The position numbers were made by a program, and so were the translations under genes. The notes below the pieces were generated by a model, which saw nothing but the letters and a program-made list of their open reading frames with translations, did not search any database and was not told the origin of the DNA. Positions 1 through 64,000 of a DNA stretch of 64,000 nucleotides are shown here, piece after piece; positions within the stretch are counted from its first letter, which is position 1, and every line of letters begins with the position of its first letter. The stretch comes from an uncultured delta proteobacterium (GTDB lineage Bacteria; Desulfobacterota; Desulfomonilia; Desulfomonilales; Desulfomonilaceae): positions 736,001-800,000 of the forward strand of contig CAWBKB010000003.1 of assembly GCA_963789265.1 (NCBI GenBank), in the 5' to 3' direction.

Positions 1-2644
1 TAACCGTCTGTGGGATATCCTTGGGACCTTGGAACATGCCGGCCGCAAAGATGCCGGGTCTGCTTGTTTGAATCGGCTCGAAAGTGGTGGTGGAACAGAA
101 CTCCGACTCATTCAGATCAACGCCTATCTTCCGGGCAAGCTCTCTGGACTCTTCCGATGTTTTGAGCCCCACGGCCAGGACCACCATGTCGAATGTCTCT
201 GTTGTAAGCTTCTGGTTTTCGTCCAAGTAAGTGATGTTGAGATTATGGGTTAGCGGATCTTCCACCACTCGGCTAATCATGGAACGGATGAAGCGAACCG
301 CGCCCCCATTCTTTGCGCGTTCGTAATAAGCGTCGAAATCCTTTCCATAAGCCCGGATATCCATATAGAAAATCGTCGGCTCTATATTTGAATCATGTTC
401 CTTGGCTATCACGGCCTCTTTGATGGAAGCCATGCAGCAAATGGAGCTGCAGTGGGGCATTCCTCTCTGGGGGTCTCGTGAGCCAACGCACTGGATCCAT
501 GCGATCTTCCTGGGGTGGCTACCATCGGATGGACGTTTGACTTCACCCGCGTTCGGGCCCGAAGCGCTCAGCATGCGCTCGAATTCCATGTTGGTAAGGA
601 CATTGAGGGCAGTGCCGTACGAAAACTCTCCACGGATCTTGTCAGGTTCGATCATCTCGTACCCCGGTGAGAGGATGATCGTCCCAACTTCCACATCGAG
701 GAATTCGTCCTGCATTGTATGGTCTATCGCCTGAGCGGGACAGGCTTTGACGCATTCCATACATTCGGAACAAACCCCGCAGTTTAGACATCTATTGGCT
801 TCCCGCAGAGCTTCGTTTTCAGAGAACGCAAGCTCCACCTCTCGAAAGCTCTTGCGTTCGGACATATCAAGTTCGGGGTTTTTGGCTCGTGCTTCACCCC
901 GCATTTCCGGGATCGGAGGATATTGTCGATGCTCGGGCATCTTAACGGGTCTGCCCACGGCCATATCAGCCCCTTTTAGATACCGCGAGATAGATTCGGC
1001 CGCTTCTCTGCCTGCGGCAACCGCTTCAACTACCGTGGCCGGACCTGTTCCTGCGTCACCGCCCGAGAATACGCCGGCGATGGAGGTGGCGTACGTGACC
1101 GGATCCACTTGTATTGTGTTCCAGCGACTTCTCTCCAGACCTGAGATGCCGTCCCAGATCTGGGGGTCTATGATCTGGCCTATCGCGGGAACTATCGTAT
1201 CAGCCTCCACGACAAATTCTGAGCCGGCAATGGGAATCGGTCTCCTTCGGCCTGACTGGTCGGCAGGGCCGAGTTCCATTTTGATGCACTTAAGTGCGGC
1301 AGCCTTGCCGTTGCCCATAACTTCTACCGGCGCGGCCAGGAATTGGATTTTGGCACCTTCGTCAACAGCCGCGGTCACTTCGTCTTCAAACGCGGGCATC
1401 TCATCTCTTGACCGCCGGTAAAGAATTGTGACATCGGCACCCAACCGGATCAGCGTGCGCGTGGCGTCAATGGCAACGTTACCGCCGCCTATCACAACGG
1501 CTTTCTTGATGCCGTTCACCGGTTTGCCCAGGGCCGCCTGCCGCAGCAAATCGACTCCCTGAATTACTCCGTCCGTATCTTCGCCCGGGATTGCCAATTT
1601 GGCGCCGTTCTGGCAACCCACCGCCAGATACGTTGCTTTGTAGCCTTCGCGCTCGATATCCTGCAAAGTGACATCCATGCCGACTACCGTGTTAGTCCTG
1701 GCTTCCACCCCAAGGTTAAGTATGTGCTGTATCTCTTGCTCGAGCACGTTTCTGGGCAGCCTGTATTCCGGAATTCCGACGCGAAGCCAGCCGCCCAGCA
1801 CGGGGCCTGCTTCGAAGATAGTGACCCTGTATCCTTCCAAGGCCAGATAATAGGCCGCGGACAGACCTGCGGGTCCGGAACCTATGACTGCTACCTTTTC
1901 TTCCCGGGGTGTTATTTCAGGGACGCTCAGAGTCGAATAGTCCACTTGATCTGCTGCGAAGCGTTTTAATTTGCAGATGGAAACCGGTTGGTCTTTTTCT
2001 CCTCTGCGACATGCTTTTTCACAAGGATGGGGGCAGACGCGACCCAATACGCCTGGGAGGGGCAGACTTCTATATATTAGCTCGACAGCTTCTTTGTATT
2101 TGCCCTGGCTAATGAGCGCGACGTAACCTTGGACGTTGATATGGGCCGGACATGCTACTACACAGGGAGCGCGGTCATATTTTTCAATTACGAAGGTCTG
2201 GGGAATCGTCTGAGGGAAGAGCCTATACGTTGCGGCTCGGTTGCTCAATTTTTGATCGAATTCGTTCGGTACATGAACCGGGCAGGCCGTGGCGCAATCT
2301 CCGCAAGCCTTACACCTGTCCTTTATGATATGGCGGGACTTTTGTCGGATTTTGACTTGAAAACGCCCCTCTTCACCTTGGATGTCGTCCACTTCACTAT
2401 AGGATAGAAGCTCAATGTTCGGATTCTGTCCGACCGTGACCAATTTGGGGGAAAATATACAAGTGGAGCAGTCGTTGGTGGGGAAGGTCTTGTCCAACTG
2501 TGCCATTCGCCCCCCGATGCCGGTCTGCTTTTCAACGAGGTAAACCTTGTAACCTGATTCCGCCAAATCCAACGAAGCCTGGACTCCGGCTATTCCGCCT
2601 CCTACGACAAGAGCCGCGCCCACTACGTCCTTTGGTTGGGCCAT
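1..2644 (-). CDS. HdrA-like FAD/Fe-S oxidoreductase with an internal GltD/pyridine-nucleotide oxidoreductase-like module; 3' end runs off the window
   Basis: Manual translation from ATG at 2644 (GGAAGG RBS): MAQPKDVVGAALVVGGGIAGVQASLDLA...IGGRMAQLDKTFPTNDCSTCIFSPKL, CxxCxxCxxxCP, HCSSICCM, and GPKDIPQTV at the window edge. Absent from the ORF track because there is no stop codon in the window. Confidence 0.88.
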   Translation of the reverse strand, partial: MAQPKDVVGAALVVGGGIAGVQASLDLAESGYKVYLVEKQTGIGGRMAQLDKTFPTNDCSTCIFSPKLVTVGQNPNIELLSYSEVDDIQGEEGRFQVKIRQKSRHIIKDRCKACGDCATACPVHVPNEFDQKLSNRAATYRLFPQTIPQTFVIEKYDRAPCVVACPAHINVQGYVALISQGKYKEAVELIYRSLPLPGVLGRVCPHPCEKACRRGEKDQPVSICKLKRFAADQVDYSTLSVPEITPREEKVAVIGSGPAGLSAAYYLALEGYRVTIFEAGPVLGGWLRVGIPEYRLPRNVLEQEIQHILNLGVEARTNTVVGMDVTLQDIEREGYKATYLAVGCQNGAKLAIPGEDTDGVIQGVDLLRQAALGKPVNGIKKAVVIGGGNVAIDATRTLIRLGADVTILYRRSRDEMPAFEDEVTAAVDEGAKIQFLAAPVEVMGNGKAAALKCIKMELGPADQSGRRRPIPIAGSEFVVEADTIVPAIGQIIDPQIWDGISGLERSRWNTIQVDPVTYATSIAGVFSGGDAGTGPATVVEAVAAGREAAESISRYLKGADMAVGRPVKMPEHRQYPPIPEMRGEARAKNPELDMSERKSFREVELAFSENEALREANRCLNCGVCSECMECVKACPAQAIDHTMQDEFLDVEVGTIILSPGYEMIEPDKIRGEFSYGTALNVLTNMEFERMLSASGPNAGEVKRPSDGSHPRKIAWIQCVGSRDPQRGMPHCSSICCMASIKEAVIAKEHDSNIEPTIFYMDIRAYGKDFDAYYERAKNGGAVRFIRSMISRVVEDPLTHNLNITYLDENQKLTTETFDMVVLAVGLKTSEESRELARKIGVDLNESEFCSTTTFEPIQTSRPGIFAAGMFQGPKDIPQTV

Positions 2645-3140
2645 AGTATCTACACCTTCCGCCAGTTTTCTGGTGATTTTATGATTGCGATGGAGTTACT
2701 TCAATTTACCAGTGCAGACAGTGACTGTCAACCTATTCACGTTGCCGGGAGAATTGTGTCGGCCATCGAAATCATGATTATAGGACGAGCATCGAGTTGC
2801 GCGCCGGTCGTTTGAAAACTCCGGACGATTTGAAACAATTTTCTGTACAAATATTCCTGTGGATCCGGGTATGTTTATTCATTTTATAGTCCAACCGATC
2901 AAGGGAAGCGGGGCCACGTGTTTATGGAGAAAAGTTGTCCGAAACGGGACGCGGGGGACAATTTTTGATATTATCATCCAGCGGATTTCGATAAGCGCGA
3001 CCGACCCATGGAATTGCAAGCATTCACTTACGCGGGGGATCTTTCCTCCTTATCATTGCAAGGAGTAATACCGATGCGCCATCAAGCAAGTGACAATCCT
3101 AAAACAGGATGTGGTGGGGCAGGCATAGTGCCTGCCATTC

Positions 3141-3197
3141 GTCACCCCGGACTCCGATCCGGGGTCCAGTCTGGATGCCCGCGTACGCGAGCATGAC
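3141..3197. repeat. REP-like palindromic element
   Basis: GTCACCCCGGACTCCGATCCGGGGTCCAG...CTGGATGCCCGCGTACGCGAGCATGAC; related segments occur at 6765-6846 and about 13461-13555. Confidence 0.7.
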
Positions 3198-3395
3198 GAC
3201 AGGCAATCCTGCCACAGGCAGGACCGTCCCACCAAAACCACGGTGTCACTTGCTTGAAAGTGAATTCCCATAAAAGTCTTTTCCCGTTCGTAAGTGAATG
3301 CTTGCGTGGATTTACCCACAAAACTCTGCCGCCGGCCAGGTGGAATTGAGAACAAATTTTTGGCAAACAGAGGGTCAGGAGGAAAGGATAAAGAC

Positions 3396-4469
3396 ATGCT
3401 CTATGCGGTAATTATGGCAGGTGGGAGTGGTACCCGCTTCTGGCCGCAGAGCCGGAAAAGTAGACCGAAGCAATTGTTAAAAATCAGCGGCGACAAAAGC
3501 ATGATAAGGGCAACTGTCGAAAGGGTTCTACCGGATATCTCATTTGAGCACATTATGGTGGTTACCGGTGAGGCCCACGTGGAGGAAATCAAATCGGAAA
3601 TTCCGGAATTGGACGAGAAGATGATTGTGGCTGAGCCACAGGGGCGCAATACTGCTCCCTGCATTGCGCTGGCCGCGTATAAAATTGCCGGAGAAGACCC
3701 GGATGCTGTGATGGTCGTCCTCCCGGCCGACCATCTGATAGGCAAAGAAGATGAATTTAGGAAAGCCATACGCGCCGGCGCGGAAGCTGCCTCTACCGGA
3801 GACTTCCTGATTACCTTCGGAGTCGTCCCCGATCGTCCGGAGACCGGGTACGGGTATATAGAACTCGGACCCGAGGCTCAGAAGGTGGCGCACACGAGCG
3901 TATTTCAGGTGCAGGCCTTTGTGGAGAAACCCGACAGGGCCACAGCAGAAAAGTATTTGACTACGGGTAAGTACTTGTGGAACAGCGGCATGTTCGTCTG
4001 GAAGATTTCTGCAATTATGGAAGCCTTCGAAAAGTACGCTCCGTCCGTCAACCATAGCATTAAAGCCATTGCATCGCATTTGAACACCCCCCGTGAACCG
4101 GAGGCCATTAGAGAAGCCTACGCGTCCGTGAAAAGCATTTCCATTGATCACGCAATAATGGAGAAGGCCGCAAATGTATTGGTCCTTCCCATTGATGTTG
4201 AATGGAACGATGTGGGCAGTTGGGCATCCCTACATGATGTCTGGGTGAAGGACGGCAATAAGAATGCTGTCAGCGGGGCCTTCTTAGGACTTGACGCGAC
4301 AGGCTGCGTAGTGTGCTCGCCCCACAAGCTCACCACTCTTATAGGCGTTGATGACCTCATTGTTGTGGACACCCCTGACGCTATCCTGGTGTGCCGAAAA
4401 GACAGGGCGCAGGATGTCAGAGAACTGCAGGAAACGTTGAAAAGGCTAGGTTACGAGAAGCTTCTCTGA
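3396..4469 (+). CDS. manC: Mannose-1-phosphate guanylyltransferase
   Basis: Motifs VIMAGGSGTRFWPQSR, EPQGRNTAP, PETGYGYI, FVEKP, WNSGMF, WNDVGSW; ATG at 3396 after a purine-rich RBS. Confidence 0.92.
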   Translation: MLYAVIMAGGSGTRFWPQSRKSRPKQLLKISGDKSMIRATVERVLPDISFEHIMVVTGEAHVEEIKSEIPELDEKMIVAEPQGRNTAPCIALAAYKIAGEDPDAVMVVLPADHLIGKEDEFRKAIRAGAEAASTGDFLITFGVVPDRPETGYGYIELGPEAQKVAHTSVFQVQAFVEKPDRATAEKYLTTGKYLWNSGMFVWKISAIMEAFEKYAPSVNHSIKAIASHLNTPREPEAIREAYASVKSISIDHAIMEKAANVLVLPIDVEWNDVGSWASLHDVWVKDGNKNAVSGAFLGLDATGCVVCSPHKLTTLIGVDDLIVVDTPDAILVCRKDRAQDVRELQETLKRLGYEKLL

Positions 4470-4479
4470 TGGGATCATT

Positions 4480-4950
4480 GTGAGAAAACCGGTCGGGCTG
4501 GTCCTAGCATTTTTTCTGCTCGTCCCCGTCCCCTGCTTTCCCTGGTTGGGGAAAGTGGTCGGAGTCTCCGATGGTGATACCATCAGGGTCATGCACCGGG
4601 GCAGAGCGAACAAGATTCGGCTATTCGGCATTGACTGTCCCGAGCTCGGTCAAGCTTTCGGCCGCAAGGCACGCCGCTTCACTGCTAGGATGGTCTTCGG
4701 AAAGATCGTTGAAGTCAGGAAAGTCGATGAAGACAGCTACGGCCGAACAGTGGCTTGGGTCTCGGTAGATGGAAAATCGCTCAACAAGGAGCTTCTGCGA
4801 GCGGGATTGGCCTGGTGGTACAAGTATTACGCGCAAGACGAGCGCGAATTGCAGAGGTTGGAGGCTGAAGCCAGAAGGAGCAAAATCGACCTATGGTCTG
4901 TGCCAAATCCGGTCCCGCCCTGGGAATTTCGAAGATTGGAGCGGCCCTGA
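4480..4950 (+). CDS. Thermonuclease (staphylococcal nuclease-like), probably exported
   Basis: DGDT, IRLFGIDCPE, DSYGRTVA, NKELLRAGLAW motifs; hydrophobic N-terminus. Confidence 0.9.
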   Translation: MRKPVGLVLAFFLLVPVPCFPWLGKVVGVSDGDTIRVMHRGRANKIRLFGIDCPELGQAFGRKARRFTARMVFGKIVEVRKVDEDSYGRTVAWVSVDGKSLNKELLRAGLAWWYKYYAQDERELQRLEAEARRSKIDLWSVPNPVPPWEFRRLERP

Positions 4951-5049
4951 TTCGATTCGCGCACGAAAATCCTTTACAGTGGCGTAAAAGATTTCGTATT
5001 TCATTTCCTCCACCCTTTCGCATTTAAGTTTTTTCTACGATCATCACGA

Positions 5050-6678
5050 ATGAAAGAACAGGACCAGACTTACAAATGGATCGGCCTGGGTGACATCAAC
5101 GGTTTTTTCGGCCTGATGTTCGACAACATGGCTGTTCTTTCGTTTCTCGCCGGCACCCTCATTATAGGCTTCAATTTCCCGCCGGAGATTGTCTACACGC
5201 GTATGTTTCCCGGAACCGCCTTGGGAGTCTTCTTTGGCGATCTGGTTTACACATGGATGGCAGTGAGGCTGGCCAAGAAGACCGGAAGCCGCGAAGTCAC
5301 CGCCATGCCGCTGGGTCTTGATACACCGTCAACCATCGGGCTTGCCGTGGCCGTCCTGGGACCTGCCTTCGTTGCTCTCAAGCAGGGAGGTCAGACCGTG
5401 GAAAACGCGGCACTTATGACGTGGTGCATCGGCATGGCCACGATGGTGATGATAGGGATTCTCAAGGTCGCCATGTCCTTCTGCGGCCCCTGGTGCCAGA
5501 AGGTAGTCCCCAGGGCCGGATTGCTGGGGTCCCTGGCCGGTGTGGGACTCATGCTCATCGGCTTTATTCCGCTAGTGGACATCTTCAGTTTGCCCATAGT
5601 AGGGATGCTCTCGCTCGGCCTTATCCTTTACACATTGGTAGCAAGGCTCCAACTGCCCAAAAACATTCCCGGCATCTTGGCAGCGGTAATCCTGGGAACG
5701 GTCCTTTACCATCTGTTCCACGGCTTGGGATTAGGCGGTCTCTCCACCGAAACATACACCGCTCCTGTTTGGCGGCTTCATTACGGCCTGCCCGTACCAA
5801 CCCTGGATTTTGTAAAAGGGATAGTCCCTGCGCTCAAGTACCTGCCAATTGCAATTCCGTTTGCCATCTTGACCGTGGTAGGCGGGATCAACGTGACCGA
5901 GAGCGCTCGCGTGGCTGGTGACGACTACAATGCTCGCGAGATTCTGCTGACCGAGGCGTGGGCTACACTTTTGGCCGGTGTCTGCGGGGGTGTTGCCCAG
6001 TCGTGCCCGTATATCGGCCACCCCGCGTACAAGCGTATGGGCTCTCGTGCCGGGTACACTCTGCTCACAGGCGTTTTTATCGGCCTGGGAGGAATATTGG
6101 GTTACGTTTCATTCATCGTGGAGTTGATACCAAGGGCCGTATTGGCACCCATCCTGGTCTTTGTTGGCCTGGAAATCGTCACCCAGGCGTTTGTTCATTC
6201 CCCTGCCCGCCACGTTCCCGCAGTGGTTCTAGCCATGTTTCCGACCGTGGCTCGCCTCGTAGCCATCCAGCTTGAAAGACCCGAAATCGTACCGGCTGCT
6301 AATCTGCAGCATCTCATAGCCCAAGCAGGCAGTACTCTCCCGGAAGCCCTGGTGACAATAGCTATCGGCAATGGCTTCATTCTCACCGGGATGCTCTGGG
6401 GAGCCCTTCTTGCAGAAATGATCAATCGACGACTAAGGATCTGTTCGGTCTATCTGGCGATTCTCGCGGTCTTAACCTTTTTTGGTCTTGTACACTCCGC
6501 ATTGCCCGACGCGGGCGTGTACCTCCCCTGGTTATTAGCGGGCCCGACGAAGCAGATCCCCTACCAGTTCGGACTATCGTATCTTGTGCTGGCTGCCCTG
6601 ACATTTATTCTATCCTATACGAGAGGAAGTAAAGAGCAGCCCCTTTCCGACCCGGTGTCAGTAATCGAGGATGCATGA
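5050..6678 (+). CDS. Nucleobase/NCS2-like membrane permease
   Basis: Many TM segments; GDINGFFGLMFDN, TAMPLGLDTPS, ESARVAGDDY, YIGHPAYKRMG. Confidence 0.75.
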   Translation: MKEQDQTYKWIGLGDINGFFGLMFDNMAVLSFLAGTLIIGFNFPPEIVYTRMFPGTALGVFFGDLVYTWMAVRLAKKTGSREVTAMPLGLDTPSTIGLAVAVLGPAFVALKQGGQTVENAALMTWCIGMATMVMIGILKVAMSFCGPWCQKVVPRAGLLGSLAGVGLMLIGFIPLVDIFSLPIVGMLSLGLILYTLVARLQLPKNIPGILAAVILGTVLYHLFHGLGLGGLSTETYTAPVWRLHYGLPVPTLDFVKGIVPALKYLPIAIPFAILTVVGGINVTESARVAGDDYNAREILLTEAWATLLAGVCGGVAQSCPYIGHPAYKRMGSRAGYTLLTGVFIGLGGILGYVSFIVELIPRAVLAPILVFVGLEIVTQAFVHSPARHVPAVVLAMFPTVARLVAIQLERPEIVPAANLQHLIAQAGSTLPEALVTIAIGNGFILTGMLWGALLAEMINRRLRICSVYLAILAVLTFFGLVHSALPDAGVYLPWLLAGPTKQIPYQFGLSYLVLAALTFILSYTRGSKEQPLSDPVSVIEDA

Positions 6679-6683
6679 AGCAT

Positions 6684-6965
6684 TTAGAGCGGTTACCTCA
6701 ATTAATGTCCATTTGGTTATCCGATGCACAGAATTTTGAGGGGACAGCAGGATATTTTTTGCCATCATTCCCGAGTACGCGAATTGGCGGAGGCCTGAAT
6801 CCAGTCTTTTCAATATGTTCTGGACCCCGGCCTTCGCCGGGGTGACGGGTGGTGAACAGGTCATTACTTTTGGCAATGAGTATAAGTTCCTGAAATAAGA
6901 GCAGCAAAAACTCTCGTGGTCACTTGCACATAAAAGGCATTTGTCGGATATGAATACCGCTCTAA
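6684..6965. mobile_element. MITE-like element enclosing a REP-like palindrome
   Basis: Terminal inverted repeats TTAGAGCGGT (6684) and ACCGCTCTAA (6956-6965); internal CTGGACCCCGGCCTTCGCCGGGGTGAC. Confidence 0.55.
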
Positions 6966-7003
6966 CTTCGTGCAGCGATTCTTAAATACGGTGCCACTTG
7001 CAA

Positions 7004-7061
7004 AGGACCGGCCTCCGTGCCGGTCTTTGCTGTGAGTGACCGGCACGGAGGCCGGTCCTAC
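7004..7061. repeat. GTAG-type REP-like perfect 22-bp inverted repeat; may act as terminator or stabiliser between convergent genes
   Basis: AGGACCGGCCTCCGTGCCGGTC (7004-7025) and GACCGGCACGGAGGCCGGTCCT (7038-7059) followed by AC; the same arm recurs at 13506-13528. Confidence 0.75.
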
Positions 7062-7144
7062 CGAGTGCGCGTCAGACCTCGGGCACAGTTCACAGCAAGA
7101 TACGTGACCGTATTTATGAAAACCTGTACTTAGGAAACACATCA

Positions 7145-8596
7145 CTAGGAGTGACGCGCCCTCCGCTCGCCACCCTCGTTTTCCTCGTTTCGGACCAGGC
7201 TGAACACTTGGACCGGCTCGCTCACGTTCTTAAAATGCATCGATCCCCTGGGGAACAGACTAGCATCTCCACTCACTCGGGAAGCTGTCTCCGGGCCAAC
7301 AAGAATATCCCCATGTTTAGCGGCAGAAGCTATCCGTGCCGCAAGATTGGTCACGGGTCCGGTGGCCGTAAAGGTCATTCTGGTGCCTGAAGTGCCCTTG
7401 AAACGACTCATTCCGACGGCACACAAACCGGAGTTGATGCCCATGTTTACTTCCACCGGCTGGAATCGATTCTTCAATTCTTCGTTGATCTCCAGCGTCT
7501 TGCCTCTAATCTCCAGAGCGGCCTTAACAGCGCTGGACGCAGTTTTCAAGGGCTCGCCCTGAAATATGACCATCAGCCCGTCACCGGCCGTCTCGTTTAT
7601 ATCTCCCCCGTGATGGTAGATGACATCCAGGAAACTAGAGAAATACTTCTCAATGATGAAAGTCACTTTATCTCTGCCCTGCGTCTCGCTTATGCTGGTG
7701 TACCCCGCAACGTCGAGAAACAGGACTGTGACATCTACATCCTTCTTTTCCAGGTCAGGGGCTTCCGGGTTTTTTTCGACAATCTTTTGTACGGTGGAAG
7801 GAACAAACGGCCGCAAATGGTCGAGAATCCTGTCCACGGTCAACTTTTCCTGGGACATCTTCCAGTGGCTGCGGGCGTTCTTGATTACGTTGTTAGCTAG
7901 TTGAACCAGGTCCTGCAACAGCGTGAAATCCATCTCGCCTAAGCCGGCACCCGGCCTTGCGATTGCATCCAGCACGGCCAGTAGTTGATCCCCTTCATAA
8001 ATCGGAAACACGATTTCTGAGCATCCCTCCGTAGGAAAGCCATCCCCCGGTAAACGGCTCCTCCGGTTGCCGGGGAAAAAACACATGGCCGAAGAAGTCT
8101 GACCAAGCGCACTATTTACCGTTCCTCTGCCTCTTTTGCAGAGCTGGCAATTGATCCTCTCTCTCTCCACGGCACAATGAAGAGGGCGTGTGTAATACTG
8201 GGCTTCCGTGTCCACTACCAAAAGGCAAACTTCCTGCAATTGGGATAAGGTTGCTCTCGCCTCGTCTCGAATCATTTCCAGGACTTCACCAATGTCCAAT
8301 GACGATGTAAGTTTCTGGGCCACGCGAAAAACATTTTCAAAGCGCTCTTTGTAAATATTCCTTCCCCGGCCAAGTCGCCGTAGCACGTGCGCACCCATTC
8401 TGAATCTTTCCTGGTCATAGGTCGATTTAGGTGCTGAGTCTTGCGGTTCAAAGGCTTCCTTGCGACACCCACAAACGGGGCAGCCCCAGGAATCCGGCAG
8501 CTCCTCGAAGACCAATCCTCGACTGATTTTGTTTTCAGGGTTGTTCCGGGCAGGATCATAAATCCAGCCGCAGGTGCAACATTTCCACTTCGTCAT
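7145..8596 (-). CDS. Rubredoxin domain + GAF-like domain + class III adenylate/guanylate cyclase
   Basis: N-terminal KWKCCTCGWIYDP...FEELPDSWGCPVCG; cyclase motifs LFLDVAGYT, ETAGDGLM, NLAARI. Confidence 0.85.
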   Translation of the reverse strand: MTKWKCCTCGWIYDPARNNPENKISRGLVFEELPDSWGCPVCGCRKEAFEPQDSAPKSTYDQERFRMGAHVLRRLGRGRNIYKERFENVFRVAQKLTSSLDIGEVLEMIRDEARATLSQLQEVCLLVVDTEAQYYTRPLHCAVERERINCQLCKRGRGTVNSALGQTSSAMCFFPGNRRSRLPGDGFPTEGCSEIVFPIYEGDQLLAVLDAIARPGAGLGEMDFTLLQDLVQLANNVIKNARSHWKMSQEKLTVDRILDHLRPFVPSTVQKIVEKNPEAPDLEKKDVDVTVLFLDVAGYTSISETQGRDKVTFIIEKYFSSFLDVIYHHGGDINETAGDGLMVIFQGEPLKTASSAVKAALEIRGKTLEINEELKNRFQPVEVNMGINSGLCAVGMSRFKGTSGTRMTFTATGPVTNLAARIASAAKHGDILVGPETASRVSGDASLFPRGSMHFKNVSEPVQVFSLVRNEENEGGERRARHS

Positions 8597-8711
8597 ATCC
8601 GTTCTCCCAAGAATCTATGCCAAGCCGAGTGAGACAAGGATCAGTATATAGGTTCAGCCCTGAGACTGAAAGGACCAGCTTGCTCGAAGCAGATACCGAA
8701 GGCGTGGACGG

Positions 8712-8932
8712 AGATACTGTCTCAAAATCAAGGCATGAGCGAAATTCGTGGCACGATAGACTGTTGCTCCGGCAAACCCGCTTTCCGCGCGGGACCGGGC
8801 TACTATCCCTCGTCCCTCAGGGACCCTTGCCTTTGAGCCCCATTGGGGCGATAGAAAGTGGCCCGGTGCTTCAGCATCGGGCTGCCACCGCGGCGCGATT
8901 CCGGGCATCAAAGTAGTTTTGACACAGTTTCT
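8712..8932. mobile_element. MITE-like element (AGANACTGTNTCA TIR family)
   Basis: AGATACTGTCTCAAAA ... TTTTGACACAGTTTCT; related to 12036-12230 and shares TTCGTGGCACGAT with it. Confidence 0.55.
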
Positions 8933-9425
8933 ATAATCTTGTCACCACATTAGAACCGGATAAAAGGCCCGATGATTTGCACCGCACTCCAAGTTAAATG
9001 CCCCCCGGCAAAACCGGGGGTTTACCATCGTTTTGGTTAGTTTTGACAATATTTGACCACACTTCGCTCCCGGCCGCGAGGTCAACGTAAATCCAGGCAG
9101 ATCTTCCACTTATAAGTTGTCTTATGAGCCAATGATGTGCTCGGCACGTCCGGAGCAGGTTTGAGGCTTCGAGCAAGGGCCGTTTGATGAAGGCATGAAA
9201 CAAATGACACGCCAAACTTGACCCAAAGCTGCAAGGCGGGCATTTCTTTGACAGAGAAATTTCGTTGCAATAGAATGGGGTTCGAAGGGGTTGGGAAATC
9301 CCGAAATGAAGCAGCTTGCAGCCCATACGGAACTGTTTTCGATCCCCGACATCGCCATGATGGTCTTCAATAAGATTAGGATATCCGAGCTCAATTAGGA
9401 ATTCGAGAGGAAAGTAAAGCCTGTA

Positions 9426-10052
9426 ATGGAAATCGTTCTGCATTGGATAGTAACCTATGGATACCTGGCGCTTTTCTGCCTGTTAATGCTAGGCATAGTC
9501 GGAGCCCCATTTCCCGAAGATTTGATACTCGCATTTGCAGGTTATCTTGTATCCGCAGGCTATCTAGAGCCGGGTCGCACTGTGGCATCGGCTTTTCTGG
9601 GGAGTCTTTGCGGCATCAGTGTGAGTTATGGGCTGGGCCGCACAGTCGGTTTTCCACTTATCGAAAAATACGGCCATTTCGTTTGTATCACCGCCAAAAG
9701 ATTGAGCCTCGTTAAGAACTGGTACGAACGCTTCGGCAAGTGGGGGCTACTTTTCGGGTACTTCATCGGCGGTGTGCGACATTTGACCGCGTTTTTTGCC
9801 GGTATGACGAAGCTTCGACTGCGGGTATTTGCAGTGTTCGCTTACACCGGGGCATTCCTTTGGTCTATCACTCTTATTTCGATAGGGTACATCCTCGGCG
9901 ACCGTTGGGCTGCCGTGTCACATCATCACGGTTTGCAAACGTGCATTGTGGCAGCCGTCTGCATCGTGCTGGCCACAAGCGGGTGGTTGGCACACAGACG
10001 ATTCAGGTTGCTATCACCTGTGTCTGCAAAGCTTTCAGCAAAGCGCGAGTAA
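9426..10052 (+). CDS. DedA family membrane protein
   Basis: GIVGAPFPEDLILAFAGYL, SYGLGR, FIGGVRHLTAFFAG. Confidence 0.9.
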   Translation: MEIVLHWIVTYGYLALFCLLMLGIVGAPFPEDLILAFAGYLVSAGYLEPGRTVASAFLGSLCGISVSYGLGRTVGFPLIEKYGHFVCITAKRLSLVKNWYERFGKWGLLFGYFIGGVRHLTAFFAGMTKLRLRVFAVFAYTGAFLWSITLISIGYILGDRWAAVSHHHGLQTCIVAAVCIVLATSGWLAHRRFRLLSPVSAKLSAKRE

Positions 10053-10221
10053 GTAACCATCCAGTTTCGCGGGGAATTGTCGGTTCCCGGTTATAGCGAG
10101 GAGAGGAATCCCGCGTCCTGCGGAAAAGCTATCTTTTCTTCCTGGTTGGAAGATTGCCGCGGGCTTACACCCTGGCAGTGACAGCAGTATTATTGGCCAA
10201 GTGAATGGTTCCCATGGATCT

Positions 10222-11094
10222 TTATTTCAATTTCCTTTTGTGGAGGGGTGCGGCGGTCACACGGCGAATCTTGTTGTTGTCGTCAAAGCCTAAAGCCAGC
10301 ACTAAATCCGGGCGGTCCGACACTTTGTAGAGGACCACCGTTAGATCCTTTCCTGCGCCCGGAAATTCCTTCCAATATTCTATTCCGTGGGATGAAAGGA
10401 ATTCCATCACTTTGTCCGCACCGATATTACGCTTTGAGCAGTACCCGAAGAATCCGCTGAGGCCGGCGAAATCGTTTTTTATCGTGAGCGGAAAACCCAC
10501 GCTCTGATAATATATCAGCGTGTCTTGCGCCGCCTGTCTGGTTTGGCGAATGCCTTTGCCTGCTTCACCATTGTTCGGATTTAATTTATGCGCTCGTTCA
10601 TAAAACGTCCCGGCGGTATCCCAATCCTTCAATTTGGCTGCGGCCCGGGCAATGCACAGACTGTATTCAACATTTTTAGTTTGCAGCTCATAAGCTTTCT
10701 TGAAGGCATCTATGGTTTCCCTGAGATTCACCCTCGCTTCCTTGTGTTTCCCTTTGGCCTCGTTGAGTTCCCATTCTCCCAAGTGGATCAGTCCAATGTG
10801 GTGCCATGCGTGATGGTCGATGCCCTTTACAGCGGTCAACTTTTCAAAATCCGTAAGGGCCTTGTCCCACTCACCGAGGTTGTAGTAATTCACCCCTCTA
10901 CAGTAAATCGTTTCATGGCGTTCAGGTTCGATTTTCAGGGCTTCAGTGTAGTATTCCACTGCTTGTTTATATTTTTGGGCCTTATATGCCTCTTCCCCTT
11001 TTGCATGCAATTCCTTGGCCGTCTCAGCCCATGACGAGCAACAGCATGCAAAGAAGGTGCAAATCAGAATTGCGACAAAATACACCCTTTTCAT
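10222..11094 (-). CDS. Exported tetratricopeptide-repeat protein
   Basis: Signal-like N-terminus; TPR patterns (AVEYYTEALKIEP, RGVNYYNLGEWDKALTDF). Confidence 0.8.
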   Translation of the reverse strand: MKRVYFVAILICTFFACCCSSWAETAKELHAKGEEAYKAQKYKQAVEYYTEALKIEPERHETIYCRGVNYYNLGEWDKALTDFEKLTAVKGIDHHAWHHIGLIHLGEWELNEAKGKHKEARVNLRETIDAFKKAYELQTKNVEYSLCIARAAAKLKDWDTAGTFYERAHKLNPNNGEAGKGIRQTRQAAQDTLIYYQSVGFPLTIKNDFAGLSGFFGYCSKRNIGADKVMEFLSSHGIEYWKEFPGAGKDLTVVLYKVSDRPDLVLALGFDDNNKIRRVTAAPLHKRKLK

Positions 11095-11435
11095 TGGCCC
11101 GCCTCTTTCTCATAATGCTTGTGCTTGTCGGTCAAGATTGTATGATACCATAATAGATTGTCGGATCAGGAGAAATTTCCACTCCTTGGCCGCCTCACAA
11201 GGCAGACAGGCGAAAGTTTCCTATTTACCCTGTGCTCCGGCTCGGGACTTTTCTTAGAACTGATTACAGGGGTTGGATAGACGGTCGGTTGTGTCCTAGA
11301 AGTCAAAGAGCCGGTGCAGTCCCGCCAGGCATTCACGGCAACATAGATTCGCTCGGTCTTTCGTCCAACAATTGATTTGTGTTATCTTGTTATGAGATAT
11401 TTAACCGAGACAATTGCTGAGGAGAGCGCGTCCGG

Positions 11436-11948
11436 ATGGTCGTAAAGATTAAGAACCTGTTTGGAATCGTTATTTTTTCCTTAGCTGTGTTCCTCTTGTG
11501 CCAGCCTGCTTCCCCGTTCGAAAAGAAGCCAAGCAAGAGTTCGGTCTTCGAAGTCCCCACTTCCGGCACCATCATGGATGTTCAATACCATCCCGAATTT
11601 GACGAGTGGTGGGTCAAATGTCGCGAGGGATCTAACATCGTCATTTATTCCTACGAGAAGCTGACCCGCAAATGGGGCAGAGTTGTCTTCACACCCAAGA
11701 AGCCGGACGAGAAAGAGAAAAAGGCGGAGAGGAGCAGACAATCCGAGACCGGCACTACTTCAGGCCTGACGGCAGCCGGTATAACACATGCTGAGAACAA
11801 ACAAGATAGTGGGCAACACACGGGCCCAAAGAAGGGGTCCGGGCCGGAACATAAACAGGATGACAAAAAAAAGTGGTGGGATCCACTGAACCTTATTAAA
11901 GGGGGCGAGGGTCTCATTTACCCGCCCGGTGCGTCCAAACACAAATGA
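11436..11948 (+). CDS. Hypothetical exported protein
   Basis: GAGGAG RBS, signal-like N-terminus, 170 aa, Lys-rich tail. Confidence 0.6.
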   Translation: MVVKIKNLFGIVIFSLAVFLLCQPASPFEKKPSKSSVFEVPTSGTIMDVQYHPEFDEWWVKCREGSNIVIYSYEKLTRKWGRVVFTPKKPDEKEKKAERSRQSETGTTSGLTAAGITHAENKQDSGQHTGPKKGSGPEHKQDDKKKWWDPLNLIKGGEGLIYPPGASKHK

Positions 11949-12035
11949 ATGGAATGGGAGGGAGCAACCTTTAGAGCAGGCGCCCAAAATTTTGAAATAT
12001 AGAATTCTAAAGAGTTGGCGTAGGGGCAAGTTTCA

Positions 12036-12230
12036 AGAGACTGTCTCAAAAATCTCTCCACGATGGGGTCTGATTCGTATAGTTGTTGCCCTCACCCCAA
12101 CCCTCTCCCAGAGGGAGAGGGAGCTGTACCAAAGCGACTCTCAGAGTCCCCTCACCCAACATACAAGTGACAGGGTGAGGGGATTTCGTGGCACGATCTC
12201 GACCCGGTCCGCACTAATGAGACACTTTCT
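12036..12230. mobile_element. MITE-like element containing CCCTCACCCC...GGGAGAGGG REP-like hairpins
   Basis: AGAGACTGTCTCA ... TGAGACACTTTCT imperfect TIRs; the internal hairpin family is also seen at about 20738-20818. Confidence 0.55.
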
Positions 12231-12289
12231 CAAACCCGCCCCTGCATGCGGTCATTCACTGATCTGAGTTCGGCGTCCTGCGTTTGAGA

Positions 12290-13337
12290 TTAAATGGAAC
12301 TCTCTATCAGCCTCTTCAGAAGCCGCGTAAGGATTCTGGCGGTGGTATCCACCAGCGGAACGACTTTTTGATAGTTCATACGTTTTGGCCCGATCACGCC
12401 AATGCTGCCCAGGTCCTGCCTCTTCCGTTCGTATCGGATAGGTTACAATCGAGCAGGTCTCAATCTCGTCCAGCCCGTGTTCCGATCCAATAAATATCTG
12501 AATGCCCCGGGCTTCGAGCGTCTTATCCAGAATCTTAAGTAGATTGCTTTTCTCCTCGAAAGTGATGAGGATGGCCCTGAGTGTTTCGACCTGCGCGAAT
12601 TCAGGCTCGTCGAGAATGTTCGTTTGTCCCTCAATAAAAATTTCGCTCGTTGCCTGCTGAGACAGAATTATGTGGCTCAAGCGGAGCACTTTGGCCAGGA
12701 TAGCGTCAACCTTGGTCTTTTCCGCGGCCAATTCCCGATCTATCCTTTCACGAGCCTGTCTCAGGTCAAGATCCTTGAGCATGTCGTTCAGCATACGGCT
12801 GTACTTCTCAAGGGTCTCTTGCGAAATGCCGTCTTCATCGTAGATAATCTTATTCTGGACCAAACCGCTCGCGGACACCAAGACCACGAGAATTCTGTCA
12901 TCCGCGATCTTTATGAATTCGATCGTCTTGAATGTCTGTTCCACTCGCGGTGTGGAGGTCACCACCCCGGCCTGCTTGGACAACTCTGCCAGCACTGACG
13001 AGGATTGCCGAAGCACGTCCCTTATATCAAGACCCGCTGCCCTAATTAGAGACTCGATCACTGCTTGCTCGTCCCCGCCGAGTTCCGGCGGCGGAGGGAT
13101 GGTATCCACATAGAAGCGGTATCCCCGATCCGTGGGCACACGACCCGCGCTCACATGGGGCTGCACGATGTAGCCGGATTCAGTGAGGTCACTCATAATA
13201 TTTCGAATGGACGCGGCCGAAAGGCCTATGTAGCTCTTTTTGGAGAGCGTGCGTGATCCCACCGGCTCGCCGGTAAGTATATACTCCCAGATTATAGCCT
13301 TGAGAATTTGTTCCGAACGTTTTTCCAGAACTTGCAT
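12290..13337 (-). CDS. hrcA: Heat-inducible transcription repressor HrcA, with an apparent 1-nt insertion near 12415
   Basis: [37 protein letters not shown]. Removing one base at about 12415 restores [21 protein letters not shown] and a TAA stop at 12290-12292. Confidence 0.9.
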
Positions 13338-13421
13338 GTATGTTCCTTTGCCGGAATTATGGGCCTGCTGGTACATTAAACACATTATTCTCCAAAGCAG
13401 AACACGTCAAGAAGAACGGTA

Positions 13422-13578
13422 GTGTCCTAATTTGGGACACCATCGCGGTTTTCACAAATCGTCACCCAAGACCCCGATCCGGGGGTAGCCGGCGGCTCAT
13501 AAACCACCGGCACGGAGGCCGGTCCTACTGGATCCCGGCGTACGGCGGCATGACGATCAACACACTAAATTAGGACAC
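13422..13578. mobile_element. MITE-like element with nested REP-like units
   Basis: 12-bp TIRs GTGTCCTAATTT and AAATTAGGACAC; contains copies of the 3141 and 7038 repeat types. Confidence 0.6.
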
Positions 13579-13603
13579 CAGACCGAAAGTGGAGATTGAA
13601 GGC

Positions 13604-14416
13604 CTACAATCTCTCAAGGTAGTTTACAAAGAATTTAAAGGATTCTTTCGGCGCGGCGATCAGGGGACTCTCGACTCTTTTTCCATCGAGAAGTTCACCC
13701 ACGTGAAAAAGACGACCGTCGAGGTACCTTATCTCTCCGCCTGCTGCTTCGAGGATGATACTGCCTGCTGCGAGATCCCTAACATCAACGTTCTTCATGA
13801 AACAGGCGTCCGCGGCCCCTCTAGCCACGTAAGCCAAATGACCGGCAGAAGATCCGAAATTGCGAATCTTTCCCGGAAATGTGCTCGTAAAATCCTGATG
13901 AAAACGGGAATAAACCAGCGCCAGGCTCTCATTGTCAATAGTGGGATCTTCCCTAACTTGTATTGGCTTATCGTTTAACAGTGCTTCTCGACCCGCATAA
14001 GCAAAATAAAGCTCTCCGGTGACGGGAAGGTAAAGAAACGCAAGGACCGGCCAAAATTTCTCAAACAGCGCCGCGCTGATTCCCCAAACAGGCATACCGG
14101 CCTGAAATGACGCAGCGCCATCCAATGGGTCCACGATCCAGAGAAAACGAGGACAATCGCTTCTGCGGATCTCTTCTCCGGACAATTCGCGTAGGAACCC
14201 ATGCCCCTCGAAGCTGCCTTTGATCTTCGTGGAAATCAGCTCCCATGCCGCATTGTCCGCCTTAGTCACCAGTTCTTCATCAAATTTCAGATGTGGATTC
14301 CCGGTGCCAAACATCTCGAGGAGCAGATTGCCTCCCTTGCGAAGAGTATTTTCCACGAATTCTTTCAAGGTCCGCAGTTCACGTTCACTGAGAGATCTTT
14401 CCTCTGCCTTTTTCAT
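13604..14416 (-). CDS. Inositol monophosphatase family protein
   Basis: LVTKAD, WIVDPLDG, DLAAGSIILEAAGG. Confidence 0.85.
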   Translation of the reverse strand: MKKAEERSLSERELRTLKEFVENTLRKGGNLLLEMFGTGNPHLKFDEELVTKADNAAWELISTKIKGSFEGHGFLRELSGEEIRRSDCPRFLWIVDPLDGAASFQAGMPVWGISAALFEKFWPVLAFLYLPVTGELYFAYAGREALLNDKPIQVREDPTIDNESLALVYSRFHQDFTSTFPGKIRNFGSSAGHLAYVARGAADACFMKNVDVRDLAAGSIILEAAGGEIRYLDGRLFHVGELLDGKRVESPLIAAPKESFKFFVNYLERL

Positions 14417-14731
14417 CTGTTACTCCCTTAAAGGTCCTCGATGATCGAGCGCGATCTGTGGCCGCGACAGCAATCAGATTGCGCGTGAGACTCAGGGAAT
14501 CTTGCTCAAGATTCGGAAAACATGGAACTTAATGTAAAGGCATCATTAGTTGCCTGTCAAGAAAACAGGGCGGGACGGAATCCACGGCCTTGACCGAAGG
14601 GAACCCGGCAGATAAGGTACAGGGACGAATCTGGAAGGCTCAGTTTTCTTAAATTGTTCGGAGTCTTTTGGATGTTTCACGAAGAAAACTTACGGTCGGC
14701 ACGTCAGGGGTAGTGGTCCGACGGAGGCCCT

Positions 14732-16096
14732 ATGAGTCAAGGATTGACAAGCCTGCGCTTCCGCCGGAACGCGGCAAAAGCGGTGCTAAATCGCCCTCTC
14801 AGGGACGCACTGCGCAATGCTACGGATATATTTGCTGCCCTGAGAGAGCGAGGTTTCGCTTCTGAACCTATTGAGACCCTTCGTGATCGCGGCTCAAAGA
14901 TCCGAACGCAGGTTTTGGATAATTTGCCGGAATATCTTGACCGTTTTTCTGCCGCCGCGACCCGCGCAGGGGCTATGGTGCATCAGGCGCAAGATAGCAA
15001 GATCGCGAGAGAAATTGTCTTCAATATTCTCAGGGATCGCGGTGCAAGGAAGATCGTCAAATCCAAATCCATGGTAACCGAGGAAATCCACCTGAACCAG
15101 TATTTGGAAGCTCACGGCATAGAAGTCGTCGAGACGGATCTGGGAGAATACATTGTACAAATTGCAGGGGAGACACCTTCTCACATTTTAGCGCCGGCCA
15201 TTCACAAGTCTCGGCAGCAGGTCGGACAATTATTTGTACAAAAGCTCGGTGTCGATTACTCCGATGACCCAACGGTTTTGGTAAGAATAGCCCGAAGCGT
15301 CTTGAGAAAAGAATTTCTCTCCGCCGACGCGGGAATCACTGGGGCAAACTTTGCCATTGCCCAATCAGGTAGCATCGCCATATTCACGAATGAAGGCAAC
15401 GGACGGATGGTAACCACCGTGCCTCCGCTCCATATAGCAGTCCTGACTATCGAAAAGATTTTACCTTCGCTTGAGGATCTGCCGCTGTTCGTCCGCCTGC
15501 TCTCCAGGGCCGCCACAGGGCAACCTCTCTCCAGTTATCTCTCAGTCATCACAGGAACCAGAAAATCGGGAGAAGCGACAGGGGCCAAAGAACTCCATAT
15601 CGTGCTCCTGGACAACGGCCGGTCCAACATTCTTCGCGGGGATTTCCGCGAGATACTCAAATGTATACGGTGTAGCGCTTGTTTGAACGTTTGCCCAGTG
15701 TACCGTGTGATTGGCGGCCATGCGTACGGCTCAACATACGCCGGCCCGATGGGCATTGTCCTGACTGCCCTGCTTGAAGGAATCGAAAAAGCTCACCCGC
15801 TGATGGACGCCTCAACTCTTTGCGGCGCATGCGCGGAAGCGTGCCCTGTGCGGACACCGCTGGTTGATTTGTTAAGAATGCTGCGCGAGCACAGAGTGAA
15901 TGAGGGATTGACTCCGCCAATTGAACGGGCGGCCATGGGCGCTTACGCACGAGCCACAAAAACTCCTGCCCTCTTTGCTTTCGGGCAAAGAACGTCTCGG
16001 ATCTTATGGCCTATCTTACGCAGGATCTTCGGCGAGGGAACATTCGATCGACTTCCGCGGCCTGTCAGACGCACGTTTAAAGAAAGAATGTCCTAA
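14732..16096 (+). CDS. lutB: Lactate utilization Fe-S protein LutB/YkgF/LldF
   Basis: KSKSMVTEEI, ETDLGEYIVQ, PSHILAPAIH, TNEGNGR, CIRCSACLNVCP, STLCGACAEACPV. Confidence 0.9.
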   Translation: MSQGLTSLRFRRNAAKAVLNRPLRDALRNATDIFAALRERGFASEPIETLRDRGSKIRTQVLDNLPEYLDRFSAAATRAGAMVHQAQDSKIAREIVFNILRDRGARKIVKSKSMVTEEIHLNQYLEAHGIEVVETDLGEYIVQIAGETPSHILAPAIHKSRQQVGQLFVQKLGVDYSDDPTVLVRIARSVLRKEFLSADAGITGANFAIAQSGSIAIFTNEGNGRMVTTVPPLHIAVLTIEKILPSLEDLPLFVRLLSRAATGQPLSSYLSVITGTRKSGEATGAKELHIVLLDNGRSNILRGDFREILKCIRCSACLNVCPVYRVIGGHAYGSTYAGPMGIVLTALLEGIEKAHPLMDASTLCGACAEACPVRTPLVDLLRMLREHRVNEGLTPPIERAAMGAYARATKTPALFAFGQRTSRILWPILRRIFGEGTFDRLPRPVRRTFKERMS

Positions 16097-16128
16097 AGTA
16101 GCCTGGGACAGCTTCCGGGGAGGCAAGA

Positions 16129-16806
16129 ATGAAAAGGCTGTTAGTAATGGCACTCATTATCACTGGCTCCTGTGTTGTGAACCTGCCTCAAGTTGCGGCG
16201 GAGGCCCAATCTACGGCTATAGCGAAGGATGCAGAATGGCACCCCACGACGGAAACCATGCAGAAGATCCGGCAATCTTGCGCATCGCTACACGCCCCCG
16301 ATTTTGGACAATGCTTCGTGGCACTAATGCCGAAACTGGGTGCAACCGCTCAGGCCGTGGCTTTTGCGAAATCTACGGGGAATACCGGTTACCTGGCCCA
16401 CTTTTCGAAGGTCGGTCCGGTGGATCTTGCGTACGTGGTTTATCCATTCAGGGCGAACGAAAATGATGGATGGCTCCTGGTGAACGGTGATCCGCCACTT
16501 ATAGACGTGGATACCTTGACCAATTTACGGAAAGGGCAACTGGAACGCGACCCCTCCTACCTTCTGTTAAAGAAGAAGTTTCCTAAAGTCATGCTCTTTC
16601 CGGGTGACAGAAGTCGGACACTTCCACCCAAGGTAATTCGGTTGCCGACTGAGGGACAACGATTCATTGTAAAGTACAAGCTCCTCAATGGCTGTCACGC
16701 CTGTGAACCGGTTGGGCAGGCAGAATTTTCTTTTGATTTTGACCCAACCGGCAAGTTTTTGGGCACGCAACTCCAGCATGTGGAGTTACTGACGAGTCTG
16801 AAATAG
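16129..16806 (+). CDS. Hypothetical exported protein
   Basis: GGAGG RBS, signal peptide-like N-terminus, GCHAC motif. Confidence 0.7.
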   Translation: MKRLLVMALIITGSCVVNLPQVAAEAQSTAIAKDAEWHPTTETMQKIRQSCASLHAPDFGQCFVALMPKLGATAQAVAFAKSTGNTGYLAHFSKVGPVDLAYVVYPFRANENDGWLLVNGDPPLIDVDTLTNLRKGQLERDPSYLLLKKKFPKVMLFPGDRSRTLPPKVIRLPTEGQRFIVKYKLLNGCHACEPVGQAEFSFDFDPTGKFLGTQLQHVELLTSLK

Positions 16807-16892
16807 AAAAGAAGAGGGGGGCGATTATGCCGAAGTGAGCGGATTGTCCCGAGTAACGAGTCCAGGATTCTCAAAAATTCGAAAATCTTCTT

Positions 16893-18051
16893 CTAGCTCA
16901 TCAATTCCAGTGCCTTTTTCAGGGCTTCCAGCAAAAGTATCACGTTTTCAGCCCGACTATTGAAGCCCATGAGCCCTATACGCCAAACCTTTCCCGCCAG
17001 TTGGCCCAGAACCTCCTGCGATCTCGATGTTGTAATTCTGGAGGAGATAGTCGCTCACGGCCTTGGCGTCGATGCCGGGGGGAACCAGTGCGGTGGTCAG
17101 GCTCGGCAGACGAAAATCCTTGTCCACGTGGCAGTCGATGTCGAGCTCTTTAAGCCCTTCCCAGAGCATTTCTGCATTAGACCGGTGACGTTCCCATCGG
17201 TCTTCGAGACCCTCCTCCGCGATCAGGCGAAGTGCCTCTCTTAAAGCGTAATTCATGTTAATAGGCGCGGTGTGATGGTAAGTACGTTCGCTCCCCCAGT
17301 ATTTGCCCACAAGCTTCATGTCCAGGTACCAGTTGGCCACCTTTGTTTTTCGGCTGTTGAGCTTCTCCATTGCCCGTTCACCAAGAGTAAGCGGAGAGAT
17401 GCCGGGCGGACAGCCCAAGCATTTCTGGGAACCGCTGTAAGCGATGTCCACATGCCATCGGTCGAGGAAGACGGGCGCACCGCCGAGACTTGTGACCGTA
17501 TCCAGCAGGAACAGGCAATCGAATTCACGGCATAGCTTCCCGATCCCTTGCATGGGGTGAAGCGCGCCGGTAGAGGTTTCCCCATGAACCAGGCCCAAGA
17601 GTACCGGTCTGTGGGTCTCCAGGGCCGAGCCGATCTCGTCGAGGGTAAAGACTTCACCCCACGGTTTTTCTATTCGGCGTACATCGGCACCGTAACGGGA
17701 GGCCATGTCGCAAAGCCTCTCGCCAAAGTAGCCGTTAACTCCGATCAGAACCACATCCTCCGGTTCGATGCAGTTGGCGAGAGAGGCTTCCATGGCAGCA
17801 CTCCCGGTACCGCTGACCGGAATTGTGAAGGGGTTGTCTGTTTGCCAGACGTATCGCAGGAGTTCTTGAGACTCATTCATCAGTTCAATGAATTTCGGAT
17901 CCAGGTGTCCCACTTCATTCATGCTCAGAGCTTGCCGTACTCTAGGATGAATATTTGCGGGGCCCGGGCCCAGCAGCAGTCGCGGGGGCATGTCGAGTTG
18001 TTGGACCACGATTCGATGAGAATCGTCGATTCCACGTGTCTTATTTTGCAT
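16893..18051 (-). CDS. Class V PLP aminotransferase (alanine-glyoxylate/serine-pyruvate type), with an apparent 1-nt insertion at 17010-17011
   Basis: LLLGPGP, SGTGSAAMEA, HGETSTG, SGSQKCLGCPPG. Removing one T restores GGLGQLAGKVWRIGLMGFNS and a TAG stop at 16893-16895. Confidence 0.9.
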
Positions 18052-18159
18052 TTGGAGTCTCTTTTATGGGAATATCATTTGGCTTGCCCTATGACGGTCA
18101 ATTTCGCAGAATATATATTCGGGGATGAGATTTCAACTTCAAGTACAGCACCGGGCAAC

Positions 18160-18282
18160 CATTCAGTCTTGTGGGGCACTCCCGCGACGCGCGGGACAGC
18201 CTGCCGGGGAAACCCCTGTTCAGTGGCGGGCTAGAAAGCCCACCCCACGAAACCATCCGCAAATTCCGGCTGTTACTGAATG
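18160..18282. mobile_element. ~123-bp MITE-like repeat, copy 1
   Basis: CATTCAG...CTGAATG termini; colinear with 26530-26653. Confidence 0.8.
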
Positions 18283-18350
18283 TATACGCACCCGGATTGT
18301 TCAGCGCAGTCAAAAATACACAGCCCGTTTGATGCCCCCACATTGAAGCT

Positions 18351-18959
18351 ATGACAAAAAAAGATCTTTTGAAAACGTACCGTGACAAGAGGGATTTCGG
18401 GCACACCTCGGAACCGAAAGGTGATGCGCCGCGCGCCGAGAGCGAGCAACCTATATTCGTGATTCACAAACACAGGGCCAGAAATCTACATTACGATTTT
18501 CGTCTTGAGGACCAAGGTGTTCTCAAATCTTGGGCAATTCCTAAAGGTCCTTCTACAGACCCGAAGATTAAGCGGCTTGCAGTGGCCACTGAAGACCATC
18601 CATTGGAATACGCCGAATTCGAAGGCGTTATCCGGAAAGGAGAGTACGGGGCCGGCGCAGTGCTCGTCTGGGATTGTGGAACTTATCGGAACGTCACCGA
18701 GGAAAAGGGGCAAACAGTTCCTGTTGAGAAAGCCATCGAGCGCGGTGGTCTCAGCGTATGGCTTGAAGGCAATAAGCTCAAAGGCGGCTACTCGCTTATC
18801 CGATTCAGGGGGGAATCACCGAACCAGTGGCTGCTCGTCAAAATGAACGACGACCAGGCTGATTCAAGAAACGCCCTGCTGACGGCCGAGCCCGACTCGG
18901 TCTTGAGTGGCCGCAGCCTGGAAGAAATAGAAGCGGATGAATCGCCGACCGATTCGTAA
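18351..18959 (+). CDS. Stand-alone LigD 3'-phosphoesterase domain protein
   Basis: FVIHKHRARNLHYDFRLE, SWAIPKGPS, EDHPLEYAEFEG, YGAG. Confidence 0.9.
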   Translation: MTKKDLLKTYRDKRDFGHTSEPKGDAPRAESEQPIFVIHKHRARNLHYDFRLEDQGVLKSWAIPKGPSTDPKIKRLAVATEDHPLEYAEFEGVIRKGEYGAGAVLVWDCGTYRNVTEEKGQTVPVEKAIERGGLSVWLEGNKLKGGYSLIRFRGESPNQWLLVKMNDDQADSRNALLTAEPDSVLSGRSLEEIEADESPTDS

Positions 18960-19070
18960 CTATTTGGCAACTGGGATAGCTTCGGCTGCAAGGTCTGTCA
19001 CCGGCCGCTGTATCGACGCTTCCTAAACCTTTTCGCGAACACTTTGTCATCCCGCCGTTGAAACGGGCTA

Positions 19071-20660
19071 TTAACCCTCCTTAAGTTCCTCCAGAACCTG
19101 CCTGAGTATGTCCGGCTTTACCTCCATGCCTGGTTCCACTGCACCAATTTTTCTTATCAAGACAAAGCGTACGCGGCCGCCGATGTTCTTTTTGTCAGCG
19201 GCCATTGCCTTGACAAGCCCGGTCGGATCCTCACTGTGACAAATCGGCAGGCCGGTTCGGCTCAGCAGAGACTCCAGCCTGTCCGGTTCATCCGAGGAGC
19301 ACAGCCCCATTTTCTCGGAAATTCTTGCCGCGGCAACAAGACCGATGGCAACGGCTTCTCCGTGGCCCAAGGCGTATCCACTGCACTTTTCCAGCGCGTG
19401 GCCCACCGTGTGCCCGAGATTCAAGACTTCACGCAGGCCGGATTCAAAAGGATCGGCTTCCACAACCCGAACCTTGACGTTGGCTGAACGAGCCACCAGG
19501 GCGGGACTCAAGTTGGATGGTCGATCGGCGCTCTCTAGAGCCTCAAAGAGTTCGGGGTCACCGATCACGGCATGTTTGATAAGCTCTGCCATGCCCATCC
19601 GAATTTCTCTTTCCGGAAGTGTGGCGAGCGTTTGCGTGTCCGCAGCAACCAGCACCGGCTGTTTGAAGGCCCCCACGAGATTTTTCCCCTGAGGCAGGTC
19701 AACCCCCGTCTTACCGCCCACACTGGAATCGACCATGGCCAGCAGCGTAGTCGGGCATTGAACCAGAGTTATCCCTCGCATGTAAGTTGCCGCTGCGAAT
19801 CCTGCCAAGTCTCCGATCACGCCGCCACCCAGTGCGATCACAGCGCCGCGACGATCCAGTCCTCCTTCCAAAAAGGAGTTATAGAGGAAGCTGAGTTGCT
19901 CGAGGTTTTTGCTCTCCTCTCCCGGTGGAACTTTGAATACAAAGGGCTTGAAACCTGCACTCTCGAGTGCTGTGACCACCTGATGCGCGTACAATTTGGC
20001 GACGTTCAGGTCTGTGACCACGGCAATCCTGGAAGTAAGGCCCCTTTCTCTGAGTTGCTCCCCGAGCAGATCAAGGACTCCAGGCCCTATGCCAATTGTG
20101 TAACCACCACCGGGAAGATTCACTGCAATAAACATGGATGGGTCTTTTCCGTTGCTAACGATTTGATGCAAGCGATTGACCGCCCTTTCCACAAGTGAAT
20201 CCGTGGTGTCCACGTGGTATGCAAATGACACGTACGCAGCTTCACGTTCACGAAGAAGCGCTTTCACACGCTGGATGCGGTCTTCACCCTCTATCATGGG
20301 GCGTTTTTCGTTCCTGCAGACCCGGGTCAGAATCTCATCTGCCGAGCACCGCAGGCAGACTACAATACCCGCGGAATTCAGGAGCTTGCGATTTTCCGGA
20401 TCCAATGGCATCCCCCCGCCGGTGGCTACCACCGCGCCCCGCTGAGTCACGAGTTCCCGGCACAATTGTCTTTCCAGATCACGGAAGTGCCCCTCACCAT
20501 GCCTGGTGAAGATTTCAGAGACGGACGCTCCTGCACGACGCTCTATTTCCGCGTCCGTGTCGAGAAATCTCAATCCAAGCCGCGAAGCGAGCGCGCGACC
20601 TATAGTAGTCTTTCCTGTGCCCATGAAACCAGTAAGGATTATATTTGCGTATGCTGTCAT
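19071..20660 (-). CDS. aroKB: Shikimate kinase / 3-dehydroquinate synthase fusion
   Basis: GFMGTGKT Walker A and GEGHFRDLE; then GGGVIGDLAGF, PTTLLAMVDSSVGGKTG, NLGHTVGHA. Confidence 0.93.
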   Translation of the reverse strand: MTAYANIILTGFMGTGKTTIGRALASRLGLRFLDTDAEIERRAGASVSEIFTRHGEGHFRDLERQLCRELVTQRGAVVATGGGMPLDPENRKLLNSAGIVVCLRCSADEILTRVCRNEKRPMIEGEDRIQRVKALLREREAAYVSFAYHVDTTDSLVERAVNRLHQIVSNGKDPSMFIAVNLPGGGYTIGIGPGVLDLLGEQLRERGLTSRIAVVTDLNVAKLYAHQVVTALESAGFKPFVFKVPPGEESKNLEQLSFLYNSFLEGGLDRRGAVIALGGGVIGDLAGFAAATYMRGITLVQCPTTLLAMVDSSVGGKTGVDLPQGKNLVGAFKQPVLVAADTQTLATLPEREIRMGMAELIKHAVIGDPELFEALESADRPSNLSPALVARSANVKVRVVEADPFESGLREVLNLGHTVGHALEKCSGYALGHGEAVAIGLVAAARISEKMGLCSSDEPDRLESLLSRTGLPICHSEDPTGLVKAMAADKKNIGGRVRFVLIRKIGAVEPGMEVKPDILRQVLEELKEG

Positions 20661-20687
20661 AGTTGTTCAAAAACCTGTCTGAGTATT

Positions 20688-20857
20688 CATAATCACTAAC
20701 TCATTGTCATGCTGTCTCGCAATTTCAACAGCTTATCACCCTCCCCCTTCCCCCTCCCTTCGAGGGAGGGGATCAAGAAAACCCTCGCCCCTGGCGGGAG
20801 AGGGCAGGGTGAGGGGGATTTGCGGAATCAAAACGCCGCATTAAGTCAGCGCCTATG
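20688..20857. mobile_element. MITE-like element between aroC and aroKB
   Basis: CAT...ATG imperfect TIRs (right end TAAGTCAGCGCCTATG resembles the end of 35954-36144); internal CCCTCCCCC/GAGGGAGGGG hairpins. Confidence 0.5.
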
Positions 20858-20896
20858 GTATGAGTGCACGGGATAGACACTGTTCCGTTGGTATTT

Positions 20897-22081
20897 TCAC
20901 TCGTACCCGAATCTCCAGGGAATATTGTCCATGGGAAGATCCGCGATTCTAGAACTTCTCAGGCTCCGGAATCTTGACGTCATCTCATCCAGGCCGTCTC
21001 CGCCGAGCTTTTCTATCAAGGCATCGGCAAGGACAAACGCAACCATTGCTTCAGCCACAACAGACGCCCGGGGGACAGCGCATATATCGCTACGTTCGTA
21101 CGTCGTCTTCACGCGTTCGCCTGTGGCCAGATCAACGGAGTGAATGCCCTTGAGAGTCGTGCTGATAGGCTTCATGGCCGCTCGGATCAGTAGTGGGGCG
21201 CCTGTAGTTATGCCCCCTTCCAGGCCGGCAGCCCGGTTCGATCCCCGTTTCAAAGCAGTTTCTATCTCATCTTGATCACGAACGATTTCGTCGTGAACGT
21301 TAGAGCCTCGCTCACAGGCGTCCACAAACGCGTTGCCGAACTGAACACCCTTGATGGCAGGAATAGACCCCACCGCGGCCATGAGCCTGCCGGTGAGCCT
21401 TCGATCCCACTCCACGTGGCTTCCAAGTCCGGGCGGGACATTAAGCGCAACGCACTGGAAAATCCCTCCCAGAGTATCACCTTCCTCTCTGGCTTTTCCG
21501 ATCTCCGCGACCATTGCGGTACTGGCCTCGTTGTCAGGACATCGGACAGGCGATGTCTCCGCTTGGCGGAACAATAGGCCATAATCGGGCCTTTCAGGGA
21601 CTTCAGCTTCAACAGGGCCTATGGAAAGCACATAAGAGCCTATTCTGATGTCAAAGCATCCGAGAAATTTCCGACAGATGGCCCCCATGGCGACACGCGC
21701 CGCAGTCTCTCTTGCCGAAGCCCGTTCCAATCCCAGTCTAAGTTCCCTGTAACCGTATTTAACTGCTGAAGTCAGGTCAGCGTGGCCGGGTCTGGGAATT
21801 GTCATGGGAGGAATATCCCGGTCGCGCCAGGAATTGAAGTCTTTGTTGGCAATTATGAGCGAGACTGGGGCGCCGGTGGTCTGCCCGGCCATGATGCCTC
21901 CCGTAATTCTCGCGCGGTCATCTTCTATTGACATTCGGCCGCCTGACCCTTCGCTCCGCTGGCGTCGGGCCAGTTCGAAATCTATGTCCGTTCGAGAAAT
22001 AGGGATCGCGGCAGGGAGGCCTTCGAGAATAACTGTGAGTTCAGGTCCGTGGGATTCGCCCGCGGTCAGAAATCTCAGCAT
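20897..22081 (-). CDS. aroC: Chorismate synthase
   Basis: LTAGESHG, PRPGHAD, ERASARETAARVA, MKPIST, ERSD. Confidence 0.95.
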   Translation of the reverse strand: MLRFLTAGESHGPELTVILEGLPAAIPISRTDIDFELARRQRSEGSGGRMSIEDDRARITGGIMAGQTTGAPVSLIIANKDFNSWRDRDIPPMTIPRPGHADLTSAVKYGYRELRLGLERASARETAARVAMGAICRKFLGCFDIRIGSYVLSIGPVEAEVPERPDYGLLFRQAETSPVRCPDNEASTAMVAEIGKAREEGDTLGGIFQCVALNVPPGLGSHVEWDRRLTGRLMAAVGSIPAIKGVQFGNAFVDACERGSNVHDEIVRDQDEIETALKRGSNRAAGLEGGITTGAPLLIRAAMKPISTTLKGIHSVDLATGERVKTTYERSDICAVPRASVVAEAMVAFVLADALIEKLGGDGLDEMTSRFRSLRSSRIADLPMDNIPWRFGYE

Positions 22082-22920
22082 AGTGCTACCGCCTGCTTCA
22101 TTACGGCTAATGGCGCCGCTTTGCCTGTCCAGAGTGAAAATGCAATCGCAGCCTGATGGACCAACATTCCAAGTCCGTTTGTCGCCTTAACCCCCGCATC
22201 TTGCGCCTGTTCCATAAGACGCGTGCGAGGCGGATTGTACACCAGGTCATAGACCATTCGGCACTTGCGAAAACTTGTCCCCTCCGGCCACGGAGAATAA
22301 TCTGTCTTGGGAGCCATGCCCAGTGGAGTGGTATTTACGATCAGATCTACGTCCCGGTCCGGTTCCTGAAGCCTTTGAAGCGTCCAAGTTTCGACAAAGC
22401 CCTTCAAATCGGATTTTGTCAAACGCGCAACAATGGCTCCGGCTGTTTCGTCATTCCGACTGCACACAGCCACCCTTGCCCCATTCGAAACCAGAGCATA
22501 AGCTACCGCCCGAGCCGAGCCGCCTGATCCTAGTATTACGGCAGTACATCCATCGGGGTCAAAGCCCATTTCCTTAAGATGGCAGAGGAAACCGGTCCAA
22601 TCCGTGTTTTCTCCTATCAGGCTTCCGTCGGGCCCGACCGTAATTGTGTTGACTGCTCCGATCTCTGAGGCATCCGCGGAAACACTATCGAGAAATGGGA
22701 TGACCCTCTCTTTGTACGGCAGCGTCACATTGACCGCTCGGAATCCCAGCGCAGGCAACCCTTTTATGGCCCCTGCCAAGTAGTGCGGCTCCACAGGCAG
22801 CGGCACGTAAAGCCAATCCATGCCCAGTAACTGAAATGCCGCGTTGTGCATTGCAGGGCTCAGACTATGCGCGACAGGATTCCCTATGATGCCGACCAGC
22901 TGTGTAGCGCCCGTCACCAT
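22075..22920 (-). CDS. aroE: Shikimate dehydrogenase
   Basis: GNPVAHSLSPAMHN, NVTLPYK, GAVNT, NTD, GLGMLVHQA; start overlaps the aroA stop (ATGGTGA). Confidence 0.93.
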   Translation of the reverse strand: MVTGATQLVGIIGNPVAHSLSPAMHNAAFQLLGMDWLYVPLPVEPHYLAGAIKGLPALGFRAVNVTLPYKERVIPFLDSVSADASEIGAVNTITVGPDGSLIGENTDWTGFLCHLKEMGFDPDGCTAVILGSGGSARAVAYALVSNGARVAVCSRNDETAGAIVARLTKSDLKGFVETWTLQRLQEPDRDVDLIVNTTPLGMAPKTDYSPWPEGTSFRKCRMVYDLVYNPPRTRLMEQAQDAGVKATNGLGMLVHQAAIAFSLWTGKAAPLAVMKQAVALC

Positions 22921-24257
22921 TGAACGTCTGCCCCTAGCCCTTTTAGAATGCGGGGGAATTCCGGGAATGAATCGTTGATGATTTCCCATCCTTGAATCAA
23001 CGTTTCCCCCTCGGCCACAAGACCTGCAATTGCCAGACTCATGCCCAATCTGTGATCTCCGCGAGCGTTCACAACAGCGCCGGTAAGTTTGCGCGGACCG
23101 TTGATAGTAAAACCGTCGGCCGCGGTTTGGATGTCGGCCCCCATTTTATTCAATTCCTCAGCCAGCGTGTCGATCCTATCGCTTTCTTTGACCCGAAGTT
23201 CCTCTGCGTCCCGCACGACGGTTGTGCCGCTTGCTTGAGTGGCAGCGACTGCAAGTATTGGAAACTCATCAATCATCCTGACAACGATTGCTCCTTGTAC
23301 GGTAGTCCCCCGGAGCGCTCCCGACTCCACTGTAATGGTCCCCGTCGGTTCGCCATTGGATTCCGTCGCTCCATTCACACGCAGGTTTCCTCCCATCGAG
23401 TGCAGCACGTCGAATAATCCTGTCCGTCCTGGATTAAGGCAGAGATTCGTGACCTGAAGGCTCGAATCGGGAACCAGTAAGCCCGCTGTTACAAGGAACG
23501 CGGCAGAGGACGGGTCGGAAGGAAGGTGTACGTCCAGCGGTGGAAGAGAGGTGATGGGTCCCGAAACGGTCACGTGGTGTCGGCCCTCTTGGTCTTCATA
23601 TTCTGTAACGGGCACACCCAGGCTCTTAAGCATACGTTCTGTGTGATCTCTACTTGTGAAGGGCTCGATCACTGTCGTGGGACCGTCAGTGAAAAGACCT
23701 GCCAACAGGAGCGCGGATTTTACTTGCGCGCTGGCTACTGGAAGGAGATGCTGCGACGGCTGCAATCGAGACGGGAAAAATGTCAGAGGTGCGTTTCCGT
23801 TGTCTGTCTCGATTTTAGCCCCTTTTGTGCGAAGTGGTTCCACGACCCGACCCATAGGCCGTGCACGTAGGCGGTCATTGCCGTCAAGGGTGGACTGAAA
23901 TGCCTGGCCCGCCAGGATTCCGGCCATTAATCGCATAGTCGTGGCCGAACCTCGACAGTGGAGAGGCGCGGAAGGCACCGCAAAACCTACCAGATCCTTA
24001 CCTGTTACCAGGAGATCGGCAGCCCCGGGCTGGATAGTCGGCCTGAGTTCTTCAACCACCTGTACTCCAAGCGTCTGAAGGCATTCGATCATTGCAAGAC
24101 TGACCCCAGCCTTCGCGCAATTCCGGATCCGTGAGACTCCGCTCCCGAGAGAAGCGAACAACAGGGCTCGGTGCGATAAAGATTTGTCCCCCGGCAATGA
24201 CACGACCCCGCGCAAACGGCGGGTGGGCCGAATTCGAAGGGTCTTGGGATCAGCCAT
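22914..24257 (-). CDS. aroA: EPSP synthase (class II)
   Basis: PGDKSLSHR, ASAQVKSA, SRDHTE, LRVKESDR, DHR. Confidence 0.95.
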   Translation of the reverse strand: MADPKTLRIRPTRRLRGVVSLPGDKSLSHRALLFASLGSGVSRIRNCAKAGVSLAMIECLQTLGVQVVEELRPTIQPGAADLLVTGKDLVGFAVPSAPLHCRGSATTMRLMAGILAGQAFQSTLDGNDRLRARPMGRVVEPLRTKGAKIETDNGNAPLTFFPSRLQPSQHLLPVASAQVKSALLLAGLFTDGPTTVIEPFTSRDHTERMLKSLGVPVTEYEDQEGRHHVTVSGPITSLPPLDVHLPSDPSSAAFLVTAGLLVPDSSLQVTNLCLNPGRTGLFDVLHSMGGNLRVNGATESNGEPTGTITVESGALRGTTVQGAIVVRMIDEFPILAVAATQASGTTVVRDAEELRVKESDRIDTLAEELNKMGADIQTAADGFTINGPRKLTGAVVNARGDHRLGMSLAIAGLVAEGETLIQGWEIINDSFPEFPRILKGLGADVQW

Positions 24258-25152
24258 TCGTACGGGTTCCTTCCTCAGAGGATATATGTGGGTGAAACAT
24301 TGCTGTTCTGCGTTCTCGTATTTGGCTCAGGATTTTTCGCAAGGCTCCGTTATCCTCATCCTTGATGGCACTTGCAAATCTTTTCATCATTCGTTGGGCC
24401 AACTCAAGCATTTGAAGCACGTTGTCCCGGTTGACTGCAAGAATGTCCGTCATCATGGTCAAATCAGCGCCTGCAACTCTTGAGGTGTCCCTGAACCCGC
24501 TTGAGGCCAAGTTCCACACATCGGGTTCTTCCGACGCGGTTACTTCGGCAACCGCGACTAGGGTCGAGGCGAGAAGATAAGGGAGATGGCTGACGCATGC
24601 TGCGACCAGGTCATGGTCGTCCGCGTTCATCGGCATAGGCCGTGCACCCACAAGCTTAACCATCTGTTCGATGAGACTAAACGCTTCAGGGTCGGTCCGC
24701 TCCGTACGAATGAGCACCCATGTCTTGCCCAGGAACAAGTCCGCGTCTGATGTATAAAGGCCGGGTGTCTCTTTTCCGCACATCGGATGCCCGGCCACCG
24801 CCCTGATGTGCGGCGGCAATTGGTCCATAACCTTCAATATGTTCCGTTTGACGCTGCCCATATCCGTTACGATGGCGCCGGCCTTCATGAAAGAGTGTAG
24901 CGGCAGGATTTGCTGTTCAATGGTGCAGACCGGGGTTGCAAAGACCACCACTTCGGCACCATCGAGAAGCTGTTGCGGATCTACACCGGCGATGTGAGCT
25001 GCTCCAAGGGCTACAGCCTCCTCTGCGATAGCCTGACGCCTTACCAGTCCCCTGACTTCCCGGCAAACTTCGCCTCGTACCAGCGCTTTGCCGAGGCTCC
25101 CCCCCATGAGCCCCAGGCCCACAATCGTAATCGTCAAATCTGAAAGCGTCAC
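24250..25152 (-). CDS. tyrA: Prephenate/arogenate dehydrogenase
   Basis: GLGLMGGS, TDMGSVK, HPMCG, SHLP, GFRDTSR. Confidence 0.92.
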   Translation of the reverse strand: MTLSDLTITIVGLGLMGGSLGKALVRGEVCREVRGLVRRQAIAEEAVALGAAHIAGVDPQQLLDGAEVVVFATPVCTIEQQILPLHSFMKAGAIVTDMGSVKRNILKVMDQLPPHIRAVAGHPMCGKETPGLYTSDADLFLGKTWVLIRTERTDPEAFSLIEQMVKLVGARPMPMNADDHDLVAACVSHLPYLLASTLVAVAEVTASEEPDVWNLASSGFRDTSRVAGADLTMMTDILAVNRDNVLQMLELAQRMMKRFASAIKDEDNGALRKILSQIRERRTAMFHPHISSEEGTRTNG

Positions 25153-25283
25153 CGATTATCCTCTGACAAAGGAGATGCAGACAAGCATTGCCGCACGAAA
25201 TGTTACGACATTTTGGTTCTTGTCAATAGAAATCCTACACGTCCATTTGAGTGTTGGATGCAGCTCGCCGAGCAGTCTCGATC

Positions 25284-26297
25284 TCAAATGGTTCTCCCCA
25301 CCGCCTCGGCAACCGGACGCAGCTCGTCCATAAGCGCTTGAAACTCATGGGGGCGGAGGCTTTGCGCGCCGTCAGACAGCGCATTCTCAGGGTCCGGATG
25401 GACTTCAATAATGAGTCCGTCGGCCCCCGCGGCGATGGCCGCGCGACTCACCGCGGGTACGTATTCGCGCTTTCCGGTGCCGTGGCTCGGATCCAGTATA
25501 ACCGGAAGGTGGCTCAGGGATTTAAGCACGGGTACAGCATTGATGTCCACGGTGTTCCGGGTGGAAGTCTCGAAAGTGCGTATTCCACGTTCACAAAGAA
25601 TTACGCGCGGGTTGTTGTGGCTCAGTATGTATTCCGCGGCGTTGAGAAACTCTTCTATTGTGCTCATGAGTCCGCGCTTAAGGAGCACCGGTTTATGGGA
25701 TGCGCCCACCGCGTTGAGCAGAGCAAAATTCTGCATGTTGCGCGCGCCCACCTGCAGCACATCCGCGTACTGAGCTACCAGCGGCACTTGTTCCGGCGTT
25801 GTGACCTCGGTTACGACCGCGAGGCCCGCCACGTCCCTAGCTTGCGCCAGGAGCTTGAGACCTTCCTCTCCGAGGCCTTGAAAGCTGTATGGCGAGGTCC
25901 GAGGTTTGAACGCGCCGCCTCTTAGGGCTGTTGCTCCTGCCTTTTTCACCGCGAGCGCCGTCTGAATGAGTTGATCTTTGTTTTCGACCGCGCAGGGGCC
26001 GGCCATGATAATGATTTTCTTGCTCCCAATATGGGACCCGTCGATGGAGAAGACCGTGTCTTCTTTCTTGAAGTCCCGACTGGCAAGCTTAAACGGCCCC
26101 AAAAGCGGAACCACACGCTCGACGCCCTCCAAGCACTCGAAAGCGTCCGCTTCCACTCCACTATTGTCGCCGACAACCCCAACGATGGTGCGAATCTTCC
26201 CTCTGGAAACATGGGCCTTCATTCCCACGGCTTCCACCTTGGTCAAAACCCGCGCCACCTGGCCCTCAGTTGCTTCCTTTTTCATGACTACCACCAT
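25284..26297 (-). CDS. aroF: DAHP synthase, type I-beta with N-terminal regulatory domain
   Basis: [44 protein letters not shown]. Confidence 0.95.
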
Positions 26298-26309
26298 CTT
26301 TTTTCCTCC

Positions 26310-26346
26310 AAAAAAAAGATGCGGAGCGCTTGCTCCGCATCTTTTT
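26310..26346 (-). terminator. Attenuator terminator upstream of aroF
   Basis: mRNA AAAAAGAUGCGGAGC-AAGC-GCUCCGCAUC-U8, directly abutting the aroF GGAGG RBS. Confidence 0.88.
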
Positions 26347-26384
26347 GTTCCGTTGTATGGATTATCTAACAGCAGAAGCGCGCG

Positions 26385-26459
26385 TCAACCTCCGGGGGGC
26401 CCAAAATAGTACCACCAAAAATACCGAGAAGACGCGCTCATGTGCTGCAACTGACTCAT
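26385..26459 (-). CDS. aro operon leader peptide MSQLQHMSASSRYFWWYYFGPPGG
   Basis: 24-codon ORF with AAGAGG RBS; seven consecutive aromatic codons (TAT TTT TGG TGG TAC TAT TTT); terminator about 40 nt downstream. Confidence 0.88.
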   Translation of the reverse strand: MSQLQHMSASSRYFWWYYFGPPGG

Positions 26460-26529
26460 AGTTTCAAAATGCCTCTTATCTTACAGAAATACGATCCCAT
26501 GAAAATTATGTCAAGACTTTTTTTGTGAG

Positions 26530-26653
26530 CATTCAGTTTTGTGGGGCAGTCCCGCGAGGCGCGGGACTGCCTGCCGGAGGAAACCCCGGTTCGATGGCGG
26601 GCTGGAAAGCCCACCCCACGAAGCCACTGGCAAATTCAGGCTGTAACTGAATG
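26530..26653. mobile_element. ~124-bp MITE-like repeat, copy 2
   Basis: GCATTCAGTT / AACTGAATGC inverted termini; colinear with 18160-18282. Confidence 0.8.
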
Positions 26654-26768
26654 CATACCTTTCTTGGAAAGATGGTCTGTTAGTTTACTCCAGACCTTGA
26701 ATTCATCGGTCGTTCTGTGAATAATCCAGACACCTACATCAATACCACTTGATTCAGCAAGGCGGACC

Positions 26769-27860
26769 ATGACTAAACAGAACCTCGAAGAGTTGCGTGC
26801 CCGGATAGACGAACTTGACAATGATATAGTCAAACTCCTGAACCACAGAATGGCCTTATGTCAGAAGATAGGACAGTTAAAATCCGCGGCTGCTCGAAAC
26901 GTTGTCGACCGGGAGCGAGAAGCGGAAATCCTTCAGCGACTTGCCTCCGAGAACTCCGGCCCTCTTTCCGAGCAGGCGCTGTCCGCTGTATTTCGCGAAA
27001 TTTTCTCGGGCTCCAGGGCCTTGCAAGCCCCCGTGACCATAGCCTTCCTGGGGCCCGCCGGCACGTACACCCATGAGGCTGCTATAGAGATGTTCGGGCA
27101 TTCAGCTACGTTCATTCCCTGCCTGACCGTGCGGGATGTCTTTGAAGAGGTGGTTCATGGAGGCGTTACCTATGCCGTAGCCCCCATAGAGAATAGTATT
27201 GAGGGGTCTGTCCGAGAGACCTTGGACCTGTTGATGACTTCCTCGATCGGCGTTTGCAAAGAAGTCTCTCTGAGGGTGAGCCACGCGCTCATGAACCTCA
27301 CGGGAAAAATCGAAGATATCCGGCAAGTAATCTCCCACCCCCAGGCACTAGCTCAGTGCCGTCGGTGGTTGGCCGACAAACTTCCGGACGTTCCGCTGCG
27401 AGATACGTCCAGCACCGCCAGAGCGGCCGAACTGGCAATAGAGGATGTGGGAACAGCGGCAATCGCGAGTGAAAGAATTGGCGTAAGATTGGGCTTGCAA
27501 ATAATACGACGCGGCATTCAAGACAGCCCCGAGAATATTACACGATTCTTCGCCCTGGGGCGCATCAAACCGACACCGACCGGAGATGACAAGACATCAA
27601 TAGTGTTTTGGACTGAAGACAAGCCTGGGGCATTGCACAAGATACTCAAGAAATTCGCTCAGCATGGAATAAACCTGTCAAGGATAGAATCTCGCCCGGA
27701 CCGTGGAGCGGTTGCTTGGAAATATGCATTCTTCGTGGACCTGGAAGGTCATAGAGACGATCCGGAAGTGGCAACTTGTTTGAAGGAAATCACCGGCAAG
27801 AGAACTATGGTTAAAGTGCTGGGATCGTTTCCCAGCCGCTCTCTGCCCCCCGGTGAGTAA
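26769..27860 (+). CDS. pheA: Chorismate mutase / prephenate dehydratase (P-protein)
   Basis: LRARIDELD chorismate mutase domain; FLGPAGTY, ENSIEG, SHPQALAQC, NITRF, IESRP ACT domain. Confidence 0.95.
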   Translation: MTKQNLEELRARIDELDNDIVKLLNHRMALCQKIGQLKSAAARNVVDREREAEILQRLASENSGPLSEQALSAVFREIFSGSRALQAPVTIAFLGPAGTYTHEAAIEMFGHSATFIPCLTVRDVFEEVVHGGVTYAVAPIENSIEGSVRETLDLLMTSSIGVCKEVSLRVSHALMNLTGKIEDIRQVISHPQALAQCRRWLADKLPDVPLRDTSSTARAAELAIEDVGTAAIASERIGVRLGLQIIRRGIQDSPENITRFFALGRIKPTPTGDDKTSIVFWTEDKPGALHKILKKFAQHGINLSRIESRPDRGAVAWKYAFFVDLEGHRDDPEVATCLKEITGKRTMVKVLGSFPSRSLPPGE

Positions 27861-28024
27861 AAAGGAGTCGTCTTCAAAGAACCACGGGAATTTTGTATTA
27901 TGAGAATATTATGTAACAATAACACCTAAATATATCTTATATATAATCCTAAGTAGCAAATATCTTGACAATACATTATTTTTATGAGATAAACATCTCC
28001 AGTAAATAAAACACCATACCCTAT

Positions 28025-28052
28025 GTTGCCCGGCTTTGCCGGGCTTTTTTTT
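28025..28052 (+). terminator. Intrinsic terminator
   Basis: GCCCGGC-TTT-GCCGGGC hairpin followed by a T run. Confidence 0.75.
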
Positions 28053-28187
28053 TGCCGCGATTCATGTTGACTTGCCCGGACCGGCCTGGCTAGACTCGCC
28101 TTGGTGCTTCTTATATTAACAGCCTTCAGACAACCGGCTGCAAGGCGAATCGTATCAACCGGCTTCCAACCACTAGAGGGTTCGACA

Positions 28188-28616
28188 ATGAAAATTCTCG
28201 TATTGCATGGTCCCAACCTCAACCTTCTCGGCGTTAGAGAGCCCGATGTCTACGGGCATCTCAGTCTGAGCGAGATAGATAAAGAACTGGCCACCCGTGC
28301 GAAACGCCTTGGGGCGGAACTTCGCACCTTGCAATCCAATCATGAGGGAGTGTTGATTGACGCCATTCACGAGGCCCTTGGGTGGGCAGACGGAATCCTG
28401 ATCAATCCCGGTGCCTTTACCCATACAAGTCTGGCCCTGCGCGACGCTGTTGCGGCAACCGCCATACCAGCCGTGGAGGTTCACTTATCCAACATTTACG
28501 CTCGGGAGGAGTTTCGTCACAAGTCGGTGATCGCGGGGGCCTGCTTGGGTCAGATTTCGGGGTTTGGAGCCAATTCTTACTATCTGGGGCTCGAAGCGTT
28601 AGTAGGACCCACGTAA
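28188..28616 (+). CDS. aroQ: Type II 3-dehydroquinate dehydratase
   Basis: [38 protein letters not shown]. Confidence 0.95.
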
Positions 28617-28666
28617 ACGATCTAAGGCCTGACACCATTCGCTTTCAATAGGTAAGAATCGGTGAC

Positions 28667-28782
28667 TAGCAAACAGCACTGACCTGGCACTATGACGGCG
28701 CTTCCCGCGAGACACGGGATGGCACCCAATTTCCATTCGTGAGATCTTGGGTGCCACGGATCTGGGTTTCGTCAGATCCGTG
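28667..28782. repeat. Palindromic interspersed repeat, copy 1
   Basis: TAGCAAACAGCACTGACCTGGCAC...TGGCACCC...GGGTGCCACGGATC...AGATCCGTG; colinear with 41483-41589. Confidence 0.78.
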
Positions 28783-28919
28783 AAGTTTTGGGTGCCATCT
28801 CGCCTTACAGGCCTGAGAGACGCAAAACGAAACCGGGAAAAGGCTTGATCCCACGATCGTCAAGAACTCAATGCAAATCCCCTCCTGGTGCTGCGGTCAC
28901 GCACGTGGGGAAAAAAAAG

Positions 28920-28948
28920 TTGACAACAGCCGAGTAGTCTTTTATTCT
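28920..28948 (+). promoter_or_regulatory. Sigma70-type promoter of the trp operon
   Basis: TTGACA-N17-TATTCT with an upstream A-tract, 23 nt before the leader ATG. Confidence 0.75.
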
Positions 28949-28971
28949 GGCTGACGGCAGGTAACAACTCC

Positions 28972-29037
28972 ATGATATCCATAAGCAACCGAAACTGGTG
29001 GTGGTGCTGGAAAATCAAACACGGGAGGTCTGCCTGA
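28972..29037 (+). CDS. trpL: trp leader peptide MISISNRNWWWCWKIKHGRSA
   Basis: 21-codon ORF with four TGG codons, between the promoter and the terminator. Confidence 0.88.
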   Translation: MISISNRNWWWCWKIKHGRSA

Positions 29038-29086
29038 GCCGCGATACAAAGTCATAAAGTGTAAAATAGGCATCTAAAACGGAAAT

Positions 29087-29118
29087 AAAGGCCATGGGCA
29101 GACACCCCATGGCCTTTT
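29087..29118 (+). terminator. trp attenuator terminator
   Basis: AAAGGCCATGGG-CAGACAC-CCCATGGCCTTTT; leader GTCTGCC (29028-29034) is complementary to GGCAGAC (29097-29103), giving an antiterminator. Confidence 0.8.
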
Positions 29119-29203
29119 CGCGTTCTGGACTTAGGAGCTTGACGATGGGCAGCGACGACATGTCCTGCCACACCCTCATATTTGACCTGAAAGGCTGTGC
29201 ATC

Positions 29204-30691
29204 ATGATCAAACCTAACTATGAAGACTTTAAAGGCCTTTGTCGACAAGGGAACCTTATCCCCATAGCCACCGAGATTCCGGGAGATCTCGACACTCCGC
29301 TTTCAGCCTTGCTGAAAATTGATGATGTGCAAAGCTCCTTTCTCCTGGAGAGCGTTGAAGGGGGCGAGCGATGGGCCAGGTATTCCTTTCTAGGATCAAA
29401 TCCCAGAGCGATCATTCGAGCGAGAGGGGGATCGGGGGAGATCCTATACGGCGACAGCGTTCAATCCGTCAGCCAGGTGTCGGACCCTACCTGTCTGGTG
29501 AAACAAGTCATGGAAAAGTTCCATACAGTGCGTCTCCCCGGACTTCCGGAATTTTTTGGGGGAGCGGTAGGCTTCCTATCTTATGATGTCGTGCGGGGAT
29601 TTGAGCGGCTCCCCGATCTGGGTAAGCCCGGCCCGGGATTCCACGACGCATGGTTTATGGTGACCCGCGATCTCGTCGTCTTCGACAACCTTTTGCACAA
29701 GATCCTTTTGATAACCACTGTGTCGCTCGACGAGGCCCGGTCTGTGAAAAGCGCTTATAGCCAAGGCTGCGCCCGACTGGAAAACCTCCAGGAGTTGCTT
29801 CGTACTCCCTGCACCTACGCCACAGCCGCTAAGACACAGCCGGATTGTCCTGCCTTCTCATCGAACATGTCTCGGAATGACTTTGAACAAATGGTCCGAC
29901 AGGCTAAGAAACACATCAAGGCCGGCGATATCATACAGGTAGTGCTTTCTCAGAGATTCCAGGGAGAAGGCCTGGCTGACCCCCTGAGCGTCTACCGCGG
30001 GCTCAGGATGATCAACCCGTCTCCATACATGTTTTTCCTGCGCATGGGGGACGAAGTGCTCGCGGGAGCATCCCCGGAGGTGATGGTACGGCTCAGAAAC
30101 GGTGAGGCCGTTCTGAGACCCATCGCGGGAACTCGTCCCCGCGGGACCACATCCTCTCAGGACGCGGACCTGGAGCGCGAACTCCTCGCAGACCCCAAAG
30201 AATCAGCAGAGCATGTGATGCTGGTGGACCTGGCTCGTAACGACCTCGGTCGTATCGCTGAGCCCGGAAGCGTGAATGTGGACGCGTTCAAGACTGTGGA
30301 GCGCTATTCTCACGTCATGCACCTGGTGAGCAACGTTCGAGCTAAACCCGCAAACGGTCGCGATTCCTTCGAAGTGCTCAGAGCCACTTTCCCTGCCGGG
30401 ACACTCTCGGGCGCCCCAAAAATTCGAGCGATGGAGATCATCGAAGACCTGGAACCCCAACGGCGCGGGCCGTATGGAGGCTGCGTCGGGTATTTCTCTT
30501 ACACGGGAGCAATGGACATGGCGATCACTATACGTACGGTCATGATGAAAGGATCTCAAACATTCTTTCAGGCAGGGGCGGGCATCGTCGCAGATTCCGT
30601 CCCGGAGCTGGAATACGAAGAAACCATGAACAAAGCCCAGGCCATGAGAACTGCTCTGGGTATGGCTCATAACTTGGAAAGGGGGTTCTAA
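29204..30691 (+). CDS. trpE: Anthranilate synthase component I
   Basis: [42 protein letters not shown]. Confidence 0.95.
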
Positions 30692-31353
30692 TGCTACTTG
30701 TCATCGACAATTATGATTCGTTCACCTACAACCTGGTCCAGTATTTTCAAGAGCTTGGCCAAAGAGTGCTCGTTCGGCGGAACGATCAAATCACGCTCGA
30801 TGAGGTTGTGGACCTCAAGCCGCAAGCTGTGGTCATTTCTCCCGGTCCCGGAGGCCCACAGGACGCGGGCATATCAATGCGACTGATCACCGATCTGGGC
30901 AGCACGGTGCCCATCCTCGGCGTTTGCTTGGGGCATCAGGCCATTGGAGCGGCTTTTGGAGCGCAGGTTGTTTCGGCCGATCGACTGATGCATGGCAAAA
31001 CTTCCCCGATATTTTCTAATGACAGCCAGCTTTTTTCGGGGATGAGCAACCCCTTTGAGGCCTGCCGTTACCACAGTTTGATTGTGGACAGAGAAACCTT
31101 GCCCGACTGTTTACAAATTACCGCCTGGACCGACCGGCACGAGATTATGGGAATTCGCCACAAACATCATCCAATTGAGGGCGTTCAATTCCATCCCGAA
31201 TCGATTCTCACGCTGGAAGGAAAACGTATACTCCAGAATTTTATCAATATGACGGACAAATTCTACATGGGCGAGGGAGCCGGGTTAGAACCTGCCTGTC
31301 AAAACTCGGCGAAAAGGATTTTCTCTTCCGGTCGCACAGTCATAAACGGTTGA
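30691..31353 (+). CDS. trpG: Anthranilate synthase component II (glutamine amidotransferase)
   Basis: [27 protein letters not shown]. Confidence 0.93.
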
Positions 31354-31392
31354 AATGACCGCGGTTAAGCGGTCCCCAACAGGAGGCGCAAA

Positions 31393-32412
31393 ATGCTCAA
31401 ACAAGCCATCAAGAAGACAACGGACGGGAAGGATTTGAGCCAACTAGAAATGGAAGCGGCAATGGATGAGATCATGACCGGAAATGCCACTCCAGCTCAG
31501 ATAGGCTCTTTACTCACTGCTCTGAAAATGAAAGGGGAAACCGTCGCGGAAATCACCGGGGCGGCAACCGTAATGAGACGAAAGGCGGTCCCGCTGCCGG
31601 TCCAGAATGACGGCACTCCGCTGATCGACACTTGTGGAACCGGTGGAGATGGAGCCGGGACCTTCAATATATCCACCACCGTGGCATTTATCCTTGCGGG
31701 CGCAGGGTTGAGAGTGGCCAAACATGGCAATCGTTCCGTTTCCAGTTCGTGCGGAAGCGCGGATGTTCTGCGGGAACTCGGCGCAGACTTGGATCAGGCA
31801 CCGGAAAGCGTGGGGAAATGCATTAACAGCACCGGTTTTGGATTCCTTTTCGCGCCCATGTTTCACCGCGCTATGAAACATGCCGCTGGCCCTCGCCAGG
31901 AACTGGGGATTCGGACTTTGTTCAACATCCTCGGGCCTCTCACAAATCCCGCGGGTGCTGCCTATCAACTCCTGGGCGTATATCATCCTGACCTCACCGA
32001 ACCCATCGCGTGGGCGCTTCACGGTCTGGGGACGCGTTCGGCCATGGTGGTGCACGGTATGGAAGGACTTGACGAAATATCTCTTTCGAGCCCGACGAAG
32101 ATCTCGCGGCTCAAGGATGAAAACGTGATCACAACCCAATTCGAGCCGAGTGAGGTCGGGCTTTCTGCGTGCAGCCTTGACAAGATCAAAGGCGGCAGCT
32201 CCGCGGAGAATGCTCGACACCTGCTGGACGTGCTTGAAGGGAAATCCGGCCCTCGGCGAGATGTGGCGCTGATAAACGCGGCGGCAGCTCTTGTCGTGGC
32301 AGAAGTCGCAGACGATTTGAAAGAAGGTCTCCAGGTTGCTACCGAGGCTGTCGATTCCGGCAAGGCACGGCAGAAGCTGGACGAGTTTCTGCAATTCAGA
32401 GTAACACAATGA
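31393..32412 (+). CDS. trpD: Anthranilate phosphoribosyltransferase
   Basis: DTCGTGGD, NIST, KHGNRSVSS, GPLTNPA. Confidence 0.95.
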   Translation: MLKQAIKKTTDGKDLSQLEMEAAMDEIMTGNATPAQIGSLLTALKMKGETVAEITGAATVMRRKAVPLPVQNDGTPLIDTCGTGGDGAGTFNISTTVAFILAGAGLRVAKHGNRSVSSSCGSADVLRELGADLDQAPESVGKCINSTGFGFLFAPMFHRAMKHAAGPRQELGIRTLFNILGPLTNPAGAAYQLLGVYHPDLTEPIAWALHGLGTRSAMVVHGMEGLDEISLSSPTKISRLKDENVITTQFEPSEVGLSACSLDKIKGGSSAENARHLLDVLEGKSGPRRDVALINAAAALVVAEVADDLKEGLQVATEAVDSGKARQKLDEFLQFRVTQ

Positions 32413-33194
32413 CAGCCATACTTCGCAAAATTGCCGGGCTGCGCCTCAATCGCCTGGCCCAAGAAATGCGAGCAGTGAGTCGGGAAACCCTTGAACAAAG
32501 GGCTTCCGATGGACAGCCCGCGCAGAACTTCGCGGAGGTGTTTGCTCAACCGGGCATACACGTAATTGCGGAAATTAAGAAGGCCTCTCCATCCCGCGGC
32601 GTACTCAAGAATAACCTGGATTCCGAACAGCTCGCCGGAACTTACGCGCAAGGGGGTGCTTCGGCCATCTCGGTTCTTACTGAAGCCGATCATTTTTTGG
32701 GCAGCTTATCCGCATTGACGCTGGTAAAGAATGCCACCTCGTTGCCGGTCCTCCGCAAGGATTTCATACTCGATCCTTATCAGGTAGTAGAGACGCGATC
32801 CGCAGGTGCCGATTCCTTTCTTCTCATCGCCGCGCTTCTTGATGCGAGTTCCCTTAGATTTTTAGTGAAAGAGGGGCGCAAATGGGGAATGGAGCCATTA
32901 GTTGAAGTTCATGATGCCGGTGAGCTGAAGATGGCCCTCAAAGCTGAAGCCGTAGTGATCGGGGTCAACAATCGCGATCTGAACACATTCCTGGTCGATG
33001 TGAGCACTTCCCTGAAATTGATTGAGCAAATTCCTGCCGAATGCATTGCTATTTCCGAAAGCGGCATCAAGTCGCGCGACCAGGTCGTCCGGCTTTCGGA
33101 GGCAGGCTTTCGAGGGTTTCTCATAGGCGAGAGCCTTGTAACCTCAGCCGACCCTGTCGCGAAACTTAGAGGCTTTTTGTATGACACCCCCTGA
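32409..33194 (+). CDS. trpC: Indole-3-glycerol phosphate synthase
   Basis: IAEIKKASPSRG, LRKDF, GVNNRDL, SESGI. Confidence 0.95.
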   Translation: MTAILRKIAGLRLNRLAQEMRAVSRETLEQRASDGQPAQNFAEVFAQPGIHVIAEIKKASPSRGVLKNNLDSEQLAGTYAQGGASAISVLTEADHFLGSLSALTLVKNATSLPVLRKDFILDPYQVVETRSAGADSFLLIAALLDASSLRFLVKEGRKWGMEPLVEVHDAGELKMALKAEAVVIGVNNRDLNTFLVDVSTSLKLIEQIPAECIAISESGIKSRDQVVRLSEAGFRGFLIGESLVTSADPVAKLRGFLYDTP

Positions 33195-33849
33195 TTATAC
33201 AGTTCGAGTCAAAATATGCGGCATCACGCGTCTCGCGGATGCTCACGCTGCAATAAACGCTGGGGCCCATGCGCTGGGCTTTGTATTTCATCCGCCCAGC
33301 AGGCGTTTCATAATCCCTGAGAAGGCCAAGGCCATAATCAGCGCCTTGCCGCCTTTCGTGTCGTTAATCGGGGTGTTCGTAAATCTGCCTGTTCCGGAAG
33401 TGCAAGCAATAGTCGATTTATGCGGCCTGCACGCGATTCAGCTTCACGGGAATGAGTCTGCCGAGGAATGCTCCGCGTATGACCGACCAGTCATCAAGGC
33501 GTTTCGATTTGATCCTCTTAAGCAACATCCGGCGTTATCGCGATACAAGGTCTCTGCGGTTCTCGTGGATGCAAGTGCAGCGGGCGAATGGGGAGGCACG
33601 GGAGTGCCCCTGGATTGGGAGCTGCTCAAGCAGCATTTGGCAAGTGAACCTGAAGCCGTGCGCCGGAGACTCGTGTTGGCCGGAGGCCTCACGACACGTA
33701 ATGTAGAAAGGGCCGTTAACCTAGTCGAACCGTATGCCGTCGATGTGTCCACTGGAGTGGAAATCGAGCCTGGAATTAAAGATCCCCAGAAAATCAAGGA
33801 GTTCATGAATGCAGTGCGCAACAGACGAAATGCACACCACGTGGCCTGA
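33181..33849 (+). CDS. trpF: Phosphoribosylanthranilate isomerase
   Basis: VKICGIT, QLHGNE, GGTG, LAGGL, DVSTGVE. Confidence 0.95.
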
Positions 33850-35023
33850 TCGGTACGGGTACTTCGGGGAATTCGGCGGGCGCTTCGTGCCCGAAACCCT
33901 TGTTACCCCTTTGTTGGAACTGGAAGAAGCGTTTTTCGCCAGCAGACAATCCGATGACTTTGCCCGGAAACTGGACAGTCTGTTGCGAGACTACGCGGGC
34001 AGGGAAACCCCCCTCTTCTTTGCCTCGCAATTTTCCGAGACTGTCGGCGGCGCGAAGCTCTACCTGAAGAGAGAGGACCTCCTTCATACCGGAGCACACA
34101 AGATAAACAATACTCTGGGACAAGCGCTACTGGCCAAATACATGGGCAAACCCAAGGTCATCGCTGAGACCGGGGCGGGACAACACGGGGTGGCAACTGC
34201 CGCAGTCGCTGCCCTTTTGGGGCTTGAATGCCGGGTATTCATGGGTGAAGAGGACATGCGGCGACAAGCCCCGAATGTGTTCCGCATGAAGCTTATGGGC
34301 ACCGAAGTAGTCCCCGTGAAAGCGGGCACAGCCACTCTCAAGGATGCCATGGGTGAAGCCATGAGATACTGGGCCGCGCACGTGCATGACACCTTTTACG
34401 TGATCGGTTCCGTGGCCGGGCCGCATCCGTACCCCCTCATGGTCAGGGAATTTCAATCCGTGATCGGCCGTGAAACTCGGCGACAAATTTTGGAAGTCGA
34501 GGGAAAACTCCCCAAGAAGGTAATAGCCTGCGTGGGGGGCGGCAGCAACGCCGCGGGTATTTTCCACGGATTTCTCAAAGATGAAGAGGTAGAACTGATA
34601 GGTGTTGAAGCCGGTGGGCTCGGGATTGATTCCGGAAAACATGGAGCCACTTTATGTGCGGGCCGGGAAGGTGTGTTTCATGGGTCCCGCTCCTTTGTGC
34701 TTCAGGATGAAGAGGGCCAGGTGAGGGAGGCCCACTCGATCTCCGCGGGACTGGACTACCCGGGGGTAGGTCCGGAGCACGCGCTTTTACATATTACCGA
34801 GCGAGTCAGATACGCTTTCATAACGGATGACGAGGCTCTCGAAGCGTTTTCTAGGCTTTGCCGCACAGAAGGCATAATCCCCGCACTCGAGTCCTCACAT
34901 GCCCTGGCATGGGCAATCAAGGAGCTTCCTCAGCTCGGCAAAGACGACATTTGTATTGTCAACCTTTCGGGACGAGGCGACAAGGACATGCCCATAATCG
35001 AAAACGCACTTATGGAGAGCTGA
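33830..35023 (+). CDS. trpB: Tryptophan synthase beta chain
   Basis: [47 protein letters not shown]. Confidence 0.97.
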
Positions 35024-35026
35024 AAT

Positions 35027-35824
35027 ATGGAACGAATTTCGCAAAAGTTTAAATCATTACAGGAAAATGGTGACACGGCCTTCATCCCTTTCTCAGTTGC
35101 CGGATATCCCAATATTGAGAAATCCTTGGAGATTTTCTTGGCACTTGCCGAAGGTGACGTGCTGGAATTTGGCTTCCCGTTCTCGGATCCCGTGGCGGAT
35201 GGTCCTGTTATACAGAATGCTGCAACCGAGGCAATCCGAAGCGGAATAACCATGGATAAGGCTTTGGATATGGTAGGAGAGATTCGTAGCCGAAGCGACA
35301 TCCCAATAATCTTCTTCAGCTACTTCAATCCTATTCATAATTATGGGCCTCAAAGATTTGTGGACCGGGCAAAAGAATGTGGCATCAACGGCGTGCTCGT
35401 GGTCGATCTTCCTCTGGATGAGGTCCGCTGGCTGAAGCCGATCACGGACAAGTTCGGCCTCGCCTGGATTTACTTGGCGACACCTACGACTCCTGATTTC
35501 CGAATCAAGAAGATGGACGAAGACGGTGCCGGATTCCTCTACTACGTGTCCATTGCGGGGGTGACAGGGGCTAGAGGGTCGTTGCCGGAGGGTCTTGCAC
35601 AGAAATGCGATCACGTGAGGCAATTGTGCCGCTTGCCGGTGGCTGTGGGATTCGGCATTTCCAGCCCGGGGCAGGCTTCCGAATTGCGCTCGCACGTGGA
35701 CGGGGTTGTAGTGGGCAGTGAAATAATCTCTCGCGTTCAAAGGGGAGATTCGGTTGAAGATATCGGGAATTGGGTAAAAGAAATGAAGACAGCGCTGTCA
35801 CGGTCGGGCGGTGGGTCAGTTTGA
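35027..35824 (+). CDS. trpA: Tryptophan synthase alpha chain
   Basis: EFGFPFSDPVADGPVIQ, GVTGAR, GFGIS. Confidence 0.96.
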   Translation: MERISQKFKSLQENGDTAFIPFSVAGYPNIEKSLEIFLALAEGDVLEFGFPFSDPVADGPVIQNAATEAIRSGITMDKALDMVGEIRSRSDIPIIFFSYFNPIHNYGPQRFVDRAKECGINGVLVVDLPLDEVRWLKPITDKFGLAWIYLATPTTPDFRIKKMDEDGAGFLYYVSIAGVTGARGSLPEGLAQKCDHVRQLCRLPVAVGFGISSPGQASELRSHVDGVVVGSEIISRVQRGDSVEDIGNWVKEMKTALSRSGGGSV

Positions 35825-35854
35825 GAGTAGTACCAGTCACGTAGAAAGGAAGAG

Positions 35855-36170
35855 TGTCATTGCGAGGAGTGCAGTCCCCCGTTCCGCGGGAAAGCAATCT
35901 CGCGACCTCGGCAGTCTTTGACTGCACGAGATTGCTTCGTCCCGCGAGACGCGCATAGGCGTTAAGTTAACGCCCCGCGAAACGCGGGGTTCCCCCCCTT
36001 TCGTAAAGGGGGGCCAGGGGGGATTTTGGGATAACTATTTGAAAATCCCCCTAAATCCCCCTTTAGAAAAGGGGGACTTTGAACGCCCTCCGCCTGCATG
36101 GACCTCCTGAAAAGGAACGAAATTGCCTTAACTTAACGCGAATGGGCGAGACGCGGGACTCGCAATGACA
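35855..36170. mobile_element. Nested repeat: REP-like TGTCATTGCGAG...CTCGCAATGACA interrupted by a ~190-bp MITE (35954-36144) with a target-site duplication
   Basis: Inner TIRs CATAGGCGTTAAGTTAA / TTAACTTAACGCGAATG; direct repeat GCGAGACGCG at 35944-35953 and 36146-36155. Confidence 0.75.
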
Positions 36171-36267
36171 TGCCCGACAAGAACCATTTTCACGCACATG
36201 ACTGACCGGATACATTTGAGATCACTTTGTTCCTTACTTTTGCGTCGATTCCGGCCCGGATTATGAT

Positions 36268-39200
36268 ATGAACAAGGGCATGTCGATCCAAGATGCCCTT
36301 GCGACATTTGCCGAGACTGTCCGCGCCAAAATGTCGACGTTGACGCTAGGTGAGCCCGAAGACCAGTTGTGCGGTCCTTTCGAGAACTTCATGGGTGATG
36401 TGGCCCGAACGATTGGTTGGAACGTGGTCTGCACAGGCGAATCTCGGCTGCCGGACACTCTTGGGAAGCCGGACTACGCATTCCATGTCAACGGTCTACT
36501 TGCAGGCTACATCGAACTGAAGGCCCCGGGCTTGGGTGCGGACCCGCACCGCTTCACAGGCCACAACCGTGAACAGTGGAAACGCTTTCAGTTCATTCCG
36601 AATTTAATCTACTGCGATGGCAACGCCTGGGGGCTCTATCGCGACGGCAAACTGATCGACAAGATAGTTCGCCTCTCAGGCGATCTCGTCGCTCACGGCA
36701 AAAAGGCAGTCAGCCCAGACGACGCGCATCATGTCGAGCGGTTGCTAAGAGATTTTCTTTCCTGGCAGCCCATTATCCCGACTGACCGCAAGGGCAAGGT
36801 CGATCTTAAGAGATTCGCAGAACTGCTCGCGCCGCTATGCCGGATGATGCGCGATGACGTGACCGACGCTCTGCGTGACACGAACTCCCCGCTCGTCCAA
36901 CTTGCGAAAGACTGGCGGCAACTCCTTTTCCCGGAGGCCTCTGATAGACAATTCGCCGATGCGTACGCCCAGACGGTGGCATTTGCCCTACTCCTTGGTC
37001 GCAGCGAAGGTGCAGATCCTCTAACTCTCGAAAATGCCGAAAAGGGTTTGGCCATTCAGCACGGGCTCCTTTCTCGTGCCCTCCAGGTGCTGACCGATCC
37101 CGCCGCGCGGGCCGAAATGGCCGCATCGCTGGACCTGCTCCTGCGCGTCATGGCCGTTGTCCCGCCTGCCACGCTGAGCGGCCCCGAGCACCCCTGGCTT
37201 TACTTCTACGAAGACTTCCTCGCTGCTTACGATCCCAAGTTGCGCAAGGATGCCGGTGCGTACTACACGCCTGTTGAAGTCGTGCGCGCTCAAGTCCGCC
37301 TCATCGACGACCTTCTTGTGAACCGTCTGGGCAAGCCTCTCGGTTTCGCGGATCCTGACGTTGTCACACTCGATCCTGCCGCAGGCACGGGCACCTATCT
37401 ACTCGGCGTCATCGAGCACACCCTGGGCAGAGTCGAAGCTGAACAGGGAGCCGGCGCCGTGCCGGGGCAGGCTTCCGCGCTCGCGGCCAACTTGTATGGC
37501 TTCGAACTCATGGTGGGGCCTTTCGCGGTAGCTGAACTGCGCGTAAGCCGAGCGCTACGAGACCGCGGCGCGATCTTGCCGGCAGGCGGCTCCCACATCT
37601 ACCTGACCGATACGCTTGAGAGCCCTTACTCCGAGTTGCCGCAGCTCCCGCTGTTCCTGTGGCCCATTGCCGAGCAGCACGCCAGGGCACTCAAGGTCAA
37701 GAGCGATGTCCCTGTTATAGTTTGCCTCGGGAATCCGCCATACGATCGGCACGAAGCCGCCAACCACAATAACAAGGCTCGCACAGGCGGCTGGGCCCGC
37801 TGGGGCGATGACAGCAAAGGCAAGGATGCCATTTTCCGCAGCTTTCTCGATCCCGTACTCGCCGCCGGGCACACGGTACATGCCAAGAATTTGTATAATC
37901 TCTATGTCTATTTTTGGCGTTGGGCGTTATGGAAGGTCTTCGAGCATGACACCTCACGCGGTCCGGGCATTGTCAGTTTCATCAGCGCCTCCAGTTACCT
38001 TGACGGAGATGCGTTCTGCGGCATGCGTGAGCACATGCGCCGGCTCTGTGACGAAATTTGGATCCTTGACCTTGGCGGCGAGGGGCGCGGCACAAGGAAG
38101 AGCGATAATGTTTTTTCCATACAGACGCCGGTTGCTATAGCCGTAGCCGTCCGCGCTGGTAAGGCGAAGGCAAAAAAACCGGCAAGCGTCCACTACGCTC
38201 GCATCGAAGGCATGCGCGACAGGAAGCTCGCATCAATAGATAATATTACTGACTTCACTAGCGTGACTTGGCGAGAATGCCCGAAGAAATGGCAGGCTCC
38301 CTTCCTCCCGCCAGGGGAAGGTCGATTCTTCGCTTGGCCGCTTTTCACCGACTTAATGCCCTGGCAACATTCGGGGATTGAATGCAAGCGAACATGGCCA
38401 ATTGCCCCTGATGCCAACACGCTGCGCGAGCGCTGGCGAAGGCTCCTAGACGCAAAAGACCGGGCAACGGCATTCCACGAGACCAGCGATAGATTGGTTG
38501 GAGGAAGCTACTCCGTGCGGTTAAGTCCTGCCGGATCTGCTATGCCTATCGCGCTGCTTCCCAAGAATGCTCCTGTCCCGCCAATTCGACCTTGCGGCTT
38601 TCGCTCTTTCGACAGGCAGCATATTCTCGCCGACACGCGACTGATTTCTCGTCCTCGTCCCGATCTTTGGAGAGCTGACGGGTCACACCAGCTCTATCTG
38701 ACAAGTCTCTTCAATCATCCTTTAGGCTTCGGCCCGGCTCTTACTTCCAGTGCGCATATCCCGGATCGTCATCACCTGAGAGGCTCCTACGGCGGCAAAG
38801 ATGTTCTTCCGCTCTATCGTGACCGCGAAGCTAAGCACCCCAACGTGGCCCCTGGCTTGCTTCAATTGATGGAAAACCACTACGGTAGCCCAGTTTCTGC
38901 AGAGGATTTCATAGCGTACATTTACGGTATTCTGGCTCAACCTGCTTTCACGGCACGATATGCGAAGGAACTGGAGACCCGCCAAGTTCGAGTGCCGATC
39001 ACAAAAAATGTTGATCTGTTTGTAAAAGTTCGCGATATCGGGGCACATTTGCTTTGGCTGCACACGTACGGCGAACGCTTCGTCCCGGAAGGCAAGCAGC
39101 GCAGCCAGATCCCGCACGATCAGGCGAGATGCATTAAGGCCGTTCCAGGCGATCCGGACCATTACCCCGATTCATTCGAATACAGTCAGGGGACGCAAAC

Positions 39201-39564
39201 TCTTCACGTGGGAAGCGGCGAGTTCCAGCCCGTTGGAGCCGAAGTCTTCGAGTTCGAAGTCTCAGGCCTGAAGGTGGTTCAATCCTGGCTCAAATACCGC
39301 ATGAAGAAGGGCGCGGGGAAAAAATCATCGCCCCTCGACGACATCCGCCCTGAGCGTTGGACCGGCCGATTCACTACGGAATTACTCGAACTGCTCTGGG
39401 TAATGGAGGCGACCGTCAAAGGCTATCCTGAACAGGCACGACTGCTTGATGCCGTCGTTTCCGGCTCCTGTATTCGCGCTGCTGAGCTTTCCTCCGTTCC
39501 TGATGAGGCCCGTAAACCGCTCGCCTCTCCGATGTCAGAGAGCAGCCTGTTCGAGGACCTGTGA
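36268..39564 (+). CDS. Single-polypeptide restriction-modification-like enzyme (PD-(D/E)xK nuclease + N6-adenine methyltransferase + C-terminal specificity domain; type IIG/ISP-like, no helicase)
   Basis: KPD...YIELK; GAYYTP; LDPAAGTGTY (SAM binding); GNPPY (catalytic); no Walker A or DEAD motifs seen. Confidence 0.85.
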   Translation: MNKGMSIQDALATFAETVRAKMSTLTLGEPEDQLCGPFENFMGDVARTIGWNVVCTGESRLPDTLGKPDYAFHVNGLLAGYIELKAPGLGADPHRFTGHNREQWKRFQFIPNLIYCDGNAWGLYRDGKLIDKIVRLSGDLVAHGKKAVSPDDAHHVERLLRDFLSWQPIIPTDRKGKVDLKRFAELLAPLCRMMRDDVTDALRDTNSPLVQLAKDWRQLLFPEASDRQFADAYAQTVAFALLLGRSEGADPLTLENAEKGLAIQHGLLSRALQVLTDPAARAEMAASLDLLLRVMAVVPPATLSGPEHPWLYFYEDFLAAYDPKLRKDAGAYYTPVEVVRAQVRLIDDLLVNRLGKPLGFADPDVVTLDPAAGTGTYLLGVIEHTLGRVEAEQGAGAVPGQASALAANLYGFELMVGPFAVAELRVSRALRDRGAILPAGGSHIYLTDTLESPYSELPQLPLFLWPIAEQHARALKVKSDVPVIVCLGNPPYDRHEAANHNNKARTGGWARWGDDSKGKDAIFRSFLDPVLAAGHTVHAKNLYNLYVYFWRWALWKVFEHDTSRGPGIVSFISASSYLDGDAFCGMREHMRRLCDEIWILDLGGEGRGTRKSDNVFSIQTPVAIAVAVRAGKAKAKKPASVHYARIEGMRDRKLASIDNITDFTSVTWRECPKKWQAPFLPPGEGRFFAWPLFTDLMPWQHSGIECKRTWPIAPDANTLRERWRRLLDAKDRATAFHETSDRLVGGSYSVRLSPAGSAMPIALLPKNAPVPPIRPCGFRSFDRQHILADTRLISRPRPDLWRADGSHQLYLTSLFNHPLGFGPALTSSAHIPDRHHLRGSYGGKDVLPLYRDREAKHPNVAPGLLQLMENHYGSPVSAEDFIAYIYGILAQPAFTARYAKELETRQVRVPITKNVDLFVKVRDIGAHLLWLHTYGERFVPEGKQRSQIPHDQARCIKAVPGDPDHYPDSFEYSQGTQTLHVGSGEFQPVGAEVFEFEVSGLKVVQSWLKYRMKKGAGKKSSPLDDIRPERWTGRFTTELLELLWVMEATVKGYPEQARLLDAVVSGSCIRAAELSSVPDEARKPLASPMSESSLFEDL

Positions 39565-39905
39565 TTCGCGGTCAATTGCGCGGTGCATTTGCCGTTCGGC
39601 TGCGCTTGCAACCTCACCAATACCTTATCGGTAAACACCGAACTGTGGCCCTTCTTGGCGGGGGGAAAAACGAATACTCTCAGAAGCGCGACGCTAATGG
39701 CAACGCATAGAACTATCACTATGATCAACGTGGTAACAATTTTTTGTAATCTAGGTCGCATAACCATCTCCTACTGTTCCGGTACGAGGTTTTAGTATAA
39801 GCAATTGATATTTAGCAGCATGTTGTCCCAGCGATGGACGAAAAACATTTTCGTCTCACATCATTGAGCTCAAAGGTACTCACCTCAGGCGTGCTTTCCC
39901 GAGTG

Positions 39906-40523
39906 TCACGTTTCTGCTTGCGCCGTGGAGCCGCCAACGCGTCCTGCAACTATAATCCTGCGATATAGGTATGCCGCGCACGCAGCAACCAAGAGAATCA
40001 CCCACAGGACCTGCATGGAGTGCAACTTTAGATCGTCTCCCGTCTCCAGGCTATGAACGAACACAAGCAGTATAATGATAGGGGCCAGCAAGTAATGTGT
40101 TTGGTGCCATTGGCTGAACGTGAGCCCGAGTTCCTTCCAATACACGCTTAGTAGCGTGAGAATAATTAGCAGCACAAGACCTGTTCTACCTACCCAGATG
40201 TACCAAGGCTGCGTGAAAGCGAGGACCTGCCCGCCTCCAAATTCCATCAATATCGGGTGGGATGCCATCATAACGGTAACGAAGATGCCGATGGATTTAT
40301 GAAAGCGGGTAATCGCGGCCCTCCCAAAGTAGCTTTCGATCCATTTAATCCTCGCGGTAAGCACCGGCTGCATGGCCAAAATGACAAAGCCGGCCAGGCC
40401 GAAACTTCTGGCTATTTCGTAAATCAGGAGGTTAGGACTATGAAGACGTAGCACTGTTAACAGTAGCAAAGGGCTTATAACAACTAATACGTACAGAGTT
40501 ACCAGAACTGTACCGCAAAACAT
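39906..40523 (-). CDS. Ferric reductase-like transmembrane domain protein
   Basis: About 6 TM segments with spaced His residues (FHK...SHP; WHQTHY...VHS). Confidence 0.72.
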   Translation of the reverse strand: MFCGTVLVTLYVLVVISPLLLLTVLRLHSPNLLIYEIARSFGLAGFVILAMQPVLTARIKWIESYFGRAAITRFHKSIGIFVTVMMASHPILMEFGGGQVLAFTQPWYIWVGRTGLVLLIILTLLSVYWKELGLTFSQWHQTHYLLAPIIILLVFVHSLETGDDLKLHSMQVLWVILLVAACAAYLYRRIIVAGRVGGSTAQAET

Positions 40524-40833
40524 GATTATTCCTCCCCTGAAGCTTGTGGTTCACATTAAAGCAAACTAATTGAATATTTCGATCCAATTTCCACTGTACT
40601 CCACCTACGGTCACTTCACGTCGCGATATATTTTTTCAGAGGATTCATCCATCCCCGAGCCCTTCATTGTCGTAGCAACAAAAAGTAATGCGCAATCAGG
40701 ACACATATTTCGGCGCAGGTATATATTGTGTATGATAATGGGCCTTCGAGTTCTTGTCAACGCGGAGGTGTTTTGGTAGGGGAGTGGGAGGAAACCCTTC
40801 ATCGAAAACAGCCTCCTCCCCACAGAACTTGGC

Positions 40834-41262
40834 TCAGGCTGATTTGCGGGCAGCCTCAGGCCATACGAGTTGGACTGCGTGAACCGGACACGCCTGTTCG
40901 CACAGGCCGCATCCCACACAGGCTTTTGGTTCGTACAGGCCTGCAATGGTCTCGTTGTCCATTTCTCCCATAGCAATCGCCTGGAAAGGGCAAACCGCGG
41001 CGCAAATTTCGCATCCGACGCAATCTTCACTCCAAATGTACGGTTTGGGCCATTGTGCTCGCTTGATTCTTTCGGGCTTGTTTCCCTGTGAATCTCTGAT
41101 TGCTCCGTAAGGGCAGCCTCTTCCGCAGACTCCACATTCAATACATCGGGTAGCATCGATGCTGTGTGGCTGTTTTTTTTCTCCGCCGGGGGCGCGGGTA
41201 GGGCAGGCCCTGGCGCACGTTTGACATCCTTTACATTCTTCCGCAATGATTCGGTAAGGCAT
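40834..41262 (-). CDS. Polyferredoxin with four [4Fe-4S] motifs
   Basis: Four CxxCxxCxxxCP motifs; GGAG RBS. Confidence 0.9.
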   Translation of the reverse strand: MPYRIIAEECKGCQTCARACPTRAPGGEKKQPHSIDATRCIECGVCGRGCPYGAIRDSQGNKPERIKRAQWPKPYIWSEDCVGCEICAAVCPFQAIAMGEMDNETIAGLYEPKACVGCGLCEQACPVHAVQLVWPEAARKSA

Positions 41263-41482
41263 CTAGATCACTCCTTCGCTCTATTAGACGATCCGAGAAT
41301 TGAGATTCATAGATAACCGGGCGTAATAGTTTCCAGAATACATCCTTCTTTTGAGAGTTGTCAACGCTCGAGCGAAGCAGTCGCCTTGGCGCGGGAATGT
41401 TAACCAACTGGTAACCGTTCGCGGATAAGGCGATACAACGGGTTAGCACAAGTTCCCTCTCAAATAAGTGAGAATCCGCAAA

Positions 41483-41589
41483 TAGCAAACGGCACTGACC
41501 TGGCACCGTGACGGTGCTCAGGTCAGTGGCACCCAACATTCGTTTACAAAGGCGTGGGTGCCACGGATCAGGGCTTGGCCAGATCCGTG
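41483..41589. repeat. Palindromic interspersed repeat, copy 2
   Basis: Colinear with 28667-28782; retains the intact CACTGACCTG...CAGGTCAGTG stem. Confidence 0.78.
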
Positions 41590-41869
41590 CTGTATTTGTT
41601 GTTGGCATAAGGCTTAGCCGGCAGAAACGCCGAAAGTCGCTTCCGCGTGAAACGGGGCATGAGGCCCAACCTCATGCCCCGCTCGACAGGTGGTGGAACC
41701 GGATGGAACTCCTGTAGATCGTTGACGGGGAAATCATTATATCGTGCCGCCTTCGATTAGGACGCTTGTTCCGCTAACTTTCTCGGCCGAACGATCACAT
41801 GGTTCTCAAGGTCATATTCTTACGGCATGCCTAATCGAGGGACGAACATCTCGTGACATGGTGCAGCTC

Positions 41870-42094
41870 TTAAGCTACTGATTCGACGCTTTTCACCGCG
41901 GGAACTCTTTCCTTTAGAATCCTCTCGATTCCCATCTTCAGAGTCATCTGACTCATGGGACATCCGCCGCAGGCCCCTTTAAGGCGAAGCTTGACCACGC
42001 CGTCGTCAGTAACCTCGACGATCTCGGCATCTCCCCCGTCAGCCTGAAGTTGGGGACGAACCGTATCGAGGGCTGCCTGAACCTCTTCTTTCAT
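41870..42094 (-). CDS. NifU C-terminal/Nfu-type Fe-S carrier
   Basis: [11 protein letters not shown]...[26 protein letters not shown]. Confidence 0.92.
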
Positions 42095-42313
42095 AATCGT
42101 GCTCCTTTCGAGAAATTGCGCATTAACTTTCACGCGTAAACCATAATATCCTACTACAGATGCCGGTCAAAAGAAAGATACGCTTACAGGGCTAAATAAC
42201 TCGCTGGGCCAAGATGCTGAGCGGCGTACACGCTTCGCAACTTTTCGACCACCGTCTGGTGCCCGTCACGTAAATTCGCCGGCGACCTTTGGCACTAAAG
42301 CGGCACAGGCCTT

Positions 42314-42676
42314 TCATGTCCGTTTGTCTGCTTCGGACTTCAGCCAGGATTTCAATTCTTCTGTTATGCCGCAAGCAGCATTCTTGCACGCAAAGAATTC
42401 AACTGACTCGTCAATAAGCTCCTGTGGTGCTTCCACCTCTGAGATTACCGCGTAGTCGTTGTGACTCTGCCGTACAAGGACCAACCGAGGTGGTTTTTTG
42501 AGAGCGTTTATTTTGAAATAGGCGCTTTCCTCGTTACACGCCTTCGCGTGATCGAGACCCCGAGACCAGTTTGTCCCCCATTCCAAGTACCTGGCCACGG
42601 CATCAAAAGGATGAAGATCCCAGTCAATGAGTCGTGCAATGTCCCTGTTTTGCATGATTTCTCTTATGGTTTTCAC
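42314..42676 (-). CDS. DVU0772-family-like protein (start uncertain, GTG at 42676 chosen)
   Basis: IDWDLHPFDAVARYLEWGTNW resembles the family signature as I recall it; AAGGA RBS. Confidence 0.65.
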   Translation of the reverse strand: MKTIREIMQNRDIARLIDWDLHPFDAVARYLEWGTNWSRGLDHAKACNEESAYFKINALKKPPRLVLVRQSHNDYAVISEVEAPQELIDESVEFFACKNAACGITEELKSWLKSEADKRT

Positions 42677-43018
42677 AAACGTATTCCTTTCGTGCCGACA
42701 TGTGAAGGAACTACAATGCGCCATTCCTTCTTCTTTTGATGCAGAGTTCGCCAAAAGGTTTCGAAAATTGGTTGACGGATCGACCCGGGGTTATGTACGC
42801 TCGGAAACGGGATAAAATGGATTTCTTCGAAAATGTGAAGACGGCTTTGTCACTGTCAGCTATGGTGGGTCAGCGCGTGATCTTTCTAGGTTCGCAGAAT
42901 GAGATCAGGACTCGCAACCGGTCTCAGGACCGGCAAGATGCAAGATCGCCGCATAGTTCCAGCTCGGACGAAAACCAATGGGGCTGCTTAGGGTCGCTTG
43001 AACCAAAAGGAGAAAACC

Positions 43019-45568
43019 ATGCCGACTTATAGGAATGCCCAGGAATTTGCAGACATCCTCACCGCCCTCTGGACCAGGATATTCGCATCCTCTGAAATTA
43101 TGGAGGGCTTTAGAGGGGAGAAGCTGATCGTCAAGTTTCGATTCAGTGACTTTCAGCAGGAGCTATTCATTGATTCCACGGGTGACTCTCCCGGGCTACG
43201 ATGGAACCCTGGCGAGCATACGCCTTTCGACGTTGAGATGATCCTCGCGTCAGACACCAGCCACAAATTTTGGATGCAGGAACTCAATATTCCTTTGGCC
43301 ATTGGCACACGGAAGATCGTTGCCAAAGGTTCGGTTCAAAAGGCACTGAAGCTAATACCGGCCCTGAAGCCGGCGTTTTCGCTATACCCCGTGATTCTCA
43401 AAGAATTCGGCAGAGACGACCTTCTGAAGAAGACCGCCGCAGGAACCAGAAGACGGAGCCGGCTGGCCCGTTTATTCTCGTCGAGGCGAAGATCCAACAC
43501 CTATGATTTGAGCCTGATACCGGACTCGTCCATTCCGTTGAGCAATGGCAAACCGGAAGCAATTGAGCGGGACATGGCGCGAGAGACTGACCCTCAGCCG
43601 TCGGACGTCGATTTGTTCAAAACCATGGTCAGAATCAGGGAGTTTGAGAATCACCTCTCTCAAGCCTTCAAAGCGGGTGAGATCCCTTCCGAGGCAATTC
43701 ACCTCTCAATAGGGCAGGAGGCTGTTGCAGCCGGAGTGTGCCTGAATCTCAGGGATACGGACTATCTAAACACAACTCACAGAGGACATGGACACATTAT
43801 TGCAAAGGGCGCAGACGTCAAAGGGATGATGGCCGAACTTTACGGCAAGGCGAACGGTCTTTGCCGAGGACTGGGCGGTTCAATGCACGTGACTGACGGC
43901 AAGAAGGGCGTGTTAGGCGCAAACGGCATTGTGGCCGCGGGTTATCTGTTGGCTATGGGTGCGGGTTTTTCCATCAAGAACGCTGGGTCGTCGGACGCCA
44001 TATCTGTGGTCATTGCCGGGGATGGGTCTGTAAATCAGGGAATGTTCCATGAGGCCATGAACATGATTTCGGTCTTAGAGCTGCCCGTACTGGTGGTGGT
44101 GGAGAACAACCTGTACGGCGAATTCACGTCGGTTGAAAGGCACTCAGGCGAACCGGAGCTGTTCAAAAGGGCGCACGCCTACCGGATTGAGAGCCATCGG
44201 GTGGATGGGAATGACGTGAGGAGCGTTTCGGTAAAGGTTCGAGAAATAGTCCACAACATGCGCAAAGATCGCAAACCAAGGCTCCTGGAACTGATGACGT
44301 ATCGTTGGCACGGGCACATGGAAGGCGATCCGGAGGCGTACCGAAACAAAGATGAAGTCTCCAAGTATAAGGAATTGGACCCCATTGTGGGCCTCGAGAA
44401 ATCACTCCTCGCTGAAGGCGCGGTCCGGCAGAAAGATCTGGATTGGATCAGAGCGGCCGCGACCCGGCAAATCAAGGACGCCGAACAATACGCAGTCAAT
44501 TCGCCATCTCCTGAACTATCCACCTTGACAGAGCACATCTATGCGCCGGAGGACGGGAGGCTCTTTTCAGGCTCCTTTGATCCGGGTAACCGGGCAGTGC
44601 GCGAAATGTCGGTTTCCCAGGCAATCAATCAGGCTATTGCAGAAGAGATGGACAGGGATCAGAAGGTATTTCTATGGGGAGAAGATGTTTCCCTCGGGGG
44701 ATACTTCAACGTCACTAGCGGGCTTGTCAATAGATTCGGTCATTCGAGAGTCGTTGACACGCCTATAAGCGAAAACGGTATCGTGGGAGGCGCAGTGGGC
44801 GCGGCCATGACAGGGAGCAGACCTATCTGCGAGATCCTGTTCGCAGACTTCCTCACCTGTTGCATGGACCCGATAATGAATCAGGCGGCCAAGATACGTT
44901 TCATGACAGGCGGACAGGTCTCGGTGCCGCTTACCATACGTACCCCTGTTGGAAGTGGAATCGGCATGGCGGCTCAACACTCGCAATCCATGGAGCGGTT
45001 CTTTTTCGGCATTCCCGGACTAATTGTGTTGGCCGTTTCAGACGCTTTTACTGCCAAGGGTCTAATGAAGTCGGCAATCCGGTCTGAAAATCCGGTGCTC
45101 GTATTTGAGCACAAACTCCTTTACGCTGAGTCAGGCAATGTTCCCATCGAGGAATATACTTTGCCCATAGGCAAGGCTCGAATTGTCCTCGGAGGAGAGG
45201 ACGTCACGATCGTGACCTATTCGCTTGGAGTCAGTATCGCGAGCAAGGCGTCGGAGCTTCTTGCACAGAAAGGGATTCGCGCCGAGATCATCGACCTTGC
45301 CACTCTGTACCCCATGGACACTGAGACAATCCTACAGTCCGTACTCAAAACAGGTCACTTGGTTGTGTTGGAAGAGGCCCTCTTTAGTGGCAGCGTGGGC
45401 TCCGAGGTCGTTTCCAGGGTAGCCCTGGCCGGCTTTGGTTTGCTCAAGAAGGCGCCGGTGAAAATCTGCGCGATTGACAGCCCTATCCCGTACGCCAAGA
45501 ACCTGGAGGTCTCAATGCTTCCGGCACCCGAGAAGGTCGTAGAGACAATAGAGTCCCTGCTGAAATAG
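43019..45568 (+). CDS. SCP2-like domain fused to single-chain ThDP-dependent E1 alpha+beta (acetoin/2-oxoacid dehydrogenase-like)
   Basis: E1 alpha HLSIGQEA, THRGHGH, GGSMH, GDGSVNQG...ENN, YRWHGH; E1 beta GEDV, DTPISE, AQHSQ; N-terminal ~130 aa with an SCP2-like C-terminal pattern (HKFWMQELNIPLAIGTRKIVAKGSVQKALKL). Confidence 0.85.
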   Translation: MPTYRNAQEFADILTALWTRIFASSEIMEGFRGEKLIVKFRFSDFQQELFIDSTGDSPGLRWNPGEHTPFDVEMILASDTSHKFWMQELNIPLAIGTRKIVAKGSVQKALKLIPALKPAFSLYPVILKEFGRDDLLKKTAAGTRRRSRLARLFSSRRRSNTYDLSLIPDSSIPLSNGKPEAIERDMARETDPQPSDVDLFKTMVRIREFENHLSQAFKAGEIPSEAIHLSIGQEAVAAGVCLNLRDTDYLNTTHRGHGHIIAKGADVKGMMAELYGKANGLCRGLGGSMHVTDGKKGVLGANGIVAAGYLLAMGAGFSIKNAGSSDAISVVIAGDGSVNQGMFHEAMNMISVLELPVLVVVENNLYGEFTSVERHSGEPELFKRAHAYRIESHRVDGNDVRSVSVKVREIVHNMRKDRKPRLLELMTYRWHGHMEGDPEAYRNKDEVSKYKELDPIVGLEKSLLAEGAVRQKDLDWIRAAATRQIKDAEQYAVNSPSPELSTLTEHIYAPEDGRLFSGSFDPGNRAVREMSVSQAINQAIAEEMDRDQKVFLWGEDVSLGGYFNVTSGLVNRFGHSRVVDTPISENGIVGGAVGAAMTGSRPICEILFADFLTCCMDPIMNQAAKIRFMTGGQVSVPLTIRTPVGSGIGMAAQHSQSMERFFFGIPGLIVLAVSDAFTAKGLMKSAIRSENPVLVFEHKLLYAESGNVPIEEYTLPIGKARIVLGGEDVTIVTYSLGVSIASKASELLAQKGIRAEIIDLATLYPMDTETILQSVLKTGHLVVLEEALFSGSVGSEVVSRVALAGFGLLKKAPVKICAIDSPIPYAKNLEVSMLPAPEKVVETIESLLK

Positions 45569-45661
45569 CCACAGGCGGCCGGGATTCGGGGCCGGATGAA
45601 TGTGAAATGCTACGTTGCCGGGATCGCAAATCCTAAAGCTCACGCAGAGGAGGGAAATACC

Positions 45662-46432
45662 ATGCCGGATTCCAAGTGCATTTTCATTACTGGAGCAGGA
45701 TCGGGGATAGGTATGGCCACAGCTCTCCATTTCTCCAGGAGGGGCTGGTTTGTGGGATTGTACGATATCAACGAGTCTGAGCTGGAAAAAGCTGCGGGTG
45801 CGCTGGAAACAGATCGGATGTGTTTTCAGAAACTTGATGTGACGGACTGGGAACAGGTCAAGGCTGCTTTGGAGCAATTTTCCCTTTGTACGGCGGGGAA
45901 GCTGCACGTGCTCTTCAACTGCGCCGGAGTTATGAAGACCGGACCCTTTGAATCGATACCTTTCGAGGCTCACCGAGCCATGACCAGAGTGAATGCAGAA
46001 GGTGTTCTGAATTGCACGTACCAAGCGTTTCCACACCTTCAGAGCTCGAGGCCGGCCATGGTAATCAGTATGGCTTCCGCTTCAGCCCTTTATGGAACAC
46101 CTGATTATGCGACCTATTCATCGACAAAGTTCTGGGTTAGGGGCTTCACGGAAGCCCTCAACATCGAATGGGAACGTCATGGCATCCACGTGTGTGACAT
46201 TATAACCCCTTTTGTTGACACGCCCCTCCTGCACGGCGACAATTCAGGGGCTATAAATTCCCTTGGCATTAAGTTATCGCCGGAAGACCTGGCTCAGGTC
46301 GTATGGCAGGCCGCGCATGGCCGCAAGGTCCACTGGCTGGTGACACCCTACATGAAGTTCAACTGGATTGTCGCCAGGAAGATGCCCGACCGTCTGGCCA
46401 GACTAATAATGAAACGAATATGTAGATACTGA
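45662..46432 (+). CDS. Short-chain dehydrogenase/reductase
   Basis: TGAGSGIG, NCAG, catalytic S...YSSTK. Confidence 0.9.
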   Translation: MPDSKCIFITGAGSGIGMATALHFSRRGWFVGLYDINESELEKAAGALETDRMCFQKLDVTDWEQVKAALEQFSLCTAGKLHVLFNCAGVMKTGPFESIPFEAHRAMTRVNAEGVLNCTYQAFPHLQSSRPAMVISMASASALYGTPDYATYSSTKFWVRGFTEALNIEWERHGIHVCDIITPFVDTPLLHGDNSGAINSLGIKLSPEDLAQVVWQAAHGRKVHWLVTPYMKFNWIVARKMPDRLARLIMKRICRY

Positions 46433-46623
46433 CACCGAAGCATTTGGTCTGTCATTACTTTACAAGCACCTTCAATGGAAGATCACGTGATACCTTTCAA
46501 AAGCCGATGAAATCCTACCTGATTCGCTACCTCTGAACAGCAAGACTTCTCTTTTTCAGTAGGTTATGATATAATAATAATATTAAACTGGATATTTTAG
46601 GGCCAACAACTGGAGGATTAGTT

Positions 46624-46893
46624 ATGAGGTATGGTGCGAAGGTCGTTGCGATCGGCATATTGATTGTGTTTGCTGCCGCAGGGGGAGTGCTGGCAGTCGG
46701 TTATGAACGTCATTATCTTGGAGCTCCGGCTGCGTCGGAGGCCAATGCTTACGACAATTCCAGGACCGACTTCTGTGCCGCCTTGAAGAAGGCTACCTTC
46801 GTGGAAAAGGTCCCGGCACTGCTCGATGAAGCGGCGGCCTTCATCAAGAACGTCCTTGTCCAATTCGGTCTGCCCGCGAACAAGACCCGGTGA
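46624..46893 (+). CDS. Small hypothetical membrane-anchored/exported protein
   Basis: GGAGG RBS; hydrophobic N-terminus. Confidence 0.55.
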   Translation: MRYGAKVVAIGILIVFAAAGGVLAVGYERHYLGAPAASEANAYDNSRTDFCAALKKATFVEKVPALLDEAAAFIKNVLVQFGLPANKTR

Positions 46894-47007
46894 CCTTTGA
46901 TTACGGATTTCTGTCCGATTCATTGATTTCTAGGATGATGCTGCTGCATCAGGAAATTGCTAGAGCTTGGCCATGCAACACATCCCACAGACGTGAAGGA
47001 AGCCGCG

Positions 47008-49458
47008 ATGAAACTCATGCCGATGATTTTCGTCTTATCGCTTCTGTTATACGGCCCGGTCTCCTCTCAAGCGGTCCCGGTCCGTGGAGGCCCGGATATT
47101 CATACCTCAGCTCTTCGGGCTCTTCAAGGAGGCGATGTCCAGACCGCGGTGAGCTTGCTTTCGCAGGCAATAAAGGCGGAACCTGACAATTACCGTTATT
47201 ACAATGACAGGGGGGTGGCCTATAAAAGGTTAGGAGATTTCGAGAAAGCTCTTTCGGATTATGCAAACGCCCTTAAGATTAAGCCTAACTACACCCATGC
47301 TTTGAATAACAGAGGCGTACTGTACCTTCAACAAGGTAATTATGACAAGGCGATACAGGACTTTCGTGCAGCTCTAAAGCAGGAGGGATTGAAAGGCAAA
47401 TTACACACTAATCTGGGCATAGCCCTTGCGCGCAAAGGAGATTATCAAAGCGCAATTAAAGAGTTTGAATCAGCGGTTTCGTTTCGACCGGTGGATGACA
47501 GATCATTCCTTTTCATGGCCGAATCCTTGGAGAAAGTCGGAGAGAAGGATAAGGCCCTGAAATTGTATGAGTTGGCCCAGGGGCTTGCGACGGATTCTGC
47601 TACAAGGGACTTGTTAGAAAAAAGAATAGCCTCCCTTGAGAAAAGCTTGTCCGTGACAAAAACCGCTCCTGCTTCTACTCCTGTCCGAGGTCGACAAGTC
47701 CCTGCCCATTCTCCCCGGAAAAAGCCTGTCTCTAATCAGGCAAGTGCGAAACATCCTGACGGAACACGGCAAATACTCCTGGCACGGCCTATACACCAGG
47801 CCGAGAACAAAGCAATGGTCAAACCTGCTGCAGCGCAGGACATCGGCATAGACAGCCTCCGTGCTCTCGATAGTCTTTGCCGCGACAGGGCCCTGAAAAA
47901 GTTTTCGGCTGCCTCCATAGGAATCTATCGCCAGGGGATCCAGTTTCTGGAGCAGTCCGAAATCAGGAAGGCTTTGATTAGATTTGAGGACGTTCTGCAA
48001 CTTGAGACAAGAAACAAGAATGCTCCTGCCGTGGCCTGGAGCAATCTGGAAACAGGCCGATTATACTCAAAGCTGGGGGACTACCCTACAGGAGCGGGCT
48101 TCTTGGAAGAGGCCTTGAAGCTTTTCAGGCGACTCAAGGCCACAGACGAAATAATTTTGACCCTTGTAGAGCTGGGGTCCAACCAAAAAATCGCGGGGAA
48201 TAAGGAAAGAGCCGCGGCTTTATATTCAAAGGCCACGGAAGAGGCTACATGCAAAGGTCAGTATAAGCTCGCGAAGGCGGTGTCAGACCTGGCCCGAGGC
48301 CGCAAGCCTCAGCGGCTTGCCCGAGCCGGCGCACCTCCCAAAGAACAGAGAGCTGTTCAACAAAAAATTGTTGCCCCCAAGAAAGAAGCTGTTCCGGAAA
48401 AAGAAAAACCGAGCCAAAACCACAATGTACCCAAAATTGGAAGCCGGGCTAATAGTGGCCAGAGGTCCGTGGTTCGGGTCGAATCCGGAAGCAAACCCAG
48501 GCCGGTGCCGACCGCAGTGATAACTATGAAAAAAGAGGGCAGAGCATCGAAGTCGGCACTACCCCCCGAAACAAAACCTTCATCGAAGGTCAGTGCACTT
48601 TCGCGGGAGAATGTCGCGGTCCCTGAGAAGCTCAAGCAGCCGGAAAGCAAATCCGGTCCGGACAAGGCTTTGCGTCGCGAACAGAGTACTCCTGGTGTTC
48701 CCGCGCCAAAAGCCCTTGCCGCTGAGAGCCGCGTTCCCGTGGCAAAACCTGCCCTTGCGGAAAGAAGGACGCGAGGCGAAAGAAGCATCCGGCAAAACCT
48801 GGCTGAACTGAAAAAGTTTAAGAAAACGGATGATGAAGCGAACATGATCGTCGTGCTCGAACGGCTCGCCCATAAGTATACGGGGAGAAAAGACTATAGA
48901 AAGGCTCTTGCTGCGCTGACGGCTTCACTTGCATTTCGGCAAAAACTGGGGATGGAAAAGGGGATGGAAAACATTCTGCGACAAAGCGGCCTTGTGAAGG
49001 AAAAACTGGGGGACAAAGCAGGAGCTTTGGAAGATCTTACCCGCGCAGCGGCCCAGGCTGCCGTGAACGGCGCATCCAAGACGGATAGAGCGCTGGCTGC
49101 CAGAGCTAAAAAGCTGGCTGCTTCGATCGGATTGGATTCGGACGCGGCGCTCCGGGCATTTCGGCTCCTATGGAAAGCGCGCTTGGCAGGAAATAACCAC
49201 GGGGACACCGAGGCGCTGTATTTGATAGGCAAGCTTTACGATGAGGCGGACAAGCCTTTTGAGGCTCTTCAGTATTACGAGCGATCATCTGCTTCTATGT
49301 TGGCTGATAAGGCGCGACTCTACGAAAAGATTGGAAAGACGAGTATGGCGGAGCAATCGTATAATGAGGCCCTGGAACGCTTCAGAAAGCTGGATTATTC
49401 GCGCTATCTCAACCTTTTACAAAAACTGCACGCGCCAAAGAGACTATCTCGTCACTAA
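47008..49458 (+). CDS. Large exported TPR protein with Lys/Pro-rich linkers
   Basis: Signal peptide; canonical TPRs (YNDRGVAYKRLGDFEKALSDY, LNNRGVLYLQQGNYDKAIQDF). Confidence 0.85.
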   Translation: MKLMPMIFVLSLLLYGPVSSQAVPVRGGPDIHTSALRALQGGDVQTAVSLLSQAIKAEPDNYRYYNDRGVAYKRLGDFEKALSDYANALKIKPNYTHALNNRGVLYLQQGNYDKAIQDFRAALKQEGLKGKLHTNLGIALARKGDYQSAIKEFESAVSFRPVDDRSFLFMAESLEKVGEKDKALKLYELAQGLATDSATRDLLEKRIASLEKSLSVTKTAPASTPVRGRQVPAHSPRKKPVSNQASAKHPDGTRQILLARPIHQAENKAMVKPAAAQDIGIDSLRALDSLCRDRALKKFSAASIGIYRQGIQFLEQSEIRKALIRFEDVLQLETRNKNAPAVAWSNLETGRLYSKLGDYPTGAGFLEEALKLFRRLKATDEIILTLVELGSNQKIAGNKERAAALYSKATEEATCKGQYKLAKAVSDLARGRKPQRLARAGAPPKEQRAVQQKIVAPKKEAVPEKEKPSQNHNVPKIGSRANSGQRSVVRVESGSKPRPVPTAVITMKKEGRASKSALPPETKPSSKVSALSRENVAVPEKLKQPESKSGPDKALRREQSTPGVPAPKALAAESRVPVAKPALAERRTRGERSIRQNLAELKKFKKTDDEANMIVVLERLAHKYTGRKDYRKALAALTASLAFRQKLGMEKGMENILRQSGLVKEKLGDKAGALEDLTRAAAQAAVNGASKTDRALAARAKKLAASIGLDSDAALRAFRLLWKARLAGNNHGDTEALYLIGKLYDEADKPFEALQYYERSSASMLADKARLYEKIGKTSMAEQSYNEALERFRKLDYSRYLNLLQKLHAPKRLSRH

Positions 49459-49556
49459 ATAGACCGGCATACAAGGGCGCTTCCACCGGTCGTGTCAGGA
49501 TTTGAAGATCCAAAGAACTCCGAAGCCTCAACTGTCAATTAGCGGTTCCGGTTTTT

Positions 49557-49739
49557 ATGATAACCAGATTCCTCACCAGCAACTGGTTTGCTGCTCTGAT
49601 CCTAGTCATAGCAGCCGGCTCCCTGGTTGTGCTCTATATAAGCGGGAGAACCACGGAAGCAGTTTTGGGAGGCGCATTACTATTTTTGGCCCTTGTGCTC
49701 ATTCTGATGGGCGTAAAGAAAAGCGACGGTGACAGATAG
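49557..49739 (+). CDS. Small two-TM hypothetical protein
   Basis: 60 aa with two hydrophobic segments. Confidence 0.5.
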   Translation: MITRFLTSNWFAALILVIAAGSLVVLYISGRTTEAVLGGALLFLALVLILMGVKKSDGDR

Positions 49740-49980
49740 GCTATTGATAACTGTTCACCGGACTTTGTAATCGGTATCCCGCGTCTCGCGGGACCGGTCC
49801 CACCAGGATCATAGGGCCGGAGTCCCTGCCCGCGATCCCCTAGACTCGGCAAACCCTATTCACATACTACCGGTTAGAGCAATTGATAGCGGCGACACTT
49901 TTGATCGTCACCCCCTGACCGCAGAATCTTCGCGGAAATTATAGAATGCTTCGACATGCTCAGAGGTTTACGCGCCGTAC

Positions 49981-50265
49981 TTACGGACTGGTGGTTTGAT
50001 AGCTATAGGAAAATTTGAGCCCGTTGCAGCCGTCCGAACATACTCGGTAACCGTAAGCATAGCACGCAAGGTCGGCGTCGTAGCCGGTATCGGGAGTCTG
50101 ATCCACGGGTATGATAAAAGCGAAATTTCCTACCGAGTTGTCCTGTAGACAGCGGCAGGTTATATGACACTTTATTCCGACTTGCCCTCCCCATACCGCC
50201 GAAAATGTGCCCACTGCCAAAAGAGTGGCCAACACAAGGATGATTCTAATTTTCGAATGAGCCAT
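49981..50265 (-). CDS. Small exported Cys-rich protein
   Basis: Signal peptide followed by a six-Cys mature domain. Confidence 0.6.
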   Translation of the reverse strand: MAHSKIRIILVLATLLAVGTFSAVWGGQVGIKCHITCRCLQDNSVGNFAFIIPVDQTPDTGYDADLACYAYGYRVCSDGCNGLKFSYSYQTTSP

Positions 50266-50417
50266 AGGTTCACCGCTCTTCGTAATGAAGTCGAAGTTTA
50301 TCACAGCTTATTCAAGCAATGCAACGAAGCTCGGAGCACGCGCGACAATTTTTCTACAAATTGCTTGATGAATTATTCACAACATGTTATAATAAATTAT
50401 CATATCGGAGGCTTATT

Positions 50418-50912
50418 ATGTCAAAGAATTTTTTTGTGAGAATCTTGGTGATGGTGTTTTGTTCACTTACCATTGGATCCCAGGTCTTTGCATTCGGAGA
50501 GGATATTCTCGGCCTAACCGGCCAGTATACCTTTTTCATCAGGCCGGTCCCGGGCTGGGATGTTACTTACTACCAGAGAATGGTTCCCTGTGTAGCACAA
50601 GAAACCGTTCTTGTTCCGCACAGGGTGGTTCAGACGTACCCACTTCCCGTTCCTGCTATGCGTCAGCAGCCGATAGACATCACTGAAAATCCTGTTGGGT
50701 GCGCCCAAGGCTCGGGCCCGTGTGTTCGATGCCGTCCGATGCCGTCCTGTAGGCCTGCCTCCAAGGCCGTGGTGACACCAATGGTTGTCCCTGTCGGCGT
50801 CCCGGGGATAGACCTAACCCCCAAATGTGTGACGCGTCCCGTCATGCTTCCTCAGTGGTTCGCGGTTACCGAAACGCCAAGAATTATCCGAAAGGTCTCA
50901 AAGGTTCGATAG
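50418..50912 (+). CDS. Exported Pro/Val/Cys-rich hypothetical protein
   Basis: GGAGG RBS; signal peptide ending VFA; P/V-rich body. Confidence 0.6.
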   Translation: MSKNFFVRILVMVFCSLTIGSQVFAFGEDILGLTGQYTFFIRPVPGWDVTYYQRMVPCVAQETVLVPHRVVQTYPLPVPAMRQQPIDITENPVGCAQGSGPCVRCRPMPSCRPASKAVVTPMVVPVGVPGIDLTPKCVTRPVMLPQWFAVTETPRIIRKVSKVR

Positions 50913-51016
50913 AACCCTTAGTCGCTGAGATTCCTCACCAACACAATTTCGCGCTGTTGAATTAAGCGCGGATGCGTGCTAGGTTAAACTCAAACTCTTT
51001 CAGCATGGAGATCTTT

Positions 51017-52505
51017 ATGAATCTTAGCGAGATCGTAGATCGCTTCGCGGGGGATATGCCCAACCAACCGGCTTTGGTTTTTGAGGACCAGAACCATCTC
51101 TTATGCGGAACTACTTCGATCAATAAACAAGTTGTCCAATGCTCTTGTGAAAGCCGGTATTAAGAAAGGCGATCGCGTTGCGATCTTGATGGGAAACAGG
51201 CCCGAGTTTGTTGTAGGCTACTATGCATCAATGCGAATAGGGGCTGCTGCTGTTACGCTAAATCCTATGTCCACGTCTTATGAACTCAGTCATTATCTCG
51301 CTGAGAGTAAGCCTGCCGCGATCCTATGTAAAGGGGATCAGATCGCCAAGATTGAAACCATCAGAGACCGCGCGGATTACTTGAAAATGGTCATAAGTAC
51401 CGAGCCGGCAGAAGGCGTGGTGCTTTACGACGAGATTGAAAAAGACTTCTCGGACGGTTTCAAGGCATTATCATTGGATCCTGATGATCCTGCGGTGGTG
51501 ATATTCACGGCCGGACTCTTAGGCCGGGCCCTCGGAGCTACTCTGAGTCACCAGAATTTGGACACGAACTCCAATATGCTGAGAGATGATTGCGGTCGCG
51601 GCTCTGAGAGTCACGGCCTGGCCCTGATCCCGCTTTTCCATGCATTCGGGGCCGCTGTGAACCTTCTGGGGACAATGAAGGTGGGTGGGACTGTATATCT
51701 CGTAGAACGTGTAGATTTTCCGAAGCTGATACCCTGGCTTCAGAAGGCTCGCGTTACATACACCGGCCTGGTCCCTATGGTCTATTACGGCCTTCTCTAT
51801 CACCCCTCCTGTAAGGACCTGGATCTTTCGAGTCTGGAGATAGGTATAAGCGGGGGGGCGCCTCTCTCTATGGAAATCTACGAGAAATTCTGTGCACGAT
51901 ACAAGATAGACATCTATCAGGGGTACGGCCTCACTGAAGCCTCACCGGTGGTCTCATGGAACAACATCAAGATTCTCAACAAACCGCCAACGGTAGGGAA
52001 GCCTCTCCCCAATGTCACAATCGAAGTTCATGACGACGACGGCAAGCCACTACCGCCGGGCACCCAAGGGGAGGTGATAGTCAAGGGCCCCAACGTGATG
52101 CTGGGTTACTTGGGCAAACCTACCGAAACTGCGACGGTGATCCGGAATGAATGGTTGCACACGGGGGACATCGGGTACCTGGACGCCGATGGCTATCTCA
52201 CGCTTACGGGGCTCAAAAAGGACCTCATTATTACTTCGGGGTTCAACGTGTACTGCCAGGAGGTTGAAGAGATTCTCATCCGACATCCCCACGTGGCTGA
52301 CGTCGCTCTGATAGGCATCGACGATCTTATGCGGGGACAGGTGATAGAGGCCCTTGTCGTTCCTGAGCGAGGCGTAAAACCGGAAGAGAGAGACATTATC
52401 CGGTTCTGCAAGGAGTATCTTTCAAGGTACAAGTGTCCCAGAAAGGTTCTGCTTGTCAAAGAAATAGTTAGAGACGCCAACGGAAAGGCGGTACGCTGGA
52501 GTTAG
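51017..52505 (+). CDS. Long-chain acyl-CoA synthetase family (AMP-binding), with an apparent 1-nt insertion near 51090
   Basis: MNLSEIV...PALVFED continues in the +1 frame as TISYAEL; GYGLTE, WLHTGDIG. Confidence 0.85.
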
Positions 52506-52947
52506 AAGCTTTTGGATGGAGGGTGAAAAGATTATACGGCGCACCTTTTGTAGAATCCTTTTGGGCAGTAGCTAAGAATAATGTCCGTCACCCATCCGAT
52601 GCGGAAAATTCTAAACGCTTACCGTGAGCAGATACTTCTGTTATTCCTAACTAGAGCCGAAACTCATACTGCGAAGCGCGGGACCGCGCCGGACCGCGAT
52701 CCGGGTCCTGCGTGATCTTGCCAAATGCAAAGCTGTTCTCGCAACTTCCTCAAAAAAACTTGGCAATTGCTATAGCGCCCGCTAAAATAACATATTCTTG
52801 CATTAACCTTATTTGCTCGGATTTCCCTGAGGCATAAATTGCCGGAGTTTGCGAAAGATTTTCTCGCGTGGGCAGAAATTGTCCCACCCGGGCCGGTTCA
52901 AATCATGACGAATCTAACGGGAGTGCTCCCGGGAGGAGGGCTTTCGA

Positions 52948-54666
52948 GTGAATCTCAGCCGCCGCATCGTTGAGCTAATTCGACCCGACGCGCCGTGGGA
53001 CGGTCCGGAATTCCGAAGGCGAGTGGAATGGCTGATGCTGCTCAGGTTGATAGTGACCACCCTATTACTGGGAATCACTATTGTTTTTCAGCTTAGGACA
53101 AGCGGCGACTATGTCGTTAATCCGGCCACGCCTCTGTACATTCTAATTGGGACAACTTTTTTACTCAGTCTCATATATGCCGTTTCGCTTCCTTTAATCC
53201 CTGATACCTGGATGTTTTCCTATTTCCAGGTGATGGTGGATGTGGTTTACGCCACAGTCTTAATCCACTTTACCGGTGGCGCTTCCAGCATTTTTACACT
53301 GCTGTACATTTTTCCCATCATCACGTCGGGGATTTTGCACATGCGCCGCGGGGCGTTGCTCACCGCTGCGGTGACTTCAGTGCTGTTCGGGCTTCTGATT
53401 AATTTCGAATACTACCGTCTCATTCCGCAAAGTGACTGGCCCTGGGTGAGTCCTTGGGGCAAAGAGACTGCCGGGCATCTGCTTTGGATCCTGGTGATAC
53501 ATTTTACATTCTTTTTTCTGGTGGCGATCCTTGCGAGTACCAGTGCAGAGCAGCTCCAAAAAATTAAGATCTCTTTGACCAGGCGAGAAAGCGATTATCA
53601 AAGGCTCTCAGATTTGTATACAAGTATTGTACGATCAATTCCAACCGGCATCATAACTACAAATGAGATGGACCGAATCACTTTCGTGAATTCGGCGGGA
53701 ACTGTGTTATTGGCCGCATCCCCGGCAGATCTCGTGGGCGTCCGTCTGAAGCAGATTTTTCCTGTTGTTGACAAAGGACTGAGAACAAGCGGGGTGAGGC
53801 GAGAGAGTTATTTGACCGTCAAGGAGATTGACGGTGACAAAAGGCAGATGGAACTGACGGTTTCAGATCTCCGGAGCGAGGACAATATTCCGAGCGGCAG
53901 GCTGGTGGTCTTCCAGGACGTGACCCTGGTCCGTAAGATGGAGGAGCGGGTGAAACTTAGCGAAAAACAGGCAGCATTCGTTAGGATAGCTGCCGGCATG
54001 GCCCACGAAATACGCAACCCCCTCGCGTCATTACGGGGAGCCACGGAACTTCTCTCGGAGACCACTTTCGGTCCTAATGACCAAAAGAAGCTCCTCGGAA
54101 TCGTCCTTCGTGAAGCGGACCGTTTGAACTCATTGCTGGGGGACTTTCTTCTGACCGTGGGTATTCAACAACCTCAGAAGGCAAGAGTGATGCTCACCGA
54201 TCTAATTGAGGAAACCGTGGATCTTTTTTCAAGCCAATCTAGGGTAAGACTAAACCTGTCTTTGGAAACTCTGATCCATAAGGGAGTAGAAGTAGAAGGG
54301 GATTCCGCCAAGCTCAAACAGGCGGTATGGAATCTCTTCGAAAATGCACTGGATGCTACGCCGGATTACGGAGTGATCAGAGTTGTCCTGGAGGCAGAGC
54401 CGGAATCGGGGCAGGCAATTCTCAAGGTCGAGGACTCGGGTCAGGGAATACCCCCAGAGGCTAGGGACCGAATTTTCGAACCCTTCACTACCACGAAGGG
54501 GAAAGGGACAGGACTAGGTTTGTCGCTTGTTCTGAGCATAGTGGAAGCCCATAGCGGTACAGTCGAAGTGGAAAGCGCTTTAGGGAAGGGGAGCCGTTTC
54601 ATTATAAGGCTTCCGCTGGCCTCGCCAAAAGCCGTTGCGGGAGACGGAGGACCCGATAATGGTTGA
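52948..54666 (+). CDS. PilS-like membrane sensor histidine kinase
   Basis: About 6 TM segments, PAS-like region, AHEIRNPL, DSGQGI, FTTKGKGTGLGL. Confidence 0.88.
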   Translation: MNLSRRIVELIRPDAPWDGPEFRRRVEWLMLLRLIVTTLLLGITIVFQLRTSGDYVVNPATPLYILIGTTFLLSLIYAVSLPLIPDTWMFSYFQVMVDVVYATVLIHFTGGASSIFTLLYIFPIITSGILHMRRGALLTAAVTSVLFGLLINFEYYRLIPQSDWPWVSPWGKETAGHLLWILVIHFTFFFLVAILASTSAEQLQKIKISLTRRESDYQRLSDLYTSIVRSIPTGIITTNEMDRITFVNSAGTVLLAASPADLVGVRLKQIFPVVDKGLRTSGVRRESYLTVKEIDGDKRQMELTVSDLRSEDNIPSGRLVVFQDVTLVRKMEERVKLSEKQAAFVRIAAGMAHEIRNPLASLRGATELLSETTFGPNDQKKLLGIVLREADRLNSLLGDFLLTVGIQQPQKARVMLTDLIEETVDLFSSQSRVRLNLSLETLIHKGVEVEGDSAKLKQAVWNLFENALDATPDYGVIRVVLEAEPESGQAILKVEDSGQGIPPEARDRIFEPFTTTKGKGTGLGLSLVLSIVEAHSGTVEVESALGKGSRFIIRLPLASPKAVAGDGGPDNG

Positions 54667-56050
54667 GCGACTCCTGATAGTGGATGACGAACCGAGCATG
54701 AGGGAGTTTCTCGAGATCATGCTTTCGCAAGAAGGCTATCAGGTCCTAAGCGCTTCCACCGGAGAGGAAGGATTTGAAACATACCGGACGGAAGAGCCCG
54801 ACCTGGTGCTTACTGACGTGAAGATGCCCGGTATGAGCGGTTTGGATTTGATCAGAGAAATACACTCCTTGGATCCCGGGACCCCGATCATCGCCATAAC
54901 GGCCTATGCATCCGCGGATGATGCGGTACGTGCGGTCCGAGAAGGAGCTTATGACTACCTGTCCAAGCCGTTCAAGATAGAAGATTTGCGTATCATCATC
55001 CGCAATGCGCTGGAAGCTCAACGGCTTCGCCGCGAGAATCTGGAGCTGAGGCAATCAATAGAGGGACGATACCGATTTGGCGACATCGTTGGAAAATCTC
55101 ATCAGATGGTTGAAATTTTCGATCTCGTATCTCGGGTGGCGCCTTCCAAGGCGGGCGTTCTCATAATGGGGGAATCGGGAACGGGAAAGGAACTGATCGC
55201 AAAGGCCATCCACTACAATTCGCCCAGGGCCGGCAAACCTTTTGTAACCGTAAATTGTACGGCCATAGTGGAGAACCTCTTGGAGTCGGAAATGTTCGGC
55301 CATCAGAAAGGCTCGTTCACCGGAGCTGTATCCAACAAAGTGGGCCTGGTGGAAGCAGCCCACACAGGGTCGTTGTTCCTGGATGAGGTCGGCGAAATGC
55401 CCCAGTCGATCCAAGTCAAACTTCTGCGCTTCCTTCAGGAAAGGGAATTCCGGCGAGTCGGCGGCATCGACGACAAAAAAATAGACGTCAGGGTGATCGC
55501 GGCGACCAACAAAGAATTGGAAAAGGAGATGGAAGCGGGCAAATTTCGTGAAGACCTCTATTACCGCCTGAATGTCATTCGCATACGGCTGCCCCCGTTG
55601 CGGGAGCGTGAAGAAGACATTCCGTTGCTGATAGATCATTTTCGCAAGAAATTTGCCAAAGAACAGGGTAAGAAGATTGTAAAGGTATCCTCGCTCGCCA
55701 TGCGGGTCCTTTGCAATTACAGTTTCCCGGGCAACGTGAGAGAGTTGCAGAATGTCATTGAGCGCTGCGTCACCCTCGAGCAGTCAGACCAGCTCACGGC
55801 GGAGAATCTTCCGCCCAAGCTTTTCGAGTCAGGCAGTTCAGTCGGCATGTCGACCGAACTGGATATACCGCCCGAAGGAATAGATCTCAACAGTGCCGTT
55901 GAAAACATGGAAAGAAAGTTGATTGGCCGAGCCCTCTATATCACGGGCGGCAATAGGTCCAAGGCTGCTAAACTGCTGAGCATTTCATTTCGGTCCCTGC
56001 GCTACCGTCTATTGAAGCTTGGTATGGATAATGCCGAAAGCGCCGAATGA
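54659..56050 (+). CDS. Sigma54-dependent response regulator (PilR/NtrC family)
   Basis: REC domain, [24 protein letters not shown]-terminal [13 protein letters not shown]. Confidence 0.92.
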
Positions 56051-56082
56051 CAACCTCTCCTGATCCTGGAAAGGAAGGTGAT

Positions 56083-56875
56083 ATGCGGGATTACGCTATC
56101 ATTTTGGCCGCCGATCTTCCGACTGCTGACGAAGTTCTTTCCACGGTGAAGAAGGTGGGGGCGATCGTAGACGGAGTAAAGGTGGGAGTGGCAACGCTCC
56201 TCGAGGCCGGCAAGAGCATTCTCGGCAGAATTCGTGATGTGATTCAAGACGATCCGCTACTAGTTGACCTGAAGATAGCGGACATTGGGTTTATGGGGCA
56301 CGGCGCGTGGCAGGGAACCAATTCCAAGATCATCAAAGGGCTCGAGAATTCAGGGGCCACGCATGTCACGGTCCAGGGATTTCCGGGCCCTGTTTCAGTG
56401 GCCGAGGCAATAGGTTCGGCCACTGAATGCGGGATAAGGACCCTTCTTCTACCCCTCATGAGCCACGAGGGGGCCGGTCTGTTCCTTTTCCCGGCCTGTC
56501 GACCATTCTTCTGTGGCGCTCGCTGTCTCAAAAGCCGGACTGGAAGTCCATATTCCTGATCATCTTCCATGTCGCGACATCACCGAAGGGATATTGCTTC
56601 TGGGTGAGGCGTTAGATGCGGATGGTTATATCGGGCCTGCAACGCGACCACTGGATCTGCAACGCTTTCGTTCCATAACTGAGCGCCGTATATGGTGTCC
56701 CGGATTCGGCCGGCAAGATAGAGAAGGTAGAAGCCTCAACGAACAGTTCAGGCAATGGGCCGCGGTCGTTGGCCCTGTTTCGGCTGCTATAGTAGGTTCA
56801 ACTATATTCAATGCTCAGGACCCTGAGGACGCGGCTAGACAGATCGTGGATGTTCGTGACGAAGCCACGACGTGA
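56083..56875 (+). CDS. Orotidine-5'-phosphate decarboxylase/HUMPS family protein, split by an apparent 1-nt insertion at 56484-56485
   Basis: DLKIADI (DxKxxD), LMSH, GPATRP, PGFGRQ; removing one C joins the two ORFs (GLFFSRPVDHSSVALAVSK). Confidence 0.78.
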
Positions 56876-56999
56876 AGCCGCAGCAGGTGTTTGGGCTGTT
56901 TGAAACCAAGATTGCGTTTCTGACTTCTTGCTCAAGACGAATTTAACAACTTGGGGAACTTGCGATCAGAACCATTTATCGGCCGGGCGGTATTTTGTC

Positions 57000-57458
57000 A
57001 TGGGAAATCTCTTGAAAGGCACGGAGATCGTTAGTTCGGCCGAGGGCCTGATTTCAGCCAAGAAGCAGCAAGGCGAGTTTTCGTTCGACCTTACGGTGAA
57101 TGCAATCAGCATAGTGAACCGGGGTGGATCGCTGGATTTCGGAGGGAGTGAATATCAGGAGGCATCGATCTCATTCGTGGAGCCTGAAAAGAAGACGCCT
57201 GACGAGCCTTACGGGTGGTGGGATCTGGACGCGGGAGTCTATTTGATATTCTACAATGAGAAAATAAAGATCCCCCCCGGGGGACTCATTATGGTTTTGC
57301 CCCATCAGAGACTGTTGGCGGCCGGAGCATCGCACTCCACATTGATCCTCGAAAACTTCGATCAAAAAACCTGCGTGCCGATTCACATCGGGCTGGAAGG
57401 ACTGAAGATTAAGCAAAATGCGCGGGTCTCAAAGGCCATAGTTTTAATGAGTGGATAA
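57000..57458 (+). CDS. dCTP deaminase/dUTPase superfamily protein
   Basis: FDLTV, WWDLDAGVYLIFYNE, IKQNARVS resemble short trimeric dUTPase-fold proteins. Confidence 0.65.
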   Translation: MGNLLKGTEIVSSAEGLISAKKQQGEFSFDLTVNAISIVNRGGSLDFGGSEYQEASISFVEPEKKTPDEPYGWWDLDAGVYLIFYNEKIKIPPGGLIMVLPHQRLLAAGASHSTLILENFDQKTCVPIHIGLEGLKIKQNARVSKAIVLMSG

Positions 57459-57716
57459 CCCTTCGCAACCGCACCTGATTTTCCCGGACACCGGGCTTGA
57501 CGCGTACCTGTCCTGGCATGATAGATGTTGCATTCAGCTTGCTTCAACATACCAAGATCGTGGAAATACAGGTGATCGCGGGAGCACATTAACAATAATA
57601 TGCGCACATCGATGGGAACCTGCAGATTTTGCATTTGCAACATTTACCCTCCCCTGCCGTAACTACAACGGTCCAAGTCTCGTTATTAGCCTTTCCAATA
57701 GTGAGCCCGAACGTCG

Positions 57717-57745
57717 TTGACTTTTATATGATGATTAGCTATACT
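57717..57745 (+). promoter_or_regulatory. Sigma70-type promoter for the tolC-like operon
   Basis: TTGACT-N17-TATACT. Confidence 0.65.
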
Positions 57746-57858
57746 TAGTTCCACCATTTTAGGCCTGAAGTGCGTTTCTTTTTTGGTGTTTATTTGCTGC
57801 ATGTTGCAATGAGTCCCTCTATTCAATCTTAGAGTGGGCGTTAAGGTGTGGGAAATAC

Positions 57859-59238
57859 GTGTCAACTTTTATCCCATGGGCTGTCAAGAATTCGCCGCGT
57901 TCCAAGAACGGGCCTGTCCTGAAGCTGGGGTTAAACTTCAGCCGGGGGGGCCGTCTCCTGGTTATGCTTGCAGCCTGCTTCTTCCTGTGGCCTCAGGCCT
58001 TGTCGGCATCCTCGGGGGCAAAAGCAAGAGCGCAAGCCTATGCTTATTTTGATTTTCCCACCTGCGTGCGGTATGCGCTTGAACACTCGGAAGTTTTCTT
58101 GAGAAATCGCATCGATATACAAATTGCGTCCGCTGACCTCAAAGACGCCCATGCTCAACTTCTCCCCAGGCTTGAAATTGTAACCCAATATTATCTCGCC
58201 AGTGCCTACCAACTTGACAATCCTCTGAGCATCGACCTTTACGTGCAAGACTGGAATCCGCTCCTCGCCCTGCTAAAAATAAAATCTAACGGCATATTGG
58301 TGGATATTGGTAGGATTACTCATTACGATAAAATTGCAGACAATATTTCCAAGATGGCCACGATTTTTTATCGCATCCATATCCTGGAAAAGACGATTCG
58401 AGCGCGCAAGCAACTGCTCGCGCTTCAGCAGGACAAGGTGAGTTACGGCAAGAGTCGAAACGTGCAAGGGGCCATGGATCAATTGGAGCTGAGGGTATGG
58501 ACGAACAAGATGAAGGAAGAACATATTAAGCTCAAGGATTTAGAGACCGAACTGCTGGATAAAATGGGCCAGCTTAAGATGCTCATGGGCTATCATCCTG
58601 ATTATTACCTTCCCCTTGATACTCGCGACGCGGCCGATCAGATTCTTGCAGGGTTTAACGGTCAATTGGTTACGTTCCCCGAAATTCAGGGGTCCAATCT
58701 CGGCTTGAAAATTTTGGCCAAAAAAGAACAACTCCAGTCGAACTTAGTCACCGGAGCGTACGTTGCTCTTGTACCAAAGCCGGTTCTGGTCCTGGAGAAT
58801 ATATCAAATACGATAGACCGGTCAAACGGGTTCAACTTGGCCTTGGGGATGGACTATACGCTCTGGGACGGATTCAAGCGAGTGCGAGACATCAAGAGAC
58901 AGAAAATGAAGGCAGAGCAGGTGAAAATAGACCGCAATCAATATTCGGAGGATCTCTATAACAAGTTCAGAAACTTAAGGGAAAAGCTTGATTTGGCTGG
59001 AGAGAAGGAAGTATTTTATCGCGAACAAGCTCGACTTGCCGAAATGACCGAAGAGAAAGCCTTCCTCCAATACAAGGCTGGAGACATCCCATACGATCAG
59101 TACGTGGAGAAGCGTCTTGAAAAGGTGGAGGCGAATATCGATTCGATCGGAAGCCTTGAAGGAAGGGTAACGTCCCTGATTGATCTCGCCACTATTGCAG
59201 GAGGTTTAAATAAGTACAATGCCGGAATTCGATACTGA
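57859..59238 (+). CDS. TolC-family outer membrane efflux protein (start uncertain)
   Basis: Signal region, helical repeats, LLPRLEI, DYTLWDGF; overlaps the adaptor gene. Confidence 0.75.
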   Translation: MSTFIPWAVKNSPRSKNGPVLKLGLNFSRGGRLLVMLAACFFLWPQALSASSGAKARAQAYAYFDFPTCVRYALEHSEVFLRNRIDIQIASADLKDAHAQLLPRLEIVTQYYLASAYQLDNPLSIDLYVQDWNPLLALLKIKSNGILVDIGRITHYDKIADNISKMATIFYRIHILEKTIRARKQLLALQQDKVSYGKSRNVQGAMDQLELRVWTNKMKEEHIKLKDLETELLDKMGQLKMLMGYHPDYYLPLDTRDAADQILAGFNGQLVTFPEIQGSNLGLKILAKKEQLQSNLVTGAYVALVPKPVLVLENISNTIDRSNGFNLALGMDYTLWDGFKRVRDIKRQKMKAEQVKIDRNQYSEDLYNKFRNLREKLDLAGEKEVFYREQARLAEMTEEKAFLQYKAGDIPYDQYVEKRLEKVEANIDSIGSLEGRVTSLIDLATIAGGLNKYNAGIRY

Positions 59239-60316
59239 CAAACCCCGACGACTGGCAAAAGCGTTCGGTGTCCTTCTGGCGACTTTTGTGGCTATTGCCT
59301 CGCTGGTCCTGGTGGCGATTACGCACGAGCCAAAGAGTGCAGTTTCCAGTCCTGGTCCGGCAAAGGGCACCATTGTCCCGCAGATCGCGAATGCCAAATC
59401 CGAGACAGAGATCGTTTTTCGAGGAAAGAGTTTCGCAATTGTTAAGCGGAACTTGATTTTTCACTTCTCCGGCGAAGTAGTCGACGTTTCTGTAAAGGAT
59501 GGGCAAGAAGTCAAGAAGGGAGATAAGCTGGCCACCTACGAACTTGACCGTGAGGCAATGATACATGTCCATAAAGTGCTTTATCCAGAGCAAGTGATCT
59601 CCTTGAAGCAGTCGCTGTACGATGAACAGATTAAATTGGAAAAACTGAACAAAGTGAGCCTCGCGACAAAAAAACTCGGTGTAGAAAGAATTGAAAAGGA
59701 ACTCTCGGATTTACGTGAACTGCAAGCCAGAGGAATGGCCGGAACAGAAGCGGTCAGGAATAAGAACCGCGAGCTTGAGCAAGCCAAGAAAGATATCCTG
59801 GACATCGAGGAATCCATCAAACAGAGTCGGGCGAGTCTTGCCAAGACACGGGAAGACCTTCAATTCTACCAGGACAAGCAGAAAAGAGACCTCGACTTGC
59901 TGGAATGGCAAACCAAACGCTCTTACCCGGACCCGAAACTTCCTCAGAACACGGCATTTCTGAAGGCCCCCATCTCGGGGCACGTTGTATGGATATCTCC
60001 GGATCTCACTGTGAAGGCGGAAACCGAAAAAGATTTTCATGCGATGACTTTGGCTCCGATGAACCCAATGGTGGTTCGCTGCAAGGTCCACGAGCTCGAC
60101 CTGGTAAAGTTGAAGCCAGGGGATCGAGGAACTATTGTCTTTGACGCGATGCCGGACAGGAAGTATCCTTGCACAGTAAGCAGGATCCCATGGATTAGCA
60201 TAAATCCGGCTTTGGAAGTTCCTGCCGATTACGACATAGAATGTACACTCGAGAATCCGGACGGGAAGATCAAGGACGGCCTGACCGGCAATGTGAGGAT
60301 CAGTGTTGCAGAATGA
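59219..60316 (+). CDS. Periplasmic adaptor/membrane fusion protein (HlyD/RND MFP)
   Basis: SGEVVDVSVKDGQEVKKGDKL, coiled coil, LKAPISGHV, IKDGLTGNV. Confidence 0.85.
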   Translation: MPEFDTDKPRRLAKAFGVLLATFVAIASLVLVAITHEPKSAVSSPGPAKGTIVPQIANAKSETEIVFRGKSFAIVKRNLIFHFSGEVVDVSVKDGQEVKKGDKLATYELDREAMIHVHKVLYPEQVISLKQSLYDEQIKLEKLNKVSLATKKLGVERIEKELSDLRELQARGMAGTEAVRNKNRELEQAKKDILDIEESIKQSRASLAKTREDLQFYQDKQKRDLDLLEWQTKRSYPDPKLPQNTAFLKAPISGHVVWISPDLTVKAETEKDFHAMTLAPMNPMVVRCKVHELDLVKLKPGDRGTIVFDAMPDRKYPCTVSRIPWISINPALEVPADYDIECTLENPDGKIKDGLTGNVRISVAE

Positions 60317-60764
60317 TTGCCGACGCCTTACGTTCGGCCCGGTCCCCGAGACACGTGGGATTTCCTGACTTTGTCGCCCCCTAAATGACTTAAGCAATCC
60401 GGCCATGAATTCGGGCAATTCACCTGCCTTGTCTTCGGTTCCGCCACAAGTCGTTTATTTCAGTGTGGACCGCTTGTCCTTGTTGTGGACTTATGCCAAT
60501 GAGCTGTTTAGCATGTGATACAGCCGCAAGCGGGAACGATCACAGTGTCGCGCCGATCTCATGACTGTGGTTCAGTTTTGCCGTTAGTAGCGTAAGAGGT
60601 CCGCCTGAAACAGCAGGAACTACTGTGCGGAAGCATCACTCGATTGAAAGCGCATCGGCATTATTTTTTTACGAGTCCATCAATCCCGCGCCGGACGGGA
60701 AAAGCGTTTCCCGCGACCTTGGTTTATAGGTTTGCATTGATGCAATTTGAATGGTTTCAAAGTT

Positions 60765-61953
60765 ATGACTATGCTCGCACTGATGCTCGCCGTTTGGCTT
60801 TCCGCAACTATTGTGGCCTTTTGTCTCGTGATAGCGATTGGTCTCGGTGAAGATACAACGCACATTGCTCAAGGCACCTGGCGAGGCGACCACTACTTGC
60901 CTCCAGCCTCTTGAAGTCATTGTTCCGCTCAAAGGAATTATCGCAGGCCAGGAGTATGCGCTGAGATCCTTGTTGGAACAGGACTATCCCGGCTATCGAC
61001 TGATTTTCGTTCTGGAGAGTGAACTCGACCCTGCCAATCCGGTAGTGGACAAGCTCCTTGACCAATATCCTTTCGCGCATAAGGTCATTGGGGGCATTGC
61101 TTTTTCCTGTGCTCAGAAAAATCACAACCTGCTGGCGGGCTTGAGAAGTGTTAGACCGAATACCGAAATCCTCGTATTTTGCGATAGTACCAGCCTGGCC
61201 GACCCTGGTTGGTTGCGGCGTTTTACCGGACCCTTGTGTAACGGCGATTGCGCTGTAGTCACGACCTTCAGAGCCTTTCATCTTGATCCCGCGACGATAG
61301 GCGGAGTTTGCCAGGCCATGTATGCTTCGTTCATCAGGCTCATTGCAGCCATCAAACCCAAGCCGTGGGGAGGCGCAACGGCAATTAAGCGCGAGACTTT
61401 TGAAGAACTGAACATACCTGAAGTGTGGTCTAGGACAATAGTAGACGATTTGGTTCTGGGCAATGCCCTGGATTGTGCCGGCATTAAGGTGAAAATGGAC
61501 CAGTACAACCTACTCGAATCGCCCCTGCAAATGCAGTCCGTAGCAGGGTTTTTGAGCTATTTGGATCGACAGATTCTATTTCCCAAGTTCACCAATCCCG
61601 GGATATGGGCGGGGACGCTCCTGTTCCATTTGAATTTGACTCTTGCGGTTGTCGCTGCCGTATTCATAGGCGCTCTTTTCCCGGCCGGACAGGCAGATAC
61701 CCTTTGCGGATGGTTGTCGTGTGGGTTACTTATTGTCGTGGCTGCAGGCGTTCTACTCCTCTGGAGGATCAATCCATCCACAATTTCAATCGAACGCTGG
61801 CTGATTTCATTCTTTCCCTGTATTTTCCTCAGCGCATTCGTTTTTCTGCGCTCCATTGTCCGGAACTATATAGACTGGCATGGGCGAAGATATTGGCCTG
61901 GAAAAGGAGGTGTAGTGTTGGAGACGGCTTTCGAGACCGAAAGGGGGGATTGA
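60765..61953 (+). CDS. Membrane glycosyltransferase (GT2/GT21, ceramide glucosyltransferase/HpnI-like), with an apparent 1-nt insertion at 60846-60847
   Basis: IVPLKG, QDYP, KNHNL, FCDS, VDDL, RQ. The N-terminal TM helix (MTMLALMLAVWLSATIVAFCLVIAIGL) from ATG 60765 lies in another frame and is joined by removing one G. Confidence 0.8.
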
Positions 61954-62167
61954 AGTTAATGAACGAGCAGCTTTTTGTGGTCGGATTAATGCTCGTTTCT
62001 TCATGGTAATGGTCACATCCGGGAATTGAAGTTGGAGTGAATCAGCATTACTGCCCCTTGAACGGCCGCGCATAGCATGTTCGTGCGCTTTATAAGAACT
62101 CCTTGCTTGACAGGGCATTCGAGCATGTCCAAATCGAAAAAGAGGGGCCTATCGGAGTGGGCGAGCT

Positions 62168-64000
62168 ATGAAAAAACCTAAGGACTTGAACAAAAGAACA
62201 TCTTTTTCGATAATTTATATTTTGCTGGCTTTGCTTATCTTCTTGCTACTTCAGACATGGCTTGCGCCGAATGTGAAGAATGTCTCTTACACTCAGTTCA
62301 TGAAGCTGATAGACCAAGGAAAAATCAACTCCGTTGTGATCTCGAAAACCTATCTCAAGGGATACGAAAAGATCCAGCATGAGAAGAAAGAGCCCCTATT
62401 CCCGCATTTGATGTATATGACCCCCCGCGTACAAGACCGAAATCTTTTGGACTTTCTCGAAAAACATAAGGTCGACATCATTGGTGAGAATGAGAACACA
62501 TTTCTCATGGCAGTACTTTCCTGGGTCCTTCCCGCTCTTATCTTTGTGGGCATTTGGCTTTGGGCCATGAGAAGGATGGGCCAAGGGACAGGAATCATGA
62601 CTCTTGGCAAAAGCAAGGCCAAAATTGTGGCCCAGACCGACGTGGGCATTACTTTTAATGACGTAGCCGGGCAGGATGAGGCCAAACAGGAACTACGGGA
62701 GATTCTAGAGTTTCTCCAAAACCCGACGAAATTTACGCGGCTCGGAGCAAAGATACCCAAAGGAGTTCTATTGGTAGGACCACCCGGTACAGGGAAAACC
62801 CTCCTGGCTAAAGCGGTGGCGGGCGAGGCCGGTGTGCCGTTCTTCTCGATCAGCGGCTCCGATTTTATTGAGATGTTTGTGGGGTTAGGCGCGGCCAGGG
62901 TAAGGGATCTCTTCGAGCAGGCCGGAAAATTGGCTCCATGCCTGGTTTTCATAGATGAACTCGATGCGTTGGGCAAGGCCCACGGTACCGGCTACATGGG
63001 CAGCCACGATGAACGCGAGCAGACGCTTAACCAACTCCTGGTTGAGATGGATGGATTTGCCCCCAACCAGGGGGTCGTTATTATCGCGGCAACCAACAGG
63101 CCCGAAATACTGGACCCGGCACTTCTTAGGCCCGGCAGATTCGATCGCCACATTCTGGTGGACCGCCCGGATCTGGTGGACAGAGTCGAGATCCTGAAGG
63201 TTCATACCCGCACCGTGATTCTTTCGTTGAGCGTGGATCTCGAAGTCATTGCTCGCCGGCCCCCCGGCTTCACGGGAGCGGATCTGGCGAATCTCGTGAA
63301 CGAGGCGGCTTTACTTGCAGCTCGAAAAGGAAAGGAGAATGTCGGTCCCCAGGAGTTTGAAGAGGGAATAGACCGAATCGTTGCAGGACTCGAAAAGAAG
63401 AATAGAGTGCTAAATGAAAAGGAAAAAAAGACGGTGGCGTACCACGAAACAGGTCATGCTCTTGTGGCCGTGTTCCGTCCCACTGCGGAAAAGGTACATA
63501 AGATCACCATCGTGCCAAGAGGCATAGGGGCTCTGGGGTTCACCTTACAGTTGCCCACGGAAGACCGCTATCTTATGTCCCGGAATGAGCTTCTGGAGAA
63601 GATCGACGTACTTCTTGGAGGTCGTGCGGCTGAAACAATAATTTTCGGCGACATCACTACGGGCGCTCAAAATGACTTGCAGAAAGCAACGGACGTGGCC
63701 CGTAGCATGGTGACACTTTACGGCATGACCGATCATTTAGGGGCTGTTGCTTATCAACAAACCCCGAATCCTTTTCTCCAACAGCAAGGCATACCCCAGC
63801 AGAGAGAGGTCAGCGAGGAGACGGCCCGCTTGATAGACCAGGAAGTAAGGACTATTATAGAATCTCGGTTAGAAGGCGTCATAAAGACGCTCCGCGAGCA
63901 TGAGAATCTGCTTCATCTAGTGGCCGGCAAACTCCTCGAAAAGGAGACTCTGGAGGGGGAGGAATTCATGGAGCTTGTTGAAAAGAAATCCGCCCAACAG
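62168..64000 (+). CDS. ftsH: ATP-dependent zinc metalloprotease FtsH (3' end beyond the window)
   Basis: Manual translation: two TM segments, [40 protein letters not shown] zinc motif; no stop before 64000. Confidence 0.95.

Follow-up and report, generated by a model that had tools for sequence, protein, structure and literature searches.

The aro operon and the genes around it

The window analysed here, a stretch of 64,000 nucleotides from the genome of an uncultured delta proteobacterium, carries on its minus strand a run of shikimate-pathway genes that begins with aroF and continues through tyrA, aroA, aroE and aroC to an aroK-aroB fusion (Table 1). Between aroF and the divergent pheA lie a predicted promoter, a short leader ORF and an intrinsic terminator hairpin, and a second short ORF, with Trp codons, precedes trpE on the plus strand. 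A dsrA match over the cut-off was found in the genome, which is therefore probably that of a sulfate reducer. dsrA and miaA each match in two pieces (G000:C6:339556-340795, C5:805917-806778), and these splits suggest assembly indel errors or broken genes.

Table 1 Genes and predicted regulatory features of the aro locus, with positions in the window
Feature	Position	Strand	Remarks
aroK-aroB fusion	19071..20660	-	236 nt after aroC; probably co-transcribed
aroC, chorismate synthase	20897..22081	-	
aroE, shikimate dehydrogenase	22075..22989	-	
aroA, EPSP synthase	22914..24257	-	
tyrA-family prephenate/arogenate dehydrogenase	24250..25152	-	E 5e-60, below curated cut-offs
aroF, DAHP synthase type I-beta, N-terminal ferredoxin-like regulatory domain	25284..26297	-	
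aroF Shine-Dalgarno (SD) GGAGG	26305..26309	-	Read from sequence; unpaired once the terminator forms
U8 tract	26310..26317	-	Read from sequence
Intrinsic terminator hairpin, 10-bp GC	26318..26341	-	5' arm 26341-26332 = segment 3; A-U extension to 26346-26313
Segment 2 (switch strand at/just after stop codon)	26372..26386	-	Partner of segment 1, or else of the terminator 5' arm and loop
Leader ORF, 24 aa	26385..26459	-	A counterpart at each related aroF locus that has upstream sequence (29/29)
Control codons 13-19: Tyr Phe Trp Trp Tyr Tyr Phe	26403..26423	-	All seven inside the predicted antiterminator-permissive stall window
Segment 1 (protector 5' strand, codons 8-12)	26425..26438	-	Pairs with segment 2 if no ribosome is on top; MFE fold, RNAalifold helix in 17 sequences
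Leader-ORF SD GAGG	26472..26475	-	12 nt ahead of ATG
Predicted sigma-70 leader promoter	26486..26514	-	TTGACA 26514-26509, 17 nt, weak -10 TATTTC 26491-26486
Divergent pheA (chorismate mutase-prephenate dehydratase-ACT)	26769..27860	+	Own promoter-like site 26697-26725 near ATG
Trp-only leader ORF ahead of trpE, 21 aa, four Trp codons	28972..29037	+	Terminator ~29090-29118

An earlier note on this DNA had proposed that the leader controls the shared trunk of the pathway. The leader precedes the aroF operon, but aroQ lies outside it and runs, like the trp genes, opposite to the aro operon, and a second DAHP-synthase-like gene on contig C1 is without a copy of the aroF leader. In addition, six promoter-like sites were found in the aro operon against 3.3 +/- 1.9 expected, with weak ones before tyrA and aroKB, and weak internal promoters may be present.

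The Trp-only leader ahead of trpE is unannotated, and its promoter-like element (TTGACA-17-TATTCT) is much like that of the aro leader. A Trp-run leader was found at 10 of 14 trpE loci. For pheA, no leader ORF was seen in the window, and a loose pattern gave scattered, unconserved matches in 5 of 10 loci. Judged from these sequences, the circuit is tiered, the Trp branch having its own Trp-only leader and pheA none. Searches for TrpR, TyrR-type HTH proteins, T-box and TRAP found none in the 95.6% complete genome, with positive search controls, in agreement with the lack of TyrR and TrpR assumed in the earlier note. For Phe, Tyr and Trp, one tRNA gene apiece was detected (ARAGORN).

Several elements were also observed in the intergenic DNA. 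A palindromic repeat of ~130 nt lies at 26530-26658, between the divergent aro and pheA promoters, with a second copy at 18160-18287; it has 30 near-full-length copies in the genome and resembles a MITE or a REP-like element. Between aroQ and the trp leader, at ~28625-28785, lies a member of another repeat family, which is more diverged (71-82% identity) and has at least 11 other copies. Between pheA and aroQ (27965-28054, plus strand), a promoter-like TTGACA is followed ~50 nt on by a GC hairpin and a long U-tract; this may be either the pheA terminator or a very short RNA, and its Rfam matches are at chance level only.

A conserved aromatic leader ORF upstream of aroF

The leader ORF translates as MSQLQHMSASSRYFWWYYFGPPGG, 24 codons followed by a stop, and contains the run YFWWYYF, seven consecutive codons for three Tyr, two Phe and two Trp. 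A six-frame scan of the 6.06-Mb genome found 60 aromatic runs of at least five residues and three of at least seven, and the sole one of these three inside a short Met-initiated frame is the aroF leader. With its ATG, conserved SD and stop codon, the frame is a short uORF predicted to be translated, and its seven aromatic codons place tandem control codons for the pathway products ahead of the shikimate genes; translation of the window and the GAGG site thus agree with the ORF, ribosome-binding site and aromatic run first described there. No Pfam or NCBIfam match was obtained for the ORF, and no Rfam family matched the leader RNA at E up to 10, Trp_leader and Phe_leader included.

The expression signals of the leader are conserved as well. 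An SD-like word stands 8-14 nt before the uORF ATG in 17/17 loci of the window's family, the spacing in the window being long but conserved, and TTGAC stands 51-57 nt ahead of the ATG at all 17. The leader promoter is absent from the output of a consensus promoter scanner; from the conserved elements we infer a transcription start near 26480. Another promoter-like site, within the leader at 26388-26361 (10 of 12 positions), was rejected as probably due to chance, because a start there would fall after segment 2 and most relatives differ at this site.

For the comparison with relatives, 41 genomes were searched, an aroF match was found in 38, and 30 loci were taken, one of them without upstream DNA. 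Conservation of the uORF in relatives had been named as a test of the leader, and each of the 29 loci with upstream sequence has a short ORF that contains an aromatic run and ends 64-116 nt ahead of aroF; Tyr, Phe and Trp occur together in 27 of these 29 leaders. Seventeen of the loci belong to the window's family and share RNA sequence, and 12 loci of a sister family share the layout with different helices. When run on 70 genomes of the family, a covariance model built from the 17 loci gave a match in 45, with E<1e-9 in 40; the window genome has a single match. Against 29 outside loci the model is weak, with 11 matches at E 0.003-0.4, and against the sister family it matches at E 0.04-0.4 only, the helices looking unrelated and the layout being equal. 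At 27 further family loci a script found 24 leaders, 23 of them preceding aroF, with Tyr in 24, Phe in 22, Trp in 18 and all three in 16, counts that come from related genomes and are not independent trials. At L269, one of the three loci missed by the script, a leader is present on reading.

Aromatic leaders also occur further afield. A phylum sample of 151 genomes provided its best 28 new aroF loci, 11 of them flagged as operon-internal, and an aromatic leader was found at 10 of the 17 non-internal loci, with Trp in nine of the ten. Among the matches listed, 80 named aroF loci of many phyla were considered and 15 passed a filter of five aromatic residues in eight. Six of the 15 have, by eye, a short start-to-stop leader and a terminator-like hairpin, five of them with Trp; they belong to Anaerolineaceae, Methylomirabilis, Phycisphaerales, Desulfurellales and two Acidobacteriota.

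Some features of individual groups were also recorded. The sister-family leaders (L019-L030) look leaderless: they have no SD, and in 6 of 8 loci with a correctly called start the ATG is preceded, at 35-37 nt, by a -35-like word. The PPVG at the C-terminus of these leaders is invariant and falls on the antiterminator strand. A conserved protein of ~177 aa follows aroF in this family (L021:930-1463, minus strand, and its counterparts in L019-L030) and would sit under the leader; it has no Pfam match at E up to 1. In genome G015, a second copy of the leader family (L262:1773-1966, minus strand), with three Trp, three Tyr and three Phe, does not precede aroF, and the gene after it encodes a 414-aa protein with repeated Trp-containing motifs, beta-propeller-like by eye. 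At L061 (Clostridiaceae), a 62-codon stop-to-stop frame rich in Tyr, Phe and Trp lies upstream of aroF-tyrA-aroA-pheA. Among the matches listed, the closest aroF from outside the window's own family (L031-L038) are mostly from Anaerolineae/Chloroflexota at 63-68% identity, above the 55-59% of the sister-family aroF, and transfer of aroF between lineages is possible on these sequences.

Alternative RNA helices and ribosome geometry

The GC hairpin, the U8 tract and the adjoining aroF SD are present as claimed in the earlier note, so that an intrinsic terminator stands before the first gene of the operon. Its core has a folding energy of -19.5 kcal/mol, and its pairs form in 100% of the cells at 15 out-of-sample loci, with compensatory changes in three pairs, in an alignment fitted to the model. 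A simple terminator scanner did not list it, probably because its A-run pairs with the U-tract. The aroF SD is unpaired with the terminator formed, which argues for transcriptional control rather than SD occlusion; occlusion of the SD by the hairpin was rejected on this ground.

Two mutually exclusive pairings had been proposed for the leader. Both are complementary in the window (7/7 and 9/9 pairs), but the family favours a shifted register for the antiterminator, in which 26379-26375 pairs with 26336-26332, 26383-26380 with 26329-26326 and 26373-26372 with 26338-26337. The shifted register has an energy of -12.4 kcal/mol, compared with -9.4 for the register of the earlier note, and over the 17 sequences it is paired in 141 of 153 cells (nine pairs counted) versus 124 of 153. 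A check for covarying stems in relatives, as originally suggested, showed that the antiterminator covaries with the terminator: two pairs are compensatory, and the covariation score was reached by 7/500 shuffles, which ignore relatedness. In L006 and L009, where the terminator arm carries a single change, a matching change is found in the 3' arm and in segment 2 alike, and a change mirrored in this way was read by eye in L269. At the 15 loci outside the model, the core is paired in 75/75 cells and the whole antiterminator in 125/135, the alignment being fitted to the model. The covariation rests on few events among related sequences, and the model was used to fit alignment A3.

The antiterminator and terminator thus exclude each other across the family, while in the window genome alone the antiterminator lies within the range of shuffles (132/1000 and 256/2000 as strong). 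The protector helix between segments 1 and 2 is also present, with 36/2000 shuffles as strong in the window genome and 96% of the cells paired at the 15 out-of-sample loci in the fitted alignment. The protector register first proposed is the more stable one in the window genome (-11.6 vs -8.3), and the family slightly favours a three-base shift (97 vs 91 of 119 cells). Covariation of the protector is modest, since 22/500 shuffles reach its score and a +2 slide scores higher, and the folding z-score of the whole leader is only -1.88.

The single-genome result for the antiterminator, together with regulator searches that covered four families only, would suit a hairpin acting as a constitutive or protein-controlled terminator next to an ORF that is incidental or encodes a functional peptide, such as a TnaC-like arrest peptide or a small membrane peptide. 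We regard this as very improbable. The terminator and segment 2 covary, Tyr, Phe and Trp replace one another inside the run, and the aromatic run and three helices persist while the peptide is free to vary in its length (23-34 aa in the first calls), its stop position and its residues; the conserved residues at a fixed distance from the stop that mark a TnaC-like arrest sensor were not found.

Ribosome-mediated attenuation, for which masked folding had been suggested as a check, was examined by exposing the transcript as far as the terminator loop and masking the RNA up to a point 12 or 15 nt beyond the A-site. The probability P that segment 2 captures the terminator 5' arm is ~0.6-0.7 for A-site codons 8-22 (~0.7 for codons 13-19), 0.01-0.24 when the ribosome is at the stop codon and 0.00-0.02 when there is no ribosome; under a looser metric, which counts any upstream pairing, the no-ribosome value is 0.44 for the window leader. 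In silico, a stall at any of the seven aromatic codons thus permits the antiterminator, and a ribosome at the stop, or none at all, largely does not. When the full-length RNA is folded, equilibrium favours the terminator in every row among those listed, so the switch must be kinetic and decided during transcription, which is when attenuators in general make their decision. A looser automatic test was applied to 45 leaders, 44 of which were scored, two with poorly chosen terminators. The contrast between stalled and stop positions exceeded 0.25 in 37/44 leaders (14/17 of the family), and that between stalled and no ribosome was found in 20/44 (15/17 in the family, 2/11 in the sister family).

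From these features, the following course of events may be proposed. Transcription would begin near the predicted start, and a ribosome would load on the uORF, as the conserved promoter and SD suggest. With charged tRNAs, the ribosome would reach the UGA at 26387-26385 and either cover segment 2 or release, upon which the 1:2 helix would form; the terminator predicted in silico would then fold, and transcription would end at the U8 tract near 26310. A stall on codons 13-19 would instead block segment 1 and leave segment 2 free to capture the terminator 5' arm through the two main helices of the shifted register (26379-26375 and 26383-26380 with their partners). Folding and covariation are consistent with this capture, which would have to precede emergence of the 3' arm so that the polymerase reads into aroF.

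Conservation, covariation and geometry lend good support to attenuation of the aro operon and bear out the ribosome-mediated layout recognised at the outset, and on all features computable from sequence the aroF leader belongs to the class of leader-peptide transcription attenuators. On the basis of the folding model, we consider it highly probable that a classical ribosome-mediated transcription attenuator couples aroF-tyrA-aroA-aroE-aroC(-aroKB) to aromatic tRNA charging.

Amino acids sensed and relation to known aroF leaders

Pooled over the family, Tyr is present in 41/41 leaders, Phe in 38/41 and Trp in 34/41. Read from these sequences, a three-way OR gate is not a family constant: Tyr is constant, Phe nearly so and Trp optional. 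The idea that a leader without Trp marks a genome without Trp synthesis was rejected, as trpD and trpA are present in all seven genomes with Trp-less leaders (7/41). The sole genome checked that is without both trpD and trpA is G220 (81% complete), whose leader has Trp outside the run.

In the window leader, the permissive window contains two or more codons for each of the three amino acids, and one tRNA gene was found for each, so shortage of any one should relieve termination. Functional sensing of Tyr, Phe and Trp together in the window genome therefore appears, under the folding model, somewhat more probable than its alternatives combined. The chief alternative is the same attenuator with a response to Tyr and Phe alone, or mostly to Tyr, and with Trp codons that are passengers or a minor input. 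Both Trp codons of the window leader lie inside the permissive window, and TGG accounts for 1.25% of the codons when the genome's long ORFs are counted. Neighbouring Trp codons turn up repeatedly in different genera, and E. coli trpL likewise relies on two Trp codons side by side. Trp is further found in 12/12 sister-family leaders and in 9/10 leaders of other phylum families, whose RNA sequences differ. A Tyr-centred sensor nevertheless accords with the constancy of Tyr as against the 34 leaders with Trp, two of which have it only outside the run, and with six leaders of one genus and L013, which are without Trp though their genomes keep trpD and trpA. It also accords with the presence of tyrA in the operon at many family loci, with the separate attenuator for Trp, and with published aroF leaders, which in the available parts of the sources are described as F-Y-F. 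On balance, this narrower sensing seems unlikely, if still a serious contender.

A different kind of signal is conceivable too, as Phe, Tyr and Trp codons are all UNN. MiaA modifies the tRNAs that read such codons, and in P. aeruginosa trp leaders become active when MiaA is lost, according to the accessible part of PMC13434334. The window genome has the two-piece miaA match, and the Pro-Pro codons 21-22 likewise fall in the permissive window. Even so, it is improbable that UNN-codon decoding (i6A37/ms2i6A37, MiaA/MiaB) or stress on translation in general is what the leader mainly reports. Few other UNN residues occur in the runs (Leu 5, Ser 3 and Cys 1 vs Tyr 94, Phe 71 and Trp 37, in windows picked for aromatic content), Pro-Pro is not kept across the family, and the gene context is the pathway for exactly Tyr, Phe and Trp. 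Any effect of UNN decoding would feed into this switch as a secondary signal.

The use of mixed control codons for several amino acids has counterparts in other pathways. The thrL (Thr, Ile) and ilvL (Leu, Ile, Val) leaders are multi-amino-acid attenuators, and they share with the aroF leader the OR logic of mixed codons over a branched pathway, theirs being aspartate-family and branched-chain rather than aromatic. Like E. coli trpL and pheL, the aroF leader has a protector, an antiterminator, a terminator and control codons in a leader ORF, whereas trpL and pheL are described as sensing one amino acid on a terminal branch and the window leader precedes the aro operon (PMC11802643, PMC1183508, as far as their accessible text goes).

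Leaders ahead of aroF have already been published. In C. glutamicum, the aroR-aroF attenuator (Neshat et al. 2014, via the accessible parts of PMC11802643 and PMC7356990) has an F-Y-F leader at which stalling relieves attenuation; aroR responds to Phe and not to Tyr and is, in the part of PMC11802643 available, the one tested aroF leader in print. The window leader resembles aroR in placing a leader peptide with aromatic control codons ahead of a DAHP synthase operon. By description, it differs from this actinobacterial leader, which has F-Y-F only, in its seven codons including Trp-Trp. In Firmicutes, the predicted 'aromatic amino acid attenuators' uORF-12 and uORF-13 (Stav et al. 2019, PMC6429828), with 1258 and 336 examples, precede aroF, tyrA and other shikimate genes. 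They too combine a uORF and a terminator ahead of aroF/shikimate genes, and are set apart by their description as F-Y-F or F-Y-rich, with no mention of Trp in the accessible text. Similarly, uORFC-13-1 of Acholeplasma (Brewer et al. 2021, PMC8632094, part of the text) has a uORF and a terminator, found exclusively before aroF in 24 sequences; it is described with at least one Phe codon and belongs to another phylum than the window leader. In summary, the window leader has the position before aroF/shikimate genes and the terminator of aroR, uORF-12, uORF-13 and uORFC-13-1, and its run does not follow the F-Y-F consensus of aroR and uORF-13; compared by description, it is assigned to none of these named aroF-leader families.

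Further reports come closer in lineage or input. A table for Shewanella, in the part of the source available, lists an aroF attenuator sensing Tyr-tRNA, and the accessible part of PMC1173090 gives, without leader peptides, putative attenuators ahead of tyrA operons, among which are Thermus thermophilus aroAI-beta-tyrA and a Desulfovibrio vulgaris supraoperon. Our search of the openly accessible literature found no aroF leader with Trp control codons and no case from a sulfate reducer. Lopatovskaya et al. 2010 reportedly covers delta-proteobacterial attenuators, and a prior attenuator prediction for the phylum of the window may exist, for example there. The surprise that the earlier note implied for a leader on the common trunk is reduced, since aroF leaders (aroR, uORF-12/13, uORFC-13-1) are already in print, as far as those sources could be seen. 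What is new, judged from sequence comparison, is an uncatalogued aroF-leader family in which Trp codons are often though not always added; the type of switch is known. Because both the mechanism and the idea of an aroF leader have been published, the result is a useful extension for the specialist rather than a surprise.

In conclusion, the aroF leader supplies a regulatory logic for the synthesis of aromatic amino acids in a lineage of sulfate reducers in which searches for the textbook regulators came up empty. The RNA family that it defines is compact, can be modelled and is unmatched by Rfam, Pfam and NCBIfam. Its natural variants with and without Trp or Phe codons are directly usable for weighing several amino acids in one leader. 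We give roughly even chances to a broader reading, in which the leader is a true three-input sensor placed on the common trunk above a Trp-only trp leader, in a lineage without detected TrpR, TyrR, TRAP or T-box. Such sensors would have been built several times with different helices, in the window's own family, the sister family, other families of the phylum, Chloroflexota, Acidobacteriota, Planctomycetota, Methylomirabilis and Desulfurellales, and their Trp input would be gained and lost by single codon changes. If this is true, mixed aromatic leaders would be a main, largely uncatalogued mode of DAHP synthase regulation outside model organisms.

Follow-up and report, generated by a model that had tools for sequence, protein, structure and literature searches.

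Architecture of the SCP2-E1 protein

A single ORF in the 64,000-nucleotide stretch of DNA that we analysed (the window) encodes an 849-residue protein in which an SCP2-fold domain is followed by a polybasic linker and by the α and β parts of a ThDP-type E1 enzyme. Judged from its homologues, the fusion is genuine, old and strongly conserved, and no artefact. As its function we tentatively put forward the E2-independent formation or cleavage of C–C bonds on a lipophilic carbonyl compound. SCP2 domains and α-β E1 enzymes are known; their combination appears to be new, as a full-text literature search for SCP2-E1 or SCP2-Fe-alcohol dehydrogenase (Fe-ADH) fusions found nothing. Among the PDB matches, no solved structure joins SCP2 to a ThDP-dependent E1.

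The gene occupies 43019..45568 on the + strand. Its start codon, ATG at 43019, is preceded by an RBS (aaaggag), the stop lies at 45568, and the full-length homologues have ~845 aa. The chain is divided into the SCP2-fold domain (residues 1–137, 43019..43429), a disordered polybasic linker (residues 138–195, 43430..43603), the E1 α module that binds the ThDP diphosphate (residues 202–499, 43622..44515), the pyrimidine-binding module of E1 β (residues 529–702, 44603..45124), and the C-terminal module of E1 β (residues 718–840, 45170..45538), all on the + strand. An earlier note on this DNA had described one ORF of ~850 aa with an extra N-terminal domain ahead of E1 α and β; the length and the Pfam modules confirm this, and the Arg-rich linker string given there, TRRRSRLARLFSSRRRS, is found in the translated protein.

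The N-terminal domain and the linker

Residues 1–137 alone scored 18.6 bits (E 0.0025) against Pfam SCP2 (PF02036), below the cut-off of 21.3, which members of the same subfamily passed (P0176, 44.0; P0254, 30.8; P0186, 29.3; P0191, 27.6; P0221, 25.5; P0178, 21.6 bits). The AlphaFold2 model of residues 1–150, made from a 50-row alignment, had a pLDDT of 88.9. Searched against the PDB with Foldseek, it retrieved SCP2-fold proteins at all of ranks 1–46 (best E 4.5e-6, probability 1.00), with 35 matches at E ≤ 1e-3. The matches included the human MFE-2 SCP-2L, alkylsulfatase C-domains, UbiJ-SCP2, and yeast and insect SCP2, and the target TM-scores against stand-alone SCP2 chains were mostly 0.6–0.75. 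Moreover, 27 of the 30 ESM Atlas feature matches were SCP2 clusters. The SCP2 call, originally made by eye, was right, because ranks 1–46 are all of this fold, and we assign the SCP2 fold to the modelled domain.

The linker spans about 57 residues between SCP2 and E1, and its pLDDT in the full-length model falls below 50 at residues 138–157 and 180–185. Across 38 homologues its composition is kept and its sequence is not: within the first ~27 residues the median count is 10 for K/R versus 2 for D/E, frequently with an F-x-[LF]-F core. A complex prediction between the SCP2 domain (1–137) and the E1 body (196–849), run without controls, scored 0.00 and speaks neither for nor against contact between them.

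The SCP2 fold is shared with MFE-2 SCP-2L, SCPx thiolase, the alkylsulfatase C-terminal domain and UbiJ. As in other SCP2-enzyme fusions, a small, putatively lipid-binding domain would be tethered to an enzyme for hydrophobic substrates; unlike in those, the partner is a ThDP-dependent E1 and the SCP2 domain is N-terminal, attached via a linker.

The E1 modules

All three Pfam modules passed their cut-offs, E1_dh with 225.5 bits (cut-off 22), Transket_pyr with 141.4 (27), and Transketolase_C with 102.7 (25.9). Among the NCBIfam E1 models, only the subfamily model NF006667 was passed (328.8 > 321); the pyruvate dehydrogenase E1 equivalogs TIGR03182 (311.9 bits, cut-off 393.85) and NF008854 (344.1, cut-off 454) were not. 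The α module is nearest to PDH-type E1 α. All of the 38 homologues share the GDG...ENN motif and the HGH histidines, and G334-D335-G336 ... N363-N364, E605, H433 and H654 are likewise invariant and aligned with those of canonical E1s. We take GDG...NN to be the ThDP-binding motif, E605 the activating Glu of the PYR module, and H433 and H654 the active-site His residues, the pair that in canonical E1 takes part in acylating lipoamide reductively. The family also has signature residues of its own, namely E368/F369, H431, M434/E435, and the C614/C615 pair in the β module. The chain reads as a complete single-chain E1 (α + β) of the ThDP type.

The α2β2 E1 of pyruvate/acetoin dehydrogenase complexes has the same three modules in identical order, with the ThDP motif, activating Glu and active-site His kept, and the nearest E1 relatives without SCP2 are 43–46% identical over the E1 part. 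Single-chain α-β E1s exist as well, such as the 697-aa 'dehydrogenase E1 component subunit alpha/beta' of the Fuscovulum blasticum plasmid pRsa. These known relatives have neither an SCP2 domain nor a basic linker and adjoin E2, often also Lpd and LipA, whereas the SCP2-E1 family never stands beside E2. The E1 part is 43% identical to a Thermus pair whose α gene is annotated acoA; the protein was nevertheless not assigned to acetoin dehydrogenase E1 (AcoA/AcoB), as the aco-operon context is missing and no E2 adjoins the gene.

Conservation and distribution

More than 100 clusters of full-length homologues showed 60–92% identity at 96–100% coverage, and relatives are present in at least 242 species, counted as species-level stretches encoding a relative. 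The whole fusion lies in one ORF at 60 of the 78 related loci that were fetched; at the remaining 18 it is interrupted by contig ends or frame breaks. In the β-module tree, 61 SCP2-bearing rows fall on one side of a 99/96 branch, so that the SCP2-bearing E1s form one clade relative to an outgroup of only three non-SCP2 E1 rows. These results speak against the concern, voiced earlier, that the fusion might be an artefact. A word-based search for short proteins matching residues 1–140 returned 40 matches, most of them with 53–87% identity on contigs of <5 kb, which we read as pieces of the fused gene. The few on long contigs (P0126, P0129, P0148, P0159) may be frame-broken copies, and these 40 matches gave no clear evidence of a naturally split SCP2/E1 form.

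Carriers belong to Thermodesulfobacteriota, Chloroflexota, Myxococcota, Spirochaetota and other groups, and the species are mostly anaerobic. Desulfoluna spongiiphila and Desulfoluna limicola are cultured; further carriers are MAGs labelled Desulforapulum autotrophicum, Desulfosudis oleivorans, Desulfonema limicola and Caldithrix abyssi. The window itself was present, whole or in part, in four soil-metagenome DNA runs of one study, with no RNA run listed.

E2 and E3 partners

E1 enzymes are textbook members of three-component complexes. Our Pfam scan covered 44 ORFs of the window (34 of at least 150 aa and 10 around the fusion gene), and 2-oxoacid_dh, Biotin_lipoyl (PF00364) and Pyr_redox_dim were absent from all of them, in agreement with the earlier remark that the window holds no lipoyl, E2 or E3 gene. 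Two look-alikes were rejected, a Pyr_redox_2 + Fer4_20 protein at 2-2644 (− strand) and an HlyD-type Biotin_lipoyl_2 protein at 59219-60316, both without E2/E3 domains. A blastp search with three E2 queries was negative for E2 homologues in all of 79 places, out to 8 kb from the fusion gene. Membership of an E1-E2-E3 complex, as recognised from an E2 gene beside E1, found no support in these places or in the carrier genomes.

A whole-genome profile search located PF00198 in the window's genome on another contig only. This genome has a separate, complete lplA-E1a-E1b-E2-E3 operon, and therefore the resident E2 already has a dedicated E1. The proposal that the enzyme might be a standard E1 using E2/E3 encoded elsewhere stood in so far as both were found in the genome, but their operon holds E1 α and β genes of its own. 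PF00198 was present in 21 of 30 carrier genomes and absent from nine, including that of the isolate Desulfoluna spongiiphila AA1; within the window's own class, four of seven carriers of the fused gene have E2 and three, each 99% complete, lack PF00198. Lipoyl synthase and LipB/LplA were kept in all five E2-less carriers tested. The lipoyl genes of Desulfoluna lie in a glycine-cleavage cluster, gcvT-H-PA-PB-lipB-lipA with lpd divergent, and Lpd, LipB and LipA near its fusion gene were rejected as a lipoyl link for being members of that cluster.

Genomic context

A classical SDR of 256 aa is encoded 93 nt past the E1 stop (45662..46432, + strand), close to the ~90 nt given in the earlier note. 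Its longest ORF begins at 45596; we place the start at 45662, in accord with the RBS gaggagg and with homologues of 256 aa. The protein scored 142.5 bits against adh_short and 301.5 bits against NF006123 (cut-off 261), which marks it as a member of NF006123, a family without a defined substrate. A related SDR directly adjoins the fusion gene on the same strand at six of the 78 related loci, two of which, the closest relatives (87–92% identity), have the same arrangement, and two others have the SDR upstream; anywhere within 8 kb it occurs at ten. The SDR is therefore best described as a lineage-level neighbour and no defining partner of the SCP2-E1 family, and the two-enzyme module proposed earlier found no support as worded.

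At 16 of the 78 loci and in the window, the gene next to the fusion on the same strand encodes an NAD(P)-linked dehydrogenase. Recurrent neighbours able to produce pyruvate or another 2-oxo acid include class-III aminotransferases (eight loci) and Glu/Leu/Phe/Val dehydrogenase, and in Desulfoluna alanine dehydrogenase and a Na:alanine symporter are among the neighbours of the fusion gene. Clustering of 1015 neighbouring ORFs named no pathway, as even the most widespread cluster was limited to at most 11 of 79 places.

Members of this SCP2 subfamily are found outside the fusion as well. The window's genome encodes a 33%-identical SCP2 paralogue. At two Pfam-scanned loci, a stand-alone SCP2 gene immediately precedes that of an acyl-CoA synthetase, genes for acyl-CoA dehydrogenase and/or thiolase are nearby, and two further stand-alone loci match in ORF sizes and order. 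Other members are fused to Fe-ADHs (L085:3711-5591, L090:3947-5821, P0176, P0221). At L085, the locus covered by the Pfam scan, the neighbours are ferredoxin, an alpha/beta hydrolase and a WS/DGAT wax-ester synthase, and L090 has the same ORF sizes and order. The SCP2 of these fusions matches the family profile with E 5.5e-33 to 4.8e-26, comes from the same bacterial class and is likewise joined to a carbonyl-handling partner; it differs in its C-terminal position and in having an alcohol/aldehyde oxidoreductase as partner. Such fatty-acyl and fatty-alcohol contexts fit a lipophilic substrate, as the earlier note had supposed.

Proposed function

In the reaction that we tentatively favour, the E1 core would generate the enamine on ThDP by decarboxylation of a small 2-oxo acid, with pyruvate as the likeliest one. 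A long-chain or otherwise lipophilic carbonyl compound, e.g. a fatty aldehyde, would be held by the SCP2 domain and offered at the active-site funnel, where C–C bond formation would yield a long-chain acyloin (α-hydroxyketone); alternatively, the enzyme may run in reverse and cleave such an acyloin. The basic-aromatic linker may anchor the enzyme on the anionic surface of the membrane, where lipophilic substrates are found. Neighbouring dehydrogenases (the SDR in the window) or aminotransferases, depending on the lineage, could convert keto, hydroxy or amino groups into one another on the product or substrate.

Independence from E2 is suggested by the lack of E2 within 8 kb, by the presence of the family in E2-less genomes, and by the dedicated E1 of the resident E2. 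The fatty-acyl and wax-ester contexts of the subfamily point to a lipophilic ligand, the PDH-type α module and the aminotransferase and alanine dehydrogenase neighbours to a 2-oxo acid donor, and the NAD(P)-linked dehydrogenases to carbonyl processing; the architecture, the SCP2 fold and the conserved single-ORF family are in line with the proposal. A comparable system is AviB1/AviB2 of avilamycin biosynthesis, an E1-like α/β pair acting as an E2-free carboligase in natural-product sugar branching. It is a PDH-E1-type ThDP enzyme that moves two carbons onto a carbonyl acceptor without the help of a lipoyl partner, yet its subunits are separate, encoded in biosynthetic clusters and directed at nucleotide sugars, whereas SCP2-E1 is a fused chain with a lipid-binding-type domain in variable chromosomal contexts. 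Carboligation by an isolated E1 is described in PMC7696235.

Several observations weigh against an E2-independent C–C enzyme: the invariance of both His residues with a presumed role in lipoamide acylation, E2 in most carrier genomes, lipoyl genes in the E2-less carriers (explained in Desulfoluna by glycine cleavage), nearest non-SCP2 relatives right beside E2, and very variable neighbourhoods with no family-wide pathway partner. Most of these would suit an orphan conventional E1 that binds in trans to an E2/E3 core from another locus and carries out the reductive acylation of lipoamide, its SCP2 domain serving only to admit further substrates, namely lipophilic 2-oxo acids or acyloins, e.g. 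long- or branched-chain 2-oxo acids. Every catalytic residue of lipoyl-dependent E1s is invariant, the window's genome has E2 and E3, and the closest non-SCP2 relatives adjoin E2 and Lpd. We consider this unlikely, albeit with a real chance of being right, given the consistent lack of a nearby E2, the carriers without PF00198, and a resident E2 operon with its own E1 pair.

A bolder form of the E2-independent proposal, which we regard as distinctly unlikely, is that the SCP2 domain replaces the lipoyl swinging arm, the flexible and membrane-seeking linker helping to fetch a fatty aldehyde or quinone into the E1 funnel. If true, a classical E1 would have become a self-contained '2-oxo acid : lipid' enzyme, giving anaerobes a new E2-free coupling of pyruvate decarboxylation to lipid chemistry or the quinone pool, from which long-chain acyloins, vicinal diols or 2-amino-3-hydroxy alkanes might arise.

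E1 enzymes decarboxylate 2-oxo acids, and a non-oxidative decarboxylase could turn 2-oxo fatty acids into fatty aldehydes one carbon shorter for alcohol, wax or alpha-oxidation routes. The sister Fe-ADH fusions, found beside a wax-ester synthase, agree with this, and the aminotransferase and amino-acid dehydrogenase neighbours could supply the 2-oxo acid. However, the α module is PDH/acetoin-like, unlike long-chain enzymes, aldehyde release from E1 is normally slow, and the fusion gene has no conserved aldehyde-handling partner, which makes this role quite improbable. Diol-to-acyloin oxidation followed by ThDP-dependent cleavage or ligation is a possible use of the window's SDR, but an obligate two-gene E1 + SDR module defining the system is very improbable: the 93-nt gap has no terminator-like site and the arrangement is shared with the two closest relatives, with related SDRs adjacent at four further loci, yet the SDR cluster recurs at few loci, at times upstream or kilobases off, and other loci have unrelated neighbours. 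The faintest candidate is a 2-oxo acid:quinone (or other membrane acceptor) oxidoreductase with SCP2 in the lipoyl arm's place, a membrane quinone reacting at the ThDP enamine to give acetate or acetyl-phosphate and quinol without E2, E3 or flavin, for which UbiJ-type domains among the structural matches, the anchor-like polybasic-aromatic linker, the many carriers without E2, and the product name of a related Thermus gene (acetoin:2,6-dichlorophenolindophenol oxidoreductase, given because E1s reduce artificial dyes) can be cited, but we know of no flavin-free E1 that physiologically reduces quinones, and no quinone-related genes were seen beside the fusion gene in the examined neighbourhoods.

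Implications

Whereas textbook E1 enzymes work in complexes, SCP2-E1 represents a strongly conserved E1 family, monophyletic in the β-module tree, with a domain of the lipid-carrier type and often in E2-less genomes. Its members are labelled '2-oxoisovalerate dehydrogenase E1', 'pyruvate dehydrogenase E1 beta' or 'SCP2 domain protein' in databases, so that they are probably misinterpreted when the metabolism of anaerobes is reconstructed. The family could yield a ThDP biocatalyst that brings its own carrier for long-chain substrates, and its substrate could reveal an unrecognised C–C bond-forming or bond-cleaving step in anaerobic lipid metabolism.

A single-chain E1 carrying an SCP2 domain

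On the forward strand of the window, positions 43019-45568 form, from start codon to stop codon, an ORF for a protein of 849 residues; aaaggag stands before its ATG. Pfam placed E1_dh at residues 202-499, Transket_pyr at 529-702 and Transketolase_C at 718-840, all far above cut-off; judged by its sequence, the protein is a whole E1, with alpha and beta on a single chain. In NCBIfam it lay near the PDH-type E1s yet under the equivalog cut-offs (TIGR03182, 311.9 vs. 393.85; NF008854, 344.1 vs. 454), and passed only the subfamily model NF006667 (328.8 vs. 321). The closest solved structures were those of the two PDH E1 subunits (alpha and beta) of human and of the beta subunit of the Thermus 2-oxo acid dehydrogenase. 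The residues at which the SCP2-E1 family differs from all aligned canonical E1s include E368/F369 after the ENN motif, H431, M434/E435 and C614/C615. The vicinal cysteine pair (window 44858-44863), located 9-10 residues past the ThDP-activating Glu605, was invariant or nearly so across the family. Canonical E1 beta chains in the alignment show Leu, Phe or Lys at the first of these positions and Ala, Met or Gly at the second.

Residues 1-194 alone gave a sub-threshold match to Pfam SCP2 (18.6 bits, E 0.0025, cut-off 21.3). A model of the first 150 residues, built from an alignment of the window sequence with 49 related loci, reached a pLDDT of 88.9 and a pTM of 0.83. In the Foldseek check proposed in the earlier note, this model retrieved SCP2-fold proteins from the PDB at all of ranks 1-46, with 35 matches at E ≤ 1e-3, including MFE-2 SCP-2L, alkylsulfatase C-terminal domains, UbiJ-SCP2, and yeast, insect and archaeal SCP2. 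With ESM Atlas features, SCP2 clusters accounted for 27 of the domain's 30 matches. The by-eye SCP2 assignment was correct. The full-length model had a pLDDT of 79.5, with residues 138-157 and 180-185, the linker, below 50. Across 38 homologues, the linker was variable in sequence and constant in composition: its first ~27 residues held a median of 10 Lys/Arg vs. 2 Asp/Glu, and the basic stretch usually surrounded an F-x-[LF]-F core. The linker is a possible membrane-surface anchor.

Relatives of the SCP2 domain outside the fusion

The domain profile matched 60 of the 83 genomes searched in the window's own class (completeness ≥ 90%); 53 of those matches were not the E1 fusion, and were mostly stand-alone proteins of ~131 residues. 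One such 131-residue paralogue is encoded ~100 kb past the window (G000:C3:900038-900433 in the window's genome; 7039-7434 of locus L084), with 33% identity to the fused domain (E 3e-29). Directly downstream of the stand-alone gene, each of four sampled loci has an ORF of 532-535 residues. It is an AMP-binding acyl-CoA synthetase in the two loci scanned with Pfam (L084 and L087); the other two, L088 and L089, match these in ORF sizes and order. In L087, an acyl-CoA dehydrogenase and a thiolase immediately follow the pair, and in L084 a thiolase lies ~3 kb further downstream. A sigma-54 regulator gene adjoins both scanned loci, in L084 as an activator upstream of the SCP2 paralogue.

Searched against 1.84 billion representative proteins, the profile matched 832 at E ≤ 1e-3, of which 404 reached E ≤ 1e-10. 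Just two fusion partners recurred in the 150 best of the 832, E1 alpha-beta and iron-containing alcohol dehydrogenase. The latter carries an SCP2 domain of the same subfamily at its C-terminus (L085:3711-5591 and L090:3947-5821). Downstream of it in L085 come a ferredoxin, a 735-residue ORF that matched nothing in Pfam, an alpha/beta hydrolase and a wax-ester synthase of the WS/DGAT type; L090 agrees in ORF sizes and order. The L085-type locus looks like a long-chain alcohol/wax module, and the position of this fusion beside a wax-ester synthase is independent context evidence that the SCP2 domain handles long-chain aliphatic compounds.

Distribution and origin of the fusion

The protein search returned more than 100 clusters of ~845 residues (60-92% identity, 96-100% coverage), under names ranging from "2-oxoisovalerate dehydrogenase E1 component" to "SCP2 sterol-binding domain-containing protein". 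A relative was encoded by 242 stretches of one-genome-per-species contigs, and we retained 80 loci. The carriers were mostly Thermodesulfobacteriota, with ~15 Chloroflexota/Anaerolineae and others including Myxococcota, Spirochaetota, Calditrichota and Rhodothermota. Of 78 loci, 60 have a single ORF that begins by query residue 6 and reaches residue 840 or beyond; the remaining 18 were interrupted by a contig end or a frame break. This is a genuine and old fusion with a wide distribution.

In a maximum-likelihood tree built from the C-terminal 335 residues, a 99/96 branch divided 61 SCP2-bearing rows from three non-SCP2 E1s. The SCP2-bearing side comprised two deep clades, one centred on Chloroflexota/Myxococcota and the other on Thermodesulfobacteriota. 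A single origin is supported by these sequences, not proven, because the outgroup consists of three rows only. The protein of L025, labelled Candidatus Bathyarchaeia archaeon, was sister to that of a Nitrospiraceae-labelled MAG (L015) on very short branches inside the bacterial clade; the archaeal label of this carrier probably stems from a binning error.

Proposed reaction and the question of E2

The intact ThDP E1 core, the tethered SCP2 fold, the lack of a linked E2 and the existence of E2-less carrier genomes led us to propose, tentatively and as the likeliest of several readings, an E2-free reaction. The E1 core would decarboxylate a small 2-oxo acid, probably pyruvate, and the enamine would react with a carbonyl compound of lipophilic nature, bound by the SCP2 domain, to give an acyloin; in reverse, a long-chain acyloin would be cleaved. 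Lineage-specific dehydrogenases or aminotransferases would then tailor the product.

As the earlier note had stated, neither E2 nor E3 was found among the scanned ORFs of the window. In none of 79 places did blastp with three E2 queries find an E2 up to 8 kb from the fused gene, and the E2 profile PF00198 had no match in nine of 30 carrier genomes, including the isolate Desulfoluna spongiiphila AA1. Within the class, seven of the 83 genomes had the fused gene: four with E2 (the window's genome G000, G048, G071 and G073) and three without (G078, G084 and G086, each 99% complete).

The fused protein could instead be an orphan E1 acting in trans for a normal complex, to which we give a limited chance. 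E2 was present in 21 of the 30 carriers, LipA and LipB/LplA were retained in all five E2-less genomes tested, and the closest non-SCP2 relatives (43-46% identity) have genes for E2, Lpd and LipA as neighbours, all of which counts against independence from E2. These relatives are an Agrobacterium plasmid E1 pair and a Fuscovulum single-chain alpha-beta gene, the latter followed by E2 and an SDR. The lipoate genes of Desulfoluna sit inside a glycine-cleavage cluster. The genome search suggested earlier did locate E2 and E3 of the window's organism, in one conventional operon on another contig (locus L083, G000:C4:273000-290000) encoding lipoate ligase, E1 alpha, E1 beta, E2 with lipoyl, E3-binding and catalytic domains, and Lpd. 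Since this operon includes E1 alpha and beta, its E2 and E3 come with an E1 of their own. Its E1 beta and E2 are each broken across two reading frames (6706-7194/6923-7687 and 7680-8798), which may reflect assembly frame errors or decaying genes. A decarboxylase of lipophilic 2-oxo acids, yielding aldehydes, is improbable. A 2-oxo acid:quinone oxidoreductase is the least probable reading, and a very improbable one.

Gene neighbourhood

The SDR gene (45662-46432, forward strand) likely starts at 45662, after the RBS gaggagg, and encodes 256 residues, as in its homologues. The gap after the E1 stop is 93 nt, in agreement with the ~90 nt noted earlier, and contains no terminator-like site. The protein, a classical SDR, belongs to the NCBIfam family NF006123, which is uncharacterised. 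The obligate E1+SDR module first envisaged was not supported across the family: a related SDR occurred in 10 of 78 loci, as the immediate same-strand neighbour in six (downstream in L003, L004, L029 and L053, upstream in L032 and L043) and 2-7 kb away in four. Such a module, slightly less probable again than the aldehyde-forming decarboxylase, is unlikely family-wide and possible in the window's lineage.

No partner gene was conserved family-wide. In 16 of the 78 loci, the immediate same-strand neighbour was one or another NAD(P)-linked dehydrogenase (six classical SDRs, four extended SDR/epimerase-like, one RmlD-like, three saccharopine-dehydrogenase-like, one Zn-ADH and one Glu/Leu/Phe/Val dehydrogenase). 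Class-III aminotransferases occurred in eight loci, adjacent to the fused gene in four and at times accompanied by an amino-acid permease and a further small SCP2 protein. Six loci had enoyl-CoA hydratases, and AMP-binding enzymes occurred in seven places, including the window (51081-52505). What does recur is a set of enzymatic functions, either the formation of 2-oxo acids or the interconversion of keto, hydroxy and amino groups. In D. spongiiphila (L095, G003:C12:144000-163999), the fused gene adjoins the glycine-cleavage/lipoate cluster, with a sigma-54 activator, an alanine dehydrogenase and a Na:alanine symporter just upstream on the same strand; the latter two hint at alanine-derived pyruvate as the donor in this lineage.

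Downstream of E1, the window has a large TPR-repeat protein beyond the SDR (46957-49458), and three Chloroflexota loci have one directly after E1 (L058:10611-12386, L062:10953-12731 and L065:10725-12503); this may be chance, as the TPR proteins belong to different sequence clusters. Upstream of the fused gene, the window encodes a 1098-residue Type ISP restriction-modification enzyme (N6_Mtase and Type_ISP_C, 36268-39564), after which the opposite strand carries small ORFs without Pfam matches and a membrane protein resembling ferric reductases. Positions 19071-35824 hold a large aromatic amino-acid biosynthesis block, with a shikimate kinase-DHQ synthase fusion, chorismate synthase, shikimate dehydrogenase, EPSP synthase, prephenate dehydrogenase, DAHP synthase, chorismate mutase-prephenate dehydratase and the full trpEGDCFBA set.

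Significance

The SCP2-E1 architecture is already present in sequence databases under generic names; full-text literature searches found no paper on it, and the structure-search matches included no solved structure of it. We rate the SCP2-E1 as a classical E1 made into a putative self-contained enzyme with its own lipid-binding domain. The family is uncharacterised yet widespread, and cultured carriers exist.
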